Program-made: the position numbers and the translations under genes | Notes under the pieces: generated by a model | Database searches by the model: none | What the model was told of the DNA's origin: nothing | The model's input: only the letters and a program-made list of their open reading frames with translations | Shown here: positions 1 through 64,000 of the stretch, one piece after another | Layout: each line of letters begins with the position of its first letter | Position numbering within the stretch: position 1 is the first letter of the stretch | Assembly: GCA_000004985.1 (NCBI GenBank) | Contig: GG738858.1 | DNA length: 64,000 bases | Source: Naegleria gruberi | Lineage: Eukaryota | Direction: 5' to 3' (one strand)

Positions 1-1189
1 ACCCATCAGAAATCCAAGGATTGCATGAGCTATGAGTTCTGGAATGGAAAATGATGGATATGGTAGTTTAAAGTGCCAAGTCATGGACACGTTGAGATTA
101 AGCCCAATGAGAGAATCGAATAATCGAGAGACGAAAGATGCAATAATTGCAACATAGAAACTCTTCAAATATCCTCTCAAACTGTAATAGGTACAGATAG
201 CTTCGAGTGCAAATAGGACACTACCACCTGGTGTTGCAAAATTAGCACCAACACCCAAAGCCTTTCCAAAATTAGAAATTTTACAAAAATTTAAAAATTT
301 AAAAAATTTAAAAAATATAAAAAAAATTAAAACTTACACATCCACAAGCAATCATTTGATCCCTCAAAGCTTTCACCTTTTTAATAGGTCTAAATATAGG
401 TAATCTCATCATATTATATGTCAATAATGCACCAACATGAGCTGACGATCCAACATCACCCAAAAACATTCCACTTCCCAAAACCATTGGCAATGCAACA
501 ATTTTCACTAAAAATGTTCTAAATCCAAATGCTCCTTTAATATTTGCACCATTCAACATTGCCTTAACAAGTGAAATTCCAGAACCTTCCGAATATGGAC
601 CAAACAGAACTACAAGAATTAAGGAAATGGTCACGAAAAACAAACTATAAATCACCCATAGGAATAATCTCAATCCAAAATATTCCTTCTCATCGAATTG
701 ATTTATAATTGTCAACCTTCCTCTGTACATGTACAAAACTATCAAGTCATGACAGTAAATGATAATTCCACCCAAAATTCCACAAATTGTTAGAAAGGTC
801 CAAACATATTTCTTATTGAGAAAGTGTTTCTTCCAATGCATGGTTTCTACATAGCTCACTGTTGCTGCATGTTTGACAGTTTGTAGCATGAATTTGACAT
901 CCATTGGATTGTCATTGATTTCTGACGTGTTACTATATGATTTAACAGTTTCAACAGAGTTATTAGGAATGTATTTGATATGTGATGATAGACTTGGTGA
1001 GAAATCATCAAAATGTATTTCTTTTTCATGAAAGTTTCCGATAGTTTTTGGTGGAATTGAATTATTCGATTCTTTCAGAGTTTCCTCTGCGTTTGTTGTA
1101 GTTTCATTTGTTGTATTTGGTTGATCCAACGGTTGCTCATCACCAACATTGCTTGCCACAGCATCATTTGCTGCCAAATCTTGTGACAT
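1..1189 (-). CDS. CLC-family chloride channel/transporter, 5' part (gene continues past window start). Exons 338..1189 and 1..261, AT-rich intron 262..337.
   Basis: The translation has CLC signature motifs in the correct order: GSGISLVKAML (GSGIPE-like), LGDVGSSAHVGA (GKEGP-like) and, across the intron, CGCALGVGANFATPGGSVLFALEAI (FGAPIGGVLFSLEE-like). There are multiple TM helices. The ATG is at 1189..1187; the six-frame ORF starts at an upstream TTG. The minus-strand donor is gtaagt (plus acttac at 332..337) and the acceptor is ag. Confidence 0.72.
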
Positions 1190-1707
1190 TTTTTTATGGT
1201 GGTAGGCAGTGGCATATCCTAATATGGATGACAAGTGGATTTACAGATTCTCACAATATTTTTATATTTCCTTACCTTGCCTCCTTGAATATACCTCAAT
1301 GTCATTTGCATCAAATTCTGTAAAACCACCTCAACTTAAAAACTGTAAATTGCTCCAATTGTTCTTTTGACTTTGACTCGACAAGAAACATCAATTTTCT
1401 TTCACTTCCAAATGGAAAGCACTCGATTATTATCATACAGCACTTTAAAACCCTTCATGTACGATCTCAATTAAAACAATCAGCCATCCAACTGTTATCA
1501 AACTCTCAACTGAGCATTGTGTGAAAAATATCTTTTTTCTGAACCACTCAATAGTCCACTGTATTGCATTCCACTCAATTGCACAGCCATCCAAGTGGTA
1601 GGCAACTAGCTGATCTAAAGTAACTGCTTTCTTGTTATTTGTGTGAAAAAAAACAACGCGCAGAAATCAAAAGGTTCATCAATTTGTGTTGAAAATTAAA
1701 AAAAAAA

Positions 1708-3785
1708 ATGTCATCCTTTAAAAAGTCGTACGATATTATTATTGCAGGTAGGTTCTATTGTGTGTGCGTGATGGAGATAATCATGTAATATATATTGGTT
1801 GGTGATGATTGATCTTGTGATGGAAAAATTTGTGTGAAAATTTTATGTGAAATTTATGTGTGATGATCGGTGCAATTATTTGATCAAAAATTATTAAAAT
1901 ATTTGCATCAATAAAGGTGGAGGTCATAATGGACTTGCATGTGCTGCCAAGTTGAAGAAAACAATGCCATCATTATCAATTTGTGTTTTAGAAAAGAGAC
2001 ATGTGACTGGTGGATGTGCAATTTCTGAAGAAATGGAGCCAGGATTTAAATTTTCACGTGCTTCTTATTTATTTAGTTTGTTTAGACCACATATTATGGA
2101 TGACTTGGATTTGAGAAGAAGATTGAAATTACTTCCTAGAAATCCTTCTTCTTTTACTCCAACTTTGGAAAAAGATCAATATCTATTTATGGGAAGTGAT
2201 TCTGAAATGAATTTTAGAGAAATTTCTAAATTTTCAAAGAAGGATGCAAAGAATATGGAACTTTATGAAAAGCAATTGCAAAGAGTTGCAGGAGCTGTTG
2301 AGAAATTATTAGATTGTGGTCCAATTGACTTGGGTATTGATGAAGATGCAACCACAAGGGATATTCTTTTTGATAGAGAAAGTGGTATCATTGGTAACAA
2401 GGAAAATAGAGAAAGAATGAGGAAATTAGTTGAAGCTGGTCGTGAATTGGGTCTTTCCAATATTAACACTGCATTTGATGTTTTCACAAGTCCAGCAACT
2501 AAAATTTTGGATCACTGGTTTGAAAGTGACATTTTGAAAGCTACTCTTGCAACTGATGCTATTATTGGTGAATATTGCTCACCAAATACACCAGGTAGTT
2601 CCTATGTTTTGTTGCATCACGTTATGGGGTAAGTTTTCACGCAAAAATTGAGTTTTATTAATTGTTGAATGAAATATTTAATCAACATTTGTAGTGATAT
2701 TGGTTTTGGAAAGGGTATTTGGGCCTATGTTGAAGGAGGAATGGGTTCTGTCACTCGTCATTTGACTGATATCAATAAGGAGCTTGGTGTTGACGTGTTC
2801 ACAAATGCAAATATTAAACAATTCACATTCAACCATTCAAGCAAACGATGCACAGGTGTAGTCCTTGAAGATGGTACTGAAATCCTTGCCAACAAGGCTG
2901 TGGCCAGTAATTGTGATCCTCACACAACATTCAGAAAGGTAAGTCAACAACTCTTGTCAATTTGGAAATATTAATCATGACCCAATTTGAAAATCTCCAT
3001 TATTATGGTTGTTTTCTGTCAAATCAATCACACAGATGGTTACAGAATCGGATTTATTGGCAACATATGGAGAAGATTTTGCCAGGAAGGTCGATAATAT
3101 TGATTATTCTAGTGCCACATTCAAGATTAATCTTGCAGTTAATGCATTGCCACAGTTTAAATGTTTCTCCTCACCAAAGAGTGAAAGAAAGTCGAATGGA
3201 GCTGGTAAAGAACACTTTGGTACCATTCACTTTGAAACAAGTATTCAAGAGATTGAGGATTCATATATTCAAGCTAAATCCTCAAAATTATACTCCAGTA
3301 ATCCAGTTATTGAAATGACCATTCCTAGCAGTTTGGATAGTACTCTTGTTAAAGATCCAAATCATCATGTCATTCAGTTATTTACACAATATGCTCCATA
3401 TGATTTGAAGGAAGGTTTCACATGGGATGAAAAATTAAAGAGAGAATATGTCAATAAGGTTTATGATAAGATTGAAAGTTATGCTCCAGGTTTTAAGAAT
3501 TCAATTATTGCTGAAGATTTATTATCACCTCTCGATTTGGAAAAGACATTTGGAATTAAGGGAGGTAATATCTTCCATGGTTCCATTCGTTTGGATCAAT
3601 TGTATTTGAATAGACCTTTCAGAGGTTTCTCAAATTATCGTTACTTTAGTAAGAAACATGGTGTTGGTGTCAGTAACTTATTCTCATGCTCTTCTGGAAT
3701 GCATCCAGGTGGTGGTGTAATGGCTGGTCCTGGATATAACTGTGCTCATTCAATCATTTCTTCTCTCGCCAATTCTTCCCTCTAA
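1708..3785 (+). CDS. FAD-dependent oxidoreductase, PYROXD2 / phytoene-desaturase-like. Exons 1708..1747, 1917..2628, 2695..2938, 3036..3785.
   Basis: The spliced N-terminus MSSFKKSYDIIIAG|GGHNGLACAAKL gives a GxGxxG Rossmann dinucleotide-binding motif. The reading frame is continuous across gtaggt/gtaagt donors and ag acceptors, and the C-terminal exon (…GGGVMAGPGYN…) is in frame. The match to PYROXD2-type proteins is from memory. Confidence 0.65.
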
Positions 3786-4303
3786 AAGGTGTGATTCATG
3801 TCTTGAATGCTGCTATTCTGAGCACACATCATTGCACAAATGAGAAATTTCTATTATAATAAAAACATTGTAATTACCATCCTTCGAGTGAAAGCATCCT
3901 AATTTGAAATAAGGCGTTTGCTAACATCCTATTAGTTACCGAAATATTGGCACATATCAAATTTCTTTACACGTGCTGATTTAAATCTCCAAAGAGAATG
4001 CAAAATGTCAGCAACTGTCAATTGGATTGGAATTTAGCCATTGGTCTAGTATTCAACCGGTGAACATATTCGAAAACTGGCGAAACCCTTATCGACTTTC
4101 AACAATAAAATAAGGGAGTATAACCTCAATATCATGACGGACAGGGATGTTTTTGGCAGGTAACAAGCTCAGGAATTTCTTGGCAATATTATTTTACAAA
4201 TATGGCCACATTTAAAGCAAAAGCAGTCAACAAGCCGAAACCAATAAATTCGGCAGGATGCACATGTTAAAAATCTTTTCAAAAAAACAAAACAACATTC
4301 AAA

Positions 4304-4993
4304 ATGTCCTTCAATATGATGTTTGTTCAACATAACCATCCTAAAGGATGCTCAAAAGGCAAAAAGACATTTCACCCAAAACGTTTGAGAAAACAACTCG
4401 ACACTGCAGAATTCAAGCAATTCTACTTTGAACTGGTACCAAGCATTAATAATAATGCAACAAGCTCCACAACAACTCTATTAAAAAGAGAACCAGATGC
4501 AAATTCAGATTCAGACCAATACAAGCTCATGAGTTTTCAATGTGAAGCATCTGAACAGGAGAAGATGAGAAGAGCCATTCATCAATGTTCCTCTCATTTT
4601 CATGTGGCATCCTACATGCATCATAGTAAGAGAAAGAAATTGAAGAGCAATACATGTGTTGATTTAACATGTTCCTCTCCAATTGCATCGACTGCATCTA
4701 GTGATATTTCCACTATTTTCTCTCATCATTCGTCCTCTAATTCAACAAATTCTGTGATTCAGAACAAGTCTGTTTCATTTACCTCCCTACAATCGAATAT
4801 TATTATCATTTCCAATCAAACTAATTCCATTGCAACACAGCAAACTAGTTCCTCTCCTTCAAATTGCTCTTCTGGATTTATGCTCTCATTAGATTATGAG
4901 TCAATAACTGATTTGTTGCTGGATGAAAACTCTCCTTTTAACAATCTCTTGAAAGCCCCAATATTCGAAAGACAAACATTGAATAAATTGTAA
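4304..4993 (+). CDS. Hypothetical Ser/Thr-rich low-complexity protein
   Basis: Clean ATG-initiated 229-aa ORF with eukaryotic flanks and no recognisable domain. It sits between two better-supported genes. Confidence 0.35.
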   Translation: MSFNMMFVQHNHPKGCSKGKKTFHPKRLRKQLDTAEFKQFYFELVPSINNNATSSTTTLLKREPDANSDSDQYKLMSFQCEASEQEKMRRAIHQCSSHFHVASYMHHSKRKKLKSNTCVDLTCSSPIASTASSDISTIFSHHSSSNSTNSVIQNKSVSFTSLQSNIIIISNQTNSIATQQTSSSPSNCSSGFMLSLDYESITDLLLDENSPFNNLLKAPIFERQTLNKL

Positions 4994-5155
4994 CTTGATA
5001 ATAACATGCTGGACAATATTTCCAAATGGGCAAAATGACCTACCTAATCTAAAACTTAGGCATCCCTATTAGTACAGGAAATGATAAACACAGAATAGCA
5101 GTTCCGTAAATACAGCCCTCAGAAATTGTTAAACAAAAGTTTGAGTCTTTACTCT

Positions 5156-6313
5156 CTAATAGAAAACTGTATCTTGTGTTGCATGTCTCTCGAATGATCT
5201 AAAATCCTCTCTCTTACCAAGATCTCCCCACAAGAAATAATCGATATGAAGAGTGTTAATATTGGCATTGTAAGGTTCACTGTTTGCAATCTTAATTAAT
5301 TCTTCACAGGCAAATACTGAAAGAGCTCTAAGTTCCACCTCTGGCTTTGAGCCGTGCTTTAAAACTTGGTTGGTTTCAATCTTGCTCTTTACACTCTCAT
5401 CTACGATTTGTAAAATGTTCGACTTGACCAAAGTGGCAGGAATTACATTATCTACAAAAATAGTCATTTGGCCAATGTCATCAAAATCAAATGTTGAGTC
5501 TTCCTCGTGTAAATGCAAGTAAAGTTCGCCTACTATCAATTGAGCCTTCTTATAGAGATACACCTTAAACAATTCTCCATTCTCAGTTTCATAATTAGCA
5601 CAATCATCTAGTGCTTGGGGAAATACATTTACTAGCTCATTGACTAAATAGGCTGCCTTTCCAATACCCTTAACATCTTGATACTTTTCTTCATTCTGCT
5701 TTCTTCTTTCATATTCGGCAATCACTTTTCTAACAAACATTGAAAAAGAGTCAGAGTTTCTCTCCCTCAATCTTCTTGCAGTTTCACTCAAAACCTTTCT
5801 AATGCCTTCAGCAAATGGTTTCAATGCACTGTCTTGGCTTACTTTAATAACAGCATACTTTTCATGTGAAACTTCTTCCTTTGAAGCAATTCCAAAATGT
5901 TGTTCAATTGAAAAGTAATTATCAGAAACAACTTCCATCATTTCAACTCCAAGCTTTGCAATGGTAATATCTTCGGAAAGGAAACAATTAATCAAACCAG
6001 TTTGAATTGTTTCACCAGCTCCCTTTTGTAACTTTTGATGTAATAATTTTCTAAATCCTGATCCAAATTGTAACAAGCCATACAAACAACGATAATTAGC
6101 CTCATGATCAACATCATCAAATTGGAAAGGCAAGGCTGACTTTTTCGAAGTCTTTTCTTTGATATCAGTCAAATTTGGCATGATGTAATTTTCAATGAAT
6201 TTAGTAGCCTCATCCTTGTTGTATTTGACATGTTTGGCATGTTCAGCAACCTTGGCACAACTAGCCTTCACTCTTTCAAATGGTGATAATGTAGATTCCG
6301 ATGAAGATAACAT
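5156..6313 (-). CDS. DUF2419-like protein (possible queuosine-salvage QNG1/C9orf64 family)
   Basis: 385-aa intronless ORF with ATG at 6313. It is a globular alpha-rich protein, and motifs such as TIFVDNVIPATLV and YFLWGDLGK recall the DUF2419 family. I cannot verify this without a search. Confidence 0.4.
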   Translation of the reverse strand: MLSSSESTLSPFERVKASCAKVAEHAKHVKYNKDEATKFIENYIMPNLTDIKEKTSKKSALPFQFDDVDHEANYRCLYGLLQFGSGFRKLLHQKLQKGAGETIQTGLINCFLSEDITIAKLGVEMMEVVSDNYFSIEQHFGIASKEEVSHEKYAVIKVSQDSALKPFAEGIRKVLSETARRLRERNSDSFSMFVRKVIAEYERRKQNEEKYQDVKGIGKAAYLVNELVNVFPQALDDCANYETENGELFKVYLYKKAQLIVGELYLHLHEEDSTFDFDDIGQMTIFVDNVIPATLVKSNILQIVDESVKSKIETNQVLKHGSKPEVELRALSVFACEELIKIANSEPYNANINTLHIDYFLWGDLGKREDFRSFERHATQDTVFY

Positions 6314-6507
6314 TTTTTTTGATTAATTCCGAAACTCTTTGCAAAAATAGATTTCAATGTTGGTTTTGATCATACAATAGTAAATATTATAATATTAATA
6401 ATAATAAATCAATGATGATGATTATTTTGTTTTTATTTAGCAAGAGGTTGAACGTGGAGAGAAGTTTTTGATTTTTTTTATTAAATTATATTAATTTTTA
6501 TAAAAAA

Positions 6508-7749
6508 ATGGCAACAGAACAAAAGTATGTTTTGATTTTTTTGTTTTTATTAATATTGTATGATGATGATCATCATGTTATTGTTGTTGTTGTGGATTAA
6601 TTATTCGGAATGTGTTTGGAATTGATGAATATGTAAATTGAAATATTGATGATTTTAATTAGGACTTGTACTTTTTATTGGAAAATAGGTGCTTGTAGAT
6701 TAGGAGATAGATGTTCACATCTTCATCAAAAACCAGCCTACTCACAAACAATTATGATCAGACACATGTATCCAAATCCTAAAGGAGCTCATTTTGTTGA
6801 TGAGAATGGAATTTTAAGACCTTTTTCTCAGGAATTTATAAAGGAGTGGTTTGAAAACTTTTATGCTGATATTTTCAAAGAGTTGGAAACAAAGAATGGA
6901 ATTAAAATTGAAGATTTGTATATTTGTGATAATACATGTGAACACATGTTTGGAAATGTATATATTTCACTTGCTAGTATTCCAGATGCTCAGAAATGTT
7001 ATGAATTATTGAAAGGAAAATATCATGCTGGTAGATTATTAACACCAGAATATTCACCAGTTCTTGATTTTTCTGAAGCTAAATGTAAGCTTTTCGATAG
7101 AGGAGGAGAAGAACATTGTCCAAAAGGAGCTAATTGCAATAATTTGCACGTTTTGAGACCATCTGAAGAATTGGCTAAACATTTATTTGGAGAAAGATAT
7201 GAATCATACAAACAAAGACATGAAGGATCAAATGATTATCACCGATCATCATCAGACTATTACAACAGAGGATATAAAGGAACACCAAGTAAGGATAGCT
7301 CATATTCATCAAGCTCCACACCAAAGTCAACTCCAAGAGGTGTTTCTACACCTTCAAGTGGCAGTAGACCATATGATAATAGAAGAACATATGGTTCTGG
7401 AAGTTATTACAATGAATCAGCAATGAGTCGTTCAGATTCTGGTGATGCCTCTCCAAGCCATGATAAAAATCGTAGTAGTTCATATTCACGAGACTCTAGC
7501 AGGGATAATAGAGATAGTAGAGACAATAGAGATTCTAGTAGGGATAACAGAGACAGTAGATCTTATGATAGAGGAGACAATAGAGGATATTCTTCTTCAA
7601 GAGGAGGTGGCAGCAGTGGTGGAGACAGATATTACAACAATAACTCTAGGGATCAATCAAACAGTGATTACAAAAGAAAGAGAGAACATGACAATTACAA
7701 TAACAACAGTAGTGGCTCATCCTATTACAATAAGAGAAACAAAGAGTAA
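6508..7749 (+). CDS. U2AF1: U2 snRNP auxiliary factor small subunit (U2AF35). Exons 6508..6524 and 6663..7749.
   Basis: The spliced N-terminus MATEQK|TCTFYWKIGACRLGDRCSHLHQKP is the first CCCH zinc finger of U2AF35. It is followed by the UHM/RRM region and a second CCCH (CPKGANCNNLHV). The C-terminus is an RS/RD-rich tail with tandem (SRDNRD)n repeats. The 5' intron 6525..6662 has a gtatgt donor. Confidence 0.8.
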
Positions 7750-7885
7750 ACCATTGTAATCATGTAATTTCCTTTTTTCTATCCTGTTCACGAACGTGTT
7801 GTTCTAGCTTCGATTTAATGCGTGCAATTCGAAACTAAAATTAAAATTTAATTAAAAAAATTAAAAACAAATCATATATTGGAGA

Positions 7886-9421
7886 ATGGATATTTCATTA
7901 CTTTCTTCTGAAACTGTTGCCATTCCATCCAACATGCCAAAAGCCAATCAAAAGTATGACGATAATCACATTTCATACTTTCTATTAAAGTACTTTGAAA
8001 ATGTCCATACAAACGTTCAAATTACCTATCCTTCTCCTTTGAATTCTTATGGACTATTAGGATCAACTGACACGAAACTAAACTCCAACACTTTGCCTGC
8101 TCCACATTTAAATGACTTTTTATTGTTTGCACTTGGCAAGCAAGGTAAAGTTGCCATGCCACTCCTCATCAATTACACATTCGATGAAAAGACAGGAGAA
8201 CTGGATGGTCATTGGATTGTATTATTGAAGAGGGAGGATGATTCCTTTCTACTCTATGATCCAAGCCACTTTATTGCCATTCCTCAATTTTATAATATTC
8301 AGGTGGAATATGGTGATCAAAGTGATGGTTTTAATTGTGGAACGTTTGTTGTTGAAAGAATCAAACAATTCTATTGTCCTTCTGTTGTTGGAATGCCAAA
8401 GGCGAGAACCATTGCAGCAGCAAGAGCTGCACATGCCAAAACTGGATTGAATTTCAATTTTTCTCCACTCATTCAAGGATCAGGTGGTGGAGGTTTAGGT
8501 GAAGAAAATGATTCTTGTTGGTCCAAAGATATTACATTGAGAGGAGATCAAGCATCTTCAATCAAAGAGGCAGTGTTTGAGAAACAGTTTGGTGTCTTTA
8601 CCATTAACTCTGATGATACACTTGGTATATCCAAAACAACTATTCAATTTCCGCCATATTTTACATTACAGAGCTACTCTTACAACACATTTAAACGTGT
8701 TAAAAGAAGAGTTGTTTGGGGACAAGATATTGCATCCAACGGATTGAATGTGAGTGGACTTTCCATTAAAAACATTATTGAACTCGGTTTCCTCCCAGAA
8801 GATGTGAATAGACCAACTGGCTGCTTGGCTATTACTGGTCTCAACACTAAAACAAACACCACTGAATTAATATCCATACAAATCAAGTCAAAGCAACATA
8901 ATGGCAACTCCTGTAGAAGTTTAATTACAAGAATTGACCATCCATTTGGCTCTCATGATTGTACTGAAACAAATGAAACAAACAAAAAACCGAATAACGA
9001 AGACAACCCATCCAAGTCAAAGAAAACACCAAACAAAAGAAAGAACACCAGAAAAGAAAATGCTGAAAAACCAAAGAAAATCAAAACAAGTCATCAACAT
9101 GAGATAATTCCTACTACCACCAATACTATGAACACCTTCCAAACAGAGCCATTCCAAAACGGTACAAACCTTACTGTCTTTTGCAACTTCCAAAATGCAA
9201 ATCCTACTCCATTGAAAAGCAAGCCGTCTACGACTGCTTACAAAATGAATCAGGAAAATATGCATTACCAAGTTGCAAATGACAATCCAGTAAGTTTTCT
9301 TTCCCTCTTGAATAATGGAACTGTTAATGGAAGAAATGAAACTGAGAATGAAATTAAGCAAAAGGAAAATAATAGAACAGATGATAACTTTTTTGATGAT
9401 TACTTTGAAGATTCTGATTGA
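7886..9421 (+). CDS. Ulp1/SENP-like (clan CE, C48-type) cysteine peptidase domain protein with a long low-complexity C-terminal tail
   Basis: The N-terminal region carries the C48 catalytic signature in order: HWIVLL (His), LYDPS (Asp), GDQSDGFNCGTFVV (Gln oxyanion plus Cys nucleophile). Compare Ulp1 HWxL…D…QQxNGxDCG. The C-terminal half is Asn/Lys/Thr-rich. Confidence 0.5.
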   Translation: MDISLLSSETVAIPSNMPKANQKYDDNHISYFLLKYFENVHTNVQITYPSPLNSYGLLGSTDTKLNSNTLPAPHLNDFLLFALGKQGKVAMPLLINYTFDEKTGELDGHWIVLLKREDDSFLLYDPSHFIAIPQFYNIQVEYGDQSDGFNCGTFVVERIKQFYCPSVVGMPKARTIAAARAAHAKTGLNFNFSPLIQGSGGGGLGEENDSCWSKDITLRGDQASSIKEAVFEKQFGVFTINSDDTLGISKTTIQFPPYFTLQSYSYNTFKRVKRRVVWGQDIASNGLNVSGLSIKNIIELGFLPEDVNRPTGCLAITGLNTKTNTTELISIQIKSKQHNGNSCRSLITRIDHPFGSHDCTETNETNKKPNNEDNPSKSKKTPNKRKNTRKENAEKPKKIKTSHQHEIIPTTTNTMNTFQTEPFQNGTNLTVFCNFQNANPTPLKSKPSTTAYKMNQENMHYQVANDNPVSFLSLLNNGTVNGRNETENEIKQKENNRTDDNFFDDYFEDSD

Positions 9422-9487
9422 ATAATAAAATCATGTTCTTGACAGTTACAAATTTCTAATTACCAATCAAATTCTTTCTTCAATTTA

Positions 9488-10642
9488 ATGGAAATTTTTG
9501 AATTTGAATTTACAAAAAAAATGAGCAAACGCAAACAATCGGAAATTCTTTCCTTCTTCAAAAGTGGCAATCAATCTGATGCATCACCAAGAAGTAAACC
9601 AGTTGATCCAACTCAAGTGAAAATACCATCTCCATCATCTTCATCATTATTAGTAAATATAATTGATGATGATGATGATGATCATGTTGATGCTGGTGAT
9701 GAACAATCATTAAAGAAAGTAAAACTTGATGAAAATCCAATTCTAACCAAATTGAGAGAATTGGACAATTTTAAATCATTCAACACGACCAAGGAGTTTG
9801 AAGATACTTTTATTTCGATAACTGATTATTTGTTTAATAATACAGAACTTGTGGTTAAGGATAAGTGTTATCGATTGGCTGAGATTGAGTATTATGTTAC
9901 GAGTAGTAACCATAATGATCCATTTTCACATTGTCATCCACTTCAGTCAACTAGAGCAGAGTGGTATTTTCATCAATCTTTAGCAAAGACCAATGATAAT
10001 AATTACAGAGGTGGTAATTATAAGGGAATTGATTTTTCTATTGGAAGTGATAAATTTAAAGGTGGAATTTTGATTAGAAGTTTATTGAAATCTGACAGGA
10101 AAACATTGGTTGAGGGACCATCAAAGTGTGTTGATGAAATACTTGGACACTTTGATTGTAATGAAATTCACGAATTCGTTACACAACACTACAGGGGACA
10201 GAAACATTTCGATGCATTGGATACATCGAGTGTTTGCTATTTGAGACCAATTGACAAACCACACACCGACTCTTTCATTAAGAGTGCAAGAGTTGGCTTG
10301 ACTCTCAAACAGAAAACACAGCAGAAATTGAGAGTGGAGTATATTTTCAGACCATACAGACATTGCCTAAGACCGAAAGATATGAAGAAGGGAAAGCACT
10401 TGATGACCATTGTATTGTACAGAGATTTAATGAGATCTGGTGAGAAGAGTGTGATTAGGAAGGTAGAAGCTGCTACAAATAGTTCAGGACTGCAAAAATA
10501 CTTTACCACCTATGAGGAATATGATGAGTTGGCTTTTGAAGATGTGGAGAGCATTGATGCTTCCAAATTGGGAGATTATTCCAAAGATTTAACAGCTCAA
10601 CAAATCTATGAACTTGGAGGAATGCTGAAACATATCTTTTAA
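9488..10642 (+). CDS. AAG/MPG-fold 3-methyladenine DNA glycosylase-like protein with an N-terminal PCNA-interacting (PIP) box. The true start is probably the second ATG at 9521.
   Basis: The N-terminus MSKRKQSEILSFFKSG contains a canonical PIP box, Q-x-x-I-x-x-F-F, arranged as in the UNG2 N-terminus. The core AEIEYY…HNDPFSH…STRAEWYFH…YRGG…GGILIRSL parallels Pur_DNA_glyco (AAG) motifs TE.EAY…D.AAHS…TPRN..MF…GAGVLLRA. Confidence 0.5.
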   Translation: MEIFEFEFTKKMSKRKQSEILSFFKSGNQSDASPRSKPVDPTQVKIPSPSSSSLLVNIIDDDDDDHVDAGDEQSLKKVKLDENPILTKLRELDNFKSFNTTKEFEDTFISITDYLFNNTELVVKDKCYRLAEIEYYVTSSNHNDPFSHCHPLQSTRAEWYFHQSLAKTNDNNYRGGNYKGIDFSIGSDKFKGGILIRSLLKSDRKTLVEGPSKCVDEILGHFDCNEIHEFVTQHYRGQKHFDALDTSSVCYLRPIDKPHTDSFIKSARVGLTLKQKTQQKLRVEYIFRPYRHCLRPKDMKKGKHLMTIVLYRDLMRSGEKSVIRKVEAATNSSGLQKYFTTYEEYDELAFEDVESIDASKLGDYSKDLTAQQIYELGGMLKHIF

Positions 10643-10765
10643 ATATTTTAGAATTGAAATATTAATTTGTATTTTAGATAAACAAAATTCAGACACAATA
10701 TTGAATGCTCTTAATTCATCCAATAATTATTACGTTTAAAACAACTTAGTTTTGGACTTGCTTGC

Positions 10766-12220
10766 TTACAAAATAGTGCAACGCTTCCTTCGTTCATTTT
10801 CCTTTTTTTCAATTGTTCTTTTCAATTCCTGAACTTCTCTTTGCAATCTAATCTTTTCCTGATCCAGAAAGTTGTAATTTCCCTCCAATTTCTTCACCTG
10901 AACTGAAAGTTGTTCAATCTTATTCTTGGCACTCTTCAACTCCTCACATTTGACATCGTAGTGGAATCGAAGCTCTTCATATTTCATTTGTGACATGCTG
11001 TGATTATCCTCCTCAATCGATAAAAGTGTCCAGGCCTGAGCACTCTTTCTTCTCTCCTCTCTCAATTTCACTTCATTCAATTCCAAAACTTGACTAGTTT
11101 TCTTCAATGAATTTGCCATATTCAACAATTTACTTTCCAAAGCAGTTGATCGTGGTGTGGCATTTGTAGGTTTCTGCGAGGTTGGTGAATTTGATCCAAG
11201 AAATTGCTTCTGCTCCTTAAATCTCGTTGCCAAATAATCTTGAAGTGAATTGAATTCTCTAGCCACCGAATGTCTCTTTAATTGTTGAGAAATTGGACTT
11301 TTTGGTTCTTCATTCGTGTTGGCATTCGATTGGTTTTGTAACAGTGAATTATTCGATCGTGAGCTAGTTAGTAATTTAGCAATTTGTTTCTTCTTATCCA
11401 TTGAAGTCCCATTCGAATCTTCTCCAATCGGTGATGAGCAATTATTAGCCACAATATATTGCAATTCTCTCCTACTTTCTCTTGCAGTATGTGGTCTCTT
11501 TGCTTTTGCAATAATACTAGCAGTAGATTTTGGTTTTGGTGTATTTACAGTTGAGGAAGTTTCAGTTGAAATATTAGAAAGTATCGTCTTTTTCGTATCC
11601 AGAGAATTGAGCTCAATATCAGAACAATCAGATAATCCACAACTCGAAACATCCTCATTTTCATTATAACTTTCAATGTGTCCTAAATTTAATTTTGGAA
11701 TTGTTGGCAATTGACCAATTCCATTATCATTCACCAATGGTTGTGTTGCTGTTGTTGATATTTGTAAATTGCAACTCATTGATGAATTCAATGAAGATAA
11801 ATCATCCAAATCCAAATTGACTGAATCTCTAAATGGTTTCTTGATTTTACTTTGTAAACTTCTTCTTCTTTCCATTTTTTTAGATCTTTCATCCATAACT
11901 GTATGTCCACGAGGTGATATATCAGAAACTACAATATTTCCTATACGATTCTTTAATGGATTTTCAGTTTCGTAATAGGGAACTGACATTTCTTCCAAAG
12001 GTGATGGTGATAAAATTGTCGATTTTGATTCTACTCGTGAATTATTTTTCTTTCCATCCATAAATGACGAATTTCTATTATTTTGATAAATTTGTTCTTC
12101 TTGTTGTTGTTTGTTATTATTCGAATTGTTTAGTTCAATAGGAATAGACGAAACTTCATCTTCATAACCATCCTCATCGACAACCGTCCTCGATGTTGTA
12201 TGATGAATAATTGATGTCAT
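10766..12220 (-). CDS. Hypothetical Ser/Asn-rich protein with a C-terminal coiled coil (real ATG at 12220; the ORF track begins at an upstream TTG)
   Basis: Long intronless ORF. The C-terminal roughly 120 aa is a strongly heptad-like coiled coil (…LKSAKNKIEQLSVQVKKLEGNYNFLDQEKIRLQREVQELKR…). The rest is low complexity. Confidence 0.4.
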   Translation of the reverse strand: MTSIIHHTTSRTVVDEDGYEDEVSSIPIELNNSNNNKQQQEEQIYQNNRNSSFMDGKKNNSRVESKSTILSPSPLEEMSVPYYETENPLKNRIGNIVVSDISPRGHTVMDERSKKMERRRSLQSKIKKPFRDSVNLDLDDLSSLNSSMSCNLQISTTATQPLVNDNGIGQLPTIPKLNLGHIESYNENEDVSSCGLSDCSDIELNSLDTKKTILSNISTETSSTVNTPKPKSTASIIAKAKRPHTARESRRELQYIVANNCSSPIGEDSNGTSMDKKKQIAKLLTSSRSNNSLLQNQSNANTNEEPKSPISQQLKRHSVAREFNSLQDYLATRFKEQKQFLGSNSPTSQKPTNATPRSTALESKLLNMANSLKKTSQVLELNEVKLREERRKSAQAWTLLSIEEDNHSMSQMKYEELRFHYDVKCEELKSAKNKIEQLSVQVKKLEGNYNFLDQEKIRLQREVQELKRTIEKKENERRKRCTIL

Positions 12221-13188
12221 AACGATGCTGTTGAGTAATAAACACAATTTTTTAGTTTGGTATTTTTCATGCTCAAAGAAAAGTGACACGAATTTTGAAT
12301 TTGGATGCAAGAAACTAAAGGAAACTAATGTTTGACGAATTATGAGGAATGGATATGGAAATACGCTAGATTTGGGTCAATGGTGTGAAGTTTGGGTTTT
12401 ACAAAGATGATGTTGAGATTATTTCTGTTGGAAGTTTCTTCTGTAAAGTTTAGAATAAAGATTTGATGTTGCAAGTTGTAAAGAATTATTAATAATAATT
12501 GATCTAATAAAAGATGAGATTCTCTGGAAATCTCTTTGAATTCTATTTGAATTCCTTTCAACTTTGATCTAGGAAAAACAATGTTAGTAGTAACAACACC
12601 ATCAAGGAGTTCTGCGGAGTTATTTCTCCTCCTCTTCTAATAAGAGTCAAAGTTCCTTGTTTATTGTGGAGTTAGTTTATTAAGGATTTATTATTCAGCA
12701 CCAGCAGCAACACTTTTGCTAGGGGAGATAACAAACTGATATATTCTTCTTCTTCTTCATCATCGTCATCATGAAAACGACTTGATGATGGTTATGGAAT
12801 ATGTAATATTGCCATTAAAGTATTTCTTCCTTAATATATTGAATTTAATTAGCATATCTTGTAATGATATTAATCCATTCATGGGAAGAATCTAGATTAT
12901 CTATATGTTTGTGTGATGATAATTTCTACTTCTTCCGCAAGATATCAACCACCAACTACCAATATTAGAGAGAAGGAACAAGCTATTATCATTAGAACCC
13001 AACTTTCTAATGGTAGCCAAATGATTCATTCACAACAACAAAATATCTAGATTCTTCCTCCAAAAGGCCACAATAATTCTTATCTTCCACTTGCTCATGA
13101 TGATGGTCCTACTAACAACCTTCCAATCGGAAAGATTTAAAGGAGTCTTTAGCAGCAACCTCTTAAAAAAATCAACATTGTAAAAAAA

Positions 13189-14123
13189 ATGAAAATTTTG
13201 GCACGCGCACTTGTTGCCCTTCTCGTTTGCACCTTGTGGGTAAGCTCGACTTTGGCTGCCTCTTCTTGTTCAATTCAAACAACCGCTGGTAAAACCATTG
13301 AACTTTCCTCCGTTGATGTCGCTGGTACTGGTTATACTGTCGCTGGTACTGATGCTAACTGGAACTTTTACTTGTAAGTTTGTCTTTGTGTGTGGATAAA
13401 AAAATTAATAATAATAATATTTAATTGTGATGATGGCCATTATTTTGATAATTGTACACAAATAATAATATGATTGATGCGGATCTTTAATTTACGATGA
13501 TCTTCTTGTTTAGCAATATTTGTGGAGCTGTTACCAACCCAAGTACTGCTGTTTGTACTGTTGATGCTCAAGCATACCAATATGCCAAGCAATACAATCT
13601 CTGCTACCCAATAGGTCAAAAGGGTGTTCCAAAGATCTCTTTCCTCAACCCAGCCGATGAAAATGCTGGTGTTAAAGTTGTTCACGCTGGTATTCCTGCC
13701 ACTGATGGTGTTACCAGACAATTGGCTGTTTCCTTGACTTGTGACACTACTGCTGCTGATCGTCCAACTCTTACTTTCACTGGTGAAAGCAAGGAAGGTG
13801 GTATTATCACTTACGGATTCAGTGGTAAGACTAAGACTGCTTGTCCAGGTGCTGCTCCAGCTCCAACTCCAGAAGATGATTTGCCATTGGGTTGGTATGG
13901 TTTTGGTGGTCTCATCATGACTTTGGCTCTTGTTGCTTTCATTCTTTACTTCATCATTGGATTCCTTGTTTTGAAGTTCAAGATGCAAAAGACTGGTACT
14001 GAAGCTATTCCACAATTCGCCTTCTGGAAGGATTTGCCTTTCCTCTTCATTGATGGTGTTATGTTGCCAGTTGACCTCATCAAGGGTGCTATGGGTAAGA
14101 AGAATTACCAAGAAATGGCCTAA
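13189..14123 (+). CDS. Mannose-6-phosphate-receptor-homology (MRH) domain type I membrane protein. Exons 13189..13373 and 13514..14123.
   Basis: It has an N-terminal signal peptide (MKILARALVALLVCTLWVSSTLA). The MRH-like motif is SCSIQ…YTVAGTDANWNFYF|NICGAV (YxYxFxxCG pattern) with conserved Cys spacing. It has a single C-terminal TM helix (GLIMTLALVAFILYFIIGFLVL) and a short cytosolic tail. The intron has a gtaagt donor and tttag acceptor and keeps the frame. Confidence 0.55.
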
Positions 14124-14275
14124 ATGAGTTTTTGCAACAATCTAGTAAGAAATTAAATTATTATTTATTCAACACAAAGTTCTTTCTTGTGGTCCTTAAG
14201 AAGGATGTATGACGATAGGTGAAAAATATATATTTTATTGTTCATATGTTAGATTTTGAGTGTATAATACAAGAA

Positions 14276-14348
14276 GCCGACATAGCTCAGTTGGGAGAGC
14301 GTAAGACTGAAGATCTTAAGGTCCCTGGTTCGATCCCTGGTGTCGGCA
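14276..14348 (+). tRNA. tRNA-Phe (anticodon GAA)
   Basis: 73-nt cloverleaf. Acceptor stem GCCGACA/TGTCGGC. D arm GCTC-AGTTGGGA-GAGC. Anticodon stem TAAGA/TCTTA with loop CTGAAGA, giving GAA. T arm CCTGG-TTCGATC-CCTGG with one U51·U63 mismatch. Discriminator A, then a T-run (tttt at 14352..14355) as Pol III terminator. Confidence 0.85.
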
Positions 14349-14765
14349 AATTTTATGTTTTGTTCCATTCATCTATGTTATTGCATAACCAAAGTACTGA
14401 CTGAAACCATTACTCGTTGATGAGGATGTTGTAGGATTATTAGCACTGGTATAATTACTAGTTGTAAAGGTTGCACACTTATTAGAAACTTTGTGGGAAT
14501 TCGAAATCAAATTCGTTCAAAAAACTGTCATTGGCTCTCTGCACAACCACTTGTCCTAACTAGCAACACAAAATCTGTTCGTACCTCCTCCAATTCAAAT
14601 TCAGATCCTTGAACTTGAGAATCGTATTTCATTCCTTTAAATCTTAATATTTTCTGTACATAATTTCAAATTCCCTTCCATTTAGAAACTGTCTCCATGT
14701 CCGCTTACTATTTTCGATTGCATTTCATAGTTTGAATTTTGAATGGAAAACAACAATTATTAAAA

Positions 14766-16470
14766 ATGCAACAAGTAAACAGTTCAATTTCCATGAATTC
14801 TAATCATGAGAATTATGATGCTGATTCATCTTTAGTTGAGATTAATGAAAAAAGTCAAAAATCAATTTCTATTTTTGGCGGATGGAGGGATTGGAAAATT
14901 ATCAGGTTTTTCAGAGGGAATCAGGATGGCCCGAAATTGTATATGGTCAGATGGGTCATCTTGTTGATATTTACATTGGCAATGTTTAGCAGTGTGTTGG
15001 CACAATCAACATTTTCTGCTGTTGGGTAGGTTTCTAATAATTGGCAACATTGAGCTAAATATTATTCAACATGCATGATGTTTCAATGCATTTACATGTG
15101 TGCATGAATGAAAATGCTTGAAAAACAGTACAATTATCATGCAGTATTATAACATTCCTCATCAGAATTGGAAAGTTAATATGATGAGTATGATATTTCT
15201 TATTGTGCAACTTCCTACTTCATGGGGAGTTAGTTTTGTAATGAAAAGATATGGACTGAGATGGTGTATGATCATATTTGGTGTCTTGACATTTATTGGA
15301 ATGTGGATTCGTTGTTTTGGATATAAGAAAGGAAGCGAAACTTATCTGTGGATTGCATTTTGTGGACAAACCTTAATTGCCATTGGACAACCTTTCGTCC
15401 ACAGTATTTCTGGTCTATTGAGTGTAAACTGGTTTGGCGATAAGGAAAGAACCCTCGTTCAAGTAGTAACTCTCCTAATGGGACTTATCGGAGGCGGAGT
15501 TTCATTTGCAATCGGACCTAGCTTAATTACAATGGGACAAACTGCAATGCGAGGCTCTGAAATCGGAATGATCATTTATTTAGTCCTCCAAGCTGTGATT
15601 GCAAGTGCATGTCTTGTATTAATTGTAATTTTCGTTAAGGATAAGCCACCAACTCCACCAGTGATAATTAAGGAAAATCAAACAATTGATTCTACTGAAG
15701 AAAAAGATGAAGAACCAACAGAAGGAACCAATCTGACCATTAATTCAGAAAGTAATGAAGGACAATTCAATGCCATTGAAAGTGGGCATCATGGGGAAAA
15801 GCCATTTTCAAATAGCAATGCAAAGGATATCTATCCACAACAAACCATTTGGCAAGGTGCTAAAAAATTACTGACTTCACCTCATTTCATCATGTTGACC
15901 ATTGGATCATCGTGTCTCAATTCAGTCTTTCAAACTTTGGCTATTCTTGAACAATTGATCACACCGAAAGGATATACTACTTTCGATAATGCAAATATCG
16001 GTCTTGTTCATTTAGTTTTCGTCTTGATTGGATGTTTCGGATTGAGTATTCTATTTGACAAGACCAAAAGGTTTAAATTGATTTCATGCATAAGCAGTTT
16101 CACAGCATGTATTGGATTTGCTTGTTTTTCAGTTATCATGCAATGGGAAAAGACTGATTTCACACTGGCTATGGTTTACCTGTCATTTGTCGTGATTGGA
16201 GTTTCGGCCATTCCAAGTTTACCTTTAATTTCTCAAATGCTTGTTTATTCTACGTATCCTGTCCACCCAGCAACTTCCTTAGTAATTTCCAGTGCAATTG
16301 GTACCATTTGGAGTGTTATCTTTCTCGTGATTGTAAACGTCTTACAGAGCGAGGTCACAAATTCATCAAATATCATTTTATGGATGGATTTGTCATTGTT
16401 AATCATTGGATTCGTAATGGTTTTATTATTCAGAGGAAAATTCGATAATGTTCTCGTTAATAAAAAGTGA
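14766..16470 (+). CDS. Major facilitator superfamily transporter (FLVCR/MFSD7-like). Exons 14766..15025 and 15129..16470.
   Basis: About 12 predicted TM helices. The N-terminal cytosolic tail, then RWVILLIFTLAMF (TM1), an intron (gtaggt donor, acag acceptor, frame kept), then GQPFVHSISGLLSVNWFGDKERT, which resembles the FLVCR family loop. Confidence 0.6.
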
Positions 16471-16555
16471 GAGTTTACAACAAGTATTCGTTAAAAAAGT
16501 TCCAAATTGTTCGTTGTAAAGTCTCAAGATGAGCACAAATTTTTAATCAAAAAAA

Positions 16556-17692
16556 ATGGGACAATCACAACCGAGCTACCCGCCACCACTTGCAACAAAA
16601 TGTTCCGAAAATGAAAGATTGGCTGTGATGCAAAAATTGGGAAATTTTGAGATGGCTCCAATTATGGAATTTAAATACTATTTTAATAGGAAATACAAGA
16701 ATAATTATCAACATTCGGATGAGAGTTTAGTTTTCAATGATGAGAATTGTTCGATATTTGAGAGGGAATTACCTGAAGAAGTGTTTATTCACATTTTGAA
16801 ATTTTTAAATCATCGAGAATTAATCAAAATGAGAAGAGTTTGTACAAACTATGAAAGTTATTGGATTCAAAATTCGAAAGTGTGGAATGTAAGATCGTTC
16901 GAAACTGAAAAGGATGAACCAAACATGTTGTTCAAACCAGTTTTGAATTCGCCCATTGAATCCATCTCTTTTTATTACAAACACTTTCTTCCAACCATTG
17001 TAAATTCATTTTACAGAGGCAACACAATTTCATATAGAGAAAGAATCAAAACTATTCTTTTAGGAAGTGAACGATGTGGAAAATCTGAATTAATGAAATT
17101 GGTTATTAACAATTATCAAGATTTTAATCCATTACTGGAATACTCTCCAACTGATGCCCATCTTTACACACCATTAGAAATTATTCCATTCAAGACCTCT
17201 TCTGAAAGAGGAGATTTGTTATTACAATTTTGGGATAGTTCAGGTAAAGAAAAGAGAATTCCCTTTCTCAAACCATTATTAAGGGAGACGAGAATTTATA
17301 CATTTTGTTTTGATTTGAGCGATGTGAAATCTTTCTTTGAAATGAAAAGTAGAATTGAAACTTTTCAAGTGGAATATTTAAATTCTAATTCATTGAATGA
17401 GGAATTAAAAGAAAGTGGAGCTTGCATGTTGGTGATTGGAATGAAGAGAGATTTGGAGAGGAAAGTGAGTAAACTTGAAATTACTAAATATTTGGAAGAA
17501 TTGAGCAAAGTTAAAGATGGAATCTCAATTAAGAGTTTAAGAATTCAATATTTCGAGTTGAGTAGCAAACAGGATTCAAAGAAAGTATTGGAATTTCCAT
17601 TTATTTATGGGTTGACCATGATTGAAGAGCATATTCCACCAGAAGAGACATTAGAAATGATGGCAGCACACTTTATGAAACCTGCAAAATAA
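16556..17692 (+). CDS. F-box-like domain fused to a divergent Ras/Rab-like small GTPase domain
   Basis: MGQSQPS N-terminus (myristoylation-like). The F-box-like motif is LPEEVFIHILKFLNHRELIKMRRVC. The GTPase motifs are G1 LLGSERCGKSELM, G3 FWDSSGKE (catalytic Gln replaced by Lys), G4 VIGMKRDL and G5 ELSSKQD. Confidence 0.55.
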   Translation: MGQSQPSYPPPLATKCSENERLAVMQKLGNFEMAPIMEFKYYFNRKYKNNYQHSDESLVFNDENCSIFERELPEEVFIHILKFLNHRELIKMRRVCTNYESYWIQNSKVWNVRSFETEKDEPNMLFKPVLNSPIESISFYYKHFLPTIVNSFYRGNTISYRERIKTILLGSERCGKSELMKLVINNYQDFNPLLEYSPTDAHLYTPLEIIPFKTSSERGDLLLQFWDSSGKEKRIPFLKPLLRETRIYTFCFDLSDVKSFFEMKSRIETFQVEYLNSNSLNEELKESGACMLVIGMKRDLERKVSKLEITKYLEELSKVKDGISIKSLRIQYFELSSKQDSKKVLEFPFIYGLTMIEEHIPPEETLEMMAAHFMKPAK

Positions 17693-17758
17693 TACTGTTG
17701 TAAATAAACTAACTTTTCACTTTCGAATAAAACAGATTGATGAAACTTGTCAAAAAAA

Positions 17759-19009
17759 ATGAATCCACATCAAAAACCGTCTACACTATCACCTCATAAT
17801 CAAGGAATACTTGTTGATGATATATTTTCCAATGACATTTGTTTTGAAATTTTATCATTTCTTGATTCTTGGTCAATTTTAAATTGTTCTTTAATTTCAA
17901 AACAATTTCGTCAAGTAATCAAGGAGGGAATAAAACTTTCTATTAATTTCCGACAAGAAGTTAACAGTGGAGGATTAGAAAAGCTTGGAAATAGTTCATT
18001 TATCGATAATATAATTTCATTGAAATTTGGAATAATTCCAAATCAATATAAGAAATTCTTTGATTGTTTGAGATTGATGCATCAATTGACCGATCTTTCA
18101 TTATCTAATTTTATATTTGCTACATATGCTGGTAAAAACAGTGAAATTACTGTTGAGCTAGCCAAATGCATCTGTCAATTGAAAAATTTAAAAAAACTTG
18201 ACGTTAGTTATAATTATCATCTTGAGAATGAAGTTGTTGAATTGATAAGTGAATTGAGAGAATTGAGAGAACTTAACATTAGATACTGTGATATTGGAGT
18301 AGAAGAGGTAAAATATCTCACTAAATTGGATAAATTGCATTCTCTGGATATTGGTATTAATCAAATATATGCAGACGGAGCTAAATTATTAAGTACAATG
18401 AAAAGTTTAACAAAGCTTGATGTGGCTGAGTGCGAAATTGGTGATGAGGGATGCCAGTCAATTACAGAGCTTTATCAATTGACTGATCTCAATATAAATG
18501 GTGATGGTATTGGTGTTGGGGGAGCTAACTGTATTGGTCAGATGAGGAATTTAAAAAGTCTCGATATTAGCAATAATTTCTTTGGAAATTATGGAGCAAA
18601 ATCAATAAGTGAGCTATCTCAATTAGAAATTCTTAATGTTTCATATAGTGACATTGATGAAGTGGGAGTTTATCAGTTACGCAAATTGAAAAATTTAACA
18701 TCTCTTTCCATTCATCATAATGAGATAACTGATGAAGGAACTAAATATATAGTAGAATTGGACCAATTAACTCATCTAGATATTAGCAACAATCAAATTG
18801 AAACAGAAGGAGCAAAATCTATTAGTGAAATGAGTCAATTAACCTCATTGAATATTAGTTCTAATATTATAGGTGACGAGGGAGCTCAATATATCAGTCA
18901 TTTAAAAAAACTAACATCACTAAATGTTAGCAAATGTAGAGTGAGTGAAGAAGGAGTTGAATCTATCAGAAAACAATTGAAACACTTGAAAACGCTTGAG
19001 GTAGAATAA
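17759..19009 (+). CDS. F-box / ribonuclease-inhibitor-type leucine-rich-repeat protein
   Basis: The N-terminal F-box-like motif is DICFEILSFLDSWSILNCSLISKQFRQVI. It is followed by at least 10 RI-like LRRs, for example LTSLDISNNQIETEGAKSISEMSQLTSLNISSNIIGDEGAQYISHLKKL. The real ATG is at 17759; the ORF track starts at TTG 17747. Confidence 0.6.
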   Translation: MNPHQKPSTLSPHNQGILVDDIFSNDICFEILSFLDSWSILNCSLISKQFRQVIKEGIKLSINFRQEVNSGGLEKLGNSSFIDNIISLKFGIIPNQYKKFFDCLRLMHQLTDLSLSNFIFATYAGKNSEITVELAKCICQLKNLKKLDVSYNYHLENEVVELISELRELRELNIRYCDIGVEEVKYLTKLDKLHSLDIGINQIYADGAKLLSTMKSLTKLDVAECEIGDEGCQSITELYQLTDLNINGDGIGVGGANCIGQMRNLKSLDISNNFFGNYGAKSISELSQLEILNVSYSDIDEVGVYQLRKLKNLTSLSIHHNEITDEGTKYIVELDQLTHLDISNNQIETEGAKSISEMSQLTSLNISSNIIGDEGAQYISHLKKLTSLNVSKCRVSEEGVESIRKQLKHLKTLEVE

Positions 19010-19514
19010 ACTCTACAATTTCTTTTCATGATTATTCTCTTGTTGCTTTTGACCTTTATTCTCATTAAGATTGAACATAATTCCTTGGCAACTTCTAAAA
19101 AACCAAATAAAAGACTACAGCACCACAGGTTCCCAAGTTGTCTCCAACCTCAGTACTGATGTGGCTCGACGATGCTTAACTTCTCAAATCGGACGGGATG
19201 AGGTGCACTCATCGTGATATGGCCGTAGCCATCAATTTACTTAATTTCTGGAATATTAATCATTTCAACCTTACCTTACTGGCTTCTATCACTTTACATC
19301 TCAAACAAAAGTGAAAGCTCATGTACAACATTGATCTTTGCTCCTATGAAAATTAAATGTTTGGGTGTGAGCTTCAAAATATGAAAGTTACATTTACCAA
19401 AAATATAAATAGATAGCAAGTGAGCTAGAGTGAATGAAATTGTCTCTTGTTCAATCAAAAAAAAAGAAACCTACTGCAATGAATACTCTAGCTATTATGA
19501 TTATTGATTTATTG

Positions 19515-19565
19515 AGCCCTCTTGAAATATTCCATTTCAATCAATGTGAATAGTCCAAGAGGGCT
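19515..19565. repeat. 10-bp perfect inverted repeat (agccctcttg … caagagggct) around a 31-nt loop. A potential hairpin in the 3'UTR/intergenic region.
   Basis: Read directly from the sequence, downstream of the LRR gene stop (19009) and upstream of the NHL gene start (19868). Confidence 0.3.
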
Positions 19566-19867
19566 GACAATTATTCCACTCACTCTCAAGTATTTGCAGA
19601 ATTGTAAATCCACACAGCACACACCTAATTTATAAAGAACAATACCACAATTAATATGTATGATATTAGATTGAATCAATTAAGTTTTCAATAAATCTCT
19701 TATTGTGCATCAAACATATAAATTTAATTTCTATTGGAAGTGAATCAAAACTTCATAGGTCTAACATTGTTTCTTCTTTTTAAATGCAATCATGTGTTCA
19801 ATTCCTGGCGCCAAACTGCAAATTTTTAAATGAGTGAACTTGATCTATTATTAAAACATTTTAAAAA

Positions 19868-20794
19868 ATGCAACAAGCAAAGAAGAGCCATTTTCAATAC
19901 ATTTCAACGATAGCACACTCGGGATTCATCACTGATGTAAAGATATGCTTGAAACATAATTTATTATTATTAGTTAATTATTCAAGTGGTACGGTGATGG
20001 TACACAACTTGACCACTAGAGAGAAAATGTTTGATGTTAATGTAGGAGGATATTGTTATTATGTAGCCTTGGATTATACTGATCCGGATTGTACATTACC
20101 CTGTATTATATCAACTTCTGATTCTTATGGAGATTGCGGTTTGAGAAAACATTCACTTGATACAAAACAATTGATTTGGAAAGGTCCGTGTACGTTATCT
20201 AGTGCTAGAGGATTGTATGTTGATCAGGAAAAGAAACAAGTATATGTTACTGAGAGAGATAGCGGATTATTGAGAGTTTTTTCATGTGTGGATGGCTCTC
20301 TTGTAACACAATTTAAAGTTGGAGCTGTTACTGATGTCACAATGTCTTTGGGAACTCTTGTTGTTTGTGACAAAGACGCAGGATGTATTAAATTCCTCTC
20401 ACCAACTGATGGATCACTAATTAGAAAGATTGGAGAGAACGGTGAATCGATTGGAAAACTCAATTATCCTAGAGGAGTGATTGTAGATCCAATTACAAGA
20501 AATTTAATTGTTTCAGATTCTGATAATCATAGAATTCAGATATTCACTTGGAATGGAGAATATTTAGAAAGCGTTGGTAAGAAAGGAAGTGGTGAGGCAG
20601 AACTTAACACTCCATTTGGTATCGTTTTGAATAGTATAACAGGTGAATTGTTTGTTTCGGATTGTTACAATTACAGAGTTATTGTATTCAAATATGATAG
20701 TCTCATTTCTGGAAAATCAGAAGTTAGATTCAAGAATATGCTTTCTAAATCCTTGCACGAAAGTCTTTTGTCTGACATTGAGTTTTCACTTTAA
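19868..20794 (+). CDS. NHL-repeat beta-propeller protein
   Basis: Repeated NHL motifs are present: NHRIQIFTWNGEYLESVGKKGSGEAELNTPFGIVLNSITGELFVSDCYNYRVIVF and CDKDAGCIKFLSPTDGSLIRKIGENGESIGKLNYPRGVIVD. Confidence 0.6.
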   Translation: MQQAKKSHFQYISTIAHSGFITDVKICLKHNLLLLVNYSSGTVMVHNLTTREKMFDVNVGGYCYYVALDYTDPDCTLPCIISTSDSYGDCGLRKHSLDTKQLIWKGPCTLSSARGLYVDQEKKQVYVTERDSGLLRVFSCVDGSLVTQFKVGAVTDVTMSLGTLVVCDKDAGCIKFLSPTDGSLIRKIGENGESIGKLNYPRGVIVDPITRNLIVSDSDNHRIQIFTWNGEYLESVGKKGSGEAELNTPFGIVLNSITGELFVSDCYNYRVIVFKYDSLISGKSEVRFKNMLSKSLHESLLSDIEFSL

Positions 20795-21195
20795 GGGTTT
20801 CTGTATTAAATTCATGTTTGAATTGTACCAGTAAATAAAATTATTAATTAAAGTTAATTTAAAATTTAAATTCAAAGATATTTTATAAAATAAATTATCT
20901 TGTTATTAAATCAATGTACGGTTTTCTTAGTCTTGATGAAAGGTTCCACGAAAGAAAACTGGCTCAGAAATCAATTAAGTCCATCAAGGAATAGAACATG
21001 TTCAATAGGTAAGAGCTAATCAATATTACAAAGGCTGTTATCACAAGAAATTAGTTCAATCATCACAGAATCACCACTCTCGCTAGATAGATTCACCATT
21101 CTTTTTGCCAAGACTGTGGATATTGTTATTAAGGCCATTGAATTTAAAAAAAATTACAATTTTTTGACAAACAATAATTTATTAAGATATATGGG

Positions 21196-24100
21196 TTAAT
21201 TAACTAGTCCTATCGGAACATAGCAAACCAAACCATAAATACCTCCATCAGGAGTAGTAGTAGCCCACCAACCATATGTTGGATAAGATCCCATAAAGTA
21301 AGCATAGGTAATACTATCACCAGATGCTGGATAATAACTACTGTACCAATCCTTATAGACAATGGTACTTCCATCGGACCAAGTTGTGAAGGAGCCTTGG
21401 GAAATTTCATGTCCCTTAGTACCTAAGAAGAAGGCATTGGTTTCATTCTTTGGAAGGAGATTGTTGGCTAAGAATGTCTTTTCTGTGGCACTTTGAATTT
21501 GGACCAATGAAGCGTTTGGATGGAAATACTTGCACAAACTACTCATTGATTCAACGGCATAATAGTTTTGAAGTTTGGTAAAGTAATAACATCTTCCCAA
21601 TGATGTACTACAGCTCATCTTTCTATACCATGGATAATCAACCATGTTGACCTTTGGAGGTAGAGTTGAAGGAGCAGTAATGATACCTGATGGACCTGTA
21701 ATTGTTCCTTGAGAATATTGAGAACCACCAGCAAGGCCAAATTTGATAATACCTTCTGGAATGTCTCCTGCAATCTTGAGTGTGTAAATCTTGTAGGAAC
21801 CTGGTGCAATAGTGTATGAGCTAGGCAATGACAAGTAGGTGAAACCAGTGAGTCCAGTAATTTGATCAGCACCAATGTAAACAGGGAAGCTTGGTGAATA
21901 ATCATGGAAGGCATCTTGGTTGTATCCTGCTTGTAATTCGAGAGTGAATCTAGTAAGTGCAGGTGATCCAGTAGCAACACTAATATTGTATGTGAAAACA
22001 GTAACTGGAGAGGAAGCGTTCAAGAATGTGGCAGTAGAAGAGGTCTTACCCAAATATTTAACAGAGTAACCACTGCTAGCTAATGGAACGAGTACATTGG
22101 TCTTGGATGTGTCAACAATATTACATGAGTTATCAATAATGGTTTGGTAAATGTTACTCAAATCGTTCCAATTTACCAAGACAAGATTATTTTGATCATA
22201 GTTCATCTTTTGTACTTGAATTTGACCATAACTATCCGTTACAGCAGAGCCTATTCCGATAGCAAGCTGTCTCCAATTCCAAACTGAGCCATAGAGTGAC
22301 ATTTCAGCATTATTAGAGCCACCAATTGACCAAGAGTTAATATCAACTGATCTAACAGTGGCATCAGAACATGGATTACAACGAGATCTATCATCATACC
22401 ACGAGCAAACAGTACAATCTGCGCCTGGGAAGCGAGGGCTCTTACAATAGGATGGGGAAACACCATAGTTTCCAGGATTTGATGAATAGGTTGATCTACA
22501 GCTACCACAAGAGCATGGGTCATTTGAGAGACCATCAGTAATGTGAATCAATAACTTTTGAGAAATTGACTTTCTACCAGAGGCCAACATCATATTAACT
22601 GCAGTATTAATACCTGAAATTGAGTTGGTACCAGATTGAATTTGGGCCATATTCTTGATGGCAGTTAAAACACTAGATTGACTTGTACCAGACTTCAAAT
22701 CCAAGTGAGTTGTAATAGTTGAGGCAAATTGAATAATACCAATGTTTGTTCCAGTTGGAGAGATGTTTGATCCAAAGCCTGTTGTCAAATTGGAAGCAAA
22801 GTTCTTCATGTTAACAAAGTTATCAGCTGTAATACTTCCAGAACCGTCAATAACAAATATGATATCCAAGTTAAGACCGCATTGACACTTGGTGTATTGA
22901 ACTGAGACAACAGCTGATGCTGAGGTACCATCTTGATCTGATTGGATACTGTAAACAAACTTTTGAGTATTACAACTTCCAGTAACTGGATAAACTCTGA
23001 TAATTCTATTGTTGGCAGGATCGGCTGGGTTGAGGATGGCTGGAGTGCCTGATGTACAATATGAGGAATCACCTGATGGACAAGAAATTCCAGTGAAAGT
23101 GAATGTACCACCAAGAGAATCATAGTCATTGCTCAACAAACTTGATACAGAGATATCAATATAGGTATTGAATTGTGTTGATACAAAGTCATTGACAGCA
23201 ACAGGAGGAGAAGCAAGAGCTGAAATTCCAACTTGAACATTCTTAGTAATTGGATTTCTTGCATCAGAATCAGAAACAGCTAAAACAAAGTTACAACTTC
23301 CAAGGAATGTTGCTACTCTCAAAAACTTGACTTGATTGCTGGCAATTGTCAAGGATTGAAGAACGGTGCTATTACAAGTTCCAACATCTGCAATACTCTT
23401 CAAAACTAGAGTGTCTGCAGTGTCGGCATCCTTTGAAGATGAGAGAGAAATATAATCAAATGAAATATAATTATTACTAGCTCTAGAAATTGAATAGACA
23501 TAAGTGTAAGCATTCAAGGTTGGAGCTTGATTAGGTTGAGCAATAATAATCTTACAAATGGCAGTTTGTCCAGCAGTGTTTGTCAAAGAATAGGAAGCAT
23601 AACAATCACTATTTGATGATGAGGTACTTGCTGGAGTGTATGTCAATTTACCAGTAGAGGATGAGATGGAACCAACACCATTAAGAGTAGCAGTGTTAGT
23701 GATAGCCATTGTGACTGGTTCAGAACCAACCTTTGCTGTTAAACTTGTCTTTAAAGCATCTTCAAATTGAGTAGCAGCAGAATTCTTTGTAGTGGAAATT
23801 GTGTAATCAAGACATCCGAAAGAATTACCAGTGATTGTAACAGTGTAAGTGTAGGTTGAAGTTAATTGACCATCAGTCAAGGTGAAAGAGAATTGCAAAG
23901 TTCCCAAATAAGTAGTAGCATAAGTAAGCTTTACAGATCCATCAGAGTTCAACAAGACAGAGGCACCAGTGTTTTGAGTAATCATACTAACACTTGAAAC
24001 AGTAACTGTATCACCATCAGCATCACTTGCACCTGTCAATAGATCAGTGAAAGTATAAGTTGGATTGGAATAACTTCTTTCAATGGTGGTAGTCTTTGCA

Positions 24101-27100
24101 CTTCCAGTTGGAGGTGTATTTCTAATGACTACAGACATGGTAGCATAAGTTGCAACTTGAGCACCATCATAACAACTAAACTTAATGGAGTCTGTAACAT
24201 ATCGTGTTCCATTAGAAAGAGTGGTTGTGTAAGAAATTGAGGAGCTTGGTGTGTAAACAAGAGATCCAGTAGTGTAATCCGAAACAGTTGTTGTACCATA
24301 TGAACCTTGACCAACTCCAAACAAAGACAATGAATCGCTATCAGCATCATAACAGTATTGAGAAACAACATTTGTCAAAGACAAAGTGTTCTTCCAACCA
24401 ATAGTTTTAGAGAATGAAGTAGCTTGAGGAGCAGTATTGGTAAAAACAAGGTTAACAGTGGCAATATTAGAGGTGGCAATTTGATCAGTAATGGTGTATT
24501 GGAATGAATCAGTACCTGGACCATTAATGAAGGTATTCATATAGAAAACAGTTACCAAATCACTTTGTAAAACAAGGGCGGTATTACCTGTTGGCAATTG
24601 AGCACTACCAAAGTTAACATTATTCAAATTCAAAGAATTAGAACCCAAACTCATGATAACACCATACATGTTAACAACATTGAAGTTAAGTTGACCATAG
24701 GTAAGGACATGTCCATAGAATGTACCTTGAATACCTGCAGCGCCAACAATCCAGAAAACGTTCAAGTAACTAGCACCATTCTTGAAACTCCAACTAAAGT
24801 TAGCATTCAAATTTGTGGTGGCAACAAAGATAAAAAGACCACTTCCACTCAATTCAATTTTACCATTTCCATTGAGACCTTGAGAGAAACAATATACACC
24901 TGGAGTAAATGACAAAACACCTGAAGATGGGAAGTTTTGATCAAGAGAGGCAACACAAGACTTTTGTGAAAGATATTGGTAGAGATTTGAGGCAGATGTA
25001 ACAACAGATGAGTAGGCAGCGTTGTTGACACTCAAAGTACCAGTTGGTTTAAGAGCTTGAGCAGTGAAACCAGCAGTGGCAACGCTTCCAGGAACAACCA
25101 AATTGGCAAAGTTATTACAAATGGTTGAACCCTTAGAAATAACAATGTAATCTCCGATACCATTGTATGAACTGACTAAGCTTGATGGATATAACTTGTT
25201 AATATAAATATAATCACCATCAACATCATAATCGTTCAAAACAGGTTTCAAATACAAGGTATTATTGGTCCAGTGTTGAGTGAATGTATTATCAACAGCA
25301 ACAGGAGGAGTATTAGTAATGGTAATGGTAACAGTATTGGTAACACTTGAGAAACCATCAGTTACAACATAGGTGAATGAAGTAGTGAACCCAGCAGTTA
25401 GAGGAACTGGTGTGTACTTGACAAAAGTGGAATTAACAGAAGCAACAGCACCAGTATTTGGTTGAGTGAATGAAACAATGGTCAATGAATCACCATCAGC
25501 ATCAGTAACTCCAGACATCAAATCAATACTGAGGCCACTTTGAACCTTAGCCCAGTGACGACTGAATGTTAATGGAGTTGCTGTAGGAGCGCTATTGGAA
25601 ATAGTAACAAAGATTCCCTTTGATGCAGAAACTCCCATTCCATCAGTTACAGTATAGTTGAAGAATTGTGATGCAGAGTTTCCATTAGAATTGGTGAATG
25701 TGAATGATTTCTTGTCACCACTCAAAGCAACAGTACCTGCACTTGGATTAGTGAATGATGAAATAACAAGATAGTCTCCATCCTCAGTATCAGCATCAGT
25801 TGGCTTGAGAGAATCAGCTCTACCAATAACTGGAATAGAAATTGAGGAAGTGTGACCAGATACAACAATATCTTTAGCAACTGGAAGATTGTTATAGATA
25901 ACAATGCTGAATGTTGCACTTGAAGTGGACCACCCATCAGTGAATGAAACAGTAACGGAATCAGTACCAGTGTAAGCACTATTGACCTTATAGTTAATGG
26001 TGTTTCCTGAACCAAGAGAAGCAACACCAACCAGTGTCTTTGTGACAGCAGTTAAGGTAACAGCATCACCATCAGCATCCTTAAGATAGGAAGAAAGATC
26101 AATAACAGTATTACTCAAAACAGTTCTCCAGTGATATTTGAAAGCTGCAGTAGTATTGGCTGTTGGAACACTATTCAAAATTGTAATGGAAACAGTACCA
26201 GTGACTGTATCTCTTCCATCAGTGATAATATAACTGATTGGGTTGATACTACCAACAAAACCACTGGAAGGAGTGAATTTTACATTTCCAGAGCAAGTGA
26301 CACTACCTTGAGCTGCAGTAACAGATGAAGAGCATGATTGTAATGATAATGAATCTCCATTAGCATCTGAAGAAGCAGAAACAACTTCAAATGTTAAACC
26401 ATTCTTAGCTGAAGACCAAGAACCGACAAATGATTGTGAATTTGTTGTTGGAGCAGTATTGGTAACAGTAACAGTAACAGTTGATGTTGAAGTGGCAATC
26501 TCATCAGTGATTGTATAGTATACAGTATCTGTAGATGGAGCAGTTCTTGGATAGTAAGTAATGTTGGTTGAGGTAAATGTTGGTGACAAAGGAGCTAATG
26601 AACCATAAACATTAGTAACTCTCAATGGATCAGACTCAGCATCAGTATCGTTAGCAACAACATTCAAAGTGTAAGAAGCAACGTTCCAGTGAGTAGTGAG
26701 CTTATCTGGAACAGCTACTGGGGCAGTATTGTAAACAATCAAGTTGACAGTTGTGGTAACTTGACCGTTTGAAGCACCATCAGTAACAATGTACTTGAAT
26801 GAAAGTGAACCCACAAAGTTTCCAGAACCAAGGATTTTGACAGACTTGCTATCCAAAACAGTTACGGAACCAACACTTGGTTGAGAAGCAATTGAAACCA
26901 AACTCAATGAGTCGCCATCAGTATCATAATCAGCTGGAGCATAATTTAAGATATCAATTTCAATACCTGCCTTGAAAGTTCTCCATGGAACTGAAATAGT
27001 CTTGGTTTGAGAAGTTGGAGCGTTGTTTACAACAGTTACAGAGATTGAACTAGTTGAGCTCTTCATAGAGTCAGAAACTCTGTAGTTAGCAGTGTAAACA

Positions 27101-30100
27101 CCAACAGTGTTGGATGCAGTGAATGTGGCAATATTTGAAGAAACAGACAATGATCCCTTACTTGGTTGAGTATCTGCTGAGAAGGACAAGTTATTGACAT
27201 CCAATGGATCAGCATCAGAAGTGTAACTAGTCAAGTTGAAAGCAACACTTTGTCCGAAATGGACTGTACCTGTAATTGCTTGAGCTGTTGGGGCAGTATC
27301 ATAAACAGTCATGGTGAAGACAATGTAACTATTACCACTGCTTGTGTAATATTTCAATGTAAATTGTTCATTACCCAAATAGGATCCAGAAGGTTTATAG
27401 GTAACAGTCTTCAAATCAGAAGAAACACTTACTATACCCCCGTGGTTTGGATCAGATAATGGTGTTTGATCGAGAGTTGTACCAGTCTCTGAAAGCTTAT
27501 CGAGAGGTAAGAATACATATCCAACACTTGAGTATCTGAAATGAACATTGTAGTATTGTTCAGTACTGGATGGAGAAGTTGATGTAATGTTAATCTTCAA
27601 GTAACCAATTGATGTAGTCAATCCATCACTAATGGTATATGGAACAGTGTCAACACCCAATGACTTGACTAAGCTTGGGTCAGGGAAATAGACAATTTTA
27701 CCGTCAGATGGTTGGGCAGCACCACTGCCAAACATGCTTGAAGAACCTACATTCTCAATCTTCAAATATGGAACATCTTGAATGTCAGAATCAGTTGCTA
27801 AAGAAATAACGTCAATAGTGATACCATATTGAATGTTACCACCAGAGTAGGTCAAGGTAAGATTGGCAGCAACTGGAGCATTATTGTAAGAGTTTGTGGT
27901 CAATGTGGCAGAAGATGACTCAAAACCATCTGAGAGAATAACCTTACAAGCATCACTTGATGCAAATGCACTTCTCAAATATTTAACACCCTTGATTCCA
28001 TTTCCTAAATCAACAAGGGAGCAATAAGAGCTGGAACCAGTGTTGAATGAGAGTGAATAATAATCACCATCAGCATCTGTGAGAGTATTGTAAACAGTGT
28101 AAGAAACTCCATTTGTTTGAACAGTTCTCCAATGAGCAGATGTAGATTGATCACTGATAGATGGCTTATTAGTATTGACAATGTTGACTGTAACAGTGGA
28201 AGCTGAGGAGTAGAGAGCTCCATCATATGCCTTGTAAGTGAATGTCTTGGCTCCAAGGGTTGGTGGATTCTTCAATGTATATCTGAGTAAATTATTTACA
28301 ATGCTTAATGATCCTTCACTAACAGATGATGGGTTAGTAACAGTGAGGGCATCATTATCAGCATCAATATCATTAGACAAGACATTAATATCAACGAATG
28401 AAGTATTCCATTGGACAGTAACAGTATCACTATTTGCAACTGGTGCGTTATCAGTACAGTTGACTGTAACAGTGTTGCTTGCGGTTTCAATACCATCAGT
28501 GATTCTGTAAGTGAAAGAGTAAACTCCAATAGAAGCACTTGATTGTTTGTAAACCAACTTGGATGAAACAACAGAGGCAGATCCTTGTGATGGAGCTGAA
28601 ACAATTGGTGTGGTATCAAATGCCAAACTGTCACCATCAGAGTCCGAACATTCACTCAAAATGTCAATGGAAATACCAGAAACACAAGTGGACCACTTGG
28701 ATACAATATTCTTTGAAACTGCTGTTGGAGCGTAATTTTGAATAGTAACAGGATAGGAGGCAGTCTTACTGATCCAACCATCTGTGTAAGAAATGGTCAA
28801 TTGAGAAGCTCCTAACTTGACAGTTTTTGGAAGATTCCAAACAATAACCTTATCAGAATTAATAGTTGGAGTACCATAAGAGCTGTCATATGCAGAAATT
28901 GAGAAAGATACAGAATCACCATCACTATCGGAAATACTTGAAGAAATATCAATAAGAGATTGATTCTTGGTCCAGTGAATACTTGTTGGGAATGGTGTGG
29001 CAATTGGAGCGGAATTTTGTACATCGATATTCCATTTGGCAACACTATTCAATAAGCCATCAGTAAAAGTAACAGTTACAACACATACACCAGTACTTCC
29101 TGCTGCACTAGTGAAAGTAACAGTGGAGGTGGTGTAGGAAACAGAACCACAACTAGAAGTTGAGGCTCCCTTAACAACAACTGTATCTTCAGAGTCAGAA
29201 TCAGTGACGTTGAACCAAGCAATAGCATTCTTAGTATATCCATTGCTTACATCAGTAAAATGTCTTGTTTCAGAGATATCATTTGAAACTGGAGCGTTAT
29301 CATAAACTATAACATTGACAGTGACAATAGAAAAGCTTGAACCATCAGTGATTTGAACCTTGAATGAATCACTTCCCAAGTATCCAGCATTTTGCTTGTA
29401 AATAACGTTTGGAATTGTAGTAGCATCACCATTTGAGATTGTAATACTACCGTGTGCTGGAGCTTGATCTGGAGTGGTAACAATTGACAATGAATCACCA
29501 TCGTTATCAACAGGTTGAGCAATACTGAAAATGTTAATTACAGAACCAGTGGATTGAGTGCTCCAGTGAACAGTCTTTGAGATGGTCTTATCTTGTGGCT
29601 TGTCATTATTTGTAACAGTAATAGAAACAGAAGCAATATTACTTGTTGAAGGACCATCAGTACAAGTGTATGTAAAGTTTTGAACTCCCAAACCAGAAGA
29701 ACTTGGAGTGAAGGAAACAAATGACTTGGATGAATCCAAAACCAAATTACCAGCAAATCCAGAAGAAGTAGTGAATGATTTGATAGCGATTGGATCAGTG
29801 TCAGCATCAACATCATTGGTAAGGAGATTTAATTGCTTGTTGGAAATTCTCCAATGCATTGTATATGAATCGTCATTGGCAACTGGTGCAGTATTAGTAA
29901 CTTCAACATTGACACTACCAACAGTTGATTTACCATAATCAGAAACAACATAAGTGAATGAATCAGTACCAACAAAGTTATTGGCCTCGATAGAAGTATA
30001 GACCAAACCATCAGTTCCATCACCAAGTGTAACACGAGAGACTGAACCCTTAGAACCTTGAGTGAATGAAGCAATATGGAGTGAATCACCATCAGCATCT

Positions 30101-32550
30101 GTACATGATGTTAATACAGGAATGTTAACAGATGATGAACGCCAATGAGTACGAGCAGTGACATCACCAGCAACTGGAGCAGTATTAGAAACAGAAACAG
30201 TTACAGTGGCAGATGAAACAGAAACATCCATACCATCTGTACAAGTGTAAGTGAAGGTATCATTACCAACGAATCCATTACTTGGAACGTAGAGAATGGA
30301 CTTTCCACCTTGATAAATTGAAACAGTAGCACCATTATTGGAAGTATAGGAAACAGAGTTAACAGTGAGAGAATCACCATTGATATCCTTGTCATTATCG
30401 AGAACATTGATAACAACACTTCTATTCCATGAAACAGTTGCTAAATCATCAACTGGAACAGGAGCATCATTGACAACATGAACAGTGACAACAGCCTTAT
30501 TGGAAACTAATTTTTCAACATCAGCAACATCAAATTCGACATAGTCAACATAAACTGAAGACAAAGCAGTATAATTAGCATAATCATTACCAGGTGTGAA
30601 ACTAATAGACAATCCATACGTGCTTTGAGAAAAACTATTATAAGTAATCTTATCACCATTTGGATCATAACTGTTCAAGATTGGATTAATAGAAGAAGTT
30701 AAACCCTTTGAAACTGTAAAGCTTGAAGCAACAGCAACAGGAGCAGTATTAACAACCTTAATAATTACATATCCAGTACGATTGAATGTGCCTTCAGTGC
30801 TTCCATCGGCATTGGTATTAATGACAATGTATGAAGCAACATCTTCACCTGTGAAATCATGAGCTGGTTCATAAAGGGTATTGTTATCGTCTAGTCTGGT
30901 AATTTTACCTCCATTCAAAGTGGTAGCAGAGACAAAATTAAGCTTCAAGACATCACCAGATTGACTGTAATCATTGCTGATAACATCGACAGTGACTTGT
31001 CCATTCTTTTGACAAGTTGCTGTATCATTGACTGGAATAGGAGGAGAAGGAACTACATTGATAGTAATAGTGGCAAGTACAGAATCAACACCATCACTAA
31101 CTTTGACTTTGAAGGATTCAGAGTAGACAACACCTTGCTCTGGAGTGTAAAGAAGAGTATAGGCATTGCTATTAACTTGATAAAAGTCACCACTTGGATA
31201 GTAAACGCTTTTAACAGAAGTAACAACAGACAAGGAGGAAGAACCACGAGTCAATTTGGTAGTTGGAGTCAACGTAACAGTATCCAAGATATCTTCATCA
31301 GAGAAAGTCAAATCAATGAGATTATTCTTTGAATTCTTTGGAACATCAATAGTCAAATCCTTTGCAGAAGGAGGCAAGTTGACTATTTTGATAAAAACAA
31401 ATGAAGAGCTTGTGAGTGCTCCATCTGTAATAGTGTATTCGAAAGCATCACTGGCAGGAGTTGAAATGAATGGCTTTGGAATATATTGCAAGAAAGCACC
31501 TTGAGCACCAACAAGAACAGTACCAGTAGAACCGAGACCAGTAGAACCTGAAACAATTGTAATATTATCACCATTGATATCATAATCGTTTGACAAGACA
31601 CTCAAAGTTGCCATGGTATTCTTATTAACAGTATAGGAATCTGGCTCAGCAGTTGGGGCATCATTTGCAACAATAATCTTGAGAGTAGCTGTTACATTGG
31701 AATAACCATCTGATACAGTATAGTTAAGCTGCTCTTCATTATTAAAGCCATAAGCAGGAGTATAATAAACAAACAATTCATCAAATGAAATGGAACTTCC
31801 CTCAGAAACAGAACCACCCAATGAAGTAATAAAAAGTGTATCTCCATCTACATCAGAAGTCATTCCTCCATTTTCAGTAACAAAGTTGAAAACATCAAAA
31901 TTATTATTCTTTGAATTCTTATTGACTGTATATTGCAAATCAACAACATCTGGAGCACGATTCAAAACTTGGACATGGATTTTTGCTGTGGCAACAGTCC
32001 ATGAATTGGTGATGGTATATTCTAATGTATCATTTCCTGCAAAACTTCCACTTGATGTGTAAACAATTGTATTCTTGGCAGATAACACAGCTTTACCATG
32101 AGCAGGTTGAGTAATATTGAGAATTGTTAAATTTGAAGATCTAGTATCATAATCATTAGAAAGTGGATAGAAATTTGAAGGCACTTTCTTATAAACTTGA
32201 TAATAATCATCCACAGCAACAGGATTGTAAACTGTTGCATTCAAAGTTACCATCAAGATGGTAGCAACAACACTGGCAACAACAAGACTTGAAATAACAG
32301 CACCTATAACAGTTTGACTAATAGTGCCTCCCTATTGAAGAAGATGAAAGGATTCACAAACATGATATTCGAAACAATGTTAAAAATTACAGAAACATGA
32401 AGAACCATCATGGAACATTATATTTCCATCAATACGCATTAGCAAAGGCTATTCGAAACTAAGTATCCTACAAACCTTCAAGAGGGAAATATTGGCTGTA
32501 AAGCCTGTACGAGACACAGTTGAAGAACCCAACACAGTACCTGCAGGCAT
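21196..32550 (-). CDS. Giant (about 3,711 aa) predicted type II membrane adhesin-like protein. It has an N-terminal cytosolic tail plus signal-anchor TM, about 25-30 tandem cadherin-like/bacterial-Ig-like repeats, an embedded DUF3494 ice-binding-like beta-helix, a VWA domain and a C-terminal C-type lectin domain. Exon 1 is 32476..32550, intron 32332..32475, exon 2 is 21196..32331.
   Basis: An uninterrupted 11 kb ORF. Exon 1 (MPAGTVLGSSTVSRTGFTANISLLK, gtttgt donor) splices to GGTISQTVIGAVISSLVVASVVATILMV (TM) in frame. The repeats follow the pattern VxNxAPVA..D..T.HW…ID(V/I)L.ND.D.DGD.L.I… and end …Y.VTDG…S…V.V.V. The DUF3494-like segment runs PGVYCF…LFIFVATTNL…NGASYLNVFWIVGAAGIQGT…GHVLTYGQL, at about 24560..25160. 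The VWA/MIDAS motif is DIIFVIDGSGSI…HITDGLSND, at about 22480..22900. The CTLD runs CYYF…WSDGS…WY…C at 21196..~21640. Confidence 0.8.
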
Positions 32551-33537
32551 CTTCTTGCTAGTTCGTTAACTTTTTTTTTAATGATGTCTTCATCTTGGGG
32601 TGTGCGGGAAGAGATGCTCATTTGGTGAACAAGGATGAACACAAGCACATGTTATTGAAGAAACCTCGAGTACTGGATAGCAGTAAGATGCGTTAAAAAC
32701 ATTGTTGTTCAAATTGTCAATCGCAGGAAATAGATGACAGAAATTTGTGACTGAAAATATATAGCATTGAATATTTCCAGAATGGCACTCGGAATTTGTC
32801 ATCTCAATCATCAAGTCAATTTGAAAAAGGAAGGTACCGTACTGTAAACAGACAATAAACAATAAAAAACATATTGGAAAATATTGTAAATAAGAGGATT
32901 TCGTACACTGTAAGAGCAAAAATAACATTATAGAAACTAAACTATTCTGTTCAATTAAGACTCGGTAAGCTAAATTTCAAAGAAATAAGCAATTCCTAGT
33001 TAATTGAAATGAAAATTCAATATTTCTTGTTTGCTTTGACCCAGTTCGCCAAACAACGCATAAATAAAATTGTCAATTCACCCGCTTGCCGAATCTTCAA
33101 ATTTACTCTCGACATAAGACATTAGCCTTGGATTGTCAAGCTTATATGACCTACACCTTAGTTCGTGAATTTCACTATGGCATTCATCACCACAAAAGTC
33201 TCCAACGAGAACTAACCAACTACTAGTATTAGTTCTATTTATTGTACAACTTACGAATTGAGCAGTTCAATTTTTGAACTGGTAGTTCACAAGATGTCAC
33301 TACAGATTCTCGTGTTTTACAGTATCAGCAGGTTTTTTAGTTCGCTACTGGTTCGCAGTGAGTTGAAACCTTATTGAGTGTGAAAGTGTTTGTGTTGAAT
33401 TAAACTCATTCCATGAGAGTTAAACTATGATGAATGGCATAGAATGTGTTCGAATTCGATTTTAGTAAGAATTCAATGAATTGTATTCCATTTTGGTCCA
33501 CTTCCACAGCTTATTCCTATCAAATATGTGAGAGAGT

Positions 33538-34848
33538 TTACAATTTGTGCATATCATGCTCAAGGATATGCATCACAGTTTCAAGTATTGTTTGATCCAA
33601 ATCTGTAAACTCCAATCCATATTTGCCTTTAACATAATTATTCGAAAAATGTAATTCCTTCCCAACCATTCCTCTCAATAAATCATATTGAGGTTTTGGT
33701 CCTGTTAAGTAAGCTCCTAACAATAGGATTTTATCTCCGATTGTATTTTCTAAAAATGGTATCTGAGTGGGAAGTTTCAGCTTCTTTTTTTCAAGAATTT
33801 GAAGAGCTTGTGGATATTTTGATATGGCCTGACAAATATCTCTTGTGCAAATTGTGTTATTGTGAACAATGACACGTTCTTGATTTGATGCCAAGTAATC
33901 ATGATCTATGTAAAATCCATTTGATTGATCATTTACGGGTTTTGATGTTTTTTCCATGACTAGACAATGAGCTAGTGCAACATCTCTCACATCGACAGAT
34001 GGACAGAATAATCTGACATGTGCTGGTATATCTACAATACTTGAAATAATTGGTTGCATTCCAATATTCTTTCTAATTCCTATTGATGGTCCAAACATGG
34101 TCGAAGGAAGAACTGCTGCAATTTCCAATTGAGTATTTGAAAATTCTCCTTTCAATAATTCAAAAGCTTCCCTTTCCGACATTGTTTTACAATAGGCATA
34201 TGTACATTGAGTGAGAGATGCCTTATCATTCCATTCTGCTTCATCAAAGTAATGCCAACTCTTTGATTTATAATCCCAAAGAGCATCTGTTGATACTGCT
34301 GTAATGGAGGATGTAAAAATCAATCTCTTCAATCTCCTTGAGTCATTTCTCTCGTTCTGCTCCTTTCTAATTTTTACACATTCTCTCACTACATTTTTCA
34401 CACCATTTACAATTGGATCAAAGAGCTCTGATTTTGGATCTGATGAATTTCTGGTGAGTGCATCATCAAGTGGACACGCAGTAGCAAACACTCCATCACA
34501 ATCCAAAAATGCATTGTAAAAACTTCCATCTTTTGCCAAATCTGCTTGAAAAAATTGCAAATTATCATCCAAACCCTCCTGACAAGCAGCCTTCTTTATA
34601 AATTCATAATTTTCCACCTTTCCCAAATTCCTCACTGTCAAATTAACTGCATGTCCACGTCGGAGAAGAGTCATTACTAGATGACTTCCTAAAAATCCCG
34701 AACCACCAATTACACAATATTTTCTTTTTGAATTTTCTTTCAATGGTAAAGAGGTTTCTTCCATGTTGTTTGTTGCCAATTCTTGTTGTTGATTAATAGT
34801 GGTGATGTGATGTTGTTGAGAATAATCTTCGGGATAGTTTGTTCCCAT
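33538..34848 (-). CDS. NAD(P)-dependent epimerase/dehydratase (extended SDR, 3-beta-HSD / cinnamoyl-CoA-reductase-like) with a Q/N-rich N-terminal extension
   Basis: Rossmann motif YCVIGGSGFLGSHLV and catalytic YAYCK (YxxxK). Intronless 436-aa ORF with ATG at 34848. Confidence 0.65.
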   Translation of the reverse strand: MGTNYPEDYSQQHHITTINQQQELATNNMEETSLPLKENSKRKYCVIGGSGFLGSHLVMTLLRRGHAVNLTVRNLGKVENYEFIKKAACQEGLDDNLQFFQADLAKDGSFYNAFLDCDGVFATACPLDDALTRNSSDPKSELFDPIVNGVKNVVRECVKIRKEQNERNDSRRLKRLIFTSSITAVSTDALWDYKSKSWHYFDEAEWNDKASLTQCTYAYCKTMSEREAFELLKGEFSNTQLEIAAVLPSTMFGPSIGIRKNIGMQPIISSIVDIPAHVRLFCPSVDVRDVALAHCLVMEKTSKPVNDQSNGFYIDHDYLASNQERVIVHNNTICTRDICQAISKYPQALQILEKKKLKLPTQIPFLENTIGDKILLLGAYLTGPKPQYDLLRGMVGKELHFSNNYVKGKYGLEFTDLDQTILETVMHILEHDMHKL

Positions 34849-35402
34849 TTTTTTATTAAACCTTCATAATTCGGAGTGCACTTATGTTGTGTTGTAATAA
34901 AATTAATTTATTCTTCAATGTAGTGTTACAACATTTAAGGTTTTATTAAAATAATAAAAAAATATTTAAAAAATGATACAACATGATCAATACTTTCATT
35001 ATTTTGTGTTTCATTTGAATGGTTTATTTAAAGAATTTGAAATATTTTTAATATCTTTTAATTACAATAACATTAACTTATTAGAGGAAGTTGGAAATGA
35101 AAAATTTAGAGAACACAATTATGGCATTTTCAATATTGTTTTGGGGTTTCAAATAGAGCTTGGCATAGGCGAGGATCTAATTGTAGTTATTATGATTTAT
35201 TTAATGGGAATTCGAAGAAGTTATCTGCAGAAGATGAGCTAAGGTTTTGAGTTTTCTTGTTCTTTGGTGTTGGGGATATTGTGATAATTTTTGAGCATGG
35301 AAAACACCGAACCCATATTTTATTTATTATATTTAAGTTTACAATAATGTCTTAGAATTAAACACTACATTACATACGAGTGAGATGAAATACACTCGAT
35401 GA

Positions 35403-35473
35403 GCATTAGTAGTGTAACGGTATCATACCAGCCTTCCAAGCTGGTGACCCGGGTTCGACTCCCGGCTAATGCA
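35403..35473 (+). tRNA. tRNA-Gly (anticodon UCC)
   Basis: 71-nt cloverleaf. Acceptor GCATTAG/CTAATGC. Anticodon arm CCAGC-CTTCCAA-GCTGG, giving TCC. T arm CCCGG-GTTCGAC-TCCCGG, discriminator A. Closely parallels eukaryotic tRNA-Gly-TCC. Confidence 0.85.
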
Positions 35474-35527
35474 TCTCAATTTTAATTTTACAGTCATTCA
35501 ATTAAAATATTGAAATTTTAAAAAAAA

Positions 35528-36868
35528 ATGAGTGAAAATCATGATGAAACATTGACCAACAATTTGCTTGCATCGGAAGATGATGACAAAATGACAACTT
35601 CAACAGTTAATGCTGATAATGGCGGAGAACAACAAGATGATGAATATTTCCAATCTTATTTTGATTGTTCAGTTCATGAATTGATGATAAAGGATAAACC
35701 AAGAACTGATGGTTATTTAAAATCAATTGTGGAGAATGCTCATGTTTTTAAAGATAAAATTGTGATGGGTGAGTGATTTTATATATGAATTTATATTGAA
35801 TTTCATAGATGTTGGTGCTGGAACTGGTATTTTGAGTTTATTTGCTGCTAAATATGGTGGTGCTAAGAAAGTTTATGCTGTGGAAGCAAGTCCTATGGCT
35901 AATTTTACTAAATTATTTGTTGAACATAATGGATTGCAAGATGTGATTGAAGTTATTCATGGAAGAGTTGAGGAAATTGTTCTTCCTGTTGAAAAGGTTG
36001 ATATTATTATTAGTGAATGGATGGGATTCTACTTGTTACATGAGGTGAGTGGTTTTGGAGTTTGTGAATTTAAAAATGATTGAAATTGTTCTTCTTAATG
36101 CTTCAAATTATTGCAAATTTTAATGGAAAATTATGGAAAATTACGATGAAATGGAAAATGTTATTTAATTAGGGTATGCTCGACTCTGTTCTCTATGCTA
36201 GAGACAAGTATTTAAATCAAGATGGTTTACTATTCCCTCAAAAGGCCATTATTTACATGAGTCCATGTGAAATGAATAATTTATACAAGGAAAAGGTTAA
36301 TTTCTGGGAAGATGTTTATGGATTTGATATGAGTGCAATCATGTCTATGGCCATGTATGAAATTTCCTTAAAACCAAAGGTTGACATTATTTCACCTTCT
36401 CAACTTTTGCTTAAAAATCCAATTGTTGTGAAGGAATTGGATTTGGGTAAAATTACTGTTGATGATTTGAAATATATTGATTGTGAATGTCACATTACTC
36501 TGGATAATATCACTGATGAAGAAGCTCAAACACATGTTCATGGATTTTGTGTATGGTTCGATGTTGTTTTTGAACCAAACAAGGTCATTCTCTCAACTAG
36601 TCCAGCTGCTCCACCAACTCACTGGAAACAAACAATTATTATGCTTCCTCAAGCTATGACCATTCCAGCTTCCAAGAAAATCCCAAAGACTACTCTTGTC
36701 ATGACACCAAGTGATGAAAATCCAAGACATTACGATTTGTCACTCGATATTCCAGATGCTTTCAAAGAAGATTTTGAAGATGACGAAATGGATCTCAAAG
36801 ATATTATTATGAATCAATACGCAGCAGAAATGGAAGATGTTGATGAGGAACAAGAAGAACAAGAATAA
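35528..36868 (+). CDS. Protein arginine N-methyltransferase, type I PRMT1-like. Exons 35528..35768, 35809..36044, 36173..36868.
   Basis: [24 protein letters not shown] (the YFxxY and 'double-E' region context). Motif I, spliced across the intron, reads KIVM|[10 protein letters not shown]. Also [11 protein letters not shown]|[14 protein letters not shown] and the THW loop (PPTHWKQT). All introns keep the frame (gtgagt donors). Confidence 0.8.
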
Positions 36869-36943
36869 ATAGATTCTGTCTGTTGAACAGTCAAGTAAGG
36901 CTCAAGCCCAAAAAGTGGTTATTATTATCAAAATTTTGTTGGT

Positions 36944-38964
36944 TTATTGGAATTTACTCAAATTGGAATATATTTCAGACTGAGAAATAAGAGCTTTGGA
37001 CAAATCTAGAGTGTCAGATTGGTTATTATTGTCAGTTGAGCTTAGAGAAGAAGAATTAGGGATGAATGGATTTGTTTGTTGTTGGAATGTACTATTGTTG
37101 TTGTTGTTGCCTATTGTTGAATAATAATTCTGGAGATAGTTATTTTGAGGTGTCATATTATTCATATTGTTCACTTGTTGGTTTTGATAGTAGGTAGTAG
37201 TTGGGTTATTATTGTTGTTATTTGTCATTACGCCTCTATTGATGATGGCCAACAAATTATTGTATGCATTATCTCCACCATTATTTGGTACGTAATTACC
37301 ATTATTAAAGTAGAATTGTTGAGCATTTTGTTGAGTTGGAGCATTATTGAATGTAAAGTTTTGATTATTTACAGGAGAGTTGATGAAGGTATTATTGTTT
37401 GGATAGGTAGGTGTCATTTGCATGTTTTGAGGTGGTGGAGATACATCATTCATCTTTCTCTTCTTTCTATCAATTTCAATAGCATTCACTTGATGTTGCA
37501 CGAAATTGTAATTCATGTTACCCATATTTGAAGTGTTTGGCATACTATTTCCATATTGGTTATTAGTGAACATGTTTGGCTGTTGAACATTTTTCATATC
37601 CATTTGTTGTTGTTGTTGTGGATACAAATTATTATTGTTGAGAGTAACATGTTCTACGCTTCTCATCTTTCTCTTTCCATTAGAGTTGTCAACTTGCATT
37701 TGTTGTTGTGATTGATTCATAATAATTGGAACACCATTATTATTTGTAACAATTGTAGTTGGAGTAGAATTCTGAGAAGAAGAACCACCCTTAACTTGTG
37801 ATCCTCTTCTTTGTGGAGTTTTACCATTGTGCACAACTGATCGCATTTGTCCCATGATGGCACCACTCTTAACATGTGTATTGGTAATCACTTGATTGTG
37901 GAATGTAATTGAGTTGTTTTCAGAACCTTCTGATTCTTGCATGGTATCTGAATTGTTATCGAAATTACCAGAAACTGCACATTTTGGATCCATTTTGATT
38001 TGTTGGATTTGCTTTTCAACATTGGTAATATCATTCTTCATGGTCATGATTCTATTCTCAACATTTTGTCTTTTAAGTGGATCGATAATAACTTTGCTTT
38101 GTTTCAACAACTTTTCAAGTAAAATATTCTTCTCATTAATTTTAGATTTCAAACTAAAGTAAAGTTAGTGAGAGGAGGATAAACATGTATTGAATGGCAT
38201 GCTATTACTTACGATTGTATCTTTCTGTATGGCCATCTTGGAATACCAACAGCTGTTTACAAATCCAATACAAAACGGTTCATTATTCCAAAAAGTATTA
38301 AAGTTGACAAATTTAGAAAAGTAATTTTCACAAGGGGAAATTAATAATTGTAACCATGACACAACACGGGAAAATACTTACTTCTACAAACTCTCTTCAG
38401 TTGAGTCAATGAAATATTCAGCATGGCAGCCACATTCTTGATTGGAGTCTCAAAGTGAGGTCTCAACTGATCAACCGTAAATGTGATTGGAGTATATATG
38501 TTCTTAGCAGAATTCTCTTGATCATTAGGTGAGTTATTCTTTACTTCCTTCTTATTATTTTGCTTTTGTTCAATTGTAGCAGTACTTGTAATATTATTGT
38601 GGTTGAGTAACATGTGATCGATGAGTTCATGTGAAGGCATGTGAGATGGTATTATTGCATGTTGATGATGATGAATACTGCTGCTATTACTACTATCCAT
38701 ATCAACTACATGATCATTCACTGAACCATTGTTAGTACTTGATAAAAATTGATTAGGAAAACCTTCATTAGCCAAATCCATAATTTGAAAATCAATTCCC
38801 TCGAGAGCTTCATCTAAACACTGTTGATGAGTATTAATTGTCTGACTATTACTATTATTTGAGTTCATAATCAAATTAGAAAAGGAATTGAGTGAATTAT
38901 CCAAAGATGACGAATCCTCCATGCCACTATGAAAATTGTTTACATGAAATTGATTTTGTTGCAT
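36944..38964 (-). CDS. RWP-RK domain transcription factor, Asn/Gln-rich. Mapped exons (minus strand): 38392..38964, a 40-nt mini-exon 38213..38252, and 36944..38153.
   Basis: The spliced product reads …FETPIKNVAAMLNISLTQLKRVCR|TVGIPRWPYRKIQ|SLKSKINEKNILLEKLLKQ. This is the RWP-RK signature (LKxxCRxxGIxRWPxRK) followed by the usual leucine-zipper-like helix. Donors are gtaagt and acceptors are ag, with phases consistent. Probable additional 5' exons are listed separately. Confidence 0.7.
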
Positions 38965-39126
38965 GGTTGACGTTAGGCTATTATTATGATTGAAATGTTG
39001 TTGTTGTTGCTGATTATGGCTTGTATTACCTAGACAATTATTACCAACAGTATTATTATTATTAGTAGTATTGATAGTATTGATAGATTATTATTATTAG
39101 AAGTAGTTAATGTTGTATTATTATTA

Positions 39127-40273
39127 TTATTCATAGAAAGGCTTGTTACTGGTGTTTGATGATGATGATGACAATGCGGCAGTAGCATTACCAATAACAG
39201 TACTGCTGTTGTTGTTGCTGTTGCTGTTATTACTACCTACAACAACATTACCTGAATGTTGTTGATAAGAGTTTGATTGCGCGCTCATCAATAACTGGTG
39301 ATGTTGTTGTTGTTGTGGAGATTGGAAAGATTGAGTGGTGGAGGAGGTAGTTGAGTGGTTTTTTCCATATTCTTGTTCAAAGGCAATAGATGACTTTTCT
39401 GAGAGAATCAAATGATGTTGTGGTTGGTTATTGTTGAGGAGAGGACCTTCAATCAGTACAAGATTGTTACTGGAGGATGAATTAAAGAATGGATGATGAT
39501 GTTGCATGAGAATGGAATGTTGTTGATTAGCAGTAGCAGAACTGGTAGTAGTTGAATTGTTGTTATTATTATTATTATTATTGGATGGTGAATTTGTTGT
39601 CATTGATTGTTGTTGATGATGATTAACATGTGATAATGATGATGATGAGGAAGAGGCTTGATTTGATCGATTTCTTATAATATTATTATTGGCCAATTCA
39701 GCTGTTGCAACTGCAGTTGTTGTGAGGTTATTAGTGGTGGAGACAATTTTTCTTCTTCTTCTACTTGTTGCGAATCTTTTTCTAATAGAGCAATGTCAAT
39801 AATGAATGGAATGATTGAGTATTGTGAGAAGTAGTAGTAATGGAGGTATTTTGTGTAGCTGATGCTGATGGTAGTGCTTGTGCGTTAATATTATCGGTTG
39901 CAGAGAGACTAGTTAAACCAGAAAAAGTATCTATTCTCTCAGATGGGATTGTTTTGCGTTCAATTTTTGACAAATGACTGCCAGAATGAGAGTTGTAATT
40001 TAATCCTTGTGTAGTGAATGTAGAGGAATTTCTGGATTGTTGGTGCGATGCGGTATGTGCTTCTGATGGGTAAGTGTCGCTCACTGTCATTCCATCAATG
40101 GAATATGAGTGCCATGAAGGTTGACCAAAATTTTGATATTGCTGAATACTTTGGGAATTAATGTGCATGTTGAAATCTGTATTGTTATCCTCAGTTTCAA
40201 ATGGGTACATATCGGTTGTTTCTTTGGTTAAATTCCTGATAAGGTTTCGGTTTGTTTCGTTCGGATTATTCAT
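39127..40273 (-). CDS. Probable upstream N-terminal exons of the RWP-RK gene. Two ORF segments, 39782..40273 and 39127..39696, of poly-N/Q/S low complexity.
   Basis: Same strand, no intervening stop-rich gap, and there is a 1.2-kb ORF-free upstream region (40274..41543) typical of a TF promoter. The exon joins were not resolved. Confidence 0.25.
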
Positions 40274-41543
40274 GTGTTTAGGATTAGATTTTCTTCAAAT
40301 TAAATTACTTGTTATTATTAATCTATGTTAAAGATATAAATGTTGATATCAAAATGTGGAAAGAGTTGGTTTCGAATACTACTTTCCAATAACTATCGTT
40401 GTATTGAACTGTTTTTCTATGATTTGTTTTGAATGTTGACTGTAGTAACACAGATTGCAGGAGGATCAAAATCTTTGTGAAATTCGAGTCAATCCAGTAG
40501 GTACGACCTGATTCTTGTTTGTGGAAGAATTAAACAAATCAGGAACTGGTGTTAGAAACAAGTTTTAGATTTCTGTTGTTTTTTTTGAATGCACTCTCAA
40601 CAAGGTAAAATATCTTGTAATTAAAATGTGGTGCGTCTCTGTTTGATTATTGTTGAGTTGGCATGACTCAAGTGCGGATGGAAACTAAACAATTCGAATA
40701 AAATGAAGAACAACATGAAAGAAAGGTTGGATGAGACGCCATCATTGTGAAATTTAAACAAATTGTATTGCATAAATTTACTCAAAAAGGGTTATTGTAT
40801 GACAAGTGGAATGAACTATCACTGAGATTAGTTTGGATTCTCTTTTTTAAGATTACCGGCTTCTTGTTAGGAATTTGGATGATAAATTGTCTTATTGTAT
40901 CAAGTCTAATTAATTGGTCATGAATGCAGTTCATTTTCATATATGAAAAATGTTTCTTGACAAGGGGTTTCAGTTACAGTTTCTGTTTCTTCACATTGTT
41001 ACAATACGTGATAATATATTTAAACCTAGTCTTGTTTGGTTCACAGCTTTATCAAGTCAAGGCTCTCTATTTTCATATTTATGGCCCTCAAATTAGTTTC
41101 GGTGATTTTACTTGCCTTCCTTATCATGATTTACAATTCATAGTGGCAGTTGACTGGATGATTATCCTTCATTACTGTAGCACGGTGTTATCGAAATTTT
41201 AATTGTAGTGTACCAGGTTAATGTGTCCACACTACATTTCAATAATTAACAATTGGTAATGTGGTTTGTAACATTGGTGGCCGCTCTCACAAAAAGTACA
41301 TTGTTATGTTTTTGATATTAGTTGCGTTGAGGCTTGAAAAAGACTTACTTTTATTGGACGATGATTACGAAGGGTTTTTAATATTGTAACTTTTGTACAA
41401 ATCAGATTCTTCTCTGAGGTCTTTATTTGAAAGATTTCGGTGCGCAGGTTTCGTTCTGTGCTGTGTTGCACATGTGGCATAATTTATATTTGTTTCTTGC
41501 TTAATTTGAGAAATTATAATTTATTTTTGATGTTTGAATGCAT

Positions 41544-42930
41544 TTAGAATGAATTATCTTCATCTACAGTTTTTGGTGTTTCAGATTGAGGAGTAGTGGT
41601 TGTTTCGTCTACAGTTTTTGGTGTTGTTTCAGTTTCCAAATTTGGTGTTGTTTCAGAAGGTGTGGTGGTTGGCTTAGTTTCTTCTTTAACATTTTCAGAT
41701 AAAACCTCTTGTGGAGTTTCTGGTTTTGGAGTTTCAACAAGCTTTTCAGAAGATGGTTCAGTAACTTGTGGAGATTGAGTTTCTTCTTCTTCCTTAAGAG
41801 TGGTCAATTCAGTAATGGTCTTTTTTGGATCTCTTTCACGATTATATGGTTTGAAATGATACTTTGTCAAAAGGCATGAACCAATACTTTGGAATCTGGA
41901 AGAAATAAATGTTTGATCTGTTTCAACATTAATCTTGAAAACATCCTCATTATTTTCAAAGATTGAAATCATGGTATTGAATGCATGTGAATAAGTAGTG
42001 TCAGGTCTATTTTGTGAATATTCCTTAAGAGTCTTTTCAATAAGCATGTCAAATAATTGGTCACTTTTAACTTTCTTACTAACTTTGCTATTTCCTAAAC
42101 AATCCACTCTGTAAGCTAAATTTTCAAGATGATCCTTTGCAATATTTGCAAATTTATAACCCAAAATTCCAGTACTATCATTACGAACACAAACTTGATT
42201 ATCATGAACAATGTAATTTGGTGAAATACATGATTGAATTGAAAATAGAGAACATTCGGCATTTCTTGGACATTGTTGACATGGATACCAAGAATATTCT
42301 TCATTATTTTAAATTATTGAATATTTTAAAAAACATGTTGAAGTTGAATTTTAAAATTCGAATAGTATTTAAAAAATCACACCAAAAGGTCATTTTCAAT
42401 AAATTCATTAAAAATAAATTCCAAACACTTTCGAATAAAAGAAACATACCATTACAATAAGGTCTATTTGATGAAACAAACAAAATTGCAACCACAGCAA
42501 CAACAATTAACAAAATGGTTGAAATTTTCGAATTGGTAGATTTAGCATCATCAGAAACATCCTTCATTTGCTTGACTAATTTAGTCAACTCAATCACAGT
42601 TGCACTTTGTGATTCTCTCCTAGCAATAAACGCAGCTTTTCTCGGAGTAAAGCTTGGAGTTGAACGACTATCAGGAATATCTTCTTCATCATCAAAAATT
42701 GCTGATTTTTCATGGATTAAATCTTCTTCTTCGTCTGTATCGTGAAGATCCATCATTTCATCAACTTTGGCAATTTCTTCATCCGGAATTTCTTCAATTT
42801 CTTGTTGTTGGCCAATTTGTAAGAATTGATTAAAGGACAAGTCAGAAATTTCTTGATAAATTATTGCTGGCTTGCTTTTTGATGGGGTTTTGAAGGGACT
42901 GCCAAAATCATAGCTAGTTGATGATGACAT
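41544..42930 (-). CDS. Single-pass membrane protein of unknown function. Exons 42450..42930 and 41544..42298.
   Basis: An acidic cytosolic N-terminus, then a TM helix (ISTILLIVVAVVAILFV). After a 151-nt AT-rich intron (gtatgt donor) comes a Cys-containing domain (YSWYPCQQCPRNAECSLFSIQSCISPNY…) and a Thr/Pro/Glu-rich tail. The frame was verified across the junction. Confidence 0.5.
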
Positions 42931-43165
42931 TTTTTTATTTGTTGTTTTTTAACGGTTGGCAGGTGATTGGTGGGAAAGTGTGCACTCATTTGACAAGAAG
43001 TGTCCTATTATGTTTGATCTTTGAGCTTACGGAAAATCATTTACTTTTTTCATAAATTAGTTTAATTTCACACTTGGATTAGTATAGCTTAACACGAAAG
43101 TAAATAAAAACTTTCTTCATTTTCAATATTTAATTTTTATATGAATTTTTTTAAATTTAAAAAAA

Positions 43166-44242
43166 ATGCCAATTTCTGATAAAGCCTATTTGGCCAAGTA
43201 TTTGAAACCTGCTACTGGTAGCAGTGGATCTTCTGATTCTTGGATGGAGGAAAAGAAGAGAAAGGTTGAGAAGGATTCAAAGATTATTATTCCAAAGTCT
43301 TACGGAAGGGCTGATTCCGATGAGGAAGATGATGATCAAGTGGATGATGAACAGGAAGTGATGAATCAAGTTGGAGAAAAGGGTTCAACTGGCTCTTCTT
43401 CCGAACCATTAGAAAATCAATTAAAGAGGAAAAGACATGATAGTGATGATGAGGATGAGGATTTATCACCTGTGAGAGAACCTGTAGTAAATAGGAATGA
43501 TGCACCTTCAAAGAGGAGACATGATAGTGATGATGATGAGGATTTGTCTCCTCCTAGGCCATCAAAAGAATCAGTTGTACAGAAAAAGAGGCATGATAGT
43601 GACGATGAGGATTTGTCTCCTGTTAGAGAGCCTGTTACGAAGAGAAGACACGACAGTGATGATGATTTGTCTCCTGTGAGAGGTTCTACACGTTCGGAAG
43701 CAAAAAGTGATGCACACAGTACAGCAAAAGAAACTAGTGAAAATCAAACTGTCTACAGACATCCTGAAACAAAGAAAATTATTACTTTTGAGGAATATTC
43801 AGAACTCATGAAAAAGAAAAAGAGACAAACAAAAAAGATTACACAAAATGAAATTACATGGGCTAAAGGATTAAAACAGCAGGAGGAACGTCAAGAAATG
43901 ATATCAGAGTTTGATTCTATCAAGAGTGGTGAATATAAACCAATTTATGAAACAGATTCTTCATACAATCAACTATTGAAAGAACAATTAAAAGAAGAAG
44001 ATCCAATGGCCAGATTAATTACTGAAAAAAAGAAAAACCAACAAGATTCTAAAAAGTCAAAAACCAAAAAGAAGAAATTCTATGATGGTCCACATCCTGA
44101 AAATAGATTTAATATCAAGCCTGGTTGGAGATGGGATGGTGTAGATAGAAGTAACGGATTTGAAAATCAATATTTCAAACATATGAACAATGTTAAAGAC
44201 AGAGAAGATAGAGAATTTTTGTGGAGTAATGCTGATTTATAA
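43166..44242 (+). CDS. BUD13: BUD13 homologue (RES complex splicing factor)
   Basis: The C-terminal signature is NRFNIKPGWRWDGVDRSNGFE. The N-terminal half has tandem (K)RRHDSDDEDLSPVREPV repeats (x4), as in metazoan BUD13. Confidence 0.8.
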   Translation: MPISDKAYLAKYLKPATGSSGSSDSWMEEKKRKVEKDSKIIIPKSYGRADSDEEDDDQVDDEQEVMNQVGEKGSTGSSSEPLENQLKRKRHDSDDEDEDLSPVREPVVNRNDAPSKRRHDSDDDEDLSPPRPSKESVVQKKRHDSDDEDLSPVREPVTKRRHDSDDDLSPVRGSTRSEAKSDAHSTAKETSENQTVYRHPETKKIITFEEYSELMKKKKRQTKKITQNEITWAKGLKQQEERQEMISEFDSIKSGEYKPIYETDSSYNQLLKEQLKEEDPMARLITEKKKNQQDSKKSKTKKKKFYDGPHPENRFNIKPGWRWDGVDRSNGFENQYFKHMNNVKDREDREFLWSNADL

Positions 44243-44243
44243 C

Positions 44244-46190
44244 TTAGTTCTTTGTTGGAATATTTCTTGCGAATACTGCATATTGTCCATAGACATTAGT
44301 TTTAGTACTATAATGTGGAATATAGAAAGATCTAATGAAAGCTGGAGATTGATTAGTGTCCAAGAATGGAGCACTAGAAATAACTCTCCACTTATCTGAC
44401 TTGGAGTATGTTTCTTCTTGTTGATCTGGAATTTCAAAATCTACAATATAATGACATTTGCTTTCAGGAATATATCTGTCCATTTCTTCACGATTTTCAT
44501 CATTCATAGTTGTTGGAATAGAAGATGTTGGCTCAACCTCTGCAAAATATTTTGGAAGTAAACCAGAGAATCCTGACTTTAAAAATCTAATTCTTACATC
44601 GAACTTATTTGATGATGGTAAAAAGAATGAGGATGGGAATCTATACCATTCCTTACCAACACAAACATTAACTGGAATATTGGTCTTATTCATTGGAGCT
44701 GATTTTTCAAGTGTTAAAAGTTCTGCATGGAGATCAGCATAAACCTTGAGAGGTGCTTGGAAATTTCTAACATTAGCAATTGATCTTGAGAGACCAAGAA
44801 CTACAATGGCAATTACAATGAGAATGGCCAAAAGTAAAGAAATAGTTGATCTTTTAACACCAACAGCACCCATCTTGTGGTCATCAATACGTTGGAGAGG
44901 TTCATCATTGTAATCACGGAGAACTGCAAGTGTAACATCAGCAGCACCACCCTTGAAAATAAGCATGTCAATAATTCTCAAAAACATTTCAATTGTAATT
45001 GATGAAGCCAAACAAATGATTGGGTAAATGACATACATGAATCTTTCTTCCTTGTGTGGCAATGAAGAGAAGAAAGTGAACCAAATGTAAAATGGAGAAA
45101 TGAAAATAATAGATCTATAGTGAATGTACCATCTTTGAGGAGCTCCTAAATAAGCAGTTTGTAATTTAGATGGAAGAGATGAATGCCAACTGTTGGTAAT
45201 AAAATAGTGCAAAAGAGCAATAATTGGTGTAGCTAAAGCAAAGAGGAAAGCAACATTGAAATTCAAAATCAAATTCTTAAAGTAAAAATTCCAAGGTTCA
45301 ACTCCAAACCTTTCACTTCCTTCACCCTTATTGTACAAAACAAGATTGAGTGGAGTAAAGAATAATCTCTTATAATAGTAGAAGTCAACAGCAATGGTAG
45401 CAGCAATAATTACAACACTGATTTGAATAGCAAACTTTAAAGTTCTCCAAAATCCAAATTTGTGAATAGTATCAATAGCAACTGGTAATCCACAAACAAC
45501 ACTGAATGGCCATCCAATAATTACTGAAGATCCAATAAACAAAACACAGAAGAAATATTTAACATATCTTTCACCATCTGTTGTAGCAAGAGAGTACCAA
45601 CTTCCGAAAGCAAACATAATCATATACATTGAGAATGTAGATGGTAAATAGGAAGCTGATGAAATGAAAATACCAGGAGATGCCAACATGGTGACAATTG
45701 TCAACAATGTAATTCTACTTCCGAATCTTTCATAAATTCCCTTTGTGAAAATAGTTTGAGAAAAGGCACAAACAAATGCAAGTCCAATACGAATAGCATA
45801 AAAAACATCAATTGAAGAAGTAAATCCTAACAACATTGCAATTTTTCCTAAAGCTGCATGTCCTAAAATATAAATATATGAACGGAGAGCAAATACTGGA
45901 CTAAATTCCCAAGTTTGCAATCCCTTTCCAAATAATATTAAATGTGTAGGTTCCCAATAATTAAAAGTTTCATCACAATCACTGATCGGCATTAAATAAG
46001 CTGCTAATAAATCAGTCAACAAGTAACAAAAGAAAATATAATTTAAAGCCTTCAAAGGTAATCTATATTCATCGACAGCACTTTCCGTCAGAGAAACATT
46101 TGGTGTTGGTCTCAAGTGAATACCACCAGCATTGGCATTCAAAGTAGGAGCAGATGAGGTTTTGGCGCTTCCTGATGATTTCTTGCCCAT
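44244..46190 (-). CDS. ALG9: Dol-P-Man alpha-1,2-mannosyltransferase ALG9 (GT22 family)
   Basis: The N-terminal signature is FNYWEPTHLILFGKGLQTWEFSPVFALRSY, against ALG9 EVFNYWEPTHYLLYGKGFQTWEYSP. A multipass TM protein of 648 aa, with ATG at 46190. Confidence 0.8.
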   Translation of the reverse strand: MGKKSSGSAKTSSAPTLNANAGGIHLRPTPNVSLTESAVDEYRLPLKALNYIFFCYLLTDLLAAYLMPISDCDETFNYWEPTHLILFGKGLQTWEFSPVFALRSYIYILGHAALGKIAMLLGFTSSIDVFYAIRIGLAFVCAFSQTIFTKGIYERFGSRITLLTIVTMLASPGIFISSASYLPSTFSMYMIMFAFGSWYSLATTDGERYVKYFFCVLFIGSSVIIGWPFSVVCGLPVAIDTIHKFGFWRTLKFAIQISVVIIAATIAVDFYYYKRLFFTPLNLVLYNKGEGSERFGVEPWNFYFKNLILNFNVAFLFALATPIIALLHYFITNSWHSSLPSKLQTAYLGAPQRWYIHYRSIIFISPFYIWFTFFSSLPHKEERFMYVIYPIICLASSITIEMFLRIIDMLIFKGGAADVTLAVLRDYNDEPLQRIDDHKMGAVGVKRSTISLLLAILIVIAIVVLGLSRSIANVRNFQAPLKVYADLHAELLTLEKSAPMNKTNIPVNVCVGKEWYRFPSSFFLPSSNKFDVRIRFLKSGFSGLLPKYFAEVEPTSSIPTTMNDENREEMDRYIPESKCHYIVDFEIPDQQEETYSKSDKWRVISSAPFLDTNQSPAFIRSFYIPHYSTKTNVYGQYAVFARNIPTKN

Positions 46191-46590
46191 TTTTTTAATT
46201 TAACTATTTAAATTCAGTTCCTTGTCTATGCAGTGCGTTTATTTGTACAGACGAGAAAATTGTTCTTATTAGGTTTAAGAAAATACATAAAATATTTATT
46301 AAGTTACCCAATGGAACAGAAGAATATTGAGGTAATATAAATTGTAACAGTTCAACATTAAGTGTGCACATCATTAACAATTATAGAAAATTACAATAGT
46401 TACGCATCTGATGATGCTTTTGCGTTTCAGTCGAGCTGCGAACTAAGTGTTGTACTACACTTGCTGAGTTGGAGTGAAGGTTGATTCAATCAATGCAAAT
46501 TCATTCTTCAATAATTTCCCTCCAAAATTTACTCCCTTAACCGACCTTTCTTAGAAACAAACAAACGTTAAGTTTTAAAATATAAAAAAA

Positions 46591-47772
46591 ATGTATAGAG
46601 CAGAGCCTTCTCAAAATCATCTCTGTACCCGTGCAGTCAGAGAGAGGAGTTATAAAAAGCATAGGGATGCTTTAGCAACAATTAAACCTTCTATTGATAA
46701 TTCTTCTCCGAAGTCCTTCCCTCACTTGAAATCCAATTTGAAGAAGAAGCAATTGGAAAAGGGTACGTAATTTTAATAATTTACAGTGAGCGTTATTAAC
46801 AAGCATTGTTCATTATTTACAGAGAGAGGTGATCAAATAGGTAAAGACAATAGAATTCTTGTAGATAAGATGACAGAAATAATGGGAAAACACTACCTAG
46901 ACAATAAGAATAATAATCTCAAGTTTGTCGGTAGTCTTAATTCCGATAAACGAAGGAGGGATCTTAAAAAGATTACAGAGGAAAACTCTGCAATCCTTAA
47001 AAGAATTCAAACCAAACAACCTGTATACAACCATTTGAAGTGGGAACAAGAATGGAACAAATCCAGAAAGTGGATGAACGATAAAACAACTGCACTTCAA
47101 CCAATCAATCAAGGAGCTTACTATCCAATAAATACATCTGTAAGGAGGTCAAAGTCATTTGATGAGGACGATTTTAGTGATGAGGAACCAGAAACAGTTG
47201 AAGTTTATGAAGGTAATAACCAACAATTTGAAGAAGATTTCAATCCAAACGAGGACTTTGTTGACCAACCAAATGAAGGAGAACAAAGTAATTTAGAGAA
47301 AGAACCTGAAGAAACCAATCCTGCAGAAACTGAAGATTCTCAAGAATACGAAGCTTCTTTGGCCACTTTTGATTATGCAGACGAATCAAAGGTGGACTTG
47401 AATGAAACTATCGAGGAAACAAAACAAGAATCAAAACAAGAAACTACCACCACTACAGAAACCACTACTACTACCACAACAACTACAACCACCACAACCG
47501 AGGAAGTTAAAACTGAACGAATCTCTGGAAAGTATAAGGAAAAGTCTGGAAAGATTTGGGCTGTCACATCTTCCACTGCTTCAACATTTGAGTTGTTAAA
47601 TGAACAGGACGGAAGAAAGGCTGATGGTAAATATACTAAGGATTCCTCAGGAAATTATTCCATCACTTTTACTTTCCATGACCCTAGTGGTGACTCTATT
47701 TTGAACTCTGTAACATCAAACCTTAAAACTATTCCACTCAGTAATGAAGACGCCTTCACAAAAGAAGAATAA
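46591..47772 (+). CDS. CFAP97 / KIAA1430-domain protein with a C-terminal poly-Thr tract. Exons 46591..46762 and 46823..47772.
   Basis: The spliced sequence …PSIDNSSPKSFPHLKSNLKKKQLEK|ERGDQIGKDNRILVDKMTEIM fits the CFAP97 domain pattern (KKxQxExERxxxIxRENxxLLxKM). It has a gtacgt donor and ttacag acceptor. T-rich repeat TTTTETTTTTTTTTTTT. Confidence 0.5.
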
Positions 47773-48189
47773 AGAGAAATTACAGTGGTTCCTATGTAAT
47801 GGTATCTATGGAAAGTTAATTTAATCAGGTCGTAGAACAGATTCTTAAATGCCTTATTTTACATCTGTTTTAAACCATCACAACCTGAAAAAAGATAATG
47901 TATTGGAGTGTATCCAACAAGTCCTAAACAGCCGTTATCGTGCTCAGTCAATTAGTCCACAACATTAGAAAGGTAATTTGTCTTGTTCTTTTTTTCTCAA
48001 GTCAATTACCATTTTCTTGGTGTTGAAAAATGATCAGTTGTGAGTCAATTTTTCCCTAATGATACCTAACCTTGTCCACATCATTCAATTTTTGCTGTGT
48101 TCCCACATAAAAGTGTGCTTAACATTTCTGTAATTTTGCCTTTTCGTTTGACAGCCACTAGAAAAAACGTAATCATAATATTAAAAAAT

Positions 48190-49698
48190 ATGTCACTTGC
48201 CAACCGAGAGAAAAGCAAAAGCTTTAATGTAGGTGACTACATGATAGTTTATGAAGAAGTGATGAAAAACAATCTCGCGAGGGAATGTTTCAGAGATTAT
48301 CTTCAAAATGTGGCATGTAGTGATGAGTCCATTCTTTTTCTAGACGAATACGAAAGATACAAACAGGAATATTCTCGTGTATTCGATATGATACTAAACC
48401 AACCTAATCTATCCGAAATTGACCATCACTGTGGAGAAATATACGATATGGCTGAAGGTTTAATGTACAAATTTATAAAACCAGAAAGTGAAAAGGAATT
48501 AAACGTAGGAAAACCCAAGATTGATTTATGGAAACGATGGAAAGATGAAATTTCATCATGTTCAATTCTAGAGTTTGAATCTTTTCACAAAGTTTTTCAT
48601 GATTTGGATCCAAATTTATTATTTCACGATATTGTAACAAGTGTCAACTTGGATTTACGAATTGATCAATTTCCAAGATTTTCACGATCTCCACAAATTT
48701 ACACTCTATTAGAAAAACAAGGAGAAACATTTACTAGAGCTATAGCTGTTGATATTTCACGAGGTTATCATGTGGATTTTAGATTTAAACCAAAAGATTT
48801 GGTAACTAATTTGATTTTTGATAGAGATTTGTATTTTGCATTTTCATTGATGGAAGATTCGCCTGATTGGCAAACTATTGAAAATAGCAAAAAGACACAA
48901 GCTCAATTTTACTATTCGAAAACACCCTATGTATTCGAAGATCAGAAACATAAGGGAATGCACATGTGTAAGGTGGTGTGTAATTTTGATTATCCCCTTG
49001 AAGATGTTTGGAAAGTTCTGAGACATGTCATTTCATTGGACGAACCTGGACGAACAGTTTCGAATATTAGACAACTAGGCTATATACCACCAAATTCTGA
49101 AAGAAAACCTCAAATGAATGTTGACGAATCAGCAGATCCATCAGAATACAATACACTAGGCCTCACCTTCTCAACATGTGAATTAGATTTCAAAGTTCCT
49201 GGCATGAAGAAGAGAGATATTCCACACACTCATACCACAATCTACGACCAAGCACTGCAGGGCTACGTGAACGTTGGACACACATCTTTCTTCAATGGAT
49301 ACGAAACACCAAAAGATTGTGTCCATGCAGATCTCTTCATTTTTTACTATGTCTGTAAGATTAGTCCATATCGTACTCGTTTCACACACATTGTATATTC
49401 TGATGGACATTTACCTGCAGCCATCAACAAGATTGTAACAATAACCATGTGGAAAAAGAGAGCTCTCTATTTTGAAAAGATATTTAACAAGATACTGAAA
49501 GATTTCACAGATAATGGATCAAGATTAATACGAGAGGGAGAATTGACTGATTGTTTTGGCCTTGATAAAAGTGCAAGAGATAATTTACAGGCATTCCCTA
49601 ATAGATCTTGGTATGAAGAGTATTTAAAGATGTTGCATACGAAAAATCCAAGTCCACGACTGAGTACCACATCCTCTTCAAAGTCATCAACTAAATAA
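48190..49698 (+). CDS. RGS (regulator of G-protein signalling) domain protein
   Basis: The N-terminal segment LARECFRDYLQNVACSDESILFLDEYERYKQEY matches the RGS-box core (F..FL..E.SEEN..FW…E.YK). ATG at 48190. The C-terminal 350 aa is unassigned. Confidence 0.5.
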   Translation: MSLANREKSKSFNVGDYMIVYEEVMKNNLARECFRDYLQNVACSDESILFLDEYERYKQEYSRVFDMILNQPNLSEIDHHCGEIYDMAEGLMYKFIKPESEKELNVGKPKIDLWKRWKDEISSCSILEFESFHKVFHDLDPNLLFHDIVTSVNLDLRIDQFPRFSRSPQIYTLLEKQGETFTRAIAVDISRGYHVDFRFKPKDLVTNLIFDRDLYFAFSLMEDSPDWQTIENSKKTQAQFYYSKTPYVFEDQKHKGMHMCKVVCNFDYPLEDVWKVLRHVISLDEPGRTVSNIRQLGYIPPNSERKPQMNVDESADPSEYNTLGLTFSTCELDFKVPGMKKRDIPHTHTTIYDQALQGYVNVGHTSFFNGYETPKDCVHADLFIFYYVCKISPYRTRFTHIVYSDGHLPAAINKIVTITMWKKRALYFEKIFNKILKDFTDNGSRLIREGELTDCFGLDKSARDNLQAFPNRSWYEEYLKMLHTKNPSPRLSTTSSSKSSTK

Positions 49699-50015
49699 TG
49701 TATTCGAAAGTTCATTATCACTGAAACGACGTATCTTTCACTTGCGAGAAAAAGGAAGTACTTTCTAACTGGAAATCAATTCCATCCAAAACTATTTCTT
49801 TAATACTTTACAATGTAATTTCATAGTAAACGAATATTTCACTCATGACACTGAACTGAACTGAACGACTAATAGTTACTCAATACTTTCTGATGCATTT
49901 TTACTTCACCAATTCAATGCATTGTTTCAAAGTTAGCAATATTCGCATATCCAATCGCAAACGCCTGTCAATGTCATCAGAGCAACATGCCAAAATTTAA
50001 TTGTCAACACAAAAA

Positions 50016-51972
50016 ATGTTCAAAACATTGCAATCAGGTAAGTCTCGACTGAATTGTTTATATTGATGATGTTTTAATTATTTATCATCATCATTAGCTC
50101 CCGAATCCGAATCAGCCTCTGACTCTTTGAATGACACAGTTTCACCCTATTCTGCTCCTTCCTATAGAATTACAATAACAGGTAAATAATAGTAATATTT
50201 AAATAGTATTTACAATAAATAGTTGTGGAGGGAAAAGGATTTACTGGTGATAGAGATGGTAAGTAATAGTAATAATAATATTTTTTTTTAATAATACTAT
50301 ATTTAATACTATTTACAATAATAATATTTAATACAATTTAATGTATGCGTCGAAAATGATGAATAATATTGCCAATAACACTAATAGCATTTTGTAAATT
50401 ATGTGTAAATTCACCTAATTGTTGTATTCAAAAAACTAAAAGTAGAAAAACAGCAACACCACAATGGAATCAAGAATTTACATTTGAACCACTGTTTCGT
50501 AATTCACCAATGATTATTACATTGTGGAATAATAACTTGTTGTCAAAATCAGAATTTCTTGGATGTGTCCGATTGATTCCAATGAGAATAATTAGAGAAG
50601 ATGTTCTATTTGATGATTGGTTTGAATTGGAACCACTCAATACTCCTAGATATAGAAATACACCAATTATTAAAGGAGGAAAAATTAGATTACAAATTAA
50701 ATGGGAAAGATTGATTCAAAAAATTGAAACAGCTCACTATGGATTTGATGAACCAATTGAAAATTCACGAATTATTAGAGATACATCTGGAAAGGGTATT
50801 CATTTGCGTTTTAAAAATTTAGATACTTCAGATATTGAAAGTGCAGAAGGTGTTAATGGAAGGAGTAGATCTGCATACTTTTCTGGTTTCAATTACTTGG
50901 AAAGTAGTTATAATCCAACTAGAAATTTAACAGAATTTACAATTAGTTTTTGGTTTAAATGTCCTTCAATAGAGAAGGATTTTTCCATGTTGAGTACAAT
51001 TACAAGTAACAAGACACTCATCTTACAAGAATATAACAATAATAATATTCATCAACTTTCAACAGAATCAGCTGCATCACATTTAGAGAAATTATACACA
51101 TCCAATGAATCATCAAGTCCAGTTATTACATTATCTGCTCAACCAATCACATCAAACACTCATTATTTACCATCTCCAAGAGGAGGAAATCCAAATCCAT
51201 TTTCATTGAGTGTTGGTGGTCTGAGTGATGAGAAGAAGATTAGGAGATTGAGCTTGAATTCATTAGCTGCTTTGAATACAAGCTTCAGTTTAAAGAGAGG
51301 ATCGTAAGTATTTAAATTATAATTTCCAATAATAACAATTTCAGTAATTCTAAACAAGCTAAAAAGGATTTAACTGATGAGAGTATAATTTCAAAGAGTG
51401 GTTTCAGTTTAGGTACCAAAAAGATTGAATTTTATGATTGTAGAGGTCAATCTCTTGTTACTGAATTTAAATTGAAACAAAAGTCAACTCCAAATATGAC
51501 TCCTTCACTTGTACCAGAATTACAAACTCCTACTAACTCTACTGCAGATCCAAGAGTTGACTATGAAGCAATTTTTGCTGATATTCTTTCATTAATTAGT
51601 GATAGTGAAGAGTGTTATCTGACTTCAGATGCCAGTCGAAGCAGTTTAAGTTTGAGAATATATGATGAACCAGAGGAAACAAGTGAAAGCTTCCCTCGAG
51701 AAGAACTCTTTGACAAGGATGCTTGGAATCATGTTGCCTACGTCTACTCTGGTGATAGATTAAGAGAGTACATCAATAATATCCTTGTAGAGGATCAAAA
51801 ATGTGATTTTAGAATTCTTGGTTGTGGTTTGAATAGACTCTATGTTGGTGCTTCAAATGATGAATATTGTTTTGAAGGTTTCAAAGGTTTTCTTGATGAA
51901 ATCTCAATTCACAACTATGCAATGAATAAGAGTGAAATTTCCAAATTGTACAAATTCAAAGATATACAATAA
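50016..51972 (+). CDS. C2 domain plus concanavalin-A-like/LamG-like jelly-roll domain protein. Exons 50016..50037, 50098..50181, 50223..50258, 50388..51303, 51345..51972.
   Basis: The spliced N-terminus is MFKTLQS|APESESASDSLNDTVSPYSAPSYRITIT|VVEGKGFTGDRD|AFCKLCVNSPNCCIQKTKSRKTATPQWNQEFTFE…DDWFELE, a C2 fold. The C-terminus is AYFSGFNYLE…LTEFTISFWFK…WNHVAYVYSG…LYVGASN…GFLDEISIHNYA (LamG/pentraxin-like). The ATG at 49987 is out of frame with the exon joins, so 50016 is the start used. Confidence 0.5.
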
Positions 51973-51973
51973 A

Positions 51974-53248
51974 TCATTTGGTCCTTTTTGTAATATTTGG
52001 CAATCTTTCTAATGAATGTACTATTGGAAATGCACTGCTTGTGTTTGTGCTTTCTTTTCTCCCAGTGAGAGGATGTACATTCCTCGATCGATTAGGATTT
52101 AAAACATATTCTTTCAGATCCTTAAAATCCTTAACATCCTTCAAATCTTTAACTGCTATACTATCTTTCACTTGACTATCTTTTAATTCTTTCTGATCCT
52201 TCTTCTCCTTTAAATTATATGAATTGAATACGCTCCTTTTTCCTTGAAGAGTATCTGTGGAACTAGCCTTCTTCCTATCCTTTTTAATGGTTGATAAGGT
52301 TTCAGTAGTTTCTGGTAATTGTCTCTTCAAGTTGGATATTTCTTGTTTGATTTCTCTGAGTTCTCTCGGAGTGACAACTCTAGCTCCATTATACAAATGC
52401 AAACTCTCAATTACCTTATCCTTTTCATCACTAACCCTTGTCAAGACTTCAATAAGGGAGTCCTTTCTTTGAAGCTCTTGTTCCAGTAGGGAAAGCTTCT
52501 CCTCGTAAGTTGTTCGGAGTGAGGTTATTTCATCTTGACGAGCCTCCTCTAGTCTCTTCATATTCTTTAGAAGGTGTTCTAAATTCCTCAGATAATTATA
52601 TTTATCATTCCTTGATATGTATGTTTGATTATTATCCTGTTGAAGAAGAAATAATTGTAAATTCCTAACGACTGTTTCCGACAAGGATGTTGTTGAGAGA
52701 GTCCTCAAATCACCTTGAATAGCCTCAATTGATTTTCTAATTTGTTGCAATTCCTCACCCTCTCCTCCTCTAGCATTCGTAATACTACTATGATTTATAT
52801 TATTATTATAATTTAATAGGGCAGATGATGATGGATCATAAACATGAATTGGTGAGAGAATATTAATATTAATCGGCGTTTCTGCTCTGTCCACTTCTTC
52901 AATGCCCGTTGTTTTTGGTGAATTATTCTGACTAGCTAGTGTTGTTTCTACTATATTTCCTTCATCCTTGTTGCTTGAATGATTCTCCTCTTCTACAATT
53001 TCCGTTGAAGTCATCCTATTCGTTTTTGCTGTTGTTGTTGTTGTTAAAATATAACGCTCGCTTATTGAATAATCGCTTAAACAGTCTTTGATGGCAGTTG
53101 AAAAGGCAGTTGAGTGGTGTTGTGCTTTTAAGGAAAATTGAAAGGTTTTGTTCGTTGGGATGTTCAACAAGAATTTTTCTCTGAGCTTTTCGAAAATATC
53201 AATGGCTTGTTGTTTTGAACTGCCATAGAACAACAAAAAAAATGTCAC
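51974..53248 (-). CDS. Hypothetical coiled-coil protein (start uncertain; the ORF track begins at GTG)
   Basis: Long heptad-rich segments (…LQRKDSLIEVLTRVSDEKDKVIESL…) and VKDLKDVKDFKDLKEY repeats. No in-frame ATG near the 5' end, so an upstream exon or an internal start is possible. Confidence 0.35.
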   Translation of the reverse strand: MTFFLLFYGSSKQQAIDIFEKLREKFLLNIPTNKTFQFSLKAQHHSTAFSTAIKDCLSDYSISERYILTTTTTAKTNRMTSTEIVEEENHSSNKDEGNIVETTLASQNNSPKTTGIEEVDRAETPININILSPIHVYDPSSSALLNYNNNINHSSITNARGGEGEELQQIRKSIEAIQGDLRTLSTTSLSETVVRNLQLFLLQQDNNQTYISRNDKYNYLRNLEHLLKNMKRLEEARQDEITSLRTTYEEKLSLLEQELQRKDSLIEVLTRVSDEKDKVIESLHLYNGARVVTPRELREIKQEISNLKRQLPETTETLSTIKKDRKKASSTDTLQGKRSVFNSYNLKEKKDQKELKDSQVKDSIAVKDLKDVKDFKDLKEYVLNPNRSRNVHPLTGRKESTNTSSAFPIVHSLERLPNITKRTK

Positions 53249-54467
53249 TAATTCTTGGGTTAAATGATGACATGTACAGAGTAATATTTAGTTTTTTAGA
53301 AATTGATTTCATTCAAGAATGCATGCGTCTTGTACATACATCATTTAATATTCTCATCATTGAAGATGAAACAATACAACAACAATATTTATTGAAGAAA
53401 GTTCACAAGATGAGCCAAGATCCCGACAAGACACAATCAAATGTTCACTATAGAACTCCACTATATAATAGGTACCAGATGGAGTCCTTCTATTCTCCCT
53501 ATTTTAGAGTGGAAAAAGATTATCACCAAGCATTTCAAAGATTAAAGAGAGAATTTCATAGGAAAATGGAGGAAACTGAGGAGCAGAGAAGAAGTTTGGC
53601 ATCAAATCGTTATTTAACAAAGAAGGATATTTATCATCACTATGAGGAGATTAAATCAACTGTTAATGAAACTCACTTTGAACTATTGAGGGAAAATATT
53701 AGCAAAGAGGATAATGATGGAAAGCCAGTTCTAAAGTTGGTATGTTTGAATATTCTAATTTGAAAGAGTTTTATAATTTCAAAAAGATAATTAATGGAGA
53801 TGGAGGAGCAGGGAAAACATCTCTGCTTCAATATTTGGGATATGGACAAATGTTTGAATATTTCACTGCCCTTGACGCTTGCATTTCTTACTCTATTAAA
53901 TCGAATAACTCTGAAAAACAAGAGGTTATTAGTAAGTTTGAAATAATTGACACTGCAGGTAAGTAGAGTGTAGGTAAACTCTAAAATTAAACAAAAATAG
54001 GGCAGGAAGAGTAAGTACTCTAATTATTGAGCTCTTGAGTTCGTTTTTCAACAAACAGCTATGACAGAGTGAGACCACTAATTTACCCCGATACTCATAT
54101 ATTTTGTCTTTGTTTTAGTATTGTAATGCTTAGTAGTTTTGAAAATATTCAGTATAAATGGATTCCAGAAATTAAGCATCACATGCCAGACACTCCAATA
54201 ATGTTAATGGGTTGTAAAATTGATTTAAGGAAAAATCCTCTATCCTTAAAACAAATGAAATTCAGAAATTTCTCCAAACCTATCAGTTTTGAAGAAGGAG
54301 AATTAATGGCTCGTTCTTCTGGATGCTGTACCTATGTTGAATCCTCTGCACTCACTGGAGAAGGAAACATGACTGACTTTGCAGAAATTGCTTTCAAAAC
54401 TCTGATTTATTATAGAAATAAATCATTGTTATTTCCTGGAAGAGAGAAGAAATGCGAATTGATGTAA
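53242..54467 (+). CDS. F-box-like domain fused to a Rho/Rac-family GTPase with a C-terminal CaaX box. Exons 53242..53739, 53787..53958, a 10-nt micro-exon 54001..54010, and 54059..54467.
   Basis: The F-box-like motif is LNDDMYRVIFSFLEIDFIQECMRLV. The GTPase reads KL|IINGDGGAGKTSLL (G1)…EIIDTAG|GQE|DYDRVRPLIYPDTHIFCLCFSIV. That is an exact Rac switch II, DTAGQEDYDRLRPLSYP, restored only when the micro-exon GGCAGGAAGA is included. LMGCKIDL (G4) and SSALT (G5). C-terminal CELM (CaaX, farnesyl-type). All donors are gtaagt/gtatgt and acceptors ag. Confidence 0.6.
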
Positions 54468-54949
54468 AGATCATTGACACCTTCTTTGTAAATTTTGTTT
54501 GTTTTTGTGTAACTTGTTAAATAAAACCTAATTATTTATTGGAAGCCTAATTAAACTTATGATAAAGCTGCAAACATTTTACCAAATGATACTCTTCACC
54601 CTAATTAAGCAATCCAATTCAAATGATTGAATATCTCTGCAACATTGCATAGAGAAATTATATTAGAATCAGTTAAAAAGCATGGATTTGCACTCCAATA
54701 TGTCTCTAGAATATTATAGAGAAATTGTGCTGGAAGCAGTTTCCGGAATTCATTTGCAATTATATTAGCCTCTGACGAATTACAAGTTGATCAAATGAAA
54801 TCAACATCACTTCCACTCGGACGAATCACACGTTTTCCCATAAGTACTGCTTTCAATGGATACTCATTCCTATGTGCTAGGTGAATTGAAACATTCCTCC
54901 ACAACCATGTGAATACTAAGGACATACCATTTACTCACTGATGGATAAC

Positions 54950-56536
54950 CTAGTTGTCAGAGTTATGTGCAACTTTTTTGAGATATTTCTCTAGTCGTTT
55001 GGTTTTCTTTTCAGTCATATTGTTCCCAAACAATGATAAATATTCCAGTTTTTTCATTCCTAACAAGTGTTGAATACAATCATCAGTCAGATCATTAGAT
55101 TGTAAGTCTAGATACTTCAAATTTGGCAACCCACTAATCCATTTGATTGCGTTATCGTCTAGACCACAGAAATTCATTTCTAGATAGGTCAAATTGATCA
55201 AATTCTTGTGCCAATATTTAAAACCTTCAACACTTTCAACTAGGTCAGTAAGTGACAAATGAAGACTGGTTAGTTGTTTCATTAAGCCAAGTTGTTTTAG
55301 CACTTCACTACAACAACCAACACATTCTGAAATATCCAATATAGTTAACCTTGGTAATTTTGAAATTGATTTTACCCCTTTAACAGATATTTGTCCACCA
55401 CTAATATTTAGATATGTCAACTCCTTTAAAGAGCTTATTGAGTCTAAAAAATCATCACAAATTTCATTTCCATCAATAAAAAGAGTTGTCAGTTTTGTAA
55501 GAGATGTCAAATATTTTGCTCCACTACTGGTGATTTCATGTTGAGAAATATTTAAATATGTAAGTTGTGTAAGGGAGGCAACTAGTTTAGCTGCCTCATC
55601 ACCAAGTGCATCAATAATTGAATGGTTGCCAATATCAAGTACTCTCAAATTCTTCATAGAGCTAATCCACTTAAGTCCTTCATTTCCAAAATCATTCTTT
55701 GATATATAAAGTTCTGTCAGGTTTATCATTTTAGTAAGGCTTTCGCAGGATTCACTTTCAATCCAAATTCTGTTAATATGGAGGGTTTGCAATGATTCCA
55801 TAGAAGAAATAGGCAGCAAACCTAATGGTCCTAAATCATTATTTCCAATATCTAAAAATGTTAATGATTTTAATCTACTAATAATGTCAGCATCTTCAAA
55901 AGTCAAATTACAGTTATTCACATCCAAACTTGTCAACTTTTTCAAAGAACTTAAATGTTCTACATCTTGGTTCTCCAAATGCACTGATGAAATATTTAAA
56001 CTTGTTAAATTTTCAATCATTCCAATATATTTCACACCATTAGCGCATTTAGTCTTACTAACATTCAATACAGTCAAATGTTTCAAAGATTTCAAACACT
56101 TGACACCTTCCCTGTAACAATTTTGTCCACTCAAATCTAATTCTCGTAAATTATAAAATCGTTTCTGAATAATTGTAAAAATCAAAAGATTATATTTTAA
56201 GTGCAAACATTCTACCCGATCAATATATTTCTGATGACTTTGAGAGAGTTTCTTCCATTCTCTCCTTTCACTAATCCGAAAATTAAATTTAATTCTCGTC
56301 ATAATAATGTCAAACCACTGTCGGCAAACTAGTATACAATTTGTTAGTACTTGAACTGAATCTAAATATGTGATCACCTCAAAAGTCATATCACTGGAGA
56401 GAAAATCAATATTATATTCTAGTTCTTCTTTTGAATCTGAAATGTATTGTTGATCAAGGAGCAATTTTAGATGGTTTTGGTTTTTGATTTTCTTAAGCTT
56501 GGAAATGATGGAATCAAAGGTGCGTTTTCGTTTCAT
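54950..56536 (-). CDS. F-box / ribonuclease-inhibitor-type LRR protein (ATG at 56536; the ORF track starts at an upstream TTG)
   Basis: The F-box-like motif is DMTFEVITYLDSVQVLTNCILVCRQWFDII. It is followed by more than 12 RI-like LRRs (LTSLDVNNCNLTFEDADIISRLKSLTFLDIGNNDLG…). Confidence 0.6.
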   Translation of the reverse strand: MKRKRTFDSIISKLKKIKNQNHLKLLLDQQYISDSKEELEYNIDFLSSDMTFEVITYLDSVQVLTNCILVCRQWFDIIMTRIKFNFRISERREWKKLSQSHQKYIDRVECLHLKYNLLIFTIIQKRFYNLRELDLSGQNCYREGVKCLKSLKHLTVLNVSKTKCANGVKYIGMIENLTSLNISSVHLENQDVEHLSSLKKLTSLDVNNCNLTFEDADIISRLKSLTFLDIGNNDLGPLGLLPISSMESLQTLHINRIWIESESCESLTKMINLTELYISKNDFGNEGLKWISSMKNLRVLDIGNHSIIDALGDEAAKLVASLTQLTYLNISQHEITSSGAKYLTSLTKLTTLFIDGNEICDDFLDSISSLKELTYLNISGGQISVKGVKSISKLPRLTILDISECVGCCSEVLKQLGLMKQLTSLHLSLTDLVESVEGFKYWHKNLINLTYLEMNFCGLDDNAIKWISGLPNLKYLDLQSNDLTDDCIQHLLGMKKLEYLSLFGNNMTEKKTKRLEKYLKKVAHNSDN

Positions 56537-56934
56537 TTTTTTTATTAAGATCAAAAAGATTAAGATGATCTTGAAATTTTTTGAGTAACTTTCTATTGAA
56601 TTGAGGATGCTATTCAAACTAATGACCAATCTCTTAAGTATTGAATTGATCTTGTCAGCTGTGGAAATTTTCTTGAAAATTCATCAAGTTTACAAAAGCT
56701 GTTAATACAATTTCTCTGTCGTTTCTCAATTCTTCATTAAATTCAAGTGCTAAAAATCCATCCCTTTCTGCAATTAGTTTTACAATTATTTTCACTTTCC
56801 AAAAATTCAACGGTATGTCATCTAAATCCTCATCTGAACAGAAAAGTGTTTAATTAAATAGGTATATATAAGCATCTTCTTTACAATTATTCGAATCAAA
56901 ACCCTGGACTCTATCTTCAAACATCAATATAAGA

Positions 56935-57173
56935 ATATGTACTTTTATATACGTCTCTTGGCGAATTGGTATTAGTAGTTACAGTCCCATTTTTTTGGCG
57001 GGTAATTTTTTGGGACAGATACTGAAAGCCCTCGCCTTAATTTTGTATTTTTCATGCTCATAATTATTTCTTTCGCGTCCAATCTGTGACATTCGTTCCA
57101 TACATGGACAAATGTATCAATATCTTGTTCCTGTTTGCATTTGAAAAACAGAGACGTATATAAAAGTACATAT
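56935..57173. mobile_element. Candidate MITE-like element or promoter palindrome. It has 23-bp perfect terminal inverted repeats (56935..56957 atatgtacttttatatacgtctc; 57151..57173 gagacgtatataaaagtacatat) flanking 193 bp.
   Basis: The exact reverse-complement match was read directly from the sequence. It lies in the divergent intergenic region between the F-box/LRR gene (ATG 56536, minus) and the cyclase gene (ATG 57182, plus). The right arm ends 9 bp before that ATG. Confidence 0.4.
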
Positions 57174-57181
57174 CAAAAAAA

Positions 57182-59678
57182 ATGCAAGTTCAACCTGTAC
57201 CAGAAGAATCCGTTAGTTTATTAGAAAGCACACCAAAAAGAAGGAAAGGAGGTTGCATACCTCTACATGCATTTGTCATGATAACAATTTCTGTTTTGAT
57301 TTTGAGTGGTTGTCTTTTAGTTTGGCTTTCGTCTTTCATTGTTTCATCCTATTCGATTCAGAATTTGAATACGAATTTGATAGACGAATCTGCACAAAAG
57401 ATTAGTAGAACACTTGAAGGTTTTTTGAGTCCAGTTGGAAAGGTAATGTTGATGATTCGACTAGTTTATCTTAGTTTCTAACTGTTTATTCGAACAATTA
57501 GATAACGAGAATGATGGCTCGTGACTGGAATAAGGGAGTCGTCACAGTTTCGAATATGAGAGACTATTTACATCCAATCATTGTAGAGTTTGGCTTCACC
57601 TCAGCTGGTTTCTTTTTCAACGATACCTATTCGTATAGATATGCTTTTTCTGTTCAGGGAACTGTTAGTTCATTATTTTGGGGTAAGTTTAACTTTCGTA
57701 CGATTTATTAATGACCTTTCGAATAGTTTATGTAAGACAAGATTATGGTCAAGTAATTTCTTACAGAGATAAAGTCAATATCACCACAGGAGACGTAATC
57801 GTTCCAAACTTTATCAAAGTTGTTCCTCAAGTAGTTAACACTTTCGACTATTGGCTATTTATGGTAAACTATACCAGAGACACTGGAAGCGAAGGCGCAT
57901 TTGGCGATCCTTCTTTTGCAGCTGGTTCTGGATTTGCTCTGACCTACACTCAATGGGTCTATGATCAATTTCTCTGGAAAAACCAAACGAAAAAGAGATT
58001 TATTGGTCTAGCCAAAATCAACCTGTCACTTGACTATATAGTTCAGTATCTTTCGAGTAATATTGATTTGATTGGTGATGGTTATGTGGTTGTTACATTG
58101 AATAGTGGAATTGTAATTGGTGGTTCAATTAATACAACTGTGAATGATGGAACGACAGTTGCGAATATTTTTGACATTGAGACAAGAAAAGCGGGAAAAA
58201 CAATTAAGAAATTTTACGAAATGAATGGAAATACCTTTAAAAACTTTTCGTCGAAAAGTTTGACAGTAGAAAGTGAAGGAGTGAAATATATTGTTTCACC
58301 ATTCAAGTTTAGGTATGAAAATTTGGAGTGGAACATTTTCTTTGTTTTATACGAATCTGATGTCAATGCCCCAATGGTAATGAGTTCTTCCATAAGTGTT
58401 GGAATGACAGTTCTAATTATCATTGTCGGTTTAGTGGCAAGTTTATTGACTGGTTGGTTAGTGGCAAGTCCAATGAGATTCTTAGAGAAACAATTCGAAT
58501 TCATACGAGTCATGAAATTAGAAAATGTCAACATGACAAAATCATCCCCATTCAGAGAATTTCATTCCATTTACGGTAATTTAAATGATACAGTCATGTG
58601 GCTTAATGAAATTAAGGCTTTCATTCCAGAACATGTCTTTGCTCAGCTTAATCAAAGTGAGGAAATTTCACTTCCACCTCCAAAAGAAACCAAAAAGCAT
58701 GCAAAGAAAGAAACCGAATTTGAAGATATGAATGCAAGACAGTCACGTTCAAATTTGGGTTCAAGTCAAGTTTTAAGTTCAGGAAGTGCCGTTAGCCACT
58801 TAGCAAGAAATTCATCATTCAAATCTCCTTCCATTTTCAAGACTGGTTACTTAAAGAAGGGATGTGCCTTTGTACATGTCAAGTTGGAAGGTCTTTCCAA
58901 TAAGGATACTAATTTCATTTCTTCCTTTTTTGAGAAATTCATGTCCTCAGTGGGTCCAATTATTAAGGTACAGCAGGCAAATATTCAGTTTATTACATGT
59001 GATGAATTTGAATTCTCCATTACATCAAAGTATGTGGAGGGCAAACTACTGGAGAAGACAATCGAATGTTGTAATAAGATTGTAAAGACCATTGATCCAA
59101 ATGATAGAATTCAGGCAAGAATTGGAATTTGCTGTGGAATGGCTGAAGTTGGTAATATAGGGACCAAAACAGCAAGATTCTACTCTGTCCATGGTGATGT
59201 TCCAAATTGTGCCCGTTACTATTCTGATCTTGCATGTCAATACAATGTCAATATGATAACAGATGACAAGAATTTACCATTGGACAACTTTATCACAAGA
59301 CCACTTGATAGAATTCAAATTCCTTCAAATGTAGTATTAACTATTTATCAAATAATTGCTAAGAAAAATCAGGAAAATGACGAGTGGCTTTATGAATTGG
59401 AAAATAATAAGCTCAATGACAAGTACAATGAATATTCCAACATATTCAAATTATTCAGTATCAGTGATGATAATTATGATGTAGCTCCTCTCATTAATAG
59501 TGCGAAGGAAATACTGGATCAATACAAACTCAAAGGTTTGGACGAAAGTGATCTTTCCTTTTCCAATTTGAGAAACTTGTTGCATGTATTGAGCCAATCA
59601 CCAAAGCAGGAAGCTCTTTCAATACTACAATCTTATTCGAACACACTTGTGAAGGAAATGAAATCAAATAAATTATAA
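57182..59678 (+). CDS. Receptor-type class III nucleotidyl (adenylyl/guanylyl) cyclase-like membrane protein. Exons 57182..57442, 57502..57682, 57727..59678.
   Basis: An N-terminal TM (FVMITISVLILSGCLLVWLSSFIV), a roughly 300-aa extracellular sensor-like region, and a second TM (VGMTVLIIIVGLVASLLTGWLV). The C-terminal catalytic-domain motifs are CAFVHVKLEGLS… and RIGICCGMAEVGNIGTKTARFYSVHGDVPNCARYYSDLA, against the consensus [RK]IGIHTG.V.AGVVG…Y…GD.VN.ASR.ES. The frame is kept across the gtaatg and gtaagt introns. Confidence 0.5.
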
Positions 59679-59788
59679 ATAATACACATTCAATAAAACC
59701 ATTTCTCTTCTTTTTTCAATATCTCTGATTCAATCATGTTGTATTACAAAATCAAATACAAAGTGGATTTTACAAAGTCCTAAAAAAA

Positions 59789-61654
59789 ATGAAAAGAAAG
59801 CAATTCGATGATGAGAAACTACCCACCAGCAAGAAATTAAAAGAATGCCCACAAATAACAAGCAGTGCTGTTTCTTGTGTACTTGATGAAAGTTTCGGAT
59901 CAAATTTTCTCCACATTAAATTTACTTTAACCAGAAAATCAATAATCAAGTGGAAAACAAATATTCCCTCTGATTTTATTCCTATTGAATATTATTTTGA
60001 TAAAGAATTTGTTATGGAGGTGGTAAAGAAGGATGGATATGAACTCAGGTGTGCTTCACATGAATTGACAAATGACAGACAAGTTGTTTTGGAGGCAGTC
60101 AAGAATAATGTAAATGCTATTTGGTTTGCATCTGCAAATTTGAAAAATGACAAGGAGTTTATAAAACTTGTGCTGGAAAAAGAAATTAATCATGAGGAAT
60201 TCATATATGGATCAGTACTCGCTTGTTTGTCGAATGAATTAAGAAATGACAGAGAAATTGTTTTACAAGCAGTAAAACAACATGCGTTTGCATTGGAATT
60301 TGCCTCACGAACATTACAGAATGATTACAATCTTGTTTTGAAAGCAGTTCAACTCCATGGAAGTTCACTCACAAAAGCTTCTTTAGAGTTGAAAAACAAC
60401 AGAACAATAGTATTGGAAGCAATCAAAAGAAATGGATCAGCATTCAGATATGCCTCAAAGAAATTGAGAAATGACAGACAAGTTATTTTGGAGGCAATCA
60501 AGACCTATGATCAAACACTTTACTTTACCTCAGAAGAACTGCAGAATAATAAGGAATTTATTTTAGAAGCAGTGAAAATGAATGGCTGGATACTTAAATG
60601 TACATCAAGTGAATTGAAAAATGATGAGGAAGTTGTATTGGAAGCAGTAAGACGAAACAGACAATCACTAAAGTTTGCTTCTGGAAAATTGCAGCAAGAT
60701 ACTGATTTCGTTTTGAAAGCTATTACGCAAAATACAGAGGCACACCAACTTGACTTGGACGGTGATGCAATAATTATTGAACGACAGCATATTTTGGATG
60801 CTATTAAGAAACAAGACGGAACTGTTATTCAAACAATACCAAGTCCATTTCAAAACGACAAGGAAATTGTAATGGAAGCAGTTAAACAAAATGGGTTAGC
60901 GCTAAAATATGCCTCACATGAGCTTCAGAATGATACTGAAATAGTTTTGGAAGCTGTTAAAAGAAATAATTATGCTCTCAAATATGCCTCAATGGAATTG
61001 AGAAATAACAAACAAGTTGTCTTGGAAGCAGTTAAAAGTCACTCAAACGCGCTCAAATATGCCTCAGAAGAGCTGCAGAATGATAAGGAAATAGTTCTAG
61101 AAGCAGTTAAACAAAGTGGATATACACTCAAATATGCCTCCACCGAACTACAACACGATAAGGAATTAGTTTTAATAGCGATTCAACAGTATGGAATTAT
61201 TTGCCCAGAGGAGTTTAGTAATGATAGGGAATTTCTTTTGCAAGCTGCTAAACCAAATGGACGTTCTGTAATGGAATTTGTTTCGAATGAATTAAGAAAA
61301 GATCAACAATTTATTTTGGAGCTGGTTAAACGAAATGTATTAGAAACTCATTATCTTCCAAATGAATTTAGACATGACATGAAACTTATGTCTGAGATAG
61401 TTAGACACAATGGAGTAGCATTGAAATACAGTTCAGAAGAATTGACAATTGAAGAAAAATATATTTTGGAAGAAGAAGCAATTTTACAAAATGGATTTTG
61501 TTTGGATTTTAGTTTTGAAAAATTTTGTAAAAGGATCACACGAGAATATCCTGAATTATACTTGCCAAATTACAAGTTTAAACATTTGGGTGTTGATTTT
61601 CATGTATTGAATGCGCCATTTAGCGTTCCTAATGTAGCAAAGTTGTTCTATTAG
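59789..61654 (+). CDS. DUF4116-repeat protein (at least 13 tandem ~30-aa repeats)
   Basis: Repeats of the form EIVLEAVKQNGYALKYASEELQNDKE recur throughout, which is the DUF4116 pattern. Single exon, ATG at 59789. Confidence 0.55.
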   Translation: MKRKQFDDEKLPTSKKLKECPQITSSAVSCVLDESFGSNFLHIKFTLTRKSIIKWKTNIPSDFIPIEYYFDKEFVMEVVKKDGYELRCASHELTNDRQVVLEAVKNNVNAIWFASANLKNDKEFIKLVLEKEINHEEFIYGSVLACLSNELRNDREIVLQAVKQHAFALEFASRTLQNDYNLVLKAVQLHGSSLTKASLELKNNRTIVLEAIKRNGSAFRYASKKLRNDRQVILEAIKTYDQTLYFTSEELQNNKEFILEAVKMNGWILKCTSSELKNDEEVVLEAVRRNRQSLKFASGKLQQDTDFVLKAITQNTEAHQLDLDGDAIIIERQHILDAIKKQDGTVIQTIPSPFQNDKEIVMEAVKQNGLALKYASHELQNDTEIVLEAVKRNNYALKYASMELRNNKQVVLEAVKSHSNALKYASEELQNDKEIVLEAVKQSGYTLKYASTELQHDKELVLIAIQQYGIICPEEFSNDREFLLQAAKPNGRSVMEFVSNELRKDQQFILELVKRNVLETHYLPNEFRHDMKLMSEIVRHNGVALKYSSEELTIEEKYILEEEAILQNGFCLDFSFEKFCKRITREYPELYLPNYKFKHLGVDFHVLNAPFSVPNVAKLFY

Positions 61655-61875
61655 GCAAGGAAAGAAATAACTAATAAGGAAAATATTAAGAGTAAATTGG
61701 AAAGAGGAATCAATGAAGGAGAGTTGATACAGCAAATTGGATTTAGTGAATTCTACTGAACATAATTAGTGGACACCATCCCATCTCAATTAAATGTTCA
61801 ATGCTGTTGAATCAAAAAAACGAAAATATTTTAACGATTTAATTTTAGAATTTACAAAATCAAATTTAAAAAAAA

Positions 61876-63072
61876 ATGATGAGTTCACACTTGGAGGAGA
61901 AGAGGATTGCCTTGCTGGGGCTAGCTCCTCCTAAAAATACAGGTTTGTTTTTTTTAAAATCAACATCAATTAATCATGATGATCATAATTTTTGATAACG
62001 AATATTATTAGCGAATGAAAAACCAAAGAATGAAAAATCCACCTCTCGGAAAAGAAGTAATTCAACCAATCAAAACTCCAATGCCGGATCAACGAGTACA
62101 ACCAATACAAATTCTACCACTGCTTCATCATCATCATCGAGTAGAAAAAGAAGTGGAATGACTTCATCAAATAGTACAAATTCCTTGACAAGTGCCTCTC
62201 CTCCAACAACAACAACAACAAATACATCACAATCATCATCTTCATCTAATCAACCACAAACACAACCTCCGCAACCACAACAACAAACCTATACATCTAT
62301 CATTCAAAATAATGGTGAAAGACCTTTAACTGTAGTAATTAAAGCTCCATCTCCTTCTCCGTCAGTAATTGCTTCATCAACAATCGTTGAATCAGCATCA
62401 GTTGCCTCCTCTCAAATTCTTGCACCACCAACTATAACTAATGTTACACCATCTGTGAGTCCTTCATTGTCTCTATCTAAAATTCTACCAACCAATATTA
62501 ATATTGATAGTGAGAGCGTTGATAGTGCATCCGATGATAGCTACTTTATTGAAGATGATGAAGATGAATCATGGAGTGAAGCAAGTGATGAAGAAGAGGA
62601 AGATGAAAATTTCGATGATACTGAGGAGATTGTGATTGTGGATGATGACTTTTATGAAAAGAACTTGGAGAATATTCCAACACAAGAACAAGCACAAATT
62701 ATCCAGAAGAATATCAACTCGGACAAGGTGCAATTTTTACATACTGTGACTGTTATCCCTGTAACAACCTCTGTTCCAAGATTAAAGAGACAATTATCAT
62801 CGGGAATGAATAGAAAGAGAATTACAAAAAAGTCAATTAGTAATCCAACCATTCCGATGGAACAATTTTTCAAGAGATTGAGAGTAGAACAATTGATAAA
62901 ATACAGAAGATATCATAACATTAAAACTGTGACACCAGCTAGTAGTCGGGAGGAATTAGAAGAAGCAACAATCAACCATTTCAAAGATGAACAAGATTTC
63001 GTATCTGAAAAAGCAATTTTAAGCCAACTTTTCCATAGACTTGACACAGCTATTCCAAGTAGGCGTAAATAA
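61876..63072 (+). CDS. Hypothetical Ser/Thr/Pro-rich acidic protein with a C-terminal SAP-like helix-turn-helix motif. Exons 61876..61942 and 62012..63072.
   Basis: The 5' exon MMSSHLEEKRIALLGLAPPKNT has a gtttgt donor, and the ttag acceptor joins in frame into the long ORF. The C-terminal segment FFKRLRVEQLIKYRRYHNIKTVTPASSREELEEATINHF resembles a SAP motif. Confidence 0.4.
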
Positions 63073-63103
63073 AATTGGACTGTACATTTAATAAAAACCT
63101 AGA

Positions 63104-64000
<897 letters not shown>

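What the first reader, a model, noticed from the sequence alone, without database searches (positions are those of the whole stretch)
9488..10642. AAG-fold DNA glycosylase candidate carrying a UNG2-style N-terminal PIP box
The N-terminus MSKRKQSEILSFFKSG is a textbook PCNA-interacting peptide (QxxIxxFF) placed as in nuclear UNG2. The core shows the AAG/MPG motif series (E.EYY…DPFSH…TRAEWYF…GGILIRSL). A replication-fork-targeted alkyl-purine glycosylase of this divergent type would be a noteworthy repair-enzyme variant.
Basis: partly seen in the sequence, partly recalled or inferred. Interest (0 to 1): 0.55.

Follow-up and report, generated by a model that had tools for sequence, protein, structure and literature searches.

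The report
Divergent AAG-like glycosylase with PIP motif
This Naegleria gene encodes a very divergent, uncharacterised relative of the human alkyladenine DNA glycosylase (AAG), and its N-terminal PCNA-binding-type motif is a textbook match in sequence but is found only in this one lineage, so it remains an untested idea.

Summary
The ORF is real, but the conserved start is 9521 (MSKRK), not 9488. The window comes from a Naegleria species.

**AAG fold: supported.**
- No Pfam, NCBIfam or PDB sequence match exists for the protein itself.
- 52 of 150 relatives hit PF02245.
- A profile alignment puts AAG's E125, Y127, H136, L180 and R182 on residues that are 99-100% conserved in the family.

**Differences from AAG.**
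- Asn169 is Asp in 98% of members.
- The Tyr162 hairpin is remodelled.
- A five-helix C-terminal domain is added.

The clade is large (2,642 representative clusters across amoebae, Mortierellaceae fungi, a rotifer and bacteria). It is almost always annotated "hypothetical".

**PIP motif: real in sequence, unproven in function.**
- QSEILSFF (residues 6-13) fits the canonical consensus, lies in a disordered tail and follows KRK.
- It occurs only here and in a 99%-identical environmental twin.
- N. gruberi, N. fowleri, N. lovaniensis, Willaertia and 15 other eukaryotic members lack it.

**Verdict:** a probable nuclear DNA glycosylase of a divergent AAG-superfamily clade. PCNA tethering is plausible but lineage-specific.

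The parts
9521..10642 (+). Full coding sequence (373 aa plus stop) of the AAG-like protein. It is intronless and collinear with its homologues from end to end.
   Evidence: ORF list. Alignment with 10 homologues. Start-codon analysis.
9488..9520 (+). In-frame upstream ATG extension (MEIFEFEFTKK). It is probably 5' UTR and not part of the protein.
   Evidence: The twin strain has an in-frame stop here, and N. gruberi has a stop upstream. The A-rich context is conserved only at 9521.
9527..9535 (+). N-terminal basic motif KRK (residues 3-5). It is NLS-like and forms the positive flank of the PIP-like motif. It is conserved across eukaryotic family members.
   Evidence: M[SA]KRK in Naegleria, MVVTKRK in Dictyostelium, LKRK in Mortierellaceae. 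Basic runs listed.
9536..9559 (+). Canonical PIP-box-type motif QSEILSFF (residues 6-13). It is specific to this lineage.
   Evidence: Regex scans. DNA alignment shows N. gruberi has QEEI-STTD in frame. pLDDT below 50 over residues 1-69, i.e. disordered.
9560..9733 (+). Disordered Ser/Asp-rich linker containing a second basic patch, KKVK (residues 65-68, 9713..9724), which is a probable NLS.
   Evidence: pLDDT 26-38 over residues 1-69. KKVK is conserved in Naegleria orthologues. Composition.
9734..10375 (+). AAG/MPG-fold catalytic domain (residues 72-285).
9887..9889 (+). Glu123, aligned to the catalytic general base Glu125 of human AAG (motif E-I-E-Y-Y).
   Evidence: hhalign register. Glu in 100% of 150 diverse members. 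The neighbouring Y125 (AAG Y127) is 99% conserved.
10031..10033 (+). Asp171, aligned to the AAG specificity residue Asn169. It is the family-defining substitution.
   Evidence: hhalign register. Asp in 98% and Asn in 2% of 150 members.
10076..10078 (+). Arg186 in GGILIRS, aligned to AAG Arg182.
   Evidence: hhalign. Arg in 100% of members.
9962..10027 (+). Remodelled, longer loop (W148 to G169, including the Y-R-G-G-N-Y-K-G motif). It replaces the AAG beta-hairpin that carries the intercalating Tyr162.
   Evidence: Insertions and gaps in the hhalign alignment. Column counts: the Tyr162-aligned column is G/S/N, while Y162 is 87% Tyr and Y167 is 64% Tyr plus 28% Phe. Model secondary structure.
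10394..10639 (+). C-terminal five-helix domain (residues 292-373) that follows the KKGK motif. It may contain an HTH.
   Evidence: Helices at 221-235, 239-247, 250-266, 276-282 and 288-297 in core numbering, at high pLDDT. Present in 140/150 members. A few members hit HTH_29, HTH_23 or HTH_40. Weak profile match to the IS5376 transposase N-terminal HTH.

Best explanation
The gene (9521..10642) encodes a nuclear DNA N-glycosylase belonging to a large, uncharacterised and highly divergent clade of the AAG/MPG structural superfamily.

**Shown**
- The core adopts the AAG fold.
- It retains the residues that in human AAG activate the hydrolytic water (Glu125, here Glu123). It also retains residues that I recall, from the AAG literature, as lining the flipped-base pocket or contacting DNA: Tyr127 (here Tyr125), His136 (His137), Leu180 (Leu184) and Arg182 (Arg186).

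**Inferred**
- The enzyme flips a damaged or modified base out of duplex DNA into this pocket and hydrolyses the N-glycosidic bond, starting base excision repair.
- Three family-wide differences suggest a substrate range or DNA-engagement mode distinct from canonical AAG: Asn169 becomes Asp171, the intercalating hairpin is remodelled into a longer Y-x-G-G-x-Y-K-G loop, and a C-terminal helical (possibly HTH) domain is added.
- The disordered N-terminal tail carries two basic patches (KRK, KKVK) that probably direct nuclear import. This layout is shared by the eukaryotic members.
- In this Naegleria lineage only, the tail has also acquired a canonical PIP-type motif (QSEILSFF) directly after KRK. 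It plausibly tethers the enzyme to PCNA, as in UNG2, MSH6 and Lig1. I put this last step at roughly 50%.
For: **Fold**
- Foldseek finds only AAG structures as significant, at E=1.2e-4 and prob 1.00.

**Homology**
- 52/150 diverse relatives hit PF02245 at E<=0.01, best 3.7e-8.
- Hits span the whole model, e.g. positions 8-180 of 181.
- hhalign of the family against vertebrate AAG gives E=1.2e-4 over 154 columns with all motifs in register.

**Active site**
- Equivalents of E125, Y127, H136, L180 and R182 are 99-100% conserved across 150 representatives at about 30% pairwise identity.

**Nuclear targeting**
- KRK and KKVK patches are conserved, and residues 1-69 are disordered.

**PIP motif**
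- Exact consensus match, disordered context and a positive N-terminal flank.
- PMC6881253 shows that positive flanks strongly raise PCNA affinity, and lists the UNG2 and MSH6 N-terminal PIP peptides.
- Chance expectation in the first 20 residues is about 2e-4 to 1e-3.

**Housekeeping character**
- Bacterial members are stand-alone chromosomal genes.
- The family is essentially absent from phages and plasmids.
Against: - No biochemical data exist for any member of the clade. Searches for the Dictyostelium orthologue and for AAG-like clades found nothing.
- The window protein itself gets no Pfam hit even at E<=10.
- The residue mapping rests on a profile alignment with a modest E-value, not on a coordinate superposition.
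- No fixed counterpart of the intercalating Tyr162 could be identified.
- The PIP motif is absent from N. gruberi, N. fowleri, N. lovaniensis, Willaertia and an environmental Naegleria-like sequence, and from 15 other eukaryotic members. It is therefore a recent gain or an accident in a fast-evolving tail.
Confidence: 0.62

Rival explanations
1. The same AAG-like nuclear glycosylase, but QSEILSFF is a non-functional accident of a rapidly evolving disordered tail. The enzyme is not PCNA-tethered and works as a free-scanning BER glycosylase like its orthologues.
For: - The motif is present only in the window and its 99% twin.
- N. gruberi has QEEI-STTD at the homologous position, and the other homologues have unrelated acidic or Ser-rich sequence.
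- None of the 22 other eukaryotic members has a terminal PIP-like motif.
- The looser consensus occurs about as often as expected among window ORFs: 2 seen, 1.2 expected.
- The tail is otherwise poorly conserved.
Against: - The strict form (Q..I..FF) within the first 20 residues is expected in only about 2e-4 of proteins.
- It sits in a disordered segment directly after KRK. PMC6881253 associates positive flanks with strong PCNA binding.
- It resembles the N-terminal PIPs of UNG2 and MSH6 in position and in the 'SFF' core (PMC6881253).
- Short linear motifs are known to arise de novo in single lineages.
Confidence: 0.45
2. The family is an N-glycosidase that acts on something other than duplex DNA lesions, for example free or ADP-ribose-linked nucleotides, RNA, or an enzymatically modified (epigenetic) base. 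'Alkylpurine repair' would then be the wrong label.
For: - Asn169 is replaced by Asp in 98% of members and the DNA-intercalating hairpin is remodelled.
- Sporadic fusions to DUF4326. This domain is proposed to process ribose-linked phosphates of ADPr derivatives and is often fused to N-glycosidase-type domains (PMC9503650).
- No member has been assayed.
Against: - Only 2 of the roughly 270 members examined here (P0156, P0328) carry the DUF4326 fusion.
- The eukaryotic members carry NLS-like tails.
- The DNA-contacting Arg182 equivalent is invariant.
- An extra helical, possibly HTH, domain is consistent with nucleic-acid binding.
- As far as I recall (not checked here), AAG is the only catalytic family described in this fold, and it acts on DNA.
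Confidence: 0.12
3. A catalytically dead AAG-fold protein that works as a DNA-binding reader or regulator through its C-terminal helical domain.
For: - The added C-terminal helical domain has weak HTH similarity.
- No activity data exist.
Against: - The catalytic Glu and the pocket Tyr and His are 99-100% conserved across very divergent bacteria and eukaryotes. That pattern is what an active enzyme predicts, not a decayed one.
Confidence: 0.05

Closest known systems
Human alkyladenine DNA glycosylase AAG/MPG (PDB 1EWN, 1F4R; Pfam PF02245 Pur_DNA_glyco) and bacterial Mpg (COG2094)
   Same: - Same order of motifs.
- Equivalents of catalytic Glu125, Tyr127, His136, Leu180, Arg182, the GPS(K) turn and the ARVG strand are all conserved.
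- A few clade members are auto-annotated 'Mpg' or cross the Pfam threshold.
   Different: - 18-19% identity, and no Pfam, NCBIfam or PDB sequence hit for this protein.
- Asn169 is Asp in 98% of members.
- The Tyr162 hairpin is replaced by a longer Y-x-G-G-x-Y-K-G loop.
- Extra family motifs are present: H-x-D-P-F-x-H, W-Y-F-H and K-K-G-K.
- Two extra N-terminal helices and a five-helix C-terminal domain of about 85 residues are present in 140/150 members.
N-terminal PIP boxes of nuclear UNG2, MSH6 and DNA ligase I
   Same: - Canonical Qxx[IL]xSFF motif within the first ~13 residues of a disordered, basic N-terminal tail of a DNA-repair enzyme.
- Compare UNG2 MIGQKTLYSFF and MSH6 RQSTLYSFF (PMC6881253).
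   Different: - Those motifs are functionally validated, and to my knowledge conserved across their orthologues (not checked here).
- This one is confined to one Naegleria lineage and is untested.
Human MPG-PCNA association
   Same: An AAG-fold glycosylase linked to PCNA. MPG is listed among PCNA-interacting BER glycosylases (PMC5264654, PMC9690074).
   Different: - As far as I know, human MPG has no canonical N-terminal PIP box. This is from memory and was not checked here.
- The only consensus match seen in vertebrate AAGs is the internal QKPLRFYF stretch near the C-terminal end of the catalytic domain.

Membership tests
AAG/MPG family (Pfam PF02245 Pur_DNA_glyco) | Sequence match to the family HMM above the gathering threshold (27 bits) | tested here: not met
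   No hit for the window protein even at E<=10. However, 52/150 relatives hit at E<=0.01, best 3.7e-8, and a few members carry a precomputed PF02245 assignment.
AAG/MPG family (Pfam PF02245 Pur_DNA_glyco) | AAG single-domain alpha/beta fold | tested here: met
   [not shown]
AAG/MPG family (Pfam PF02245 Pur_DNA_glyco) | Catalytic general-base Glu (human E125) plus Tyr127 and His136 (recalled as pocket residues) and Arg182 | tested here: met
   The profile alignment puts them on E123, Y125, H137 and R186, each 99-100% conserved in 150 members. The mapping is by alignment, not coordinate superposition.
AAG/MPG family (Pfam PF02245 Pur_DNA_glyco) | Intercalating Tyr162 at the tip of the beta3-beta4 hairpin | tested here: inconclusive
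   The aligned column is G/S/N. The hairpin is replaced by a longer loop with conserved Tyr at positions 162 (87%) and 167 (64% Y, 28% F), which could serve as the wedge.
AAG/MPG family (Pfam PF02245 Pur_DNA_glyco) | Asn169 specificity residue (recalled from the AAG literature as excluding normal guanine) | tested here: not met
   The aligned residue is Asp171, with Asp in 98% of the clade.
AAG/MPG family (Pfam PF02245 Pur_DNA_glyco) | Excision of alkylated or deaminated purines (3mA, 7mG, epsilon-A, Hx) from DNA | not testable with these tools
   Needs enzyme assays. No literature on any clade member was found.
Canonical PIP-box PCNA ligands (UNG2/MSH6/Lig1 type) | Consensus Q-x-x-[ILM]-x-x-[FY]-[FY] | tested here: met
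   QSEILSFF at residues 6-13.
Canonical PIP-box PCNA ligands (UNG2/MSH6/Lig1 type) | Located in an accessible, intrinsically disordered region with net positive flanks | tested here: met
   pLDDT 26-38 over residues 1-69. KRK lies immediately upstream and K immediately downstream. The flank rule is from PMC6881253.
Canonical PIP-box PCNA ligands (UNG2/MSH6/Lig1 type) | Conservation of the motif among orthologues | tested here: not met
   Absent from N. gruberi, N. fowleri (2 paralogues), N. lovaniensis (2), Willaertia, the environmental P0003 and 15 other eukaryotic members.
Canonical PIP-box PCNA ligands (UNG2/MSH6/Lig1 type) | Direct binding to PCNA | not testable with these tools
   Needs ITC or pull-down with Naegleria PCNA, or at least a multimer structure prediction, which was not available here.

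The most novel reading that the evidence does not exclude
The clade is a functionally distinct class of AAG-fold glycosylase. Its Asp-for-Asn169 pocket, remodelled wedge loop and extra helical DNA-binding domain would give it a substrate that canonical AAG does not handle, for example a different alkylation or oxidation lesion, or an enzymatically modified base. It would fill the 'missing MPG' slot in amoebae, Mortierellaceae and bdelloid rotifers. In this Naegleria lineage it would have been newly coupled to the replication fork by de novo evolution of a canonical PIP box.
Probability: 0.2. Interest if true: 0.65.

Novelty: new variant of a known kind. Interest (0 to 1): 0.42.

Why it matters
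- AAG/MPG is one of the best-studied DNA glycosylases, and I could find no description of this sister clade.
- The clade has at least 2,642 representative clusters in bacteria and scattered eukaryotes. It is invisible to Pfam for many members and almost always annotated 'hypothetical'.
- Repair-gene inventories based on KEGG or Pfam may therefore wrongly score organisms as lacking an AAG-type enzyme. Bdelloid rotifers are reported as MPG-less (PMC6264785), yet a bdelloid carries a member of this clade.
- The invariant catalytic Glu combined with a systematic Asn169-to-Asp change gives a ready structure-function test of how AAG-fold enzymes choose substrates.
- The lineage-specific canonical PIP box is a small, testable example of de novo short-linear-motif evolution on a repair enzyme.

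Tried and rejected
**Searches that found nothing or added nothing**
- Direct Pfam, NCBIfam and PDB sequence searches with the protein and with an 11-sequence profile gave nothing.
- A 150-sequence profile against PDB sequences found only weak C-terminal HTH-like matches and not AAG. The sequence link had to be made through member-by-member Pfam scans and hhalign.
- The AFDB fold library was unavailable.
- Exact-sequence look-ups of two window proteins found no record, so the species could not be named.
- No APIM motif is present.
- Literature searches for the Dictyostelium orthologue, for PF02245-related clades and for 'AAG-like' families found no description of this clade.

**Checks that left a question open**
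- The flanks of the N. gruberi (L001) and environmental (L002) loci match nothing in the 64-kb window. Orthologue versus recent paralogue therefore stays unresolved.

**Ideas rejected**
- *Yeast origin.* This was my first impression from the 34% GC content and the low-complexity neighbouring proteins. The homologues are all Naegleria/Willaertia.
- *The PIP gap in orthologues is a gene-model or intron artefact.* The DNA alignment shows continuous in-frame sequence in N. gruberi.
- *A defence or DNA-modification role in bacteria.* Two neighbourhoods showed unrelated housekeeping genes, and phage and plasmid collections gave one marginal hit each.

Full report
**What is in the sequence**

The window is about 34% GC. 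All close homologues come from Naegleria gruberi, N. fowleri, N. lovaniensis and Willaertia magna, plus a 99%-identical environmental twin. The window is therefore a heterolobosean amoeba genome. Neighbouring genes are ordinary eukaryotic genes with no evident functional link.

**Start codon**

All homologues begin M[SA]KRK. In the collinear, roughly 97%-identical twin contig L003, the equivalent of the 9488 ATG is followed by an in-frame stop. N. gruberi also has a stop just upstream. The window, twin and N. gruberi loci share the A-rich context acaaaaaaaATG at the MSKRK codon. The real CDS is 9521..10642 (373 aa), and residue numbers below use this start.

**Is it an AAG-fold protein?**

Sequence libraries see nothing. 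Pfam and NCBIfam give no hit at E<=10, and PDB gives none by phmmer or with an 11-sequence profile. Structure and transitive homology give a clear answer.

- Foldseek independently found only AAG structures (E=1.2e-4, prob 1.00, TM 0.53 normalised to AAG).
- An exhaustive HMM search with a core alignment found 2,642 representative clusters at E<=1e-3, of which 555 were at E<=1e-30.
- When each of the 150 members was scanned on its own, 52 hit PF02245 at E<=0.01 (best 3.7e-8). The hits often span the whole model.
- hhalign of the family profile against a vertebrate AAG profile gave E=1.2e-4 over 154 columns, with the motifs in register.

**Active site**

In that register, the conservation across 150 members at about 30% mutual identity is as follows.

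| Human AAG residue | Window residue | Conservation in the family |
|---|---|---|
| Glu125 (catalytic) | Glu123 | 100% Glu |
| Tyr127 | Tyr125 | 99% |
| His136 | His137 | 99% |
| Leu180 | Leu184 | 99% |
| Arg182 | Arg186 | 100% |
| Asn169 | Asp171 | 98% Asp |
| Tyr162 (intercalating) | Gly164 | variable G/S/N column |

The GPS and ARVG motifs are also retained. This pattern is what an active base-flipping hydrolase predicts. The Tyr162 column falls inside a longer loop with the conserved motif Y-x-G-G-x-Y-K-G. Tyr162 (87% Tyr) or Tyr167 (64% Tyr, 28% Phe) of this protein could be the wedge, but without coordinates I could not decide. The functional roles I give for the AAG residues are from my own knowledge of the AAG literature, not from a tool.

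**Added parts**

**Distribution and annotation**

Eukaryotic members include Dictyostelium (DDB_G0281981), Polysphondylium, Planoprotostelium, Pelomyxa, Mortierellaceae, a basidiomycete and the bdelloid rotifer Didymodactylos. Bacterial members include cyanobacteria, Parabeggiatoa and Myxococcota. Nearly all are named 'hypothetical protein', and a few JGI entries say 'Mpg'.

Two bacterial neighbourhoods show stand-alone genes among unrelated housekeeping genes. Phage and plasmid collections give one marginal hit each. I found no paper describing the clade. A bdelloid DNA-repair inventory scores MPG as absent (PMC6264785), which suggests such inventories miss this clade.

Two members are fused to DUF4326. 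That domain has been proposed to process ribose-linked phosphates of ADP-ribose derivatives (PMC9503650). This keeps a non-DNA substrate alive as a minor rival explanation.

**The PIP-like motif**

*Points in favour*
- QSEILSFF (residues 6-13; 9536..9559) fits Q-x-x-[ILM]-x-x-[FY]-[FY] exactly.
- It lies in a tail predicted to be disordered (pLDDT 26-38 over residues 1-69).
- KRK comes directly before it and K directly after.
- PMC6881253 lists the N-terminal UNG2 (MIGQKTLYSFF) and MSH6 (RQSTLYSFF) peptides. It also shows that positive flanks can raise PCNA affinity by orders of magnitude.
- From the window's composition, the strict motif is expected within the first 20 residues of about 2e-4 of proteins.

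*Points against*
- The motif is found only here and in the 99% twin.
- N. gruberi reads MSKRKQEEISTTDS in frame at the homologous DNA, so this is not an intron or frameshift artefact.
- The other Naegleria/Willaertia homologues and 15 further eukaryotic members have no PIP-like motif in their tails.
- No APIM motif is present.

What the eukaryotic members do share is an N-terminal KRK-type patch, an acidic or Ser-rich linker, and in the Naegleria copies a second basic patch (KKVK here). This is an NLS-like layout. A neighbour-joining tree puts the window gene as sister to the N. gruberi gene, and N. fowleri and N. lovaniensis each carry a second paralogue. The loci are not syntenic, so orthologue versus recent paralogue is unresolved.

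I rate PCNA binding at about 50%. The motif is a recent gain, whether functional or accidental. Human MPG is already listed as a PCNA partner (PMC5264654, PMC9690074), so PCNA linkage of an AAG-fold enzyme has precedent.

**Verdict**

The AAG-fold call is right, and 'divergent' is apt. The protein fails the Pfam membership test and one defining residue test (Asn169). It passes the fold and catalytic-residue tests. I therefore file it as a member of a divergent, undescribed clade of the AAG superfamily and not as a canonical MPG. The PIP box is real as sequence, but it is lineage-specific and untested. Interest is moderate. The clade as a whole is more noteworthy than the PIP box that drew attention to it.

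Noticed in passing
window 5156..6313 (-): A gene with a Q_salvage domain (PF10343, E=3e-30; the queuosine-salvage family, QNG1-like from memory) lies about 3 kb upstream. It is another nucleoside/base N-glycosidase-type enzyme. The proximity is probably coincidental in a eukaryotic genome.
   Followed up: no
window 21196..32256 (-): A single uninterrupted 3,686-aa ORF with 17 Big_9, 13 Cadherin_4 and 9 Cadherin_5 matched stretches (overlapping repeat families) plus a VWA domain. This is a giant bacterial-type Ig/cadherin adhesin-like protein in an amoeba genome and may derive from horizontal transfer.
   Followed up: partly
window 16556..17692 (+) and 17747..19009 (+): Two adjacent F-box genes. 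One fuses an F-box to a Ras/Arf-like small GTPase domain, and the other is F-box plus LRR. The F-box-GTPase fusion is an unusual architecture.
   Followed up: no
L001 and L003 (both from ENA sample ERZ929261): The same metagenome assembly holds a contig that encodes a protein identical to the N. gruberi family member (P0002). It also holds a contig 97% identical to the window (P0001, with the PIP motif). The two loci are not syntenic. Either two Naegleria strains are present, or one genome has both a PIP-bearing and a PIP-less paralogue.
   Followed up: partly
P0004-P0007 (N. lovaniensis, N. fowleri): Both species carry two paralogues of the family, clades A and B, at about 67% identity. Neither has a PIP-like motif. 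The B copies have a long acidic insert in the N-terminal tail.
   Followed up: partly
P0156, P0328 (environmental family members): The AAG-like domain is fused to DUF4326, which has been proposed to be a rhodanese-phosphatase-type domain acting on ADP-ribose-derived phosphates (PMC9503650). This hints that some clade members may work in nucleotide or ADPr metabolism.
   Followed up: partly
P0349 (Didymodactylos carnosus) versus PMC6264785: Bdelloid rotifers are reported to lack MPG by KEGG orthology, yet a bdelloid encodes a member of this divergent AAG-like clade. Standard inventories probably overlook it.
   Followed up: partly
window 7886..9421 (+) and 10766..12310 (-): Both immediate neighbours are long, low-complexity (Asn/Ser/Lys-rich) proteins with no Pfam match. 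No identical sequence is on record for the upstream one.
   Followed up: partly

What the first reader, a model, noticed from the sequence alone, without database searches (positions are those of the whole stretch)
16556..17692. Second F-box–GTPase fusion, with a probably GTPase-deficient Ras/Rab-like domain
MGQSQPS… then an F-box-like motif (LPEEVFIHILKFLNHRELIKMRRVC), then a small-GTPase domain with G1 GSERCGKS. The G3 motif WDSSGKE has Lys in place of the catalytic Gln, and G4 is GMKRD in place of NKxD. Two independent F-box–GTPase fusions occur in 64 kb. They sit next to two F-box/RI-LRR genes (17759..19009 and 54950..56536), suggesting a lineage-specific expansion of F-box architectures.
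Basis: partly seen in the sequence, partly recalled or inferred. Interest (0 to 1): 0.6.

Follow-up and report, generated by a model that had tools for sequence, protein, structure and literature searches.

The report
Known Naegleria F-box Rab-like GTPase gene

Summary

The window is Naegleria gruberi. The public gene model XP_002679216.1 starts at Met92 and cuts the F-box in half. Herman et al. 2021 (BMC Biol 19:142, Table S8) already list the same corrected 378-aa sequence as 'Rab, additional domain F-box'. They describe it as part of Naegleria-specific expansions of F-box Rab-like genes, so it is already known.

Small additions from this work, over 19 family members:
- None has the catalytic Gln after DxxG.
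- None has the Asn of NKxD, while the P-loop, the Lys/Asp of G4 and G5 are kept.
- 17 start with Met-Gly.
- None has a C-terminal Cys motif.
- Relatives also occur in Naegleria lovaniensis and Willaertia magna.

The side claim of two F-box-GTPase fusions in the window is not confirmed. The other gene is a Rac-like GTPase with no detectable F-box.

The most likely function, which is inferred, is a nucleotide-gated SCF substrate receptor, analogous to Rab40-Cul5 and RhoBTB-Cul3.

The parts
16556..17692 (+). Complete intronless coding sequence (378 aa plus TAA) of the F-box Rab-like GTPase. It equals the manually corrected model XP_002679216.1* of Herman et al. 2021. The public NCBI model starts only at Met92 (16829).
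   Evidence: ORF; P0001, 287 aa, 100% identical, starts MRRVC; identical 378-aa sequence in Table S8, 'Rab', 'F-box'
16556..16576 (+). N-terminal MGQSQPS. Gly2 is conserved in 17 of 19 family members, so it is a candidate N-myristoylation site. This member does not fit PROSITE PS00008, because it has Pro at pattern position 5.
   Evidence: 17/19 Gly2, 12/19 match PS00008, query does not; that it is myristoylated is inference
16766..16861 (+). F-box (residues 71-102, ELPEEVFIHILKFLNHRELIKMRRVCTNYESY). The helical region continues to about residue 110.
   Evidence: PF00646 25.4 bits, PF12937 25.1 bits; family profile hits FBXW8, KDM2B, Cdc4, FBXW7, Skp2; 19/19 members; helices 74-82, 86-94, 97-103; pLDDT 83-88
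16862..17041 (+). Family-specific linker between the F-box and the GTPase (residues 103-162). It keeps the conserved W103, W110 and P128, and has a predicted long helix at 133-149. It has no Pfam family.
   Evidence: conserved columns; secondary structure; no family
17042..17632 (+). Divergent Rab-like small-GTPase domain (residues 163-359).
17063..17086 (+). G1 / P-loop GSERCGKS (residues 170-177), which is canonical GxxxxGK[ST].
   Evidence: 18/19 family members canonical
17231..17251 (+). G3 / switch II WDSSGKE (residues 226-232). DxxG is kept, and Lys231 (17246-17248) sits where Ras Gln61 / Rab Gln is.
   Evidence: aligned to WDTAGQE of Ypt7 and Sec4; 0/19 family members have Gln here: K, H, S, D, E, N, G
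17438..17452 (+). G4 GMKRD (residues 295-299). Lys and Asp of NKxD are kept, and Asn is replaced by Met.
   Evidence: 0/19 have Asn; L, M, T or F instead; Lys in 18/19, Asp/Glu in 19/19
17549..17569 (+). G5 YFELSSK (residues 332-338), equivalent to the ETSAK motif and strongly conserved in the family.
   Evidence: Y332 and E334 invariant, F333 in at least 90% of members, S336 and K338 consensus

Best explanation
Identity (shown). The gene is an intact, intronless Naegleria gruberi gene for a member of the heterolobosean F-box Rab-like GTPase family. The protein has five parts:
- a Met-Gly N-terminus;
- about 60 poorly conserved residues;
- an F-box;
- a roughly 60-residue family-specific linker;
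- a divergent Rab-like G domain that has no prenylation motif.

Mechanism (inferred). The F-box docks the protein on Skp1-Cul1-Rbx1. The G domain takes the place of the usual WD40 or LRR substrate-binding module. The protein would then be an SCF substrate receptor whose partner binding depends on the bound nucleotide. This is the 'GTPase-dependent ubiquitination' idea of Herman et al.

Nucleotide binding is probably kept, because G1, the Lys/Asp of G4 and G5 are conserved. The cis catalytic Gln is missing across the whole family. The protein is therefore expected to hydrolyse GTP slowly on its own. It would either stay mostly GTP-bound or depend on a GAP that supplies catalytic residues in trans.

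The conserved Gly2 suggests membrane attachment by N-terminal acylation, in place of the C-terminal prenylation of ordinary Rabs.
For: Identity:
- 100% identity to N. gruberi P0001.
- The identical 378-aa sequence appears in Herman et al. 2021 Table S8 as 'Rab', XP_002679216.1*, 'F-box'.
- The nearest relatives are N. gruberi, N. lovaniensis and Willaertia magna proteins with the same colinear architecture.

Domains:
- Pfam F-box and Ras are both above their cut-offs, and both match in 19/19 members.
- The N-terminal profile hits solved F-box proteins.
- The AF2 model has pLDDT 77.6 and pTM 0.78, with Rab-like fold matches.

Not decaying:
- 55 of 61 family-consensus residues are retained.

Motif pattern:
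- G1 is canonical in 18/19 members.
- Gln after DxxG is present in 0/19.
- Asn of NKxD is present in 0/19, while Lys and Asp/Glu are kept.
- G5 is conserved.
- Gly2 is present in 17/19.
- No member has a C-terminal CaaX or CC motif.

Established knowledge, not tested here:
- F-boxes bind Skp1.
- Substitutions at RAS Gln61, including Q61K, impair hydrolysis.
- Rab40 with a SOCS box and Cul5 (PMC8129794, PMC10509765) and RhoBTB with Cul3 (PMC4931677, PMC3812982) show that a small-GTPase domain can act as part of a cullin-ligase substrate adaptor.
Against: - No experiment or expression data for this gene could be reached.
- Skp1 binding, nucleotide binding, hydrolysis and acylation are all untested.
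- This member's switch I is unusual. It reads PTDAHL with a 3-residue insertion where paralogues have TIGVEF, and the model is poor there (pLDDT 54-62).
- Its N-terminus fails the PROSITE myristoylation pattern.
- Herman et al. state that no specific functional prediction is possible from sequence, and that some family members look like pseudogenes.
- The Asn-to-Met change in G4 could lower nucleotide affinity. From memory, Asn-to-Ile at this position is used to make nucleotide-free Rab/Ras mutants. The solved Ypt7 chain 5ldd_C indeed shows GIKID at this place.
Confidence: 0.55

Rival explanations
1. The F-box works in cis. It couples the GTPase itself to SCF-dependent turnover or processing, so that the Rab-like switch is short-lived, and it does not recruit other substrates.
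For: This role was proposed for the F-box of the trypanosome FYVE-F-box-GTPase TbFRP, which is rapidly cleaved and turned over (PMC3593210). F-box proteins are commonly auto-ubiquitinated (general knowledge). A GTPase without a catalytic Gln would need another off-switch, and degradation could be it.
Against: There are no data for Naegleria. A cis degron does not explain why the F-box, the linker and the G domain are conserved as one colinear unit across three genera. The model's pTM of 0.78 suggests a fixed arrangement.
Confidence: 0.2
2. The F-box binds Skp1 in a non-SCF complex. The protein then acts as a membrane-traffic or signalling Rab-like switch without ubiquitin-ligase activity.
For: From general knowledge (not checked here), yeast Rcy1-Skp1 works in endosomal recycling without Cul1 and cooperates with Ypt31/32 Rabs. 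The G domain here is most similar to Rabs. The family has candidate N-terminal acylation signals, including MGQSISCC and MGQLCCG in Willaertia.
Against: Nothing in the sequence distinguishes SCF from non-SCF use of an F-box. The family lacks Rab prenylation motifs, and this member lacks the RabF1 effector-region motif.
Confidence: 0.15
3. The gene is a decaying or functionless copy in a rapidly evolving birth-and-death family, and its odd G motifs reflect relaxed selection.
For: Herman et al. report disrupted copies in these clades and recent birth-and-death evolution. No ortholog above about 44% identity was found, so the copy is specific to N. gruberi. Its switch I is aberrant, and its Pfam Ras score is low (31 bits, against a best family E-value of 8e-25).
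Against: The ORF is intact over 378 codons. It retains 55/61 family-consensus residues, more than most members. The Gln and Asn substitutions are shared by all 19 members across three genera, so they are ancestral features and not private decay.
Confidence: 0.07
4. It is not a true fusion. The F-box part and the GTPase part are separate genes or an ORF artefact, as the public 287-aa gene model would imply.
For: NCBI and JGI model XP_002679216.1 (P0001) starts at Met92 and carries only GTPase Pfam domains.
Against: That start cuts the F-box in the middle (residues 71-102). The reading frame is continuous from an ATG three codons after a stop. Paralogues and relatives in three genera are colinear from MGQ to the C-terminus. 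The curated model of Herman et al. is the 378-aa form.
Confidence: 0.03

Closest known systems
Naegleria divergent Rab-like GTPases with an N-terminal F-box (Herman et al. 2021, BMC Biol 19:142, Supplementary Material 4, Fig. S5/S7, Table S8)
   Same: This is the same gene. The identical 378-aa sequence is listed as 'Rab', XP_002679216.1* (manually corrected model), additional domain 'F-box'. At least 14 consecutive N. gruberi rows carry 'Rab ... F-box'. Six of my aligned relatives are among them: XP_002672750, XP_002672693, XP_002672819, XP_002677172, XP_002673544 and XP_002681903.
   Different: Nothing differs in kind. The paper's held text and supplements do not mention the family-wide loss of the catalytic Gln or of the NKxD Asn, the conserved Gly2, or Willaertia. 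The paper says there are no close relatives outside Naegleria, whereas I find colinear relatives in Willaertia magna.
Rab40 (Rab GTPase with a SOCS box that assembles a Cullin5 ligase)
   Same: It uses the same logic: a Rab-type G domain is fused to a short cullin-adaptor docking motif, and the GTPase serves as the substrate-recognition part of a cullin-RING ligase (PMC8129794, PMC10509765, PMC9070665). From general knowledge, the SOCS box docks on Elongin C, a Skp1 relative.
   Different: Rab40 has a C-terminal SOCS box, uses Cul5, and is prenylated. Here the F-box is N-terminal, the presumed partners are Skp1 and Cul1, there is no prenylation motif and no catalytic Gln. No SOCS-box match was found. 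It is an analogue, not a relative.
RhoBTB atypical Rho GTPases (Cul3 adaptors)
   Same: An atypical small-GTPase domain that cycles poorly is joined to a cullin-binding module, and acts in ubiquitination and vesicle traffic (PMC4931677, PMC3812982).
   Different: RhoBTB combines BTB domains and Cul3 with a Rho-type G domain. No BTB domain is present here.
TbFRP / euglenozoan FYVE-F-box-Ras-like GTPase (Exp Parasitol 2013, PMC3593210)
   Same: It is another F-box followed by a Rab/Ras-like GTPase in a discobid protist. The authors tie its F-box to rapid turnover.
   Different: [quoted passage not shown] Its authors found no N. gruberi ortholog. None of the best 150 hits of my family profile that I could place by architecture was FRP-like. 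Whether the two share an ancestral F-box-GTPase fusion was not resolved.
Legionella effector proteins that combine Rab domains with F-box or U-box domains
   Same: They have an F-box plus Rab-like domain combination, in bacteria that live in amoebae including Naegleria (bioRxiv 10.1101/350777).
   Different: They are bacterial secreted effectors. No bacterial protein appeared among the colinear full-length relatives I checked.

Membership tests
Heterolobosean F-box Rab-like GTPase clade (Herman et al. 2021) | N-terminal extension recognisable as an F-box upstream of the GTPase domain | tested here: met
   Pfam F-box 25.4 bits and F-box-like 25.1 bits, both above cut-off. The family profile hits solved F-box proteins. 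19/19 relatives match.
Heterolobosean F-box Rab-like GTPase clade (Herman et al. 2021) | Divergent Rab-like G domain whose nearest relatives are other clade members | tested here: met
Heterolobosean F-box Rab-like GTPase clade (Herman et al. 2021) | Listed by the authors as a member | tested here: met
   Exact sequence match in Table S8: 'Rab', XP_002679216.1*, 'F-box'.
SCF substrate receptor (functional F-box protein) | F-box sequence motif (LPxE...I...L...L......V.+.W/Y) | tested here: met
   LPEEVFIHILKFLNHRELIKMRRVCTNYESYW. It aligns with FBXW8 and KDM2B F-boxes.
SCF substrate receptor (functional F-box protein) | Binds Skp1 and assembles with Cul1-Rbx1 | not testable with these tools
   This needs pull-down or two-hybrid assays with N. 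gruberi Skp1. The presence of Skp1 and Cul1 in N. gruberi was not checked here, and the literature search gave nothing useful.
SCF substrate receptor (functional F-box protein) | Recruits substrates that become ubiquitinated | not testable with these tools
   No data.
Canonical Rab GTPase | G1 P-loop GxxxxGK[ST], G3 DxxG and G5 SAK-like motifs | tested here: met
   GSERCGKS, WDSSG and LSSK.
Canonical Rab GTPase | Catalytic Gln after DxxG (WDTAGQE) | tested here: not met
   Lys231 is aligned to the Gln of Ypt7 and Sec4. 0/19 family members have Gln.
Canonical Rab GTPase | G4 NKxD | tested here: not met
   The motif is MKRD. 0/19 family members have Asn.
Canonical Rab GTPase | Rab-family switch-I motif (RabF1, IGVDF-like) | tested here: not met
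   The query has PTDAHL with an insertion where most paralogues have TIGVEF or TIGVDF.
Canonical Rab GTPase | C-terminal Cys prenylation motif (CC, CxC or CaaX) | tested here: not met
   The C-terminus is ...HFMKPAK, with no Cys. None of the 19 members has the motif.
Rab40 (SOCS-box Rab) | SOCS box C-terminal to the Rab domain | tested here: not met
   No SOCS-box family appears among the Pfam hits at E<=1.
RhoBTB | BTB domains | tested here: not met
   No BTB family appears among the Pfam hits at E<=1.
Euglenozoan FRP (FYVE-F-box-GTPase) | N-terminal FYVE domain | tested here: not met
   No FYVE hit. The FRP authors found no N. gruberi ortholog.
N-myristoylated protein | Gly2 plus an NMT-compatible context (PROSITE PS00008) | tested here: inconclusive
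   Gly2 is present and conserved in 17/19 members, and 12/19 fit PS00008. The query (GQSQPS) does not fit, because it has Pro at pattern position 5.

The most novel reading that the evidence does not exclude
The whole heterolobosean family (Naegleria, Willaertia and uncultured relatives) may be membrane-anchored, N-acylated SCF receptors. Their Rab-like domain would have given up intrinsic GTP hydrolysis early in the family's history: no cis Gln and no NKxD Asn in any of 19 members, while the nucleotide-binding residues are kept. That would make a protist-specific, nucleotide-gated ubiquitin-ligase system, evolved independently of animal Rab40-Cul5 and RhoBTB-Cul3. It may share an origin with the euglenozoan FYVE-F-box-GTPase FRP.
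Probability: 0.3. Interest if true: 0.45.

Novelty: already known. Interest (0 to 1): 0.2.

Why it matters
This adds little new. The architecture, the corrected gene model and the lineage-specific expansion were all published in 2021.

The case is still a useful example. The public NCBI model XP_002679216.1 is truncated and hides the F-box, so automated annotation misses the fusion.

The family-level motif pattern found here gives a concrete, testable hypothesis for a group of proteins that has never been studied at the bench. The pattern is that the catalytic Gln and the NKxD Asn are always missing, nucleotide-binding residues are kept, Gly2 is conserved and there is no prenylation. The hypothesis is a GTP-gated F-box receptor. 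If confirmed, it would be a third independent marriage of a small GTPase with a cullin ligase.

Tried and rejected
- phmmer of the protein against all window ORFs found no paralogue in the window. The 'first fusion' is therefore not a relative. It is a Rac-like gene, found with Rac1, Ras and Ran queries and a P-loop regex.
- NCBIfam gave no hits, as expected for a eukaryotic protein.
- AlphaFold with only 4 sequences was unusable (pLDDT 41). It was repeated with 19 sequences.
- Foldseek against afdb50 was meant to find other F-box-plus-GTPase architectures, including TbFRP. It could not run because the library was not installed.
- The word-indexed search of 5.8 billion proteins with the N-terminal (F-box plus linker) profile returned nothing at E<=0.01, not even known members. 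I treat this as a limit of the tool and not as evidence of absence.
- Several high-scoring multi-stretch hits of the exhaustive search (P0008, P0011, P0012, P0016, P0021 and others) turned out to be tandem multi-Rab proteins whose scores add up. They are not relatives of the fusion.
- A bacterial (amoeba symbiont) or giant-virus origin of the window was considered at first, because of low GC and dense long ORFs. It was rejected by the 100% match to N. gruberi.
- A literature search for Naegleria Skp1 and cullin gave nothing usable.

Full report
**Observation.** The window has about 33% GC, with dense long ORFs on both strands. At 16556..17692 (+) there is one uninterrupted ORF of 378 codons that ends in TAA. 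The stop-to-stop frame opens at 16547, so the ATG at 16556 is the first possible start.

**Domains.** The Pfam hits above curated cut-offs are:
- Ras, 31.0 bits (cut-off 21.6), residues 165-341;
- Arf, 28.7 bits;
- F-box, 25.4 bits (cut-off 20.5), residues 71-102;
- F-box-like, 25.1 bits (cut-off 24.3).

The scores are modest, so I tested the domains at family level. All 19 aligned relatives match both Pfam Ras and Pfam F-box. A profile of only the N-terminal region (F-box plus linker, 13 sequences) finds almost only F-box proteins among solved structures: FBXW8 at E=3.6e-4, then KDM2B, Cdc4, FBXL5, FBXW7, FBXL2 and Skp2.

**Organism and prior knowledge.** The protein is 100% identical over 287 residues to a Naegleria gruberi 'predicted protein' on a 782-kb scaffold (P0001). 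That public model begins at MRRVC, which is Met92 of the ORF. It therefore cuts the F-box in two and carries only GTPase Pfam domains.

Herman et al. 2021 (BMC Biol 19:142, PMC8296547) re-annotated Ras-superfamily genes of Naegleria. Their Table S8 contains the identical 378-aa sequence (MGQSQPSYPPPLATKC...HFMKPAK) under 'Rab', XP_002679216.1* (manually corrected model), additional domain 'F-box'. Their Supplementary Material 4 makes four relevant points:
- All three have a conserved N-terminal extension that is recognisable as an F-box in at least some members.
- This points to 'GTPase-dependent ubiquitination'.

The finding is therefore correct but already known.

**Family survey.** An exhaustive HMMER profile search of 1.84 billion representatives gave 31 hits at E<=1e-30. 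The hits that are colinear over F-box, linker and G domain come from:
- N. gruberi: XP_002672750, XP_002672693, XP_002672819, XP_002677172, XP_002673544 and XP_002681903, all listed as 'Rab ... F-box' in Table S8;
- N. lovaniensis;
- Willaertia magna;
- unnamed ENA, JGI and Logan assemblies.

The family thus reaches at least one other vahlkampfiid genus, slightly beyond what the paper states. Other high scorers are tandem multi-Rab proteins whose domain scores add up, so they are irrelevant.

The closest relative of the window protein is only about 36-44% identical. The copy is therefore specific to N. gruberi, which fits birth-and-death evolution. It keeps 55 of 61 family-consensus residues, more than most members, so it does not look like a decaying copy.

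**Motifs.** Over 19 members:

| Feature | Family pattern |
|---|---|
| G1, GxxxxGK[ST] | Canonical in 18 of 19 |
| G3, DxxG | Kept in most members |
| Residue after DxxG (catalytic Gln) | Never Gln; K, H, S, D, E, N or G instead |
| First residue of G4 (NKxD Asn) | Never Asn; L, M, T or F instead |
| Lys and Asp/Glu of G4 | Retained |
| G5 | YFE[LVI]S[SAC]K, strongly conserved |

They are ancestral family characters, not private defects.

Their meaning is inferred from general knowledge. Substitutions at RAS Gln61, including Q61K, impair hydrolysis, so slow intrinsic GTPase activity is likely. However, TBC RabGAPs supply a Gln in trans, and Rho GTPases naturally carry TKxD. Regulated hydrolysis and good nucleotide binding therefore remain possible. 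Asn-to-Ile at G4 is a classical change that lowers nucleotide affinity, and the solved Ypt7 chain 5ldd_C shows GIKID at this place (that it is an engineered mutant is my recollection). Weaker or faster-exchanging nucleotide binding is therefore also possible.

This particular member also has an aberrant switch I, PTDAHL with a 3-residue insertion where paralogues have TIGVEF. The model is weakest there.

**Membrane anchoring.** None of the 19 members ends in a Cys motif. Seventeen begin with Met-Gly-Gln/Asn, and 12 fit the PROSITE N-myristoylation pattern. Some Willaertia members add Cys clusters (MGQSISCC, MGQLCCG). The window protein has Gly2 but Pro at pattern position 5, so its own acylation is uncertain. 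The paper's held text does not mention myristoylation, the Gln or Asn losses, or Willaertia.

**Side claims.**
- The gene directly downstream (17747/17759..19009) is a true F-box (26.2 bits) plus RI-type LRR protein.
- The ORF at 54950..56629 (-) is a strong LRR protein with only a sub-threshold F-box-like match (17.7 bits against 24.3).
- The other 'F-box-GTPase' is a multi-exon Rac-like gene at about 53239..54467. It has the P-loop GDGGAGKT, matches Rac1 at E=1.8e-33, and scores 108 bits for Pfam Ras on the spliced product. Its 160-residue N-terminal extension gives no F-box match even at E<=10. A paralogue reaches only 15.1 bits. Table S8 lists the gene as 'Rac', XP_002679223.1*, without an extra domain.

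'Two independent F-box-GTPase fusions in 64 kb' is therefore not confirmed. The general idea of lineage-specific F-box expansion is supported by the literature.

**Mechanism.** What is shown is the architecture and the conservation pattern. What is inferred is the following. The F-box docks on Skp1-Cul1. The G domain replaces the usual substrate-binding module, so that partner recruitment depends on the nucleotide state. Intrinsic hydrolysis is slow. Attachment to membranes, if any, is by N-terminal acylation.

The best-studied analogues are Rab40 (Rab plus SOCS box, Cul5 ligase; PMC8129794, PMC10509765) and RhoBTB (atypical Rho plus BTB, Cul3 ligase; PMC4931677, PMC3812982). Both are analogues by logic only, since the protein has no SOCS box and no BTB domain. 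The trypanosome FYVE-F-box-GTPase TbFRP is the nearest case among protists. It has a FYVE domain that is absent here, and its authors found no Naegleria ortholog. Common ancestry is unresolved.

The rivals are cis-acting turnover of the GTPase itself, a non-SCF Skp1 complex, a functionless copy, and a gene-model artefact. They are weighed in the rival list.

**Verdict.**
- Novelty is 'already known'.
- Interest is low. The family-wide motif pattern adds a modest, testable hypothesis.

Noticed in passing
window 21196..32256 (-): A single uninterrupted 3686-aa ORF is built from bacterial-type Ig (Big_9, 17 stretches), bacterial cadherin-like (Cadherin_4 and Cadherin_5) and VWA domains. Its local GC of 0.37-0.385 is higher than the roughly 0.33 of the surroundings. 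It may be a giant adhesin acquired by horizontal transfer in Naegleria.
   Followed up: partly
window ~53239..54467 (+): A multi-exon Rac-like GTPase (XP_002679223.1* in Herman et al. Table S8) has at least three short GT-AG introns and a 160-aa N-terminal extension. The extension starts with an F-box-like LNDDMYRVIFSFL but gives no Pfam F-box match even at E<=10. A paralogue reaches 15 bits.
   Followed up: yes
window 54950..56629 (-): A large LRR protein (LRR_14, 119 bits) whose F-box-like match is below the Pfam cut-off (17.7 bits against 24.3). Calling it an F-box/LRR gene is not secure.
   Followed up: partly
window 16829 (Met92) and protein P0002: Public gene models of this family are often wrong. 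XP_002679216.1 starts inside the F-box. XP_002670446.1 (P0002) lacks about 50 residues of the linker compared with the corrected model, probably because of a false intron. Automated domain censuses will therefore undercount F-box-GTPase fusions.
   Followed up: partly
proteins P0030, P0062, P0070, P0085, P0101 (Willaertia magna); P0004, P0013, P0017, P0024, P0027, P0028 (ENA/JGI/Logan): Colinear F-box Rab-like relatives exist in Willaertia magna and in environmental assemblies, although the 2021 paper reports no close relatives outside Naegleria. One Willaertia member (P0085, 925 aa) has long low-complexity inserts and a large C-terminal extension.
   Followed up: partly
window 59789..61654 (+): A 621-aa protein made of 12 copies of DUF4116 (498 bits), a repeat of unknown function.
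   Followed up: no
window 48097..49698 (+) and 57711..59678 (+): Two further signalling genes: an RGS-domain protein (38.5 bits), and a protein with a borderline adenylate/guanylate-cyclase domain (21.4 bits against 21.9). With the two GTPases, this makes a signalling-rich stretch.
   Followed up: no
proteins P0008, P0011, P0012, P0016, P0021, P0023, P0026 (database hits): Proteins made of two to four tandem complete Rab domains turned up as high scorers in the exhaustive search. Their sources were not looked up.
   Followed up: no

What the first reader, a model, noticed from the sequence alone, without database searches (positions are those of the whole stretch)
21196..32550. Giant eukaryotic type II membrane protein built like a bacterial mega-adhesin
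A single 11.1-kb exon plus a 75-nt 5' exon encodes about 3,711 aa. It has a short cytosolic N-terminus and one signal-anchor TM helix, then roughly 25-30 diverged ~95-100-aa beta-sandwich repeats of the NDxDxDGD 'bacterial cadherin-like / VCBS / Big' type. A DUF3494 ice-binding-like beta-helix follows, then further repeats, a VWA (MIDAS DxSGS) domain and a C-terminal C-type lectin domain. CTLD and VWA are classically metazoan/eukaryotic extracellular modules. The NDxDxDGD repeats and DUF3494 are hallmarks of bacterial RTX-type giant adhesins. The combination in one eukaryotic protein is unusual. It suggests a surface adhesin or substrate/prey-recognition system, possibly assembled with horizontally acquired modules.
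Basis: partly seen in the sequence, partly recalled or inferred. Interest (0 to 1): 0.85.

Follow-up and report, generated by a model that had tools for sequence, protein, structure and literature searches.

The report
Giant adhesin-like Naegleria surface protein
This is a real 3,736-residue membrane-anchored gene of a Naegleria-like amoeba, laid out like a giant bacterial adhesin (long repeat stalk, binding modules at the far end); it belongs to an uncharacterised family already present in all sequenced Naegleria genomes, so it is interesting but not unique.

Summary
On the minus strand, a 75-nt exon (32550-32476), a 144-nt GT..AG intron and an 11,136-nt exon (32331-21196) encode 3,736 aa (395 kDa).

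Layout, from the N-terminus:
- a conserved 31-aa tail and the protein's only hydrophobic helix;
- 30 bacterial-type "tandem-95"/Big_9/cadherin-like repeats;
- a DUF3494 ice-binding-like beta-helix nested inside split repeat 25;
- a VWA domain with a complete MIDAS and a Cys-rich insert;
- an unclassified beta-sandwich;
- a non-canonical C-type lectin-like domain.

The neighbouring genes, and codon usage matching theirs, show a native gene of a Naegleria-like heterolobosean.

It is not unique. Its collinear orthologue is N. gruberi NAEGRDRAFT_72752. A paralogue without the beta-helix is NAEGRDRAFT_79811. Both sit in core orthogroup OG0000435 of the 2023 Naegleria pangenome, which also has N. 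fowleri and N. lovaniensis members and is tabulated there as a Cochlin-like "particle recognition/phagocytic receptor".

Most likely function: a type II-anchored fibrillar adhesin or particle receptor, analogous to bacterial RTX adhesins but not a member of that family. Function, topology, ice binding and horizontal origin remain untested.

Verdict: new member of a known, uncharacterised family. Interest 0.45.

The parts
32476..32550 (-). Exon 1 (75 nt): MPAGTVLGSSTVSRTGFTANISLLK, the start of the conserved cytosolic tail.
   Evidence: ATG preceded by in-frame stops. The frame hits a stop 8 codons past the donor unless spliced. The peptide is conserved in N. gruberi P0149 and P0150.
32332..32475 (-). 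Intron, 144 nt, GTTTGT...AATAG.
   Evidence: Sequence reading. In-frame join verified. The junction peptide SLLK|GGTISQ is present in annotated orthologues. No RNA evidence.
21196..32331 (-). Exon 2 (11,136 nt including the stop at 21196-21198), encoding aa 26-3736.
32245..32313 (-). Single transmembrane / signal-anchor helix, aa 32-54.
   Evidence: This is the only stretch where a 19-residue Kyte-Doolittle window exceeds 1.6 (peak 2.54). The N-flank has 2 K/R and no D/E; the C-flank has 2 K/R and 3 D/E. Conserved in P0149 and P0150.
25324..32226 (-). Stalk: repeats 1-24 (aa 61-2361), ~96 aa each, tandem-95 / Big_9 / bacterial cadherin-like beta-sandwiches.
   Evidence: Pfam, self-built HMM, NCBIfam NF012211 at 436 bits, PDB 'RTX protein' E 2e-4.
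25189..25308 (-). N-terminal half of split repeat 25 (aa 2367-2406).
   Evidence: Matches repeat HMM positions 1-~40. Joined to the C-half it gives one full-length hit of 86.4 bits.
24604..25188 (-). DUF3494 ice-binding-like beta-helix plus linkers (aa 2407-2601), nested in repeat 25.
   Evidence: PF11999 33.5 bits vs cut-off 28.7. PDB ice-binding proteins E 2.5e-6. AF2 core pLDDT >90. The 31 best Foldseek PDB hits are all DUF3494-type ice-binding proteins, target TM-score up to 0.77.
24448..24603 (-). C-terminal half of split repeat 25 (aa 2602-2653).
   Evidence: Matches repeat HMM positions ~37-88.
22900..24432 (-). Repeats 26-30 (aa 2659-3169). One of them (aa ~2867-2953) is degenerate.
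22099..22887 (-). VWA domain (aa 3174-3436) with MIDAS residues DGSGS..T..D. A ~75-aa insert carrying 8 Cys (aa ~3297-3375; window 22282-22518) lies between the ITDG strand and the AIGIG strand.
   Evidence: Pfam VWA 7e-26. PDB collagen VI, PTMP1 and integrin I domains, with alignments. Cys positions.
21637..22098 (-). Unclassified beta-sandwich domain (aa 3437-3590).
21199..21636 (-). C-terminal C-type lectin-like domain (aa 3591-3736), non-canonical.
   Evidence: Lectin_C 24.0 bits vs cut-off 22.6. PDB CTLDs E 6e-7 to 1e-4. Only 4 Cys, and no EPN/QPD or WND motif, in all three family members.

Best explanation
The gene encodes a ~395-kDa single-pass surface protein of a Naegleria-like amoeba that works as a fibrillar adhesin or particle-recognition receptor.

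Proposed anatomy and mechanism:
- A short conserved N-terminal tail stays in the cytosol, and one signal-anchor helix holds the protein in the plasma membrane (type II orientation).
- Thirty tandem ~96-aa beta-sandwich repeats, many keeping the acidic Dx[DN]GD motif, form a probably Ca2+-stiffened stalk. At ~5 nm per repeat, by analogy with MpIBP, it would reach about 0.13-0.15 um.
- The stalk displays binding modules far from the cell surface. A DUF3494 beta-helix projects sideways from split repeat 25. At the tip sit a MIDAS-containing VWA domain (metal-dependent binding of acidic ligand residues), an Ig-like beta-sandwich and a lectin-like CTLD.
- Likely ligands are substratum, bacterial prey or other particles.

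Shown: the gene model is coherent, the domain identities and their order hold, the host is eukaryotic, the family is conserved across Naegleria, and the beta-helix is nested in a repeat.

Inferred: topology, Ca2+ rigidity, stalk length, ligands and the biological role.
For: - Architecture.
- Single hydrophobic helix with a weak positive-inside bias, and a conserved N-terminal tail.
- DUF3494 fold.
- Complete MIDAS, with metazoan-type VWA domains as best matches.
- CTLD.
- Native eukaryotic gene. Neighbours include F-box/LRR, Alg9, Bud13, CFAP97, SAP30 and a DEAH helicase. GC3 is 0.255, within the neighbours' range of 0.20-0.31, and RSCU correlates at r=0.85. The Alg9 neighbour is 70% identical to N. 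lovaniensis and 62% to Willaertia magna.
- Purifying conservation. The collinear orthologue P0149 (NAEGRDRAFT_72752) is 46-80% identical per module. The paralogue P0150 has the same N-terminus and the same VWA-sandwich-CTLD tail.
- Literature. RTX adhesins use extender repeats, split domains that project ligand-binding domains, and a vWFA domain with a mid-domain insert (PMC12077191; PMC5550230).
- The Naegleria pangenome tabulates this orthogroup as core, under 'particle recognition/phagocytic receptors' (PMC9928731 supplement).
Against: - There is no expression, localisation or binding data for any family member. The N. gruberi identifiers appear in no searchable paper.
- Topology was not run through a dedicated predictor. 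The charge bias is small (+2 on the N-flank, -1 on the C-flank).
- The CTLD lacks canonical Ca2+/sugar residues, so lectin activity is doubtful.
- The AF2 model gave low confidence for the two half-repeats. The split-domain geometry therefore rests on profile scores only.
- The pangenome label was assigned from a Cochlin best hit, not from an experiment.
Confidence: 0.6

Rival explanations
1. It is an ice adhesin. The DUF3494 domain really binds ice, and the stalk tethers the amoeba or cyst to ice, or controls ice recrystallisation at the cell surface in freezing soil or water. This would parallel MpIBP or Shewanella SfIBP_1.
For: The domain passes the Pfam cut-off. Its only PDB relatives by sequence and by fold are ice-binding proteins, including the SfIBP_1 DUF3494 domain 6bg8. 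SfIBP_1 likewise combines DUF3494 with tandem beta-sandwich domains (Vance et al. 2018, listed in PMC11645318).
Against: Identity to proven ice binders is only 12-24%. The same divergent domain sits in N. gruberi proteins of unrelated architecture: PhoPQ-related + IBD, and EGF + IBD + REJ. That suggests a general binding module. The N. gruberi paralogue P0150 lacks it altogether. Non-ice-binding DUF3494 proteins are recognised (PMC11645318). Naegleria as a mainly mesophilic or thermotolerant genus is my own knowledge, not tested here.
Confidence: 0.08
2. It is a structural or self-adhesive surface-coat, extracellular-matrix or cyst-wall component, or a cell-cell adhesion protein, rather than a receptor for prey or substratum.
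For: The VWA is closest to matrix proteins: vitrin, collagen VI and mussel PTMP1. The pangenome best hit is Cochlin. The protein is very S/T/N-rich with 38 N-glycosylation sequons and an acidic pI of 4.5.
Against: The membrane anchor and the distal placement of several different binding modules fit a reach-out adhesin better than a matrix polymer. No oligomerisation module was detected.
Confidence: 0.17
3. The hydrophobic segment is a cleaved signal peptide, so the product is a secreted giant protein, not membrane-anchored.
For: There is only one hydrophobic segment, and it is near the N-terminus.
Against: It starts after a conserved 31-residue tail and spans about 23 residues. That is long and late for a signal peptide by general knowledge of signal-peptide architecture. 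The tail and helix are conserved in both N. gruberi relatives. No predictor was run.
Confidence: 0.1
4. It is an artefact: bacterial contamination, an assembly chimera or a pseudogene.
For: A 5-kb ENA metagenome contig (L001) is 99.7% identical to window 20937-23458. It then switches to unrelated eukaryotic genes at a point inside the gene.
Against: The window's frame is unbroken for 11.1 kb. The repeat spanning that junction is intact and collinear with the N. gruberi orthologue. Codon usage matches the neighbours, and the flanking genes are eukaryotic. L001, a short-read contig, is the likelier chimera.
Confidence: 0.02

Closest known systems
Naegleria gruberi NAEGRDRAFT_72752 (XP_002672240.1 / EFC39496.1, 'predicted protein') and paralogue NAEGRDRAFT_79811 (EFC44248.1); pangenome orthogroup OG0000435
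   Same: Same N-terminal tail and TM helix. Collinear repeats, a nested DUF3494 domain (70% identity), and VWA (64%), beta-sandwich (61%) and CTLD (46%) modules. The orthogroup is 'core' and includes N. fowleri and N. lovaniensis members.
   Different: The deposited 72752 model has 2,816 aa. It lacks counterparts of repeats 9-10 and 18-22, and only the C-terminal ~40 aa of repeat 23 find a match. This may be true repeat-number variation or a gene-model or assembly artefact. 79811 lacks the DUF3494 domain. None has been characterised.
Bacterial RTX (type I-secreted) giant adhesins: MpIBP, AhLap, FrhA, LapA
   Same: A cell-proximal anchor at the N-terminus and a long tandem Ig-like extender. Ligand-binding domains sit near the C-terminus, one budding from a split extender domain. 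There is a vWFA domain with a mid-domain insert plus a lectin-like module. The repeat type is the bacterial 'tandem-95', and the best PDB match is an 'RTX protein'.
   Different: The host is eukaryotic. The anchor is a transmembrane helix, not an outer-membrane retention plug. There are no RTX GGxGxD nonapeptides and no T1SS signal. The beta-helix is DUF3494, not an RTX-type ice-binding solenoid. The tip is a CTLD.
Shewanella frigidimarina SfIBP_1 (DUF3494 plus tandem beta-sandwich domains)
   Same: It combines a DUF3494 domain with tandem beta-sandwich repeats. Its DUF3494 structure 6bg8 is a significant fold match (rank 28).
   Different: It is bacterial and much smaller. Nesting inside a repeat and VWA or CTLD modules are not known for it (from the literature title and my own knowledge; not tested here).
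Dictyostelium Sib (Similar to Integrin Beta) adhesion receptors (my own knowledge; partly echoed in PMC9928731)
   Same: Amoebal surface adhesion and phagocytosis receptors that combine a VWA domain with bacterial-type extracellular repeats and one TM helix.
   Different: Sib proteins are type I, with a C-terminal talin-binding tail, and are far smaller. They have no DUF3494 or CTLD. No sequence relationship was tested here.
Metazoan VWA matrix proteins (vitrin, cochlin, collagen VI) and integrin I domains
   Same: They are the best sequence matches of the VWA domain (32-35% identity to bird vitrin; PDB collagen VI and integrin alpha I). The MIDAS is conserved.
   Different: Only the ~120-residue N-terminal half of the VWA aligns well. 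The rest of the protein is unrelated.

Membership tests
Naegleria orthogroup OG0000435 (NAEGRDRAFT_72752-like giant proteins) | Collinear module order with significant identity along the whole length. | tested here: met
   Per-module BLASTP against P0149: N-terminus 58%, matching repeats 58-79%, IBD 70%, VWA 64%, sandwich 61%, CTLD 46%, all in the same order.
Naegleria orthogroup OG0000435 (NAEGRDRAFT_72752-like giant proteins) | Conserved N-terminal tail (MP..STV.RT.F..N.SLLKG.TI.QT) followed by a single TM helix. | tested here: met
Bacterial RTX adhesins | Long tandem Ig-like extender region. | tested here: met
   30 repeats: Big_9 / Cadherin_4 / tandem-95.
Bacterial RTX adhesins | Ligand-binding domain projecting from a split extender domain. 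| tested here: met
   Deleting aa 2407-2601 restores one full-length repeat hit of 86.4 bits. The halves alone score 51.6 and 35.7 bits. The same holds in the orthologue. This is sequence-level only; the model's flanks had low confidence.
Bacterial RTX adhesins | C-terminal RTX nonapeptide (GGxGxD) beta-roll and a T1SS signal. | tested here: not met
   No GG.G.[DN] motif anywhere in the protein. No RTX calcium-binding repeat family among the Pfam hits. The C-terminus is a CTLD.
Bacterial RTX adhesins | N-terminal outer-membrane retention module in a Gram-negative bacterium. | tested here: not met
   The N-terminus is a 31-aa tail plus a TM helix. The host genome is eukaryotic.
DUF3494 / ice-binding-like (PF11999) | Profile match above the curated cut-off. 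| tested here: met
   33.5 bits vs 28.7 when the domain is scanned alone. It was missed when the whole protein was scanned.
DUF3494 / ice-binding-like (PF11999) | Beta-helix with a long flanking alpha-helix. | tested here: met
   AF2 core pLDDT >90, with a helix at model residues 104-121. The 31 best Foldseek PDB hits are all DUF3494-type ice-binding proteins.
DUF3494 / ice-binding-like (PF11999) | Ice-binding activity. | not testable with these tools
   Needs recombinant protein and ice-affinity or thermal-hysteresis assays.
VWA domain with MIDAS | Profile match, and DxSxS..T..D metal-site residues. | tested here: met
   VWA 7e-26. DGSGS, the T of SGTNS and the D of ITDG align to the corresponding positions of collagen VI and PTMP1 VWA domains.
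C-type lectin (Lectin_C, PF00059) | Profile match above the cut-off and PDB CTLD matches. | tested here: met
   24.0 bits vs 22.6, which is marginal. All 43 PDB matches listed up to E=10 are CTLD proteins, 12 of them at E<0.01.
C-type lectin (Lectin_C, PF00059) | Canonical Cys framework (C1-C4 and C2-C3 disulfides). | tested here: not met
   Only C0, C0', C1 and C4 are present. The C2 and C3 positions are non-Cys in the window protein, P0149 and P0150 (read from the alignments).
C-type lectin (Lectin_C, PF00059) | Ca2+/carbohydrate site motifs EPN or QPD, plus WND. | tested here: not met
   The aligned positions read YPA and WAT.
Classical (metazoan) cadherins | PF00028 cadherin repeats and a catenin-binding cytoplasmic tail. 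| tested here: not met
   Only the bacterial cadherin-like families hit (Cadherin_4, Cadherin_5, and Cadherin_3 weakly). There is no PF00028 hit, and the only cytosolic part is a 31-aa N-terminal tail.

The most novel reading that the evidence does not exclude
Naegleria would have domesticated the whole bacterial fibrillar/RTX-adhesin blueprint. That blueprint is a tandem-95 stalk, a split-domain-presented DUF3494 module and a vWFA domain with an insert. The lineage would have re-anchored it with a eukaryotic type II signal-anchor and capped it with a CTLD, to serve as its main long-reach receptor for bacterial prey or substratum. The N. fowleri orthologue would then contribute to host-cell or ECM attachment. 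This would be a case of a eukaryote adopting a bacterial adhesin design, by transfer or by convergence, with a non-ice role for DUF3494.
Probability: 0.25. Interest if true: 0.7.

Novelty: new member of a known kind. Interest (0 to 1): 0.45.

Why it matters
Adhesion and particle recognition are poorly understood in heteroloboseans, including the brain-eating N. fowleri. This orthogroup is core to the genus and is one of only two C-type-lectin genes the pangenome study counts in the Naegleria core genome. It offers a concrete, testable candidate receptor.

It also shows that the extender + split-domain + distal-ligand-binder layout described for bacterial RTX adhesins exists in a eukaryote with a different anchor. 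In addition, a divergent DUF3494 domain is reused in several Naegleria surface proteins, which is relevant to what DUF3494 does outside ice binding.

The window's uninterrupted 3,736-aa model also suggests that the deposited N. gruberi model (2,816 aa) may be incomplete.

Tried and rejected
Searches and models that led nowhere:
- The whole-protein homology search timed out.
- The word-index search with the DUF3494 domain alone found nothing. Its relatives appeared only in the exhaustive search.
- To save capped searches I queried two artificial concatenations. IBD+sandwich+CTLD worked. Alg9+N-terminus identified the taxon, but the repeat hits were swamped by Alg9 hits.
- Exact look-ups of the Alg9 neighbour and of P0149 found no contig. 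Synteny and intron conservation at the DNA level could therefore not be checked.
- The metagenome scan with the N-terminal 425 aa found only distant (22-37% identity) giant-ORF loci of mixed GC content, and no close orthologue.
- Cluster look-ups gave no taxon names for the nearest non-Naegleria DUF3494 relatives. The horizontal-transfer question stayed open.
- The AF2 model did not resolve the half-repeats flanking the beta-helix.
- The afdb50 fold library was unavailable.
- The beta-sandwich domain got only generic Ig-like/CBM-like matches.
- Literature searches for the N. gruberi identifiers, for Naegleria+DUF3494 and for PRJEB11402 returned nothing.

Readings considered and rejected:
- Bacterial contaminant or chimera.
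- Classical cadherin.
- True RTX adhesin membership.

Full report
**1. Is it there?**

Yes. The minus strand holds the only giant ORF in the window, 21196..32256 (3,686 aa from the first TTG). Translation shows the frame stays open up to window 32331.

The ATG at 32550 is preceded by in-frame stops. It opens a 75-nt exon (MPAGTVLGSSTVSRTGFTANISLLK) that runs into a stop unless spliced. A GTTTGT...AATAG intron of 144 nt (32475-32332) joins it in frame to GGTISQTVIG....

The spliced product is 3,736 aa, 395 kDa, pI 4.5. At this base composition about one random codon in 15 is a stop (my estimate), so the frame cannot be chance.

There is no RNA evidence. However, two annotated Naegleria gruberi proteins start with the same peptide across the proposed junction.

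**2. Whose genome?**

A eukaryote. Neighbouring ORFs encode the following:
- F-box/LRR and F-box/Ras-like proteins, and a 13-repeat DUF4116 protein;
- Alg9 mannosyltransferase and an arginine methyltransferase;
- Bud13, SAP30 and a DEAH helicase;
- CFAP97, RGS, C2 and CLC proteins.

The Alg9 neighbour is 70% identical to N. lovaniensis and 62% to Willaertia magna. That query was an artificial Alg9+N-terminus concatenation used to save a capped search. No window protein that I looked up is deposited verbatim, and the giant gene's N. gruberi orthologue is only 46-80% identical per module. The source is therefore a Naegleria-like heterolobosean distinct from the annotated strains.

The giant gene's GC3 (0.255) lies within its neighbours' range (0.20-0.31), and its codon usage correlates with theirs (r=0.85). 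It is a native gene, not a contaminant or a recent import.

**3. Anatomy** (spliced coordinates)

- **aa 1-31: tail.** Conserved, with two basic and no acidic residues.
- **aa 32-54: hydrophobic helix.** This is the only hydrophobic segment in the protein (Kyte-Doolittle peak 2.54).
- **aa 61-3169: repeats.**
  - A self-built HMM finds 31 hits with a mean period of 96 aa.
  - Pfam calls them Big_9 (4e-199), Cadherin_4 and Cadherin_5.
  - NCBIfam calls them 'tandem-95 repeat' (436 bits).
  - The only PDB sequence match is a bacterial 'RTX protein'.
  - The full NDxDxDGD motif occurs 3 times. Its core Dx[DN]GD occurs in 15 repeats, against 0.13 expected.
- **aa ~2407-2601: DUF3494 domain.**
  - PF11999 scores 33.5 bits against a cut-off of 28.7 when the domain is scanned alone.
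  - All ten PDB sequence hits listed up to E=10 are DUF3494-type ice-binding proteins; the best is E 2.5e-6 and nine are below 0.01.
  - The AF2 core has pLDDT >90 with the characteristic long helix.
  - The 31 best Foldseek PDB hits are all DUF3494-type ice-binding proteins, with target TM-score up to 0.77.
- **aa 3174-3436: VWA.** E 7e-26, with DGSGS..T..D all present. A ~75-aa insert with 8 Cys lies between the ITDG and AIGIG strands.
- **aa 3437-3590: unclassified domain.**
  - It has no Pfam family.
  - It is modelled as a beta-sandwich (pLDDT 80.7).
  - It has weak bacterial relatives, some of them next to SdrD_B domains.
- **aa 3591-3736: C-type lectin-like domain.**
  - Lectin_C scores 24.0 bits against a cut-off of 22.6.
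  - PDB CTLDs match at E 6e-7 to 1e-4.
  - It keeps C0, C0', C1 and C4. It lacks the C2-C3 cysteines and the EPN/QPD and WND motifs, consistently in all three family members.

**4.

'Repeat 25' matches only the first ~40 HMM positions. The fragment after the beta-helix matches positions ~37-88. Deleting aa 2407-2601 and joining the two gives one full-length hit of 86.4 bits. Only one natural repeat scores higher (96.1 bits). The halves alone score 51.6 and 35.7 bits. The N. gruberi orthologue behaves the same way (72 bits).

So there are 30 repeats: 29 intact and one split.

One caveat: the HMM included these rows among its 31. A second: the AF2 model gave low confidence for the half-repeats. 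The geometry is therefore inferred from sequence only.

**5. Relatives**

- The word-index search of the VWA-to-CTLD tail found only the window's own sequence in an ENA metagenome contig, one 55%-identical JGI fragment, and then bird vitrin VWA domains.
- The exhaustive search found the real family:
  - N. gruberi NAEGRDRAFT_72752 (2,816 aa);
  - NAEGRDRAFT_79811 (2,366 aa);
  - two other N. gruberi proteins that reuse the same divergent DUF3494 domain: PhoPQ-related + IBD, and EGF + IBD + REJ/PKD.
- 72752 is collinear module by module, including the nested beta-helix. It lacks counterparts of repeats 9-10 and 18-22, and only the last ~40 aa of repeat 23 match.
- 79811 has the same N-terminus and tail but no beta-helix.
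- The Naegleria pangenome paper (PMC9928731) places EFC39496.1 and EFC44248.1 in orthogroup OG0000435.
  - The orthogroup also contains N. fowleri members (e.g. KAF0977272.1) and N. lovaniensis members.
  - It is tabulated as 'core', with best hit Cochlin and InterPro 'C-type lectin-like'.
  - Its category is 'particle recognition/phagocytic receptors'.
- No paper discusses these proteins further.

**6. How it most likely works**

The layout is an N-terminal anchor, a long stalk of acidic-motif beta-sandwiches, a side-projecting module from a split repeat, and several different binding modules at the far end. This is the layout established for bacterial RTX adhesins.

In those adhesins, extender repeats give reach (about 5 nm each in MpIBP; PMC5550230). 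Split domains project ligand-binding domains away from the axis. A vWFA domain can carry a mid-domain insert (PMC12077191).

By analogy, I propose a type II-anchored fibrillar adhesin or particle receptor reaching ~0.13-0.15 um. Binding would go through the VWA MIDAS, the beta-helix face, the sandwich and the lectin-like tip.

This is 'works like', not 'is a member of'. The protein has no RTX nonapeptides, no T1SS signal and no outer-membrane retention module.

Rivals, with my confidence in each:
- true ice adhesin, 0.08;
- matrix or cyst-wall component, 0.17;
- secreted after signal-peptide cleavage, 0.10;
- artefact, 0.02.

**7. The chimera question**

ENA contig L001 matches window 20937-23458 at 99.7%. 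It then switches to unrelated eukaryotic genes at a point inside repeat 29 of the final 30-repeat numbering (R30). The window is continuous in frame there and collinear with the orthologue. The short-read contig is therefore the likelier chimera, or it is a rearranged copy in that population.

**8. Horizontal origin**

This is not shown. The repeat and DUF3494 families are predominantly bacterial (family names, and my own knowledge). The metagenome scan found only 22-37%-identical giant ORFs on contigs of varied GC content. The nearest non-Naegleria DUF3494 relatives are unnamed environmental sequences and a Chlamydomonas ICE-MDV ice-binding protein. The gene is fully ameliorated to the host. 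Any transfer would be ancient and predate the Naegleria radiation.

**9. Verdict**

The functional reading is plausible but untested. The uniqueness claim is overstated. This is a new member of a conserved, uncharacterised Naegleria family that resembles bacterial fibrillar adhesins. Interest 0.45.

Noticed in passing
window 20937-23458 vs locus L001 (ENA ERZ929261, contig k127_207918): A 5-kb metagenome contig is 99.7% identical to the 3' end of the gene. At window ~23458 it switches to unrelated eukaryotic genes: an uncharacterised 333-aa ORF and a DUF4495 protein. It is either a chimeric short-read contig or a rearranged copy in that population.
   Followed up: partly
P0151/P0214 (NAEGRDRAFT_49989) and P0152 (NAEGRDRAFT_61915), found: The same divergent DUF3494 domain (43-51% identical to the window's) is reused in other N. 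gruberi secreted or surface architectures: PhoPQ-related + IBD, and EGF + IBD + REJ/PKD. This looks like a Naegleria-specific expansion of a non-canonical DUF3494 module.
   Followed up: partly
window 21637-22098 (aa 3437-3590): A ~150-aa beta-sandwich domain with no Pfam family. Its weak relatives are N-terminal domains of bacterial hypothetical proteins (a Thermoanaerobaculia MAG; others next to SdrD_B domains) that share a TTFTY...LxxFxLEL...IGxDPxTG...GDVxEG pattern. It may be an undescribed domain family.
   Followed up: partly
P0149 (NAEGRDRAFT_72752) vs window aa 840-1032 and 1705-2265: The deposited N. gruberi orthologue lacks counterparts of repeats 9-10 and 18-22, and only the last ~40 aa of repeat 23 match. 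The window gene is one uninterrupted exon. The N. gruberi model may have mis-predicted introns or collapsed repeats, or the repeat number really varies.
   Followed up: no
window 59789-61654 (+): A 621-aa ORF consisting largely of 13 DUF4116 repeats (Pfam 2e-153).
   Followed up: no
window 16556-17692 (+) and 17747-19009 (+): Two adjacent F-box genes: one fused to a Ras/Arf/Roc-like GTPase domain, the other to leucine-rich repeats.
   Followed up: no
window 14276-14348 (+) and 35403-35473 (+): tRNA-Phe(GAA) and tRNA-Gly(TCC) genes lie between the protein-coding genes.
   Followed up: no
window 13440-14123, both strands: Two overlapping ORFs of >200 aa on opposite strands (13440-14111 on the minus strand, 13497-14123 on the plus strand). 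I did not examine which one, if either, is coding.
   Followed up: no
whole protein (window 21196-32256) vs the isolated domain: The Pfam scan of the whole 3,686-aa ORF did not report Ice_binding or Lectin_C, although both pass their curated cut-offs when the domains are scanned alone. Weak domains in giant repeat proteins are easily missed in routine annotation.
   Followed up: yes

What the first reader, a model, noticed from the sequence alone, without database searches (positions are those of the whole stretch)
24560..25160. DUF3494 ice-binding-like beta-helix embedded inside the adhesin
The segment …FTPGVYCFSQGLNGNGKIELSGSGLFIFVATTNLNANFSWSFKNGASYLNVFWIVGAAGIQGTFYGHVLTYGQLNF… matches the core of DUF3494 ice-binding proteins. 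For example Typhula/Colwellia IBP reads LTPGVY…AVFIFQIGSTLTT…LINGAQAKNVFWQVGSSATLGT…FQGNILAQ. DUF3494 domains are patchily distributed in bacteria, fungi, diatoms and algae, often through horizontal transfer. Here the domain sits inside a surface adhesin rather than a small secreted IBP. That would imply ice or crystal-surface attachment, or a repurposed beta-helix ligand-binding face.
Basis: partly seen in the sequence, partly recalled or inferred. Interest (0 to 1): 0.75.

Follow-up and report, generated by a model that had tools for sequence, protein, structure and literature searches.

The report
Ice-binding-like domain inside amoeba adhesin
A giant cell-surface protein of a Naegleria-like amoeba carries a divergent "ice-binding-like" (DUF3494) beta-helix that buds out of a loop of one of its Ig-like stalk repeats, the way bacterial giant adhesins display their ligand-binding domains, so it is probably an adhesion module and probably does not bind ice.

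Summary
The quoted peptide is residues 2450-2525 of an 11-kb minus-strand ORF (window 24682-24909). When excised, the segment passes the Pfam PF11999 threshold (32.0 bits against 28.7). Every sequence match to a solved structure is a DUF3494 ice-binding protein. An AlphaFold model (pLDDT 91-97) matches 31 DUF3494 crystal structures and nothing else.

New findings:
- The window is eukaryotic and Naegleria-like, not bacterial.
- The gene has a 5' exon, a 144-nt intron and an N-terminal membrane anchor, giving 3,736 aa. It has about 30 cadherin-like Big_9 repeats, a VWA domain with an intact MIDAS motif, and a lectin-like end.
- The 195-aa domain (24604-25188) is inserted in a loop of repeat 26. 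Deleting it in silico restores an intact repeat (82.6 bits). Bacterial RTX adhesins present ligand-binding domains through the same "split-domain" arrangement.
- A collinear N. gruberi ortholog keeps the insert without indels (69% identity against 64% overall). N. gruberi paralogs fuse the same domain to a hydrolase-like domain and to EGF/REJ modules.

Ice binding is unsupported. The domain is Thr/Ala-poor and Asn/aromatic-rich, lacks T-A/G-X-T/N motifs, and N. gruberi is not ice-associated. The most likely role is an adhesion module with an unknown ligand. I class it as a new variant of a known kind, of moderate interest.

The parts
32476..32550 (-). Exon 1 of the giant gene (MPAGTVLGSSTVSRTGFTANISLLK), the short cytoplasmic N-terminus.
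   Evidence: Read from the sequence. Spliced to exon 2, it aligns without gaps to the annotated N. gruberi ortholog N-terminus: 62% identity over 105 aa.
32332..32475 (-). Spliceosomal intron, 144 nt, GT...AG, 31% GC, with in-frame stop codons.
   Evidence: It is required to join exon 1 to the long ORF in the way the N. gruberi ortholog is joined.
21196..32331 (-). Exon 2, the long open frame including the stop codon. The whole protein is 3,736 aa. ORF numbering as given by the ORF listing starts at 32256.
   Evidence: It is collinear with N. gruberi XP_002672240.1 at 63-64% identity.
32248..32313 (-). Hydrophobic segment TVIGAVISSLVVASVVATILMV, an inferred signal anchor (type II membrane anchor).
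   Evidence: 22 uncharged hydrophobic residues read from the sequence, conserved in the N. gruberi ortholog. The membrane topology is inferred.
25324..32223 (-). Stalk of about 25 tandem cadherin-like / Big_9 repeats of about 95 aa each, each carrying a DxDxDGD-type motif.
   Evidence: Pfam Big_9, Cadherin_4 and Cadherin_5 hits with 19-25 stretches. Repeat map from an HMM built on the protein's own repeats. Repeat 25 models as a 7-strand beta-sandwich with pLDDT 96, closest to cadherin-like domains.
25189..25317 (-). N-terminal part of split repeat 26 (ORF residues 2314-2356; strands A-C, ending ...DGDYIYINKLY).
   Evidence: 85% identical to N. gruberi, the most conserved segment measured.
24604..25188 (-). 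DUF3494 / Ice-binding-like beta-helix insert (ORF residues 2357-2551, 195 aa). The core runs from 'DYIVISKGS' to 'NLNNVNFG'. Cysteines C2434 and C2456 are conserved.
   Evidence: PF11999 at 32 bits. PDB sequence hits are all IBPs. The AF2 core has pLDDT 91-97. The top 31 Foldseek hits are all DUF3494 structures. Boundaries come from the paralogs and the excision scan.
24445..24603 (-). C-terminal part of split repeat 26 (ORF residues 2552-2604; strands D-G).
   Evidence: 75% identical to N. gruberi.
22900..24441 (-). Five further, more divergent Ig-like repeats between the split domain and the VWA domain.
   Evidence: (own-repeat HMM).
21997..22866 (-). von Willebrand factor A domain with MIDAS motif DGSGS...T...D and a Cys-rich insertion of about 75 aa.
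   Evidence: Pfam VWA at 85 bits, covering profile positions 1-117 of 174 only. The MIDAS motif and the insertion were read from the sequence.
21199..21630 (-). C-terminal C-type-lectin-like domain (borderline match).
   Evidence: PF00059 at 22.5 bits against a cutoff of 22.6. This is the least conserved part against N. gruberi, at 45% identity.

Best explanation
The flagged stretch encodes a divergent but genuine DUF3494 ('ice-binding-like') domain: a triangular beta-helix with a flanking alpha-helix.

Its host is a nuclear gene of a Naegleria-like heterolobosean amoeba. The protein is 3,736 aa, with this layout:
- a short cytoplasmic tail and a single N-terminal membrane anchor;
- a stalk of about 25 Ca-motif-bearing cadherin-like (Big_9) repeats;
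- a distal ligand-binding region.

In the distal region the 195-aa beta-helix is inserted into the loop between two strands of repeat 26. That repeat becomes a 'split domain' from which the beta-helix buds sideways. Five more repeats follow, then a VWA domain with an intact metal-ion site and a Cys-rich insertion, then a lectin-like end.

Shown here: domain identity, fold, nested position, gene structure, conservation in N. gruberi, and reuse of the same domain type in other secreted N. gruberi proteins.

Inferred: the protein works as a eukaryotic fibrillar adhesin. The stalk holds the binding region away from the cell. The beta-helix uses an exposed flat face to bind an ordered or polymeric extracellular ligand, such as a prey-bacterial surface, biofilm matrix or substratum, alongside the VWA and lectin-like domains. 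Ice is unlikely to be the ligand.
For: Domain identity:
- PF11999 scores above its cutoff.
- All PDB sequence hits are IBPs.
- The AF2 core has pLDDT 91-97.
- Foldseek's top 31 PDB hits are all DUF3494 structures (target-normalised TM 0.58-0.75), followed by a drop to E>0.1.
- 55 of 55 aligned relatives match PF11999.

Nested insertion:
- Before excision the two flanking pieces score 49 and 27 bits and overlap in HMM coordinates.
- Deleting residues 2357-2551 gives one full-length repeat (HMM positions 1-89) at 82.6 bits.
- That spliced repeat aligns end to end with 24 intact repeats.
- The junction maps to the loop between strands 40-44 and 51-54 of a beta-sandwich model with pLDDT 96.

Split domains as markers of ligand-binding domains: PMC12077191 states that ligand-binding domains of RTX adhesins emerge from Ig-like split domains. 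[quoted passage not shown]

Eukaryotic, extracellular context:
- The neighbouring genes are eukaryotic.
- The intron and membrane anchor are confirmed by the N. gruberi ortholog.
- The VWA domain has a MIDAS motif.

Selection: the insert is 69-71% identical to N. gruberi with no indel over 195 aa. The split halves are 85% and 75% identical, against 64% overall.

Modular reuse:
- The same subfamily domain sits at the C-terminus of a signal-peptide-bearing PhoPQ-related hydrolase-like protein in N. gruberi.
- It also lies between EGF and REJ modules in another N. gruberi protein.
- In an environmental contig it is fused to an S8 peptidase.

Against ice as the ligand:
- There is no T-A/G-X-T/N motif.
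- Thr is 5.6% against 13.4+-2.9% in other family members; Asn is 11.8% against 5.3+-1.6%.
- The AnpIBP residues S153 and T156 align to Ala and Ile.
- DUF3494 proteins occur in many non-freezing habitats.
- IBP-fold domains act in adhesion in a temperate diatom.
Against: - No ligand is known and no binding assay exists, so the adhesion role rests on architecture and analogy.
- The Big_9 flanks in the two-domain model were low-confidence (pLDDT <50). The geometry of the beta-helix relative to the split repeat is therefore not modelled.
- The AF2 alignment consisted of DUF3494 members, so the fold prediction is not fully independent of the sequence evidence.
- The Thr-poor, Asn-rich composition may partly reflect the AT-rich (34% GC) genome.
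- FfIBP itself has 'GNLN' where this domain has 'TNLN', and some active IBPs (AnpIBP) lack repetitive motifs. Sequence alone cannot exclude ice binding.
- The species of the window is not identified. Some Naegleria live in cold soils and polar sites (own knowledge).
Confidence: 0.6

Rival explanations
1. It is a true ice-binding module. On this reading the protein is an ice adhesin that tethers the amoeba or its cyst to ice, or protects the surface during freeze-thaw, like SfIBP_1 of Shewanella frigidimarina or MpIBP of Marinomonas primoryensis.
For: - It belongs to the family whose characterised members all bind ice.
- Giant adhesins with ice-binding domains exist (PMC5550230, and Vance 2018 as cited).
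- Active IBPs such as AnpIBP have no repetitive ice-binding motif.
- FfIBP has 'GNLN' at the position of the conserved 'TNLN'.
Against: - There is no T-A/G-X-T/N motif.
- Thr content lies below the minimum of 112 other family members, while Asn and aromatic content is about double theirs.
- Positions equivalent to AnpIBP S153 and T156 are Ala and Ile.
- The ortholog is in N. gruberi, a temperate soil and freshwater amoeba (own knowledge).
- The same domain is fused to hydrolase-like and EGF/REJ modules, which have no obvious link to ice.
- DUF3494 is common in non-freezing habitats.
Confidence: 0.12
2. It is a structural element or evolutionary relic. On this reading the beta-helix is a rigid spacer or kink, or a decaying insertion with no ligand of its own.
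For: - The Pfam score is only just above threshold, and the N-terminal third of the profile is not matched.
- No binding site can be named.
Against: - The insert is conserved at 69-71% with no indel over 195 aa, between species whose protein is 64% identical overall. The flanking split halves are the most conserved segments measured.
- The core model is confident.
- The cysteine pair is conserved across the subfamily.
- The same domain type is retained in at least three other protein contexts.
Confidence: 0.1
3. It is an artefact. On this reading the match is a chance similarity in a low-complexity repeat protein, or the gene is bacterial contamination in a eukaryotic assembly.
For: - The whole-protein Pfam scan did not report PF11999.
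- Big_9 and 'tandem-95' repeats are typical of bacteria. A bacterial locus, Actinoplanes siamensis, shares 32% identity with three of the repeats.
Against: - Several sequence and structure searches all point to DUF3494.
- The gene lies between eukaryotic genes: Alg9, RGS and CCCH zinc-finger proteins.
- It has a GT-AG intron and a membrane anchor that match an annotated N. gruberi gene.
- Its GC content of 37-38% is close to that of its surroundings.
Confidence: 0.02

Closest known systems
DUF3494 / Pfam PF11999 ice-binding proteins (e.g. AnpIBP 7BWX, FfIBP 4NU2, IBPv 5UYT, ColAFP 3WP9, TisAFP 3VN3)
   Same: It is homologous in sequence. The predicted fold is the same: a triangular beta-helix with a long alpha-helix. 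The family signatures are present: PGVY, NGA..NVFW.VG and F.G..L.
   Different: - It is far more divergent: 32 bits, against roughly 100-280 bits per domain for typical members.
- It is shorter, at about 180-195 aa.
- It is Thr/Ala-poor and Asn/aromatic-rich, with no T-A/G-X-T/N motif.
- It is nested inside another domain of a 3,736-aa membrane-anchored eukaryotic protein.
- No ice-associated ecology is known for it.
Bacterial RTX / fibrillar adhesins with split-domain-presented ligand-binding domains (AhLap of Aeromonas hydrophila, FrhA of Vibrio cholerae, MpIBP of Marinomonas primoryensis)
   Same: - It has a long stalk of tandem Ig-like extender repeats with Ca-type motifs.
- Its ligand-binding region lies near the far end.
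- A beta-solenoid domain buds out of a split Ig-like domain.
- It has a vWFA domain that itself carries an insertion.
- Foldseek lists the FrhA split-domain structure 9y9w among the matches to repeat 25 (rank 39).
   Different: - It is eukaryotic.
[quoted passage not shown] The signal itself was not searched for.
- It is anchored by an N-terminal transmembrane helix, not by an outer-membrane retention module.
- The budded domain is DUF3494, not an RTX beta-roll, a carbohydrate-binding module or a PA14 domain.
- The C-terminus is C-type-lectin-like.
SfIBP_1 of Shewanella frigidimarina (DUF3494 plus tandem beta-sandwich domains; PDB 6BG8)
   Same: It combines a DUF3494 domain with tandem Ig-like domains in a surface protein proposed to be an adhesin. 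6bg8 is among both the fold hits and the profile hits.
   Different: SfIBP_1 is a much smaller bacterial protein from a cold-adapted species. I found no report that its DUF3494 domain is nested inside a Big repeat; the held literature describes the beta-sandwich domains as accompanying or flanking it. The DUF3494 domain of SfIBP_1 is reported to bind ice.
Diatom Trailins / Choice-of-anchor-A domain (Pfam PF20597 pAdhesive_15)
   Same: An IBP-fold beta-helix is used in an adhesive extracellular protein of a temperate, non-ice eukaryote. It probably derives from bacteria and lacks ice-binding motifs. This is the nearest functional precedent.
   Different: It is a different Pfam family: the window domain hits PF11999 and gave no PF20597 hit at E<=10. 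Trailins are secreted trail proteins with PTS-rich regions, not membrane-anchored Ig-repeat stalks, and have no split-domain nesting.
Naegleria gruberi XP_002672240.1 (NAEGRDRAFT_72752, 'predicted protein', 2,816 aa)
   Same: It is a collinear ortholog with the same N-terminus, repeats, split repeat with insert, VWA domain and C-terminus. Identity is 63-64% overall and 69-72% in the insert module.
   Different: It is shorter, with fewer repeats in the deposited gene model. It is uncharacterised, and a whole-protein Pfam scan does not report the Ice_binding domain for it either.

Membership tests
DUF3494 / Pfam PF11999 (Ice_binding) | Score against the family HMM at or above the curated gathering threshold | tested here: met
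   32.0 and 32.4 bits against a cutoff of 28.7 for the excised segments; 31.4 bits for the 301-aa segment. The hit was not reported when the whole 3,686-aa ORF was scanned.
DUF3494 / Pfam PF11999 (Ice_binding) | Coverage of the whole domain profile (about 208 positions) | tested here: inconclusive
   Pfam aligns only positions 59/73-195 of 208. The subfamily profile aligns over positions 6-193 to IBPv. Paralog P0002 covers Pfam positions 15-192.
DUF3494 / Pfam PF11999 (Ice_binding) | Fold: beta-helix of triangular section with a long alpha-helix packed along one face, and coils stacked so that the first and last coils are adjacent | tested here: met
   The AF2 core has pLDDT 91-97, with an 18-residue helix between the first strands and the main stack. 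The top 31 Foldseek PDB hits are all DUF3494 structures, with target-normalised TM up to 0.75. Caveat: the alignment used for modelling was made of family members.
DUF3494 / Pfam PF11999 (Ice_binding) | Ice-binding activity (thermal hysteresis, ice shaping, recrystallisation inhibition) | not testable with these tools
   This needs recombinant protein.
DUF3494 / Pfam PF11999 (Ice_binding) | Flat B-face rich in small or hydroxyl residues, FfIBP-type T-A/G-X-T/N motifs, and the AnpIBP key residues S153/T156 | tested here: not met
   - There are no T-[AG]-x-[TN] motifs, against a mean of 2.5 in 112 relatives.
- Thr is 5.6% against 13.4%.
- FfIBP TGIN and TAVT align to GQLN and GSNS. AnpIBP S153 and T156 align to A and I.
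- This feature is not universal among active IBPs.
Bacterial RTX adhesins (LapA / MpIBP / AhLap type) | Tandem Ig-like extender repeats forming a stalk | tested here: met
   About 30 Big_9 / cadherin-like repeats. Repeat 25 is modelled at pLDDT 96.
Bacterial RTX adhesins (LapA / MpIBP / AhLap type) | Ligand-binding domain emerging from a split Ig-like domain | tested here: met
   In-silico excision restores a full repeat at 82.6 bits. The spliced repeat aligns with 24 intact repeats. The insertion point lies in a loop of the modelled sandwich. The criterion is taken from PMC12077191.
Bacterial RTX adhesins (LapA / MpIBP / AhLap type) | C-terminal RTX nonapeptide beta-roll and type I secretion signal; N-terminal retention module; Gram-negative host | tested here: not met
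   There is no GGxGxDxUx nonapeptide in the protein and no HemolysinCabind hit. The N-terminus is a transmembrane anchor. The host is a eukaryote. It therefore works like an RTX adhesin but is not a member of the family.
Choice-of-anchor-A / pAdhesive_15 (PF20597) | Match to the PF20597 HMM | tested here: not met
   No PF20597 hit at E<=10 for the excised segment. HMMER filters may hide very weak hits.
Fibrillar adhesins in the sense of Monzon and Bateman | Stalk-domain repeats, plus at least one adhesive domain, plus a surface anchor, in a bacterium | tested here: inconclusive
   The stalk, the adhesive-type domains (VWA and Ice_binding; IPR021884 is called an 'ice-binding adhesive domain') and the anchor are all present. 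The class is defined for bacteria and the host here is eukaryotic.

The most novel reading that the evidence does not exclude
Naegleria-type amoebae may possess a eukaryotic counterpart of the bacterial RTX/fibrillar adhesin blueprint: an extender stalk, a split-domain-presented binding module, and a vWFA domain with an insert. It could have been assembled from bacterially derived parts and re-anchored by a eukaryotic transmembrane helix. Within it, a lineage-specific, Asn-rich branch of DUF3494 would serve as a portable non-ice binding module, also fused to hydrolase-like, peptidase and EGF/REJ proteins, for example to capture prey bacteria or biofilm polymers. If so, this would give an experimentally tractable, mesophilic eukaryotic system for asking what DUF3494 domains bind when they do not bind ice. 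It would also be an exception to the statement that eukaryotic DUF3494 proteins occur only in ice-dwelling species.
Probability: 0.35. Interest if true: 0.7.

Novelty: new variant of a known kind. Interest (0 to 1): 0.5.

Why it matters
DUF3494 is the most widespread family of microbial ice-binding proteins. Most of its members have never been tested, and many come from habitats that never freeze, so the family's original or alternative substrate is an open question (Raymond 2024).

This locus bears on that question in four ways:
- The domain is in a non-ice eukaryote.
- It is under visible constraint.
- It is displayed in the way bacterial adhesins display ligand-binding domains.
- It is reused in several other secreted proteins of the same lineage.

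That gives a concrete candidate for a non-ice function and a defined construct to test: the split repeat plus its insert.

The locus also shows that the 'split domain marks a ligand-binding domain' rule, worked out for bacterial RTX adhesins, applies to a protist surface protein. It may be relevant to how Naegleria attaches to prey or substrata.

A practical lesson follows for annotation. Whole-protein HMM scans miss this domain, both here and in the N. gruberi ortholog, so domain-wise scanning of giant repeat proteins is needed.

Tried and rejected
1. The search for homologous proteins with the single domain found nothing. With the subfamily alignment it found only 3 distant proteins. Its word index did not return the N. 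gruberi proteins that the full HMMER search found.
2. Exact look-ups of window proteins and of P0001 in the contig index found nothing, so the source record was not identified.
3. Two attempts to give the AF2 alignment coverage of the split Big_9 halves failed, one using triple-repeat rows (A3) and one using half-repeat rows (A4). MAFFT laid the repeats over the beta-helix or piled everything at the N-terminus, so these alignments were not used.
I modelled the intact neighbouring repeat 25 and mapped the junction onto it instead.
With a narrow alignment it found only about 30%-identical metagenome fragments and no bacterial genome relative of the Naegleria-type domain. No donor lineage can therefore be named.
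6. The N. lovaniensis ALG9 locus did not reach any Big_9 gene, and synteny is rearranged there. Presence of the insert in thermophilic Naegleria could not be checked.
7. No match in the phage collection.
8. Enzymatic beta-helix relatives (pectate and alginate lyases) appear only at Foldseek E>1, so I rejected them.
9. The plus-strand ORF 24598-24912 (104 aa) is antisense to a conserved coding region, so I treated it as spurious.
Full report
**1. What is at the coordinates**

The plus-strand reading of 24560-25160 is full of stop codons. The region lies inside a single 11-kb open frame on the minus strand, 21196..32256, of 3,686 aa.

A Pfam scan of the whole ORF lists 19-25 stretches each of Big_9, Cadherin_4 and Cadherin_5, plus one VWA domain. 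It does not list PF11999. When the segment is excised, PF11999 'Ice_binding' scores 32.0-32.4 bits (E about 1e-7), above the curated cutoff of 28.7, over profile positions 73-195 or 94-195 of 208. NCBIfam gives only a weak IBP hit.

Further searches agree with the Pfam result:
- phmmer against all PDB sequences returns nine hits, all ice-binding proteins. The best is AnpIBP 7bwx at E=4e-6.
- A profile of the closest relatives returns 23 PDB hits, all DUF3494 IBPs. The best is IBPv 5uyt at E=1.3e-16.
- A full HMMER scan of 1.84 billion representative proteins gives 124 hits at E<=1e-3.
- All 55 members of the alignment I built from those hits match PF11999.

**2. Fold**

I ran AlphaFold2 on ORF residues 2314-2614 with that 55-sequence alignment. 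The core, about residues 2358-2553, has pLDDT 91-97. It has an 18-residue helix followed by a stack of short strands. The flanks were below 50 because the alignment did not cover them.

A Foldseek search of the PDB gives 31 hits at E<=4e-5. Every one is a DUF3494 crystal structure: AnpIBP, EfcIBP, IBPv, FfIBP, ColAFP, TisAFP, LeIBP, FcIBP, SfIBP_1 and Cryosericum IBP. Target-normalised TM-scores are 0.58-0.75. The next hit has E=0.1.

**3. The host is a eukaryote, and the gene model can be completed**

Neighbouring ORFs encode Alg9 mannosyltransferase, an RGS protein, a CCCH zinc-finger protein, queuosine salvage, MFS and DUF4116 proteins, many with N/Q-rich tracts.

The best relative of the domain is Naegleria gruberi XP_002672240.1, a 'predicted protein' of 2,816 aa. 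It is collinear with the window protein at 63-64% identity. The window's Alg9 is 70% identical to N. lovaniensis, 62% to Willaertia magna and 44% to Acrasis kona. The source is therefore a Naegleria-like heterolobosean. It is distinct from N. gruberi NEG-M and N. lovaniensis, and the exact species was not identified.

The ORF as listed has no plausible start. Upstream I found an ATG exon (32550-32476, MPAGTVLGSSTVSRTGFTANISLLK). A 144-nt GT...AG intron follows (32475-32332), and the frame continues from 32331. The spliced N-terminus aligns without gaps across the junction to the annotated N. gruberi N-terminus, at 62% identity over 105 aa.

It contains a 22-residue uncharged hydrophobic segment, TVIGAVISSLVVASVVATILMV. 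I infer that this is a signal anchor. The full protein is 3,736 aa.

**4. The domain is nested in a split Ig-like repeat**

An HMM built from the protein's own repeats maps about 30 repeats. Around the flagged region it finds two partial matches whose HMM coordinates overlap:
- residues 2316-2389, HMM positions 1-78, 49 bits;
- residues 2539-2602, HMM positions 32-89, 27 bits.

Paralogs that lack any Big_9 context show that the stretch 'DYIVISKGS...' already belongs to the beta-helix domain, which ends at '...NLNNVNFG'.

I scanned possible excision boundaries. Deleting residues 2357-2551 leaves a single full-length repeat (HMM positions 1-89) scoring 82.6 bits. That is higher than most of the intact repeats. 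It aligns end to end with 24 intact repeats, with no gap at the junction.

The neighbouring intact repeat 25 models as a seven-strand beta-sandwich at pLDDT 96. It is closest to cadherin-like domains. The insertion point corresponds to the loop between strands 40-44 and 51-54.

The 195-aa domain (window 24604-25188) is thus an insertion in a surface loop, and repeat 26 is a 'split domain'. My attempts to obtain a confident two-domain model failed for alignment reasons. The relative geometry is therefore not modelled.

**5. Rest of the protein**

After five more repeats comes a VWA domain (85 bits). It has an intact MIDAS motif, DGSGS...T...D, and a Cys-rich insertion of about 75 aa. A borderline C-type-lectin-like C-terminus follows (22.5 bits against a cutoff of 22.6). 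There are no RTX nonapeptides.

**6. Conservation and relatives**

Per-segment identity to the N. gruberi ortholog:

| Segment | Identity |
|---|---|
| Insert (no indel in 195 aa) | 69% |
| Insert core | 71% |
| Split repeat, N-terminal half | 85% |
| Split repeat, C-terminal half | 75% |
| Whole aligned region | 64% |
| Lectin-like end | 45% |

The module is at least as constrained as the rest of the protein.

The same subfamily of the domain occurs in several other contexts:
- at the C-terminus of a signal-peptide-bearing N. gruberi PhoPQ-related (hydrolase-like) protein, at 51% identity;
- between EGF and REJ modules in another N. gruberi protein, at 42% identity;
- in environmental proteins, including an S8 peptidase fusion that appears to be split by an intron.

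Two cysteines (C2434 and C2456) are conserved across the subfamily. Outside this group, identity falls to about 30%. No close relative was found in 185,579 bacterial and archaeal genomes or in the metagenome contig scan. No donor lineage can be named.

**7. Does it bind ice?**

This cannot be decided by computation, but the indications are negative.
- The insert has no T-A/G-X-T/N motif, against a mean of 2.5 in 112 other family hits.
- Thr is 5.6% against 13.4+-2.9% (minimum 6.5%). Ala is 7.2% against 13.0%. Asn is 11.8% against 5.3+-1.6%. Phe plus Tyr is about double.
- By alignment, the FfIBP motifs TGIN and TAVT correspond to GQLN and GSNS.
- By alignment, the AnpIBP residues S153 and T156 correspond to Ala and Ile. 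Mutating those residues cuts AnpIBP activity to 17%.

There are caveats. The genome is AT-rich, which favours Asn, Phe and Tyr. FfIBP has 'GNLN' where this subfamily has its conserved 'TNLN'. AnpIBP has no repetitive motif. I had no model coordinates with which to check the B-face.

On ecology, N. gruberi is a temperate soil and freshwater amoeba (own knowledge). Raymond (2024) notes that bacterial DUF3494 proteins occur in many non-freezing habitats. The same paper says that the eukaryotic ones known so far all come from icy habitats.

**8. How it most likely works**

[quoted passage not shown] These project the domain away from the fibre axis. [quoted passage not shown]

The window protein reproduces this layout: stalk, split domain with a budding beta-solenoid, then a vWFA domain with an insert. 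It has a eukaryotic transmembrane anchor where the bacterial proteins have an outer-membrane retention module. It also has no RTX beta-roll, the part that ends in the type I secretion signal in AhLap.

Two precedents show IBP-like beta-helices used for adhesion:
- Pfam holds a 'putative ice-binding-like adhesive domain' family, PF20597, seen in hit P0040.
- Temperate diatoms use an IBP-fold domain in their adhesive trail proteins, without ice-binding motifs.

I therefore favour a non-ice adhesion or ligand-binding module on a fibrillar adhesin-like surface protein. My confidence by step:

| Step | Confidence |
|---|---|
| Domain identity | about 0.95 |
| Nested position | about 0.9 |
| Adhesive function | about 0.55-0.6 |
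| Ligand is not ice | about 0.8 |

Rivals are a true ice adhesin (0.12), a structural spacer or relic (0.1), and an artefact or contamination (0.02).

**9. Novelty**

Several elements are already known:
- DUF3494 combined with Ig-like domains in bacterial surface proteins (SfIBP_1);
- the split-domain rule;
- IBP-fold adhesion domains in a diatom.

The ortholog has been in the N. gruberi genome record as an uncharacterised 'predicted protein', and whole-protein Pfam scanning misses the domain there too. A full-text search found no paper linking Naegleria with ice-binding proteins.

Three things appear new:
- a PF11999-family domain in a heterolobosean not known to be ice-associated;
- its nesting in a split cadherin-like repeat of a eukaryotic, transmembrane-anchored protein with an RTX-adhesin-like layout;
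- a lineage-specific, Asn-rich subfamily reused in several secreted proteins.

I rate it a new variant of a known kind, of moderate interest.

Noticed in passing
window 21997-22866 (-): The VWA domain of the giant protein has an intact MIDAS motif (DGSGS at ORF residue 3137, then T, then D). A Cys-rich insertion of about 75 aa follows 'HITDGLSND', and Pfam VWA covers only profile positions 1-117 of 174. This resembles the vWFA-with-insertion of the A. hydrophila RTX adhesin.
   Followed up: partly
window 21199-21630 (-): The C-terminal ~145 aa look like a C-type lectin domain, but PF00059 scores 22.5 bits against a cutoff of 22.6. This is the least conserved part against N. gruberi, at 45% identity.
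   Followed up: partly
window 32332-32550 (-): The long ORF lacks a start codon of its own. A 75-nt first exon and a 144-nt GT-AG intron complete the gene. The listed TTG start at 32256 lies inside the transmembrane segment.
   Followed up: yes
whole giant ORF 21196-32256 (-); N. gruberi P0001: A whole-protein hmmscan fails to report PF11999 both for the window protein and for its N. gruberi ortholog. The domain is seen only when excised. Automated annotation of giant repeat proteins probably misses such inserts.
   Followed up: partly
proteins P0006 and P0007 (same 5,284-bp JGI metagenome contig): P0006 is an S8 peptidase carrying the N-terminal half of a Naegleria-type IBP-like domain. P0007 is a 71-aa protein carrying the C-terminal part of that domain. 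Together they look like one eukaryotic gene split by an intron, so the domain is also fused to a protease in an uncultured relative.
   Followed up: no
L006 (N. lovaniensis PYSW02000035.1, 340742-362773) versus window 5156-46190: Synteny is rearranged. In N. lovaniensis the queuosine-salvage and CCCH zinc-finger genes lie 4-6 kb from ALG9. In the window they are about 38 kb away, with the giant gene in between. Whether N. lovaniensis has the giant gene elsewhere was not determined.
   Followed up: no
window 14276-14348 and 35403-35473 (+): There are two tRNA genes, tRNA-Phe(GAA) and tRNA-Gly(TCC), in intergenic regions.
   Followed up: no
window 59789-61654 (+): A 621-aa protein consists of 13 DUF4116 repeats (PF13475, 498 bits).
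   Followed up: no
window 22001-32000: The giant gene is slightly GC-richer (37-38%) than its flanks (31-35%) and shows a sustained positive AT skew on the plus strand. This is consistent with a long, compositionally biased (Ser/Thr/Asn/Val-rich) coding region.
   Followed up: no
L007 (Actinoplanes siamensis NZ_BOMW01000033.1): A bacterial locus encodes tandem repeats 32% identical to three consecutive repeats of the window protein. This fits a bacterial origin of the repeat type, but a single hit does not establish horizontal transfer.
   Followed up: no
window 24598-24912 (+): A 104-aa TTG-initiated ORF lies antisense to the beta-helix coding region. It is most likely spurious.
   Followed up: no

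What the first reader, a model, noticed from the sequence alone, without database searches (positions are those of the whole stretch)
36944..38964. RWP-RK transcription factor with its DNA-binding motif split over a 40-nt mini-exon
RWP-RK factors regulate nitrogen responses and gametogenesis in plants and algae. Outside Archaeplastida they are restricted to a few protist lineages. Here the signature is split: LKRVCR| is in one exon, TVGIPRWPYRKIQ| is a 40-nt exon (38213..38252), and SLKSKINEKNILLEK begins the last exon. The gene has an unusually long (~1.2 kb) ORF-free upstream region and an N/Q-rich body.
Basis: partly seen in the sequence, partly recalled or inferred. Interest (0 to 1): 0.5.

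Follow-up and report, generated by a model that had tools for sequence, protein, structure and literature searches.

The report
Naegleria RWP-RK gene, 40-nt micro-exon
This is an ordinary, intact gene of the amoeboflagellate Naegleria gruberi for one of its roughly 39 RWP-RK transcription factors; the 40-base exon carrying the name-giving motif is real and conserved, but the family and this exon structure are already present in published annotations of sister species.

Summary
The finding is correct in its core and ordinary in its significance. On the minus strand, 38964→36944 encodes a 610-aa protein from three exons: 583 nt, a 40-nt micro-exon (38252-38213) and 1,210 nt. The introns are 129 and 59 nt, both with GTAAGT donors. 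Splicing in the micro-exon raises the Pfam RWP-RK score from 44 to 74 bits and completes the profile. Skipping it, or retaining either intron, gives an immediate stop.

The window is Naegleria gruberi, because a neighbouring 378-aa ORF is identical to XP_002679216.1. The N. fowleri orthologue has the same 40-nt exon (8 synonymous changes, 1 conservative change, introns unalignable). Its published gene models contain exactly these junctions. Willaertia magna shares both intron sites and splits the unit further into 22 + 18 nt. Acrasis kona has no introns here.

RWP-RK is already documented as the third-largest transcription-factor family in Naegleria, with 39 genes in N. gruberi. The biological role is unknown. 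The likely mechanism is a helix-turn-helix-like DNA-binding domain followed by paired helices.

The parts
38382..38964 (-). Coding exon A (583 nt; residues 1-194 plus the first base of codon 195). It has a low-complexity N-terminus and the first about 33 residues of the RWP-RK domain (FTVDQLRPHFETPIKNVAAMLNISLTQLKRVCR). The ATG at 38964 is the first in-frame ATG, but the true start is not proven.
   Evidence: The domain part is 75% nucleotide-identical to N. fowleri, z=21.8.
38253..38381 (-). Intron 1 (129 nt; GTAAGT...ACAG; phase 1, after 'CR' plus 1 nt).
   Evidence: The same site and phase occur in N. fowleri (236 nt) and Willaertia magna (60 nt). It is absent in L003 and Acrasis. There is no sequence conservation, z=-1.0.
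38213..38252 (-). The 40-nt micro-exon encoding (T)VGIPRWPYRKIQ(S). It covers the end of helix 3, the RWP loop and the first turns of the following long helix.
   Evidence: Against N. fowleri there are 8 synonymous, 1 conservative (V/I) and 0 radical changes, z=8.4. Structural mapping uses the AF2 model of relative P0123.
38154..38212 (-). Intron 2 (59 nt; GTAAGT...CACTAAC...TTTAG; phase 2, inside the Ser codon after KIQ).
   Evidence: The same site and phase occur in N. fowleri (189 nt), L003 (44 nt) and Willaertia (57 nt). There is no sequence conservation, z=-0.5.
36944..38153 (-). Last coding exon (residues 208-610 plus stop TAA at 36946-36944). It holds the post-motif helices, a conserved block, two basic clusters and an N/Q-rich tail.
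   Evidence: It is orthologous to P0001 / L001 7095-8700.
38150..38481 (-). Genomic span of the Pfam RWP-RK domain (residues 162-209), interrupted by both introns.
37982..38152 (-). Two amphipathic helices (about residues 210-229 and 233-261) separated by a conserved Asp-Pro kink and ending in the conserved 'IK.DPK'. This is the presumed dimerisation or extension element.
   Evidence: AF2 on this window segment gives H2-21 and H25-53 with pLDDT 84-96. The heptad check is only moderately supportive. Conservation across heterolobosean orthologues is shown.
37805..37891 (-). Conserved block VITNTH...GQMRSVVHNGKTPQRR (residues 296-324), of unknown role.
   Evidence: Conserved with N. fowleri, and partly with L003. 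No Pfam match. AF2 confidence is low, so it is probably disordered.
37451..37468 (-). Basic cluster RKKRKM (residues 437-442), a candidate nuclear-localisation signal. A second cluster, KRKMR, is at 37661-37675.
   Evidence: RKKRKM is conserved in N. fowleri. The NLS role is inferred.
39130..39795 (-). Upstream open frame U2 (222 codons, N/S/Q/H-rich). It is in the same frame as exon A and separated from it only by eight in-frame TAA codons inside an AAT/TAA microsatellite (39129-39090). It may be a 5' coding extension or a decayed one. This is unresolved.
   Evidence: It resembles the N. fowleri N-terminus only in composition. No Pfam match.
39785..40294 (-). Upstream open frame U1 (170 codons; ATG at 40273), in a different frame from U2. 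Its status is unresolved.

Best explanation
The locus is an intact nuclear gene of Naegleria gruberi for one member of that genus's expanded RWP-RK transcription-factor family. It is the orthologue of N. fowleri g7587 (strain 986) / g1269 (strain 30863) and of Willaertia magna KAL9648254.1.

The pre-mRNA carries two short canonical GT-AG introns that bracket a 40-nt internal exon. Only when both are removed is the RWP-RK domain reconstituted in frame.

Shown here: gene structure, domain identity, orthology, and conservation of the intron sites.

Inferred from the family and from predicted structure: the protein enters the nucleus through its basic clusters. It binds DNA through a small helix-turn-helix-like unit, whose third helix is ...SLTQLKRVCR. 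The RWPYRK loop and helix start are encoded by the micro-exon. It pairs or extends through two conserved amphipathic helices that end in IK.DPK. The N/Q-rich low-complexity regions would recruit the transcription machinery.

Its target genes and biological role are unknown.

Introns 1 and 2 predate the Naegleria/Willaertia split. Willaertia split the 40-nt unit further into 22 + 18 nt, one environmental Naegleria-like lineage (L003) lost intron 1, and Acrasis has none.
For: Gene model: frame-consistent splicing with GTAAGT donors. Any alternative (exon skipping, or retention of either intron) stops within 1-13 codons.

Domain: PF02042 scores 74.2 bits, E 7e-21, full profile coverage, against 44 bits without the micro-exon.

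Species: the ALG9 neighbour is closest to N. lovaniensis (70-72%), then Willaertia (60-62%), then Acrasis (44%). ORF 16556-17692 is 100% identical over its full length to N. gruberi XP_002679216.1.

Orthologue L001 (N. fowleri-like): the same three exons and a 40-nt exon with 8 synonymous and 1 conservative change. Exons are conserved and introns are not. The upstream neighbour is syntenic.

Published models: the domain string, including both junctions, is identical to Nfowleri986_g7587.t1 and Nfowleri30863_g1269.t1/.t2, and the domain starts at residue 290 in both the 986 model and mine. Those models were made with Augustus using transcript hints.

Willaertia: my splice reconstruction reproduces the annotated protein exactly, with introns at the same two sites and phases plus one more.

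Family size: 26-27 RWP-RK genes in N. fowleri and 39 in N. gruberi.

Structure: the AF2 model of relative P0123 shows three short helices, an RWP loop and a 45-residue helix at pLDDT about 97. AF2 of the window's own post-motif segment shows two confident helices.
Against: No transcript data for N. gruberi itself were available, so the junctions rest on comparative and annotation evidence.

The 5' end is unresolved. Two long open frames lie upstream on the same strand, one of them in frame with exon A.

DNA binding, dimerisation and nuclear import are inferred and not shown. No RWP-RK structure is solved, and the fold search gave no significant match (best E 2.1). The heptad pattern is only moderate.

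The orthologue tree rests on about 100 residues without support values.
Confidence: 0.9

Rival explanations
1. The gene is longer at its 5' end. The 222-codon open frame U2 (39795-39130), and perhaps U1, belongs to the same coding sequence. It would be joined to exon A by an unconventional intron, or it is separated only by an assembly or microsatellite artefact. The protein would then have an N-terminal extension comparable to the 289 pre-domain residues of the N. fowleri model.
For: U2 is in the same frame as exon A and has the same composition. An open frame this long was never reached in 2,000 simulations. The interruption is only eight TAA codons inside an AAT/TAA repeat. The N. fowleri pre-domain region is 133 residues longer than in the ATG-38964 model. 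Published N. fowleri isoforms imply alternative 5' structures, with the domain at residue 59, 242 or 290. The strand-specific composition skew continues to about 41.5 kb.
Against: None of the 21 in-frame GT-AG combinations has the GT[AG]AGT donor seen in all seven verified introns. Similarity of U2 to the N. fowleri N-terminus disappears under composition-corrected statistics. Orthologue L003 has only about 115 pre-domain residues. U1 and U2 are in different frames with no donor between them.
Confidence: 0.3
2. The upstream open frames are not part of this gene. They are either a separate, lineage-specific low-complexity gene or the decaying remnant of a formerly longer N-terminus, and translation starts at 38964.
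For: ATG 38964 is the first in-frame ATG after the stop cluster. No consensus intron is available. There is no Pfam match and no composition-corrected homology. N. fowleri has a separately called 159-aa ORF in the equivalent interval.
Against: Sharing a frame with exon A is a 1-in-3 coincidence. Open frames this long are not expected in non-coding DNA of this composition.
Confidence: 0.55
3. The micro-exon works as a splicing-level switch. Regulated skipping, or retention of a flanking intron, would give a premature stop and a truncated product without the RWPxRK loop and helices. That would turn the factor off during a life-cycle transition.
For: Skipping or retention stops translation within 1-13 codons. 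The split has been kept since before the Naegleria/Willaertia divergence in otherwise intron-poor genomes with about 2 exons per gene.
Against: There is no evidence of alternative isoforms at these junctions. The published N. fowleri isoforms differ only at the N-terminus. L003 and Acrasis do without intron 1, or without both introns, so the split is dispensable. Conservation of intron position needs no function.
Confidence: 0.08
4. The 40-nt 'exon' is a chance match inside one long intron, or the locus is a pseudogene.
For: None beyond the absence of direct RNA data for this genome.
Against: The micro-exon gives a 30-bit gain and completes the profile. Its substitution pattern is purifying, and the introns are unconstrained. 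The junctions are identical in published N. fowleri and Willaertia models. The 610-codon frame is intact.
Confidence: 0.02

Closest known systems
Naegleria fowleri RWP-RK gene Nfowleri986_g7587 / Nfowleri30863_g1269 (Herman et al. 2021, PMC8296547, Table S3), which is locus L001 here
   Same: It is the orthologue. It has the same three-exon layout, with a 40-nt micro-exon and introns at the same sites and phases. The core is about 60-66% identical, with identical GIPRWPYRKIQ. It shares the post-motif helices, the VITNTH...PQRR block, the RKKRKM cluster and the upstream neighbour.
   Different: Its introns are longer (236 and 189 nt against 129 and 59). Its pre-domain region is 289 residues against 156. 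The block holding this gene and its neighbour is inverted relative to Bud13-ALG9-CFAP97. The low-complexity regions cannot be aligned.
Willaertia magna hypothetical protein KAL9648254.1 (ABK040_009258), locus L025
   Same: It belongs to the same orthogroup, with the signature PIKNVAALLNISLTQ...RWPYRKIQSLKS. Its introns sit at exactly the same two sites and phases, and all donors are GTAAGT.
   Different: A third intron inside the Pro codon of RWP|YRK splits the 40-nt unit into micro-exons of 22 and 18 nt. The protein is much shorter (308 aa) and lacks the DPK ending. The genome is 27% GC.
Acrasis kona RWP-RK domain-containing protein KAL0490266.1 (locus L026) and environmental relatives P0185 and P0178
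   Same: They share the subfamily architecture: RWP-RK, then RKIQS..K/RI.EK, helices, and IK[EN]DP.
   Different: The Acrasis gene and P0185 have no introns. The intron state of P0178 is undetermined, because it is known only from a 906-nt contig that the ORF fills. They are short proteins of 237-298 aa without long N/Q-rich tails.
Plant RKD proteins and Chlamydomonas/Volvox MID (minimal RWP-RK transcription factors controlling gamete or egg-cell identity)
   Same: They have an RWP-RK domain as the only recognisable domain. They are presumed sequence-specific DNA-binding regulators (family knowledge; PMC7399023, PMC4086717).
   Different: No phylogenetic affiliation was tested here, and no functional data exist for any heterolobosean member. 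The conserved post-motif helices, the IK.DPK ending and the N/Q-rich tails of this gene are lineage-specific.
Plant NIN-like proteins (NLP/NIN; nitrate-responsive RWP-RK factors)
   Same: The RWP-RK DNA-binding domain.
   Different: NLPs carry a C-terminal PB1 domain and an N-terminal nitrate-responsive region. Pfam finds neither here.

Membership tests
RWP-RK domain family (Pfam PF02042) | Profile match above the curated gathering score, over the whole domain | tested here: met
   74.2 bits against a cut-off of 29.3, E 7.4e-21, profile positions 2-49 of 49, residues 162-209.
RWP-RK domain family (Pfam PF02042) | The near-invariant motif R-W-P-x-R-K preceded by L-K-R-x-C-R | tested here: met
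   LKRVCR-TVGIP-RWPYRK. C, W and P are invariant across 22 aligned relatives, and the flanking R/K positions are at least 90% conserved.
RWP-RK domain family (Pfam PF02042) | Helix-turn-helix-like fold followed by a long helix | tested here: inconclusive
   This rests on prediction only. AF2 of relative P0123 gives H31-37, H42-51, a loop and H59-103 at pLDDT about 97. AF2 of the window's own post-motif segment is helical. No solved RWP-RK structure exists to compare with. Foldseek against the PDB gave no significant hit; the top non-significant hits are HTH DNA-binding domains.
RWP-RK domain family (Pfam PF02042) | Sequence-specific DNA binding and transcriptional regulation | not testable with these tools
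   Needs DAP-seq, EMSA or reporter assays.
NLP / NIN-like subfamily | C-terminal PB1 domain and conserved N-terminal (GAF-like, nitrate-responsive) region | tested here: not met
   The Pfam scan of the full 610-aa protein at E<=1 returns only RWP-RK.
RKD / MID subfamily | Phylogenetic grouping of the domain with plant RKD and algal MID sequences | not tested
   No reliable plant or algal reference sequences were obtained. Published trees place non-plant sequences in separate subgroups (PMC7399023).
Heterolobosean orthogroup of Nfowleri986_g7587 / W. magna KAL9648254.1 | Domain signature ...PIKNVAA[ML]LN[IV]SLTQ...RWPYRKI[QH]S[LY]KS, grouping apart from other RWP-RK paralogues | tested here: met
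   Alignments and NJ tree. Paralogue groups (P0123/P0182, P0002, N. fowleri g4821, g7036) are distinct. No bootstrap values were computed.
Heterolobosean orthogroup of Nfowleri986_g7587 / W. magna KAL9648254.1 | Shared intron positions and phases (phase 1 after CR; phase 2 in the Ser codon after KIQ) | tested here: met
   Identical in N. gruberi, N. fowleri and Willaertia. Intron 2 is also in L003. Neither site is used in 18 more distant loci, though that screen was biased against split motifs.
Heterolobosean orthogroup of Nfowleri986_g7587 / W. magna KAL9648254.1 | Conserved gene neighbourhood with N. fowleri | tested here: met
   The upstream neighbour (window 41999-41844) matches L001 3357-3509. 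Bud13, ALG9 and CFAP97 are nearby in both, with one inversion.
Micro-exon (internal exon of 51 nt or less, spliced by canonical introns) | Short internal exon flanked by GT-AG introns, frame-preserving only when included | tested here: met
   40 nt, GTAAGT donors, CAG and TAG acceptors, with stops if it is skipped or an intron is retained.
Micro-exon (internal exon of 51 nt or less, spliced by canonical introns) | Inclusion demonstrated in mature mRNA of this organism | not testable with these tools
   No N. gruberi transcript data are held. The only support is indirect, through transcript-hinted N. fowleri models and the annotated Willaertia model.

The most novel reading that the evidence does not exclude
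In this heterolobosean RWP-RK orthogroup, the few codons for the RWPxRK loop have been kept on their own micro-exon since before Naegleria and Willaertia diverged: 40 nt in Naegleria and 22 + 18 nt in Willaertia. These genomes otherwise average about two exons per gene. The reason would be that inclusion is regulated. Skipping the 40-nt exon, or retaining an intron, truncates the factor. Skipping the 18-nt Willaertia exon would, in frame, remove YRKIQS and give a motif-less variant. That would amount to a splicing switch on transcription-factor activity during amoeba, flagellate or cyst differentiation.
Probability: 0.08. Interest if true: 0.4.

Novelty: already known. Interest (0 to 1): 0.15.

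Why it matters
It matters little beyond annotation quality.

RWP-RK factors are already reported as a large family in Naegleria, with 39 genes in N. gruberi (PMC8296547). The same micro-exon junctions are present in public gene models of N. fowleri and Willaertia magna.

The practical point is that a 40-nt exon is easy for gene finders to miss. If it is missed, the model loses the RWPxRK motif and everything downstream.

There is a modest evolutionary curiosity. Within one orthogroup, the intron states are none (Acrasis), one (L003), two (Naegleria) and three (Willaertia, with 22- and 18-nt exons). This gives a compact, datable example of intron gain and loss around a highly conserved motif in intron-poor excavates.

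The function of every heterolobosean RWP-RK factor remains untested. The nitrogen and gametogenesis roles known from plants cannot be transferred to this gene.

Tried and rejected
1. A full-length protein search found only two homologues, because low-complexity words swamped the word index. A core-only profile worked better.

2. Exact look-ups of window proteins found no record. The source genome's own annotation is apparently absent from the protein collection, so the official N. gruberi model for this gene could not be inspected.

3. I first inferred that intron 1 was a recent Naegleria-specific gain, because L003 and about 20 distant relatives lack it. I rejected this once Willaertia showed the same intron site and phase and the tree placed L003 inside the Naegleria group. 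Loss in L003 is more parsimonious.

4. I tested whether this gene is the RWP-RK factor reported as up-regulated in mouse-passaged N. fowleri (g4821). It is not. The domain sequence differs, so that gene is a paralogue.

5. I tried to join upstream ORF U2 to exon A by an intron. There are 21 in-frame GT-AG pairs, but none has the local GT[AG]AGT donor consensus, so this stays unresolved.

6. U1 and U2 have no homology to the equivalent N. fowleri interval. Only compositional similarity is seen, and it vanishes with composition correction. They have no Pfam match.

7. The metagenome scan for more orthologues returned only distant RWP-RK loci. That screen is biased against split motifs.

8. The PDB sequence search and Foldseek gave no significant hit.

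I used a relative and a contiguous window segment instead.

10. Plant gene-family papers did not state intron positions inside the domain, so no comparison with plant intron sites was made.
Full report
**Observation**

The region was read on both strands. The gene lies on the minus strand.
- ATG at 38964.
- '...LKRVCR' ending at 38382.
- A 40-nt segment at 38252-38213.
- 'LKSKINEK...' starting at 38153.
- Stop TAA at 36946-36944.

Joining 38964-38382, 38252-38213 and 38153-36944 gives an uninterrupted 610-codon frame. The introns are 129 and 59 nt. Both begin GTAAGT, and they end CAG and TAG; the second has a CACTAAC branch-like element. Skipping the 40-nt exon, or retaining either intron, stops translation within 1-13 codons.

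**Is it RWP-RK, and is the micro-exon more than chance?**

Pfam PF02042 matches the spliced protein at 74.2 bits (cut-off 29.3), covering profile positions 2-49 of 49. Without the micro-exon the score is 44 bits and the match ends at position 34-35. The 40 nt therefore contribute about 30 bits and complete the domain. It is the only RWP-type motif in the 64-kb window.

**Host organism**

The window is about 33% GC and gene-dense, with few short introns. An Alg9-like neighbour is closest to Naegleria lovaniensis (70-72%), then Willaertia magna (60-62%), then Acrasis kona (44%). ORF 16556-17692 is identical over all 378 residues to the N. gruberi F-box/Rab protein XP_002679216.1 listed in Table S8 of Herman et al. 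2021. The window is therefore N. gruberi nuclear DNA.

**Comparative test of the splice model**

The protein search returned an ORF (P0001) that starts inside an intron and continues as the orthologue of the last exon. Its 19-kb contig (L001) has the same layout:
- The first exon ends '...LKRICR' plus 1 nt.
- A 236-nt intron follows.
- Then a 40-nt exon encoding (G)IGIPRWPYRKIQ(S).
- Then a 189-nt intron.
- Then 'YKSKINEK...'.

In the 12 complete codons of the micro-exon there are 8 synonymous changes, one V/I change and three identical codons. Exons are conserved well above shuffled controls (z = 21.8, 8.4 and 8.4), while both introns are at chance (z = -1.0 and -0.5).

L001's ALG9 is 88% identical to N. 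lovaniensis. Its spliced domain string is identical, across both junctions, to the published N. fowleri models Nfowleri986_g7587.t1 and Nfowleri30863_g1269.t1/.t2, and the domain starts at residue 290 both in my model and in the 986 model. Those models were made with Augustus using assembled transcripts as hints. The upstream neighbour is syntenic. The Bud13-ALG9-CFAP97 group is nearby in both genomes but inverted relative to the RWP-RK block.

**History of the introns**

- **L003.** This environmental orthologue lacks intron 1 but has intron 2 at the same site and phase, 44 nt long.
- **Exhaustive search.** It found 1,073 clusters with E<=1e-3. It also recovered the Willaertia magna and Acrasis kona members of the same subfamily.
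- **Willaertia.** My reconstruction reproduces the annotated protein exactly. Introns sit at the same two sites and phases as in Naegleria. A third intron inside the Pro codon of RWP|YRK gives micro-exons of 22 and 18 nt.
- **Acrasis and a relative.** Both are intron-less in this gene.
- **Tree.** A rough NJ tree of the roughly 100-residue core gives (((N. gruberi, N. fowleri), L003), Willaertia), with Acrasis-type sequences and other paralogues outside.

The 40-nt unit therefore predates the Naegleria/Willaertia split, and L003 most parsimoniously lost intron 1. More distant RWP-RK loci never use these two sites. Several break immediately after RWP[YH]RK instead. That screen was biased against split motifs.

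**What is already known**

Herman et al. 2021 (PMC8296547) report RWP-RK as the third-largest transcription-factor family in Naegleria: 26-27 genes in N. fowleri and 39 in N. gruberi. They also note one paralogue up-regulated after mouse passage. That paralogue, g4821, is a different gene. RWP-RK proteins are also numerous in stramenopiles and present in Amoebozoa (PMC7399023).

**Upstream region**

It is not ORF-free. Between the neighbour's stop (about 41544) and ATG 38964, the gene's strand holds open stretches of 170 codons (40294-39785) and 222 codons (39795-39130). None of 2,000 composition-matched simulations reached 222 codons.

The 222-codon frame (U2) is in the same frame as exon A. 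It is interrupted only by eight TAA codons within an AAT/TAA repeat. However:
- No in-frame GT-AG pair has the GT[AG]AGT donor shared by all seven verified introns.
- Similarity to the longer N. fowleri N-terminus is only compositional.
- There is no Pfam match.

The 5' end remains open.

**Mechanism (inferred)**

No RWP-RK structure is solved. AF2 of a full-length relative, P0123, predicts with pLDDT about 97 three short helices (the third being ...SLTQLKRICR), a loop carrying RWP, and a 45-residue helix. By alignment, the micro-exon encodes the end of helix 3, the loop and the first six residues of the long helix.

AF2 of the window's own residues 209-324 gives two confident helices separated at a conserved Asp-Pro, followed by disorder. 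The heptad periodicity is moderate. Foldseek found nothing significant; the top non-significant hits are bacterial and homeodomain HTH DNA-binding domains.

Two basic clusters, KRKMR and the conserved RKKRKM, are candidate nuclear-localisation signals. No PB1 or other domain is present, so this is not an NLP-type protein. The most likely mode of action is nuclear, sequence-specific DNA binding by an HTH-like unit, with helix-mediated pairing and low-complexity activation regions. Targets and physiological role are unknown.

**Verdict**

The upstream remark is wrong. The feature is a correctly read but ordinary member of a documented, expanded family in a published genome, and its exon structure is already implicit in public annotations of sister species. 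The small series of intron states across heteroloboseans (0, 1, 2 and 3 introns, with 22- and 18-nt exons in Willaertia) is a minor curiosity.

Noticed in passing
window 21196-32256 (-): A single uninterrupted 3,686-aa ORF made of about 22 bacterial Ig (Big_9) and about 19 bacterial cadherin-like repeats plus a VWA domain. Local GC is 37-38.5% against about 33% elsewhere. It is a giant adhesin-like protein with bacterial-type domains in a Naegleria chromosome, and a possible old lateral transfer.
   Followed up: partly
window 39130-39795 and 39785-40294 (-): Two long open frames (222 and 170 codons) of N/S/Q/H-rich sequence lie between the RWP-RK gene and its upstream neighbour. They have no Pfam match and no composition-corrected homologue. 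The first is in frame with RWP-RK exon A across an (AAT)n/(TAA)n repeat.
   Followed up: partly
window 36944-42164 versus L001 2964-16293: The block holding the RWP-RK gene and its upstream neighbour is inverted relative to Bud13-ALG9-CFAP97 between N. gruberi and the N. fowleri-like contig. N. fowleri also has an LRR gene between RWP-RK and Bud13, where N. gruberi has a PRMT gene and tRNA-Gly on the other side.
   Followed up: partly
L025 1733-1754 and 1823-1840 (Willaertia magna JBEGDK010000109.1): The Willaertia orthologue carries two consecutive micro-exons of 22 and 18 nt, separated by a 68-nt intron that cuts inside the Pro codon of the RWP motif. All three introns are 57-68 nt with GTAAGT donors.
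   Followed up: yes
window 19112-19230 (-): A dispersed 5S rRNA gene (Rfam 103 bits) sits among protein-coding genes. tRNA-Phe(GAA) is at 14276-14348 and tRNA-Gly(TCC) at 35403-35473, just upstream of the PRMT gene.
   Followed up: no
window 35528-36870 (+): A protein arginine methyltransferase-like gene with two short introns (40 and 128 nt, both with GTGAGT donors) converges on the RWP-RK gene. Only 73 nt separate the two stop codons, so the 3' UTRs must be very short or overlap.
   Followed up: partly
window 59789-61654 (+): A 621-aa protein consisting of 12 DUF4116 repeats (Pfam 498 bits). Two F-box/LRR genes are at 17747-19009 and 54950-56629.
   Followed up: no
L004 / L005 (JGI contigs); proteins P0126, P0127, P0132, P0133: A second RWP-RK paralogue group (KKKK-ITFEDLQ..FE.PIKEAA...RWP[HY]RK) has an intron immediately after the RK codon (phase 0). 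That is 8 nt upstream of the Naegleria intron-2 site. The same 'RK|' break is seen in some plant-like metagenome loci (L015, L021).
   Followed up: partly
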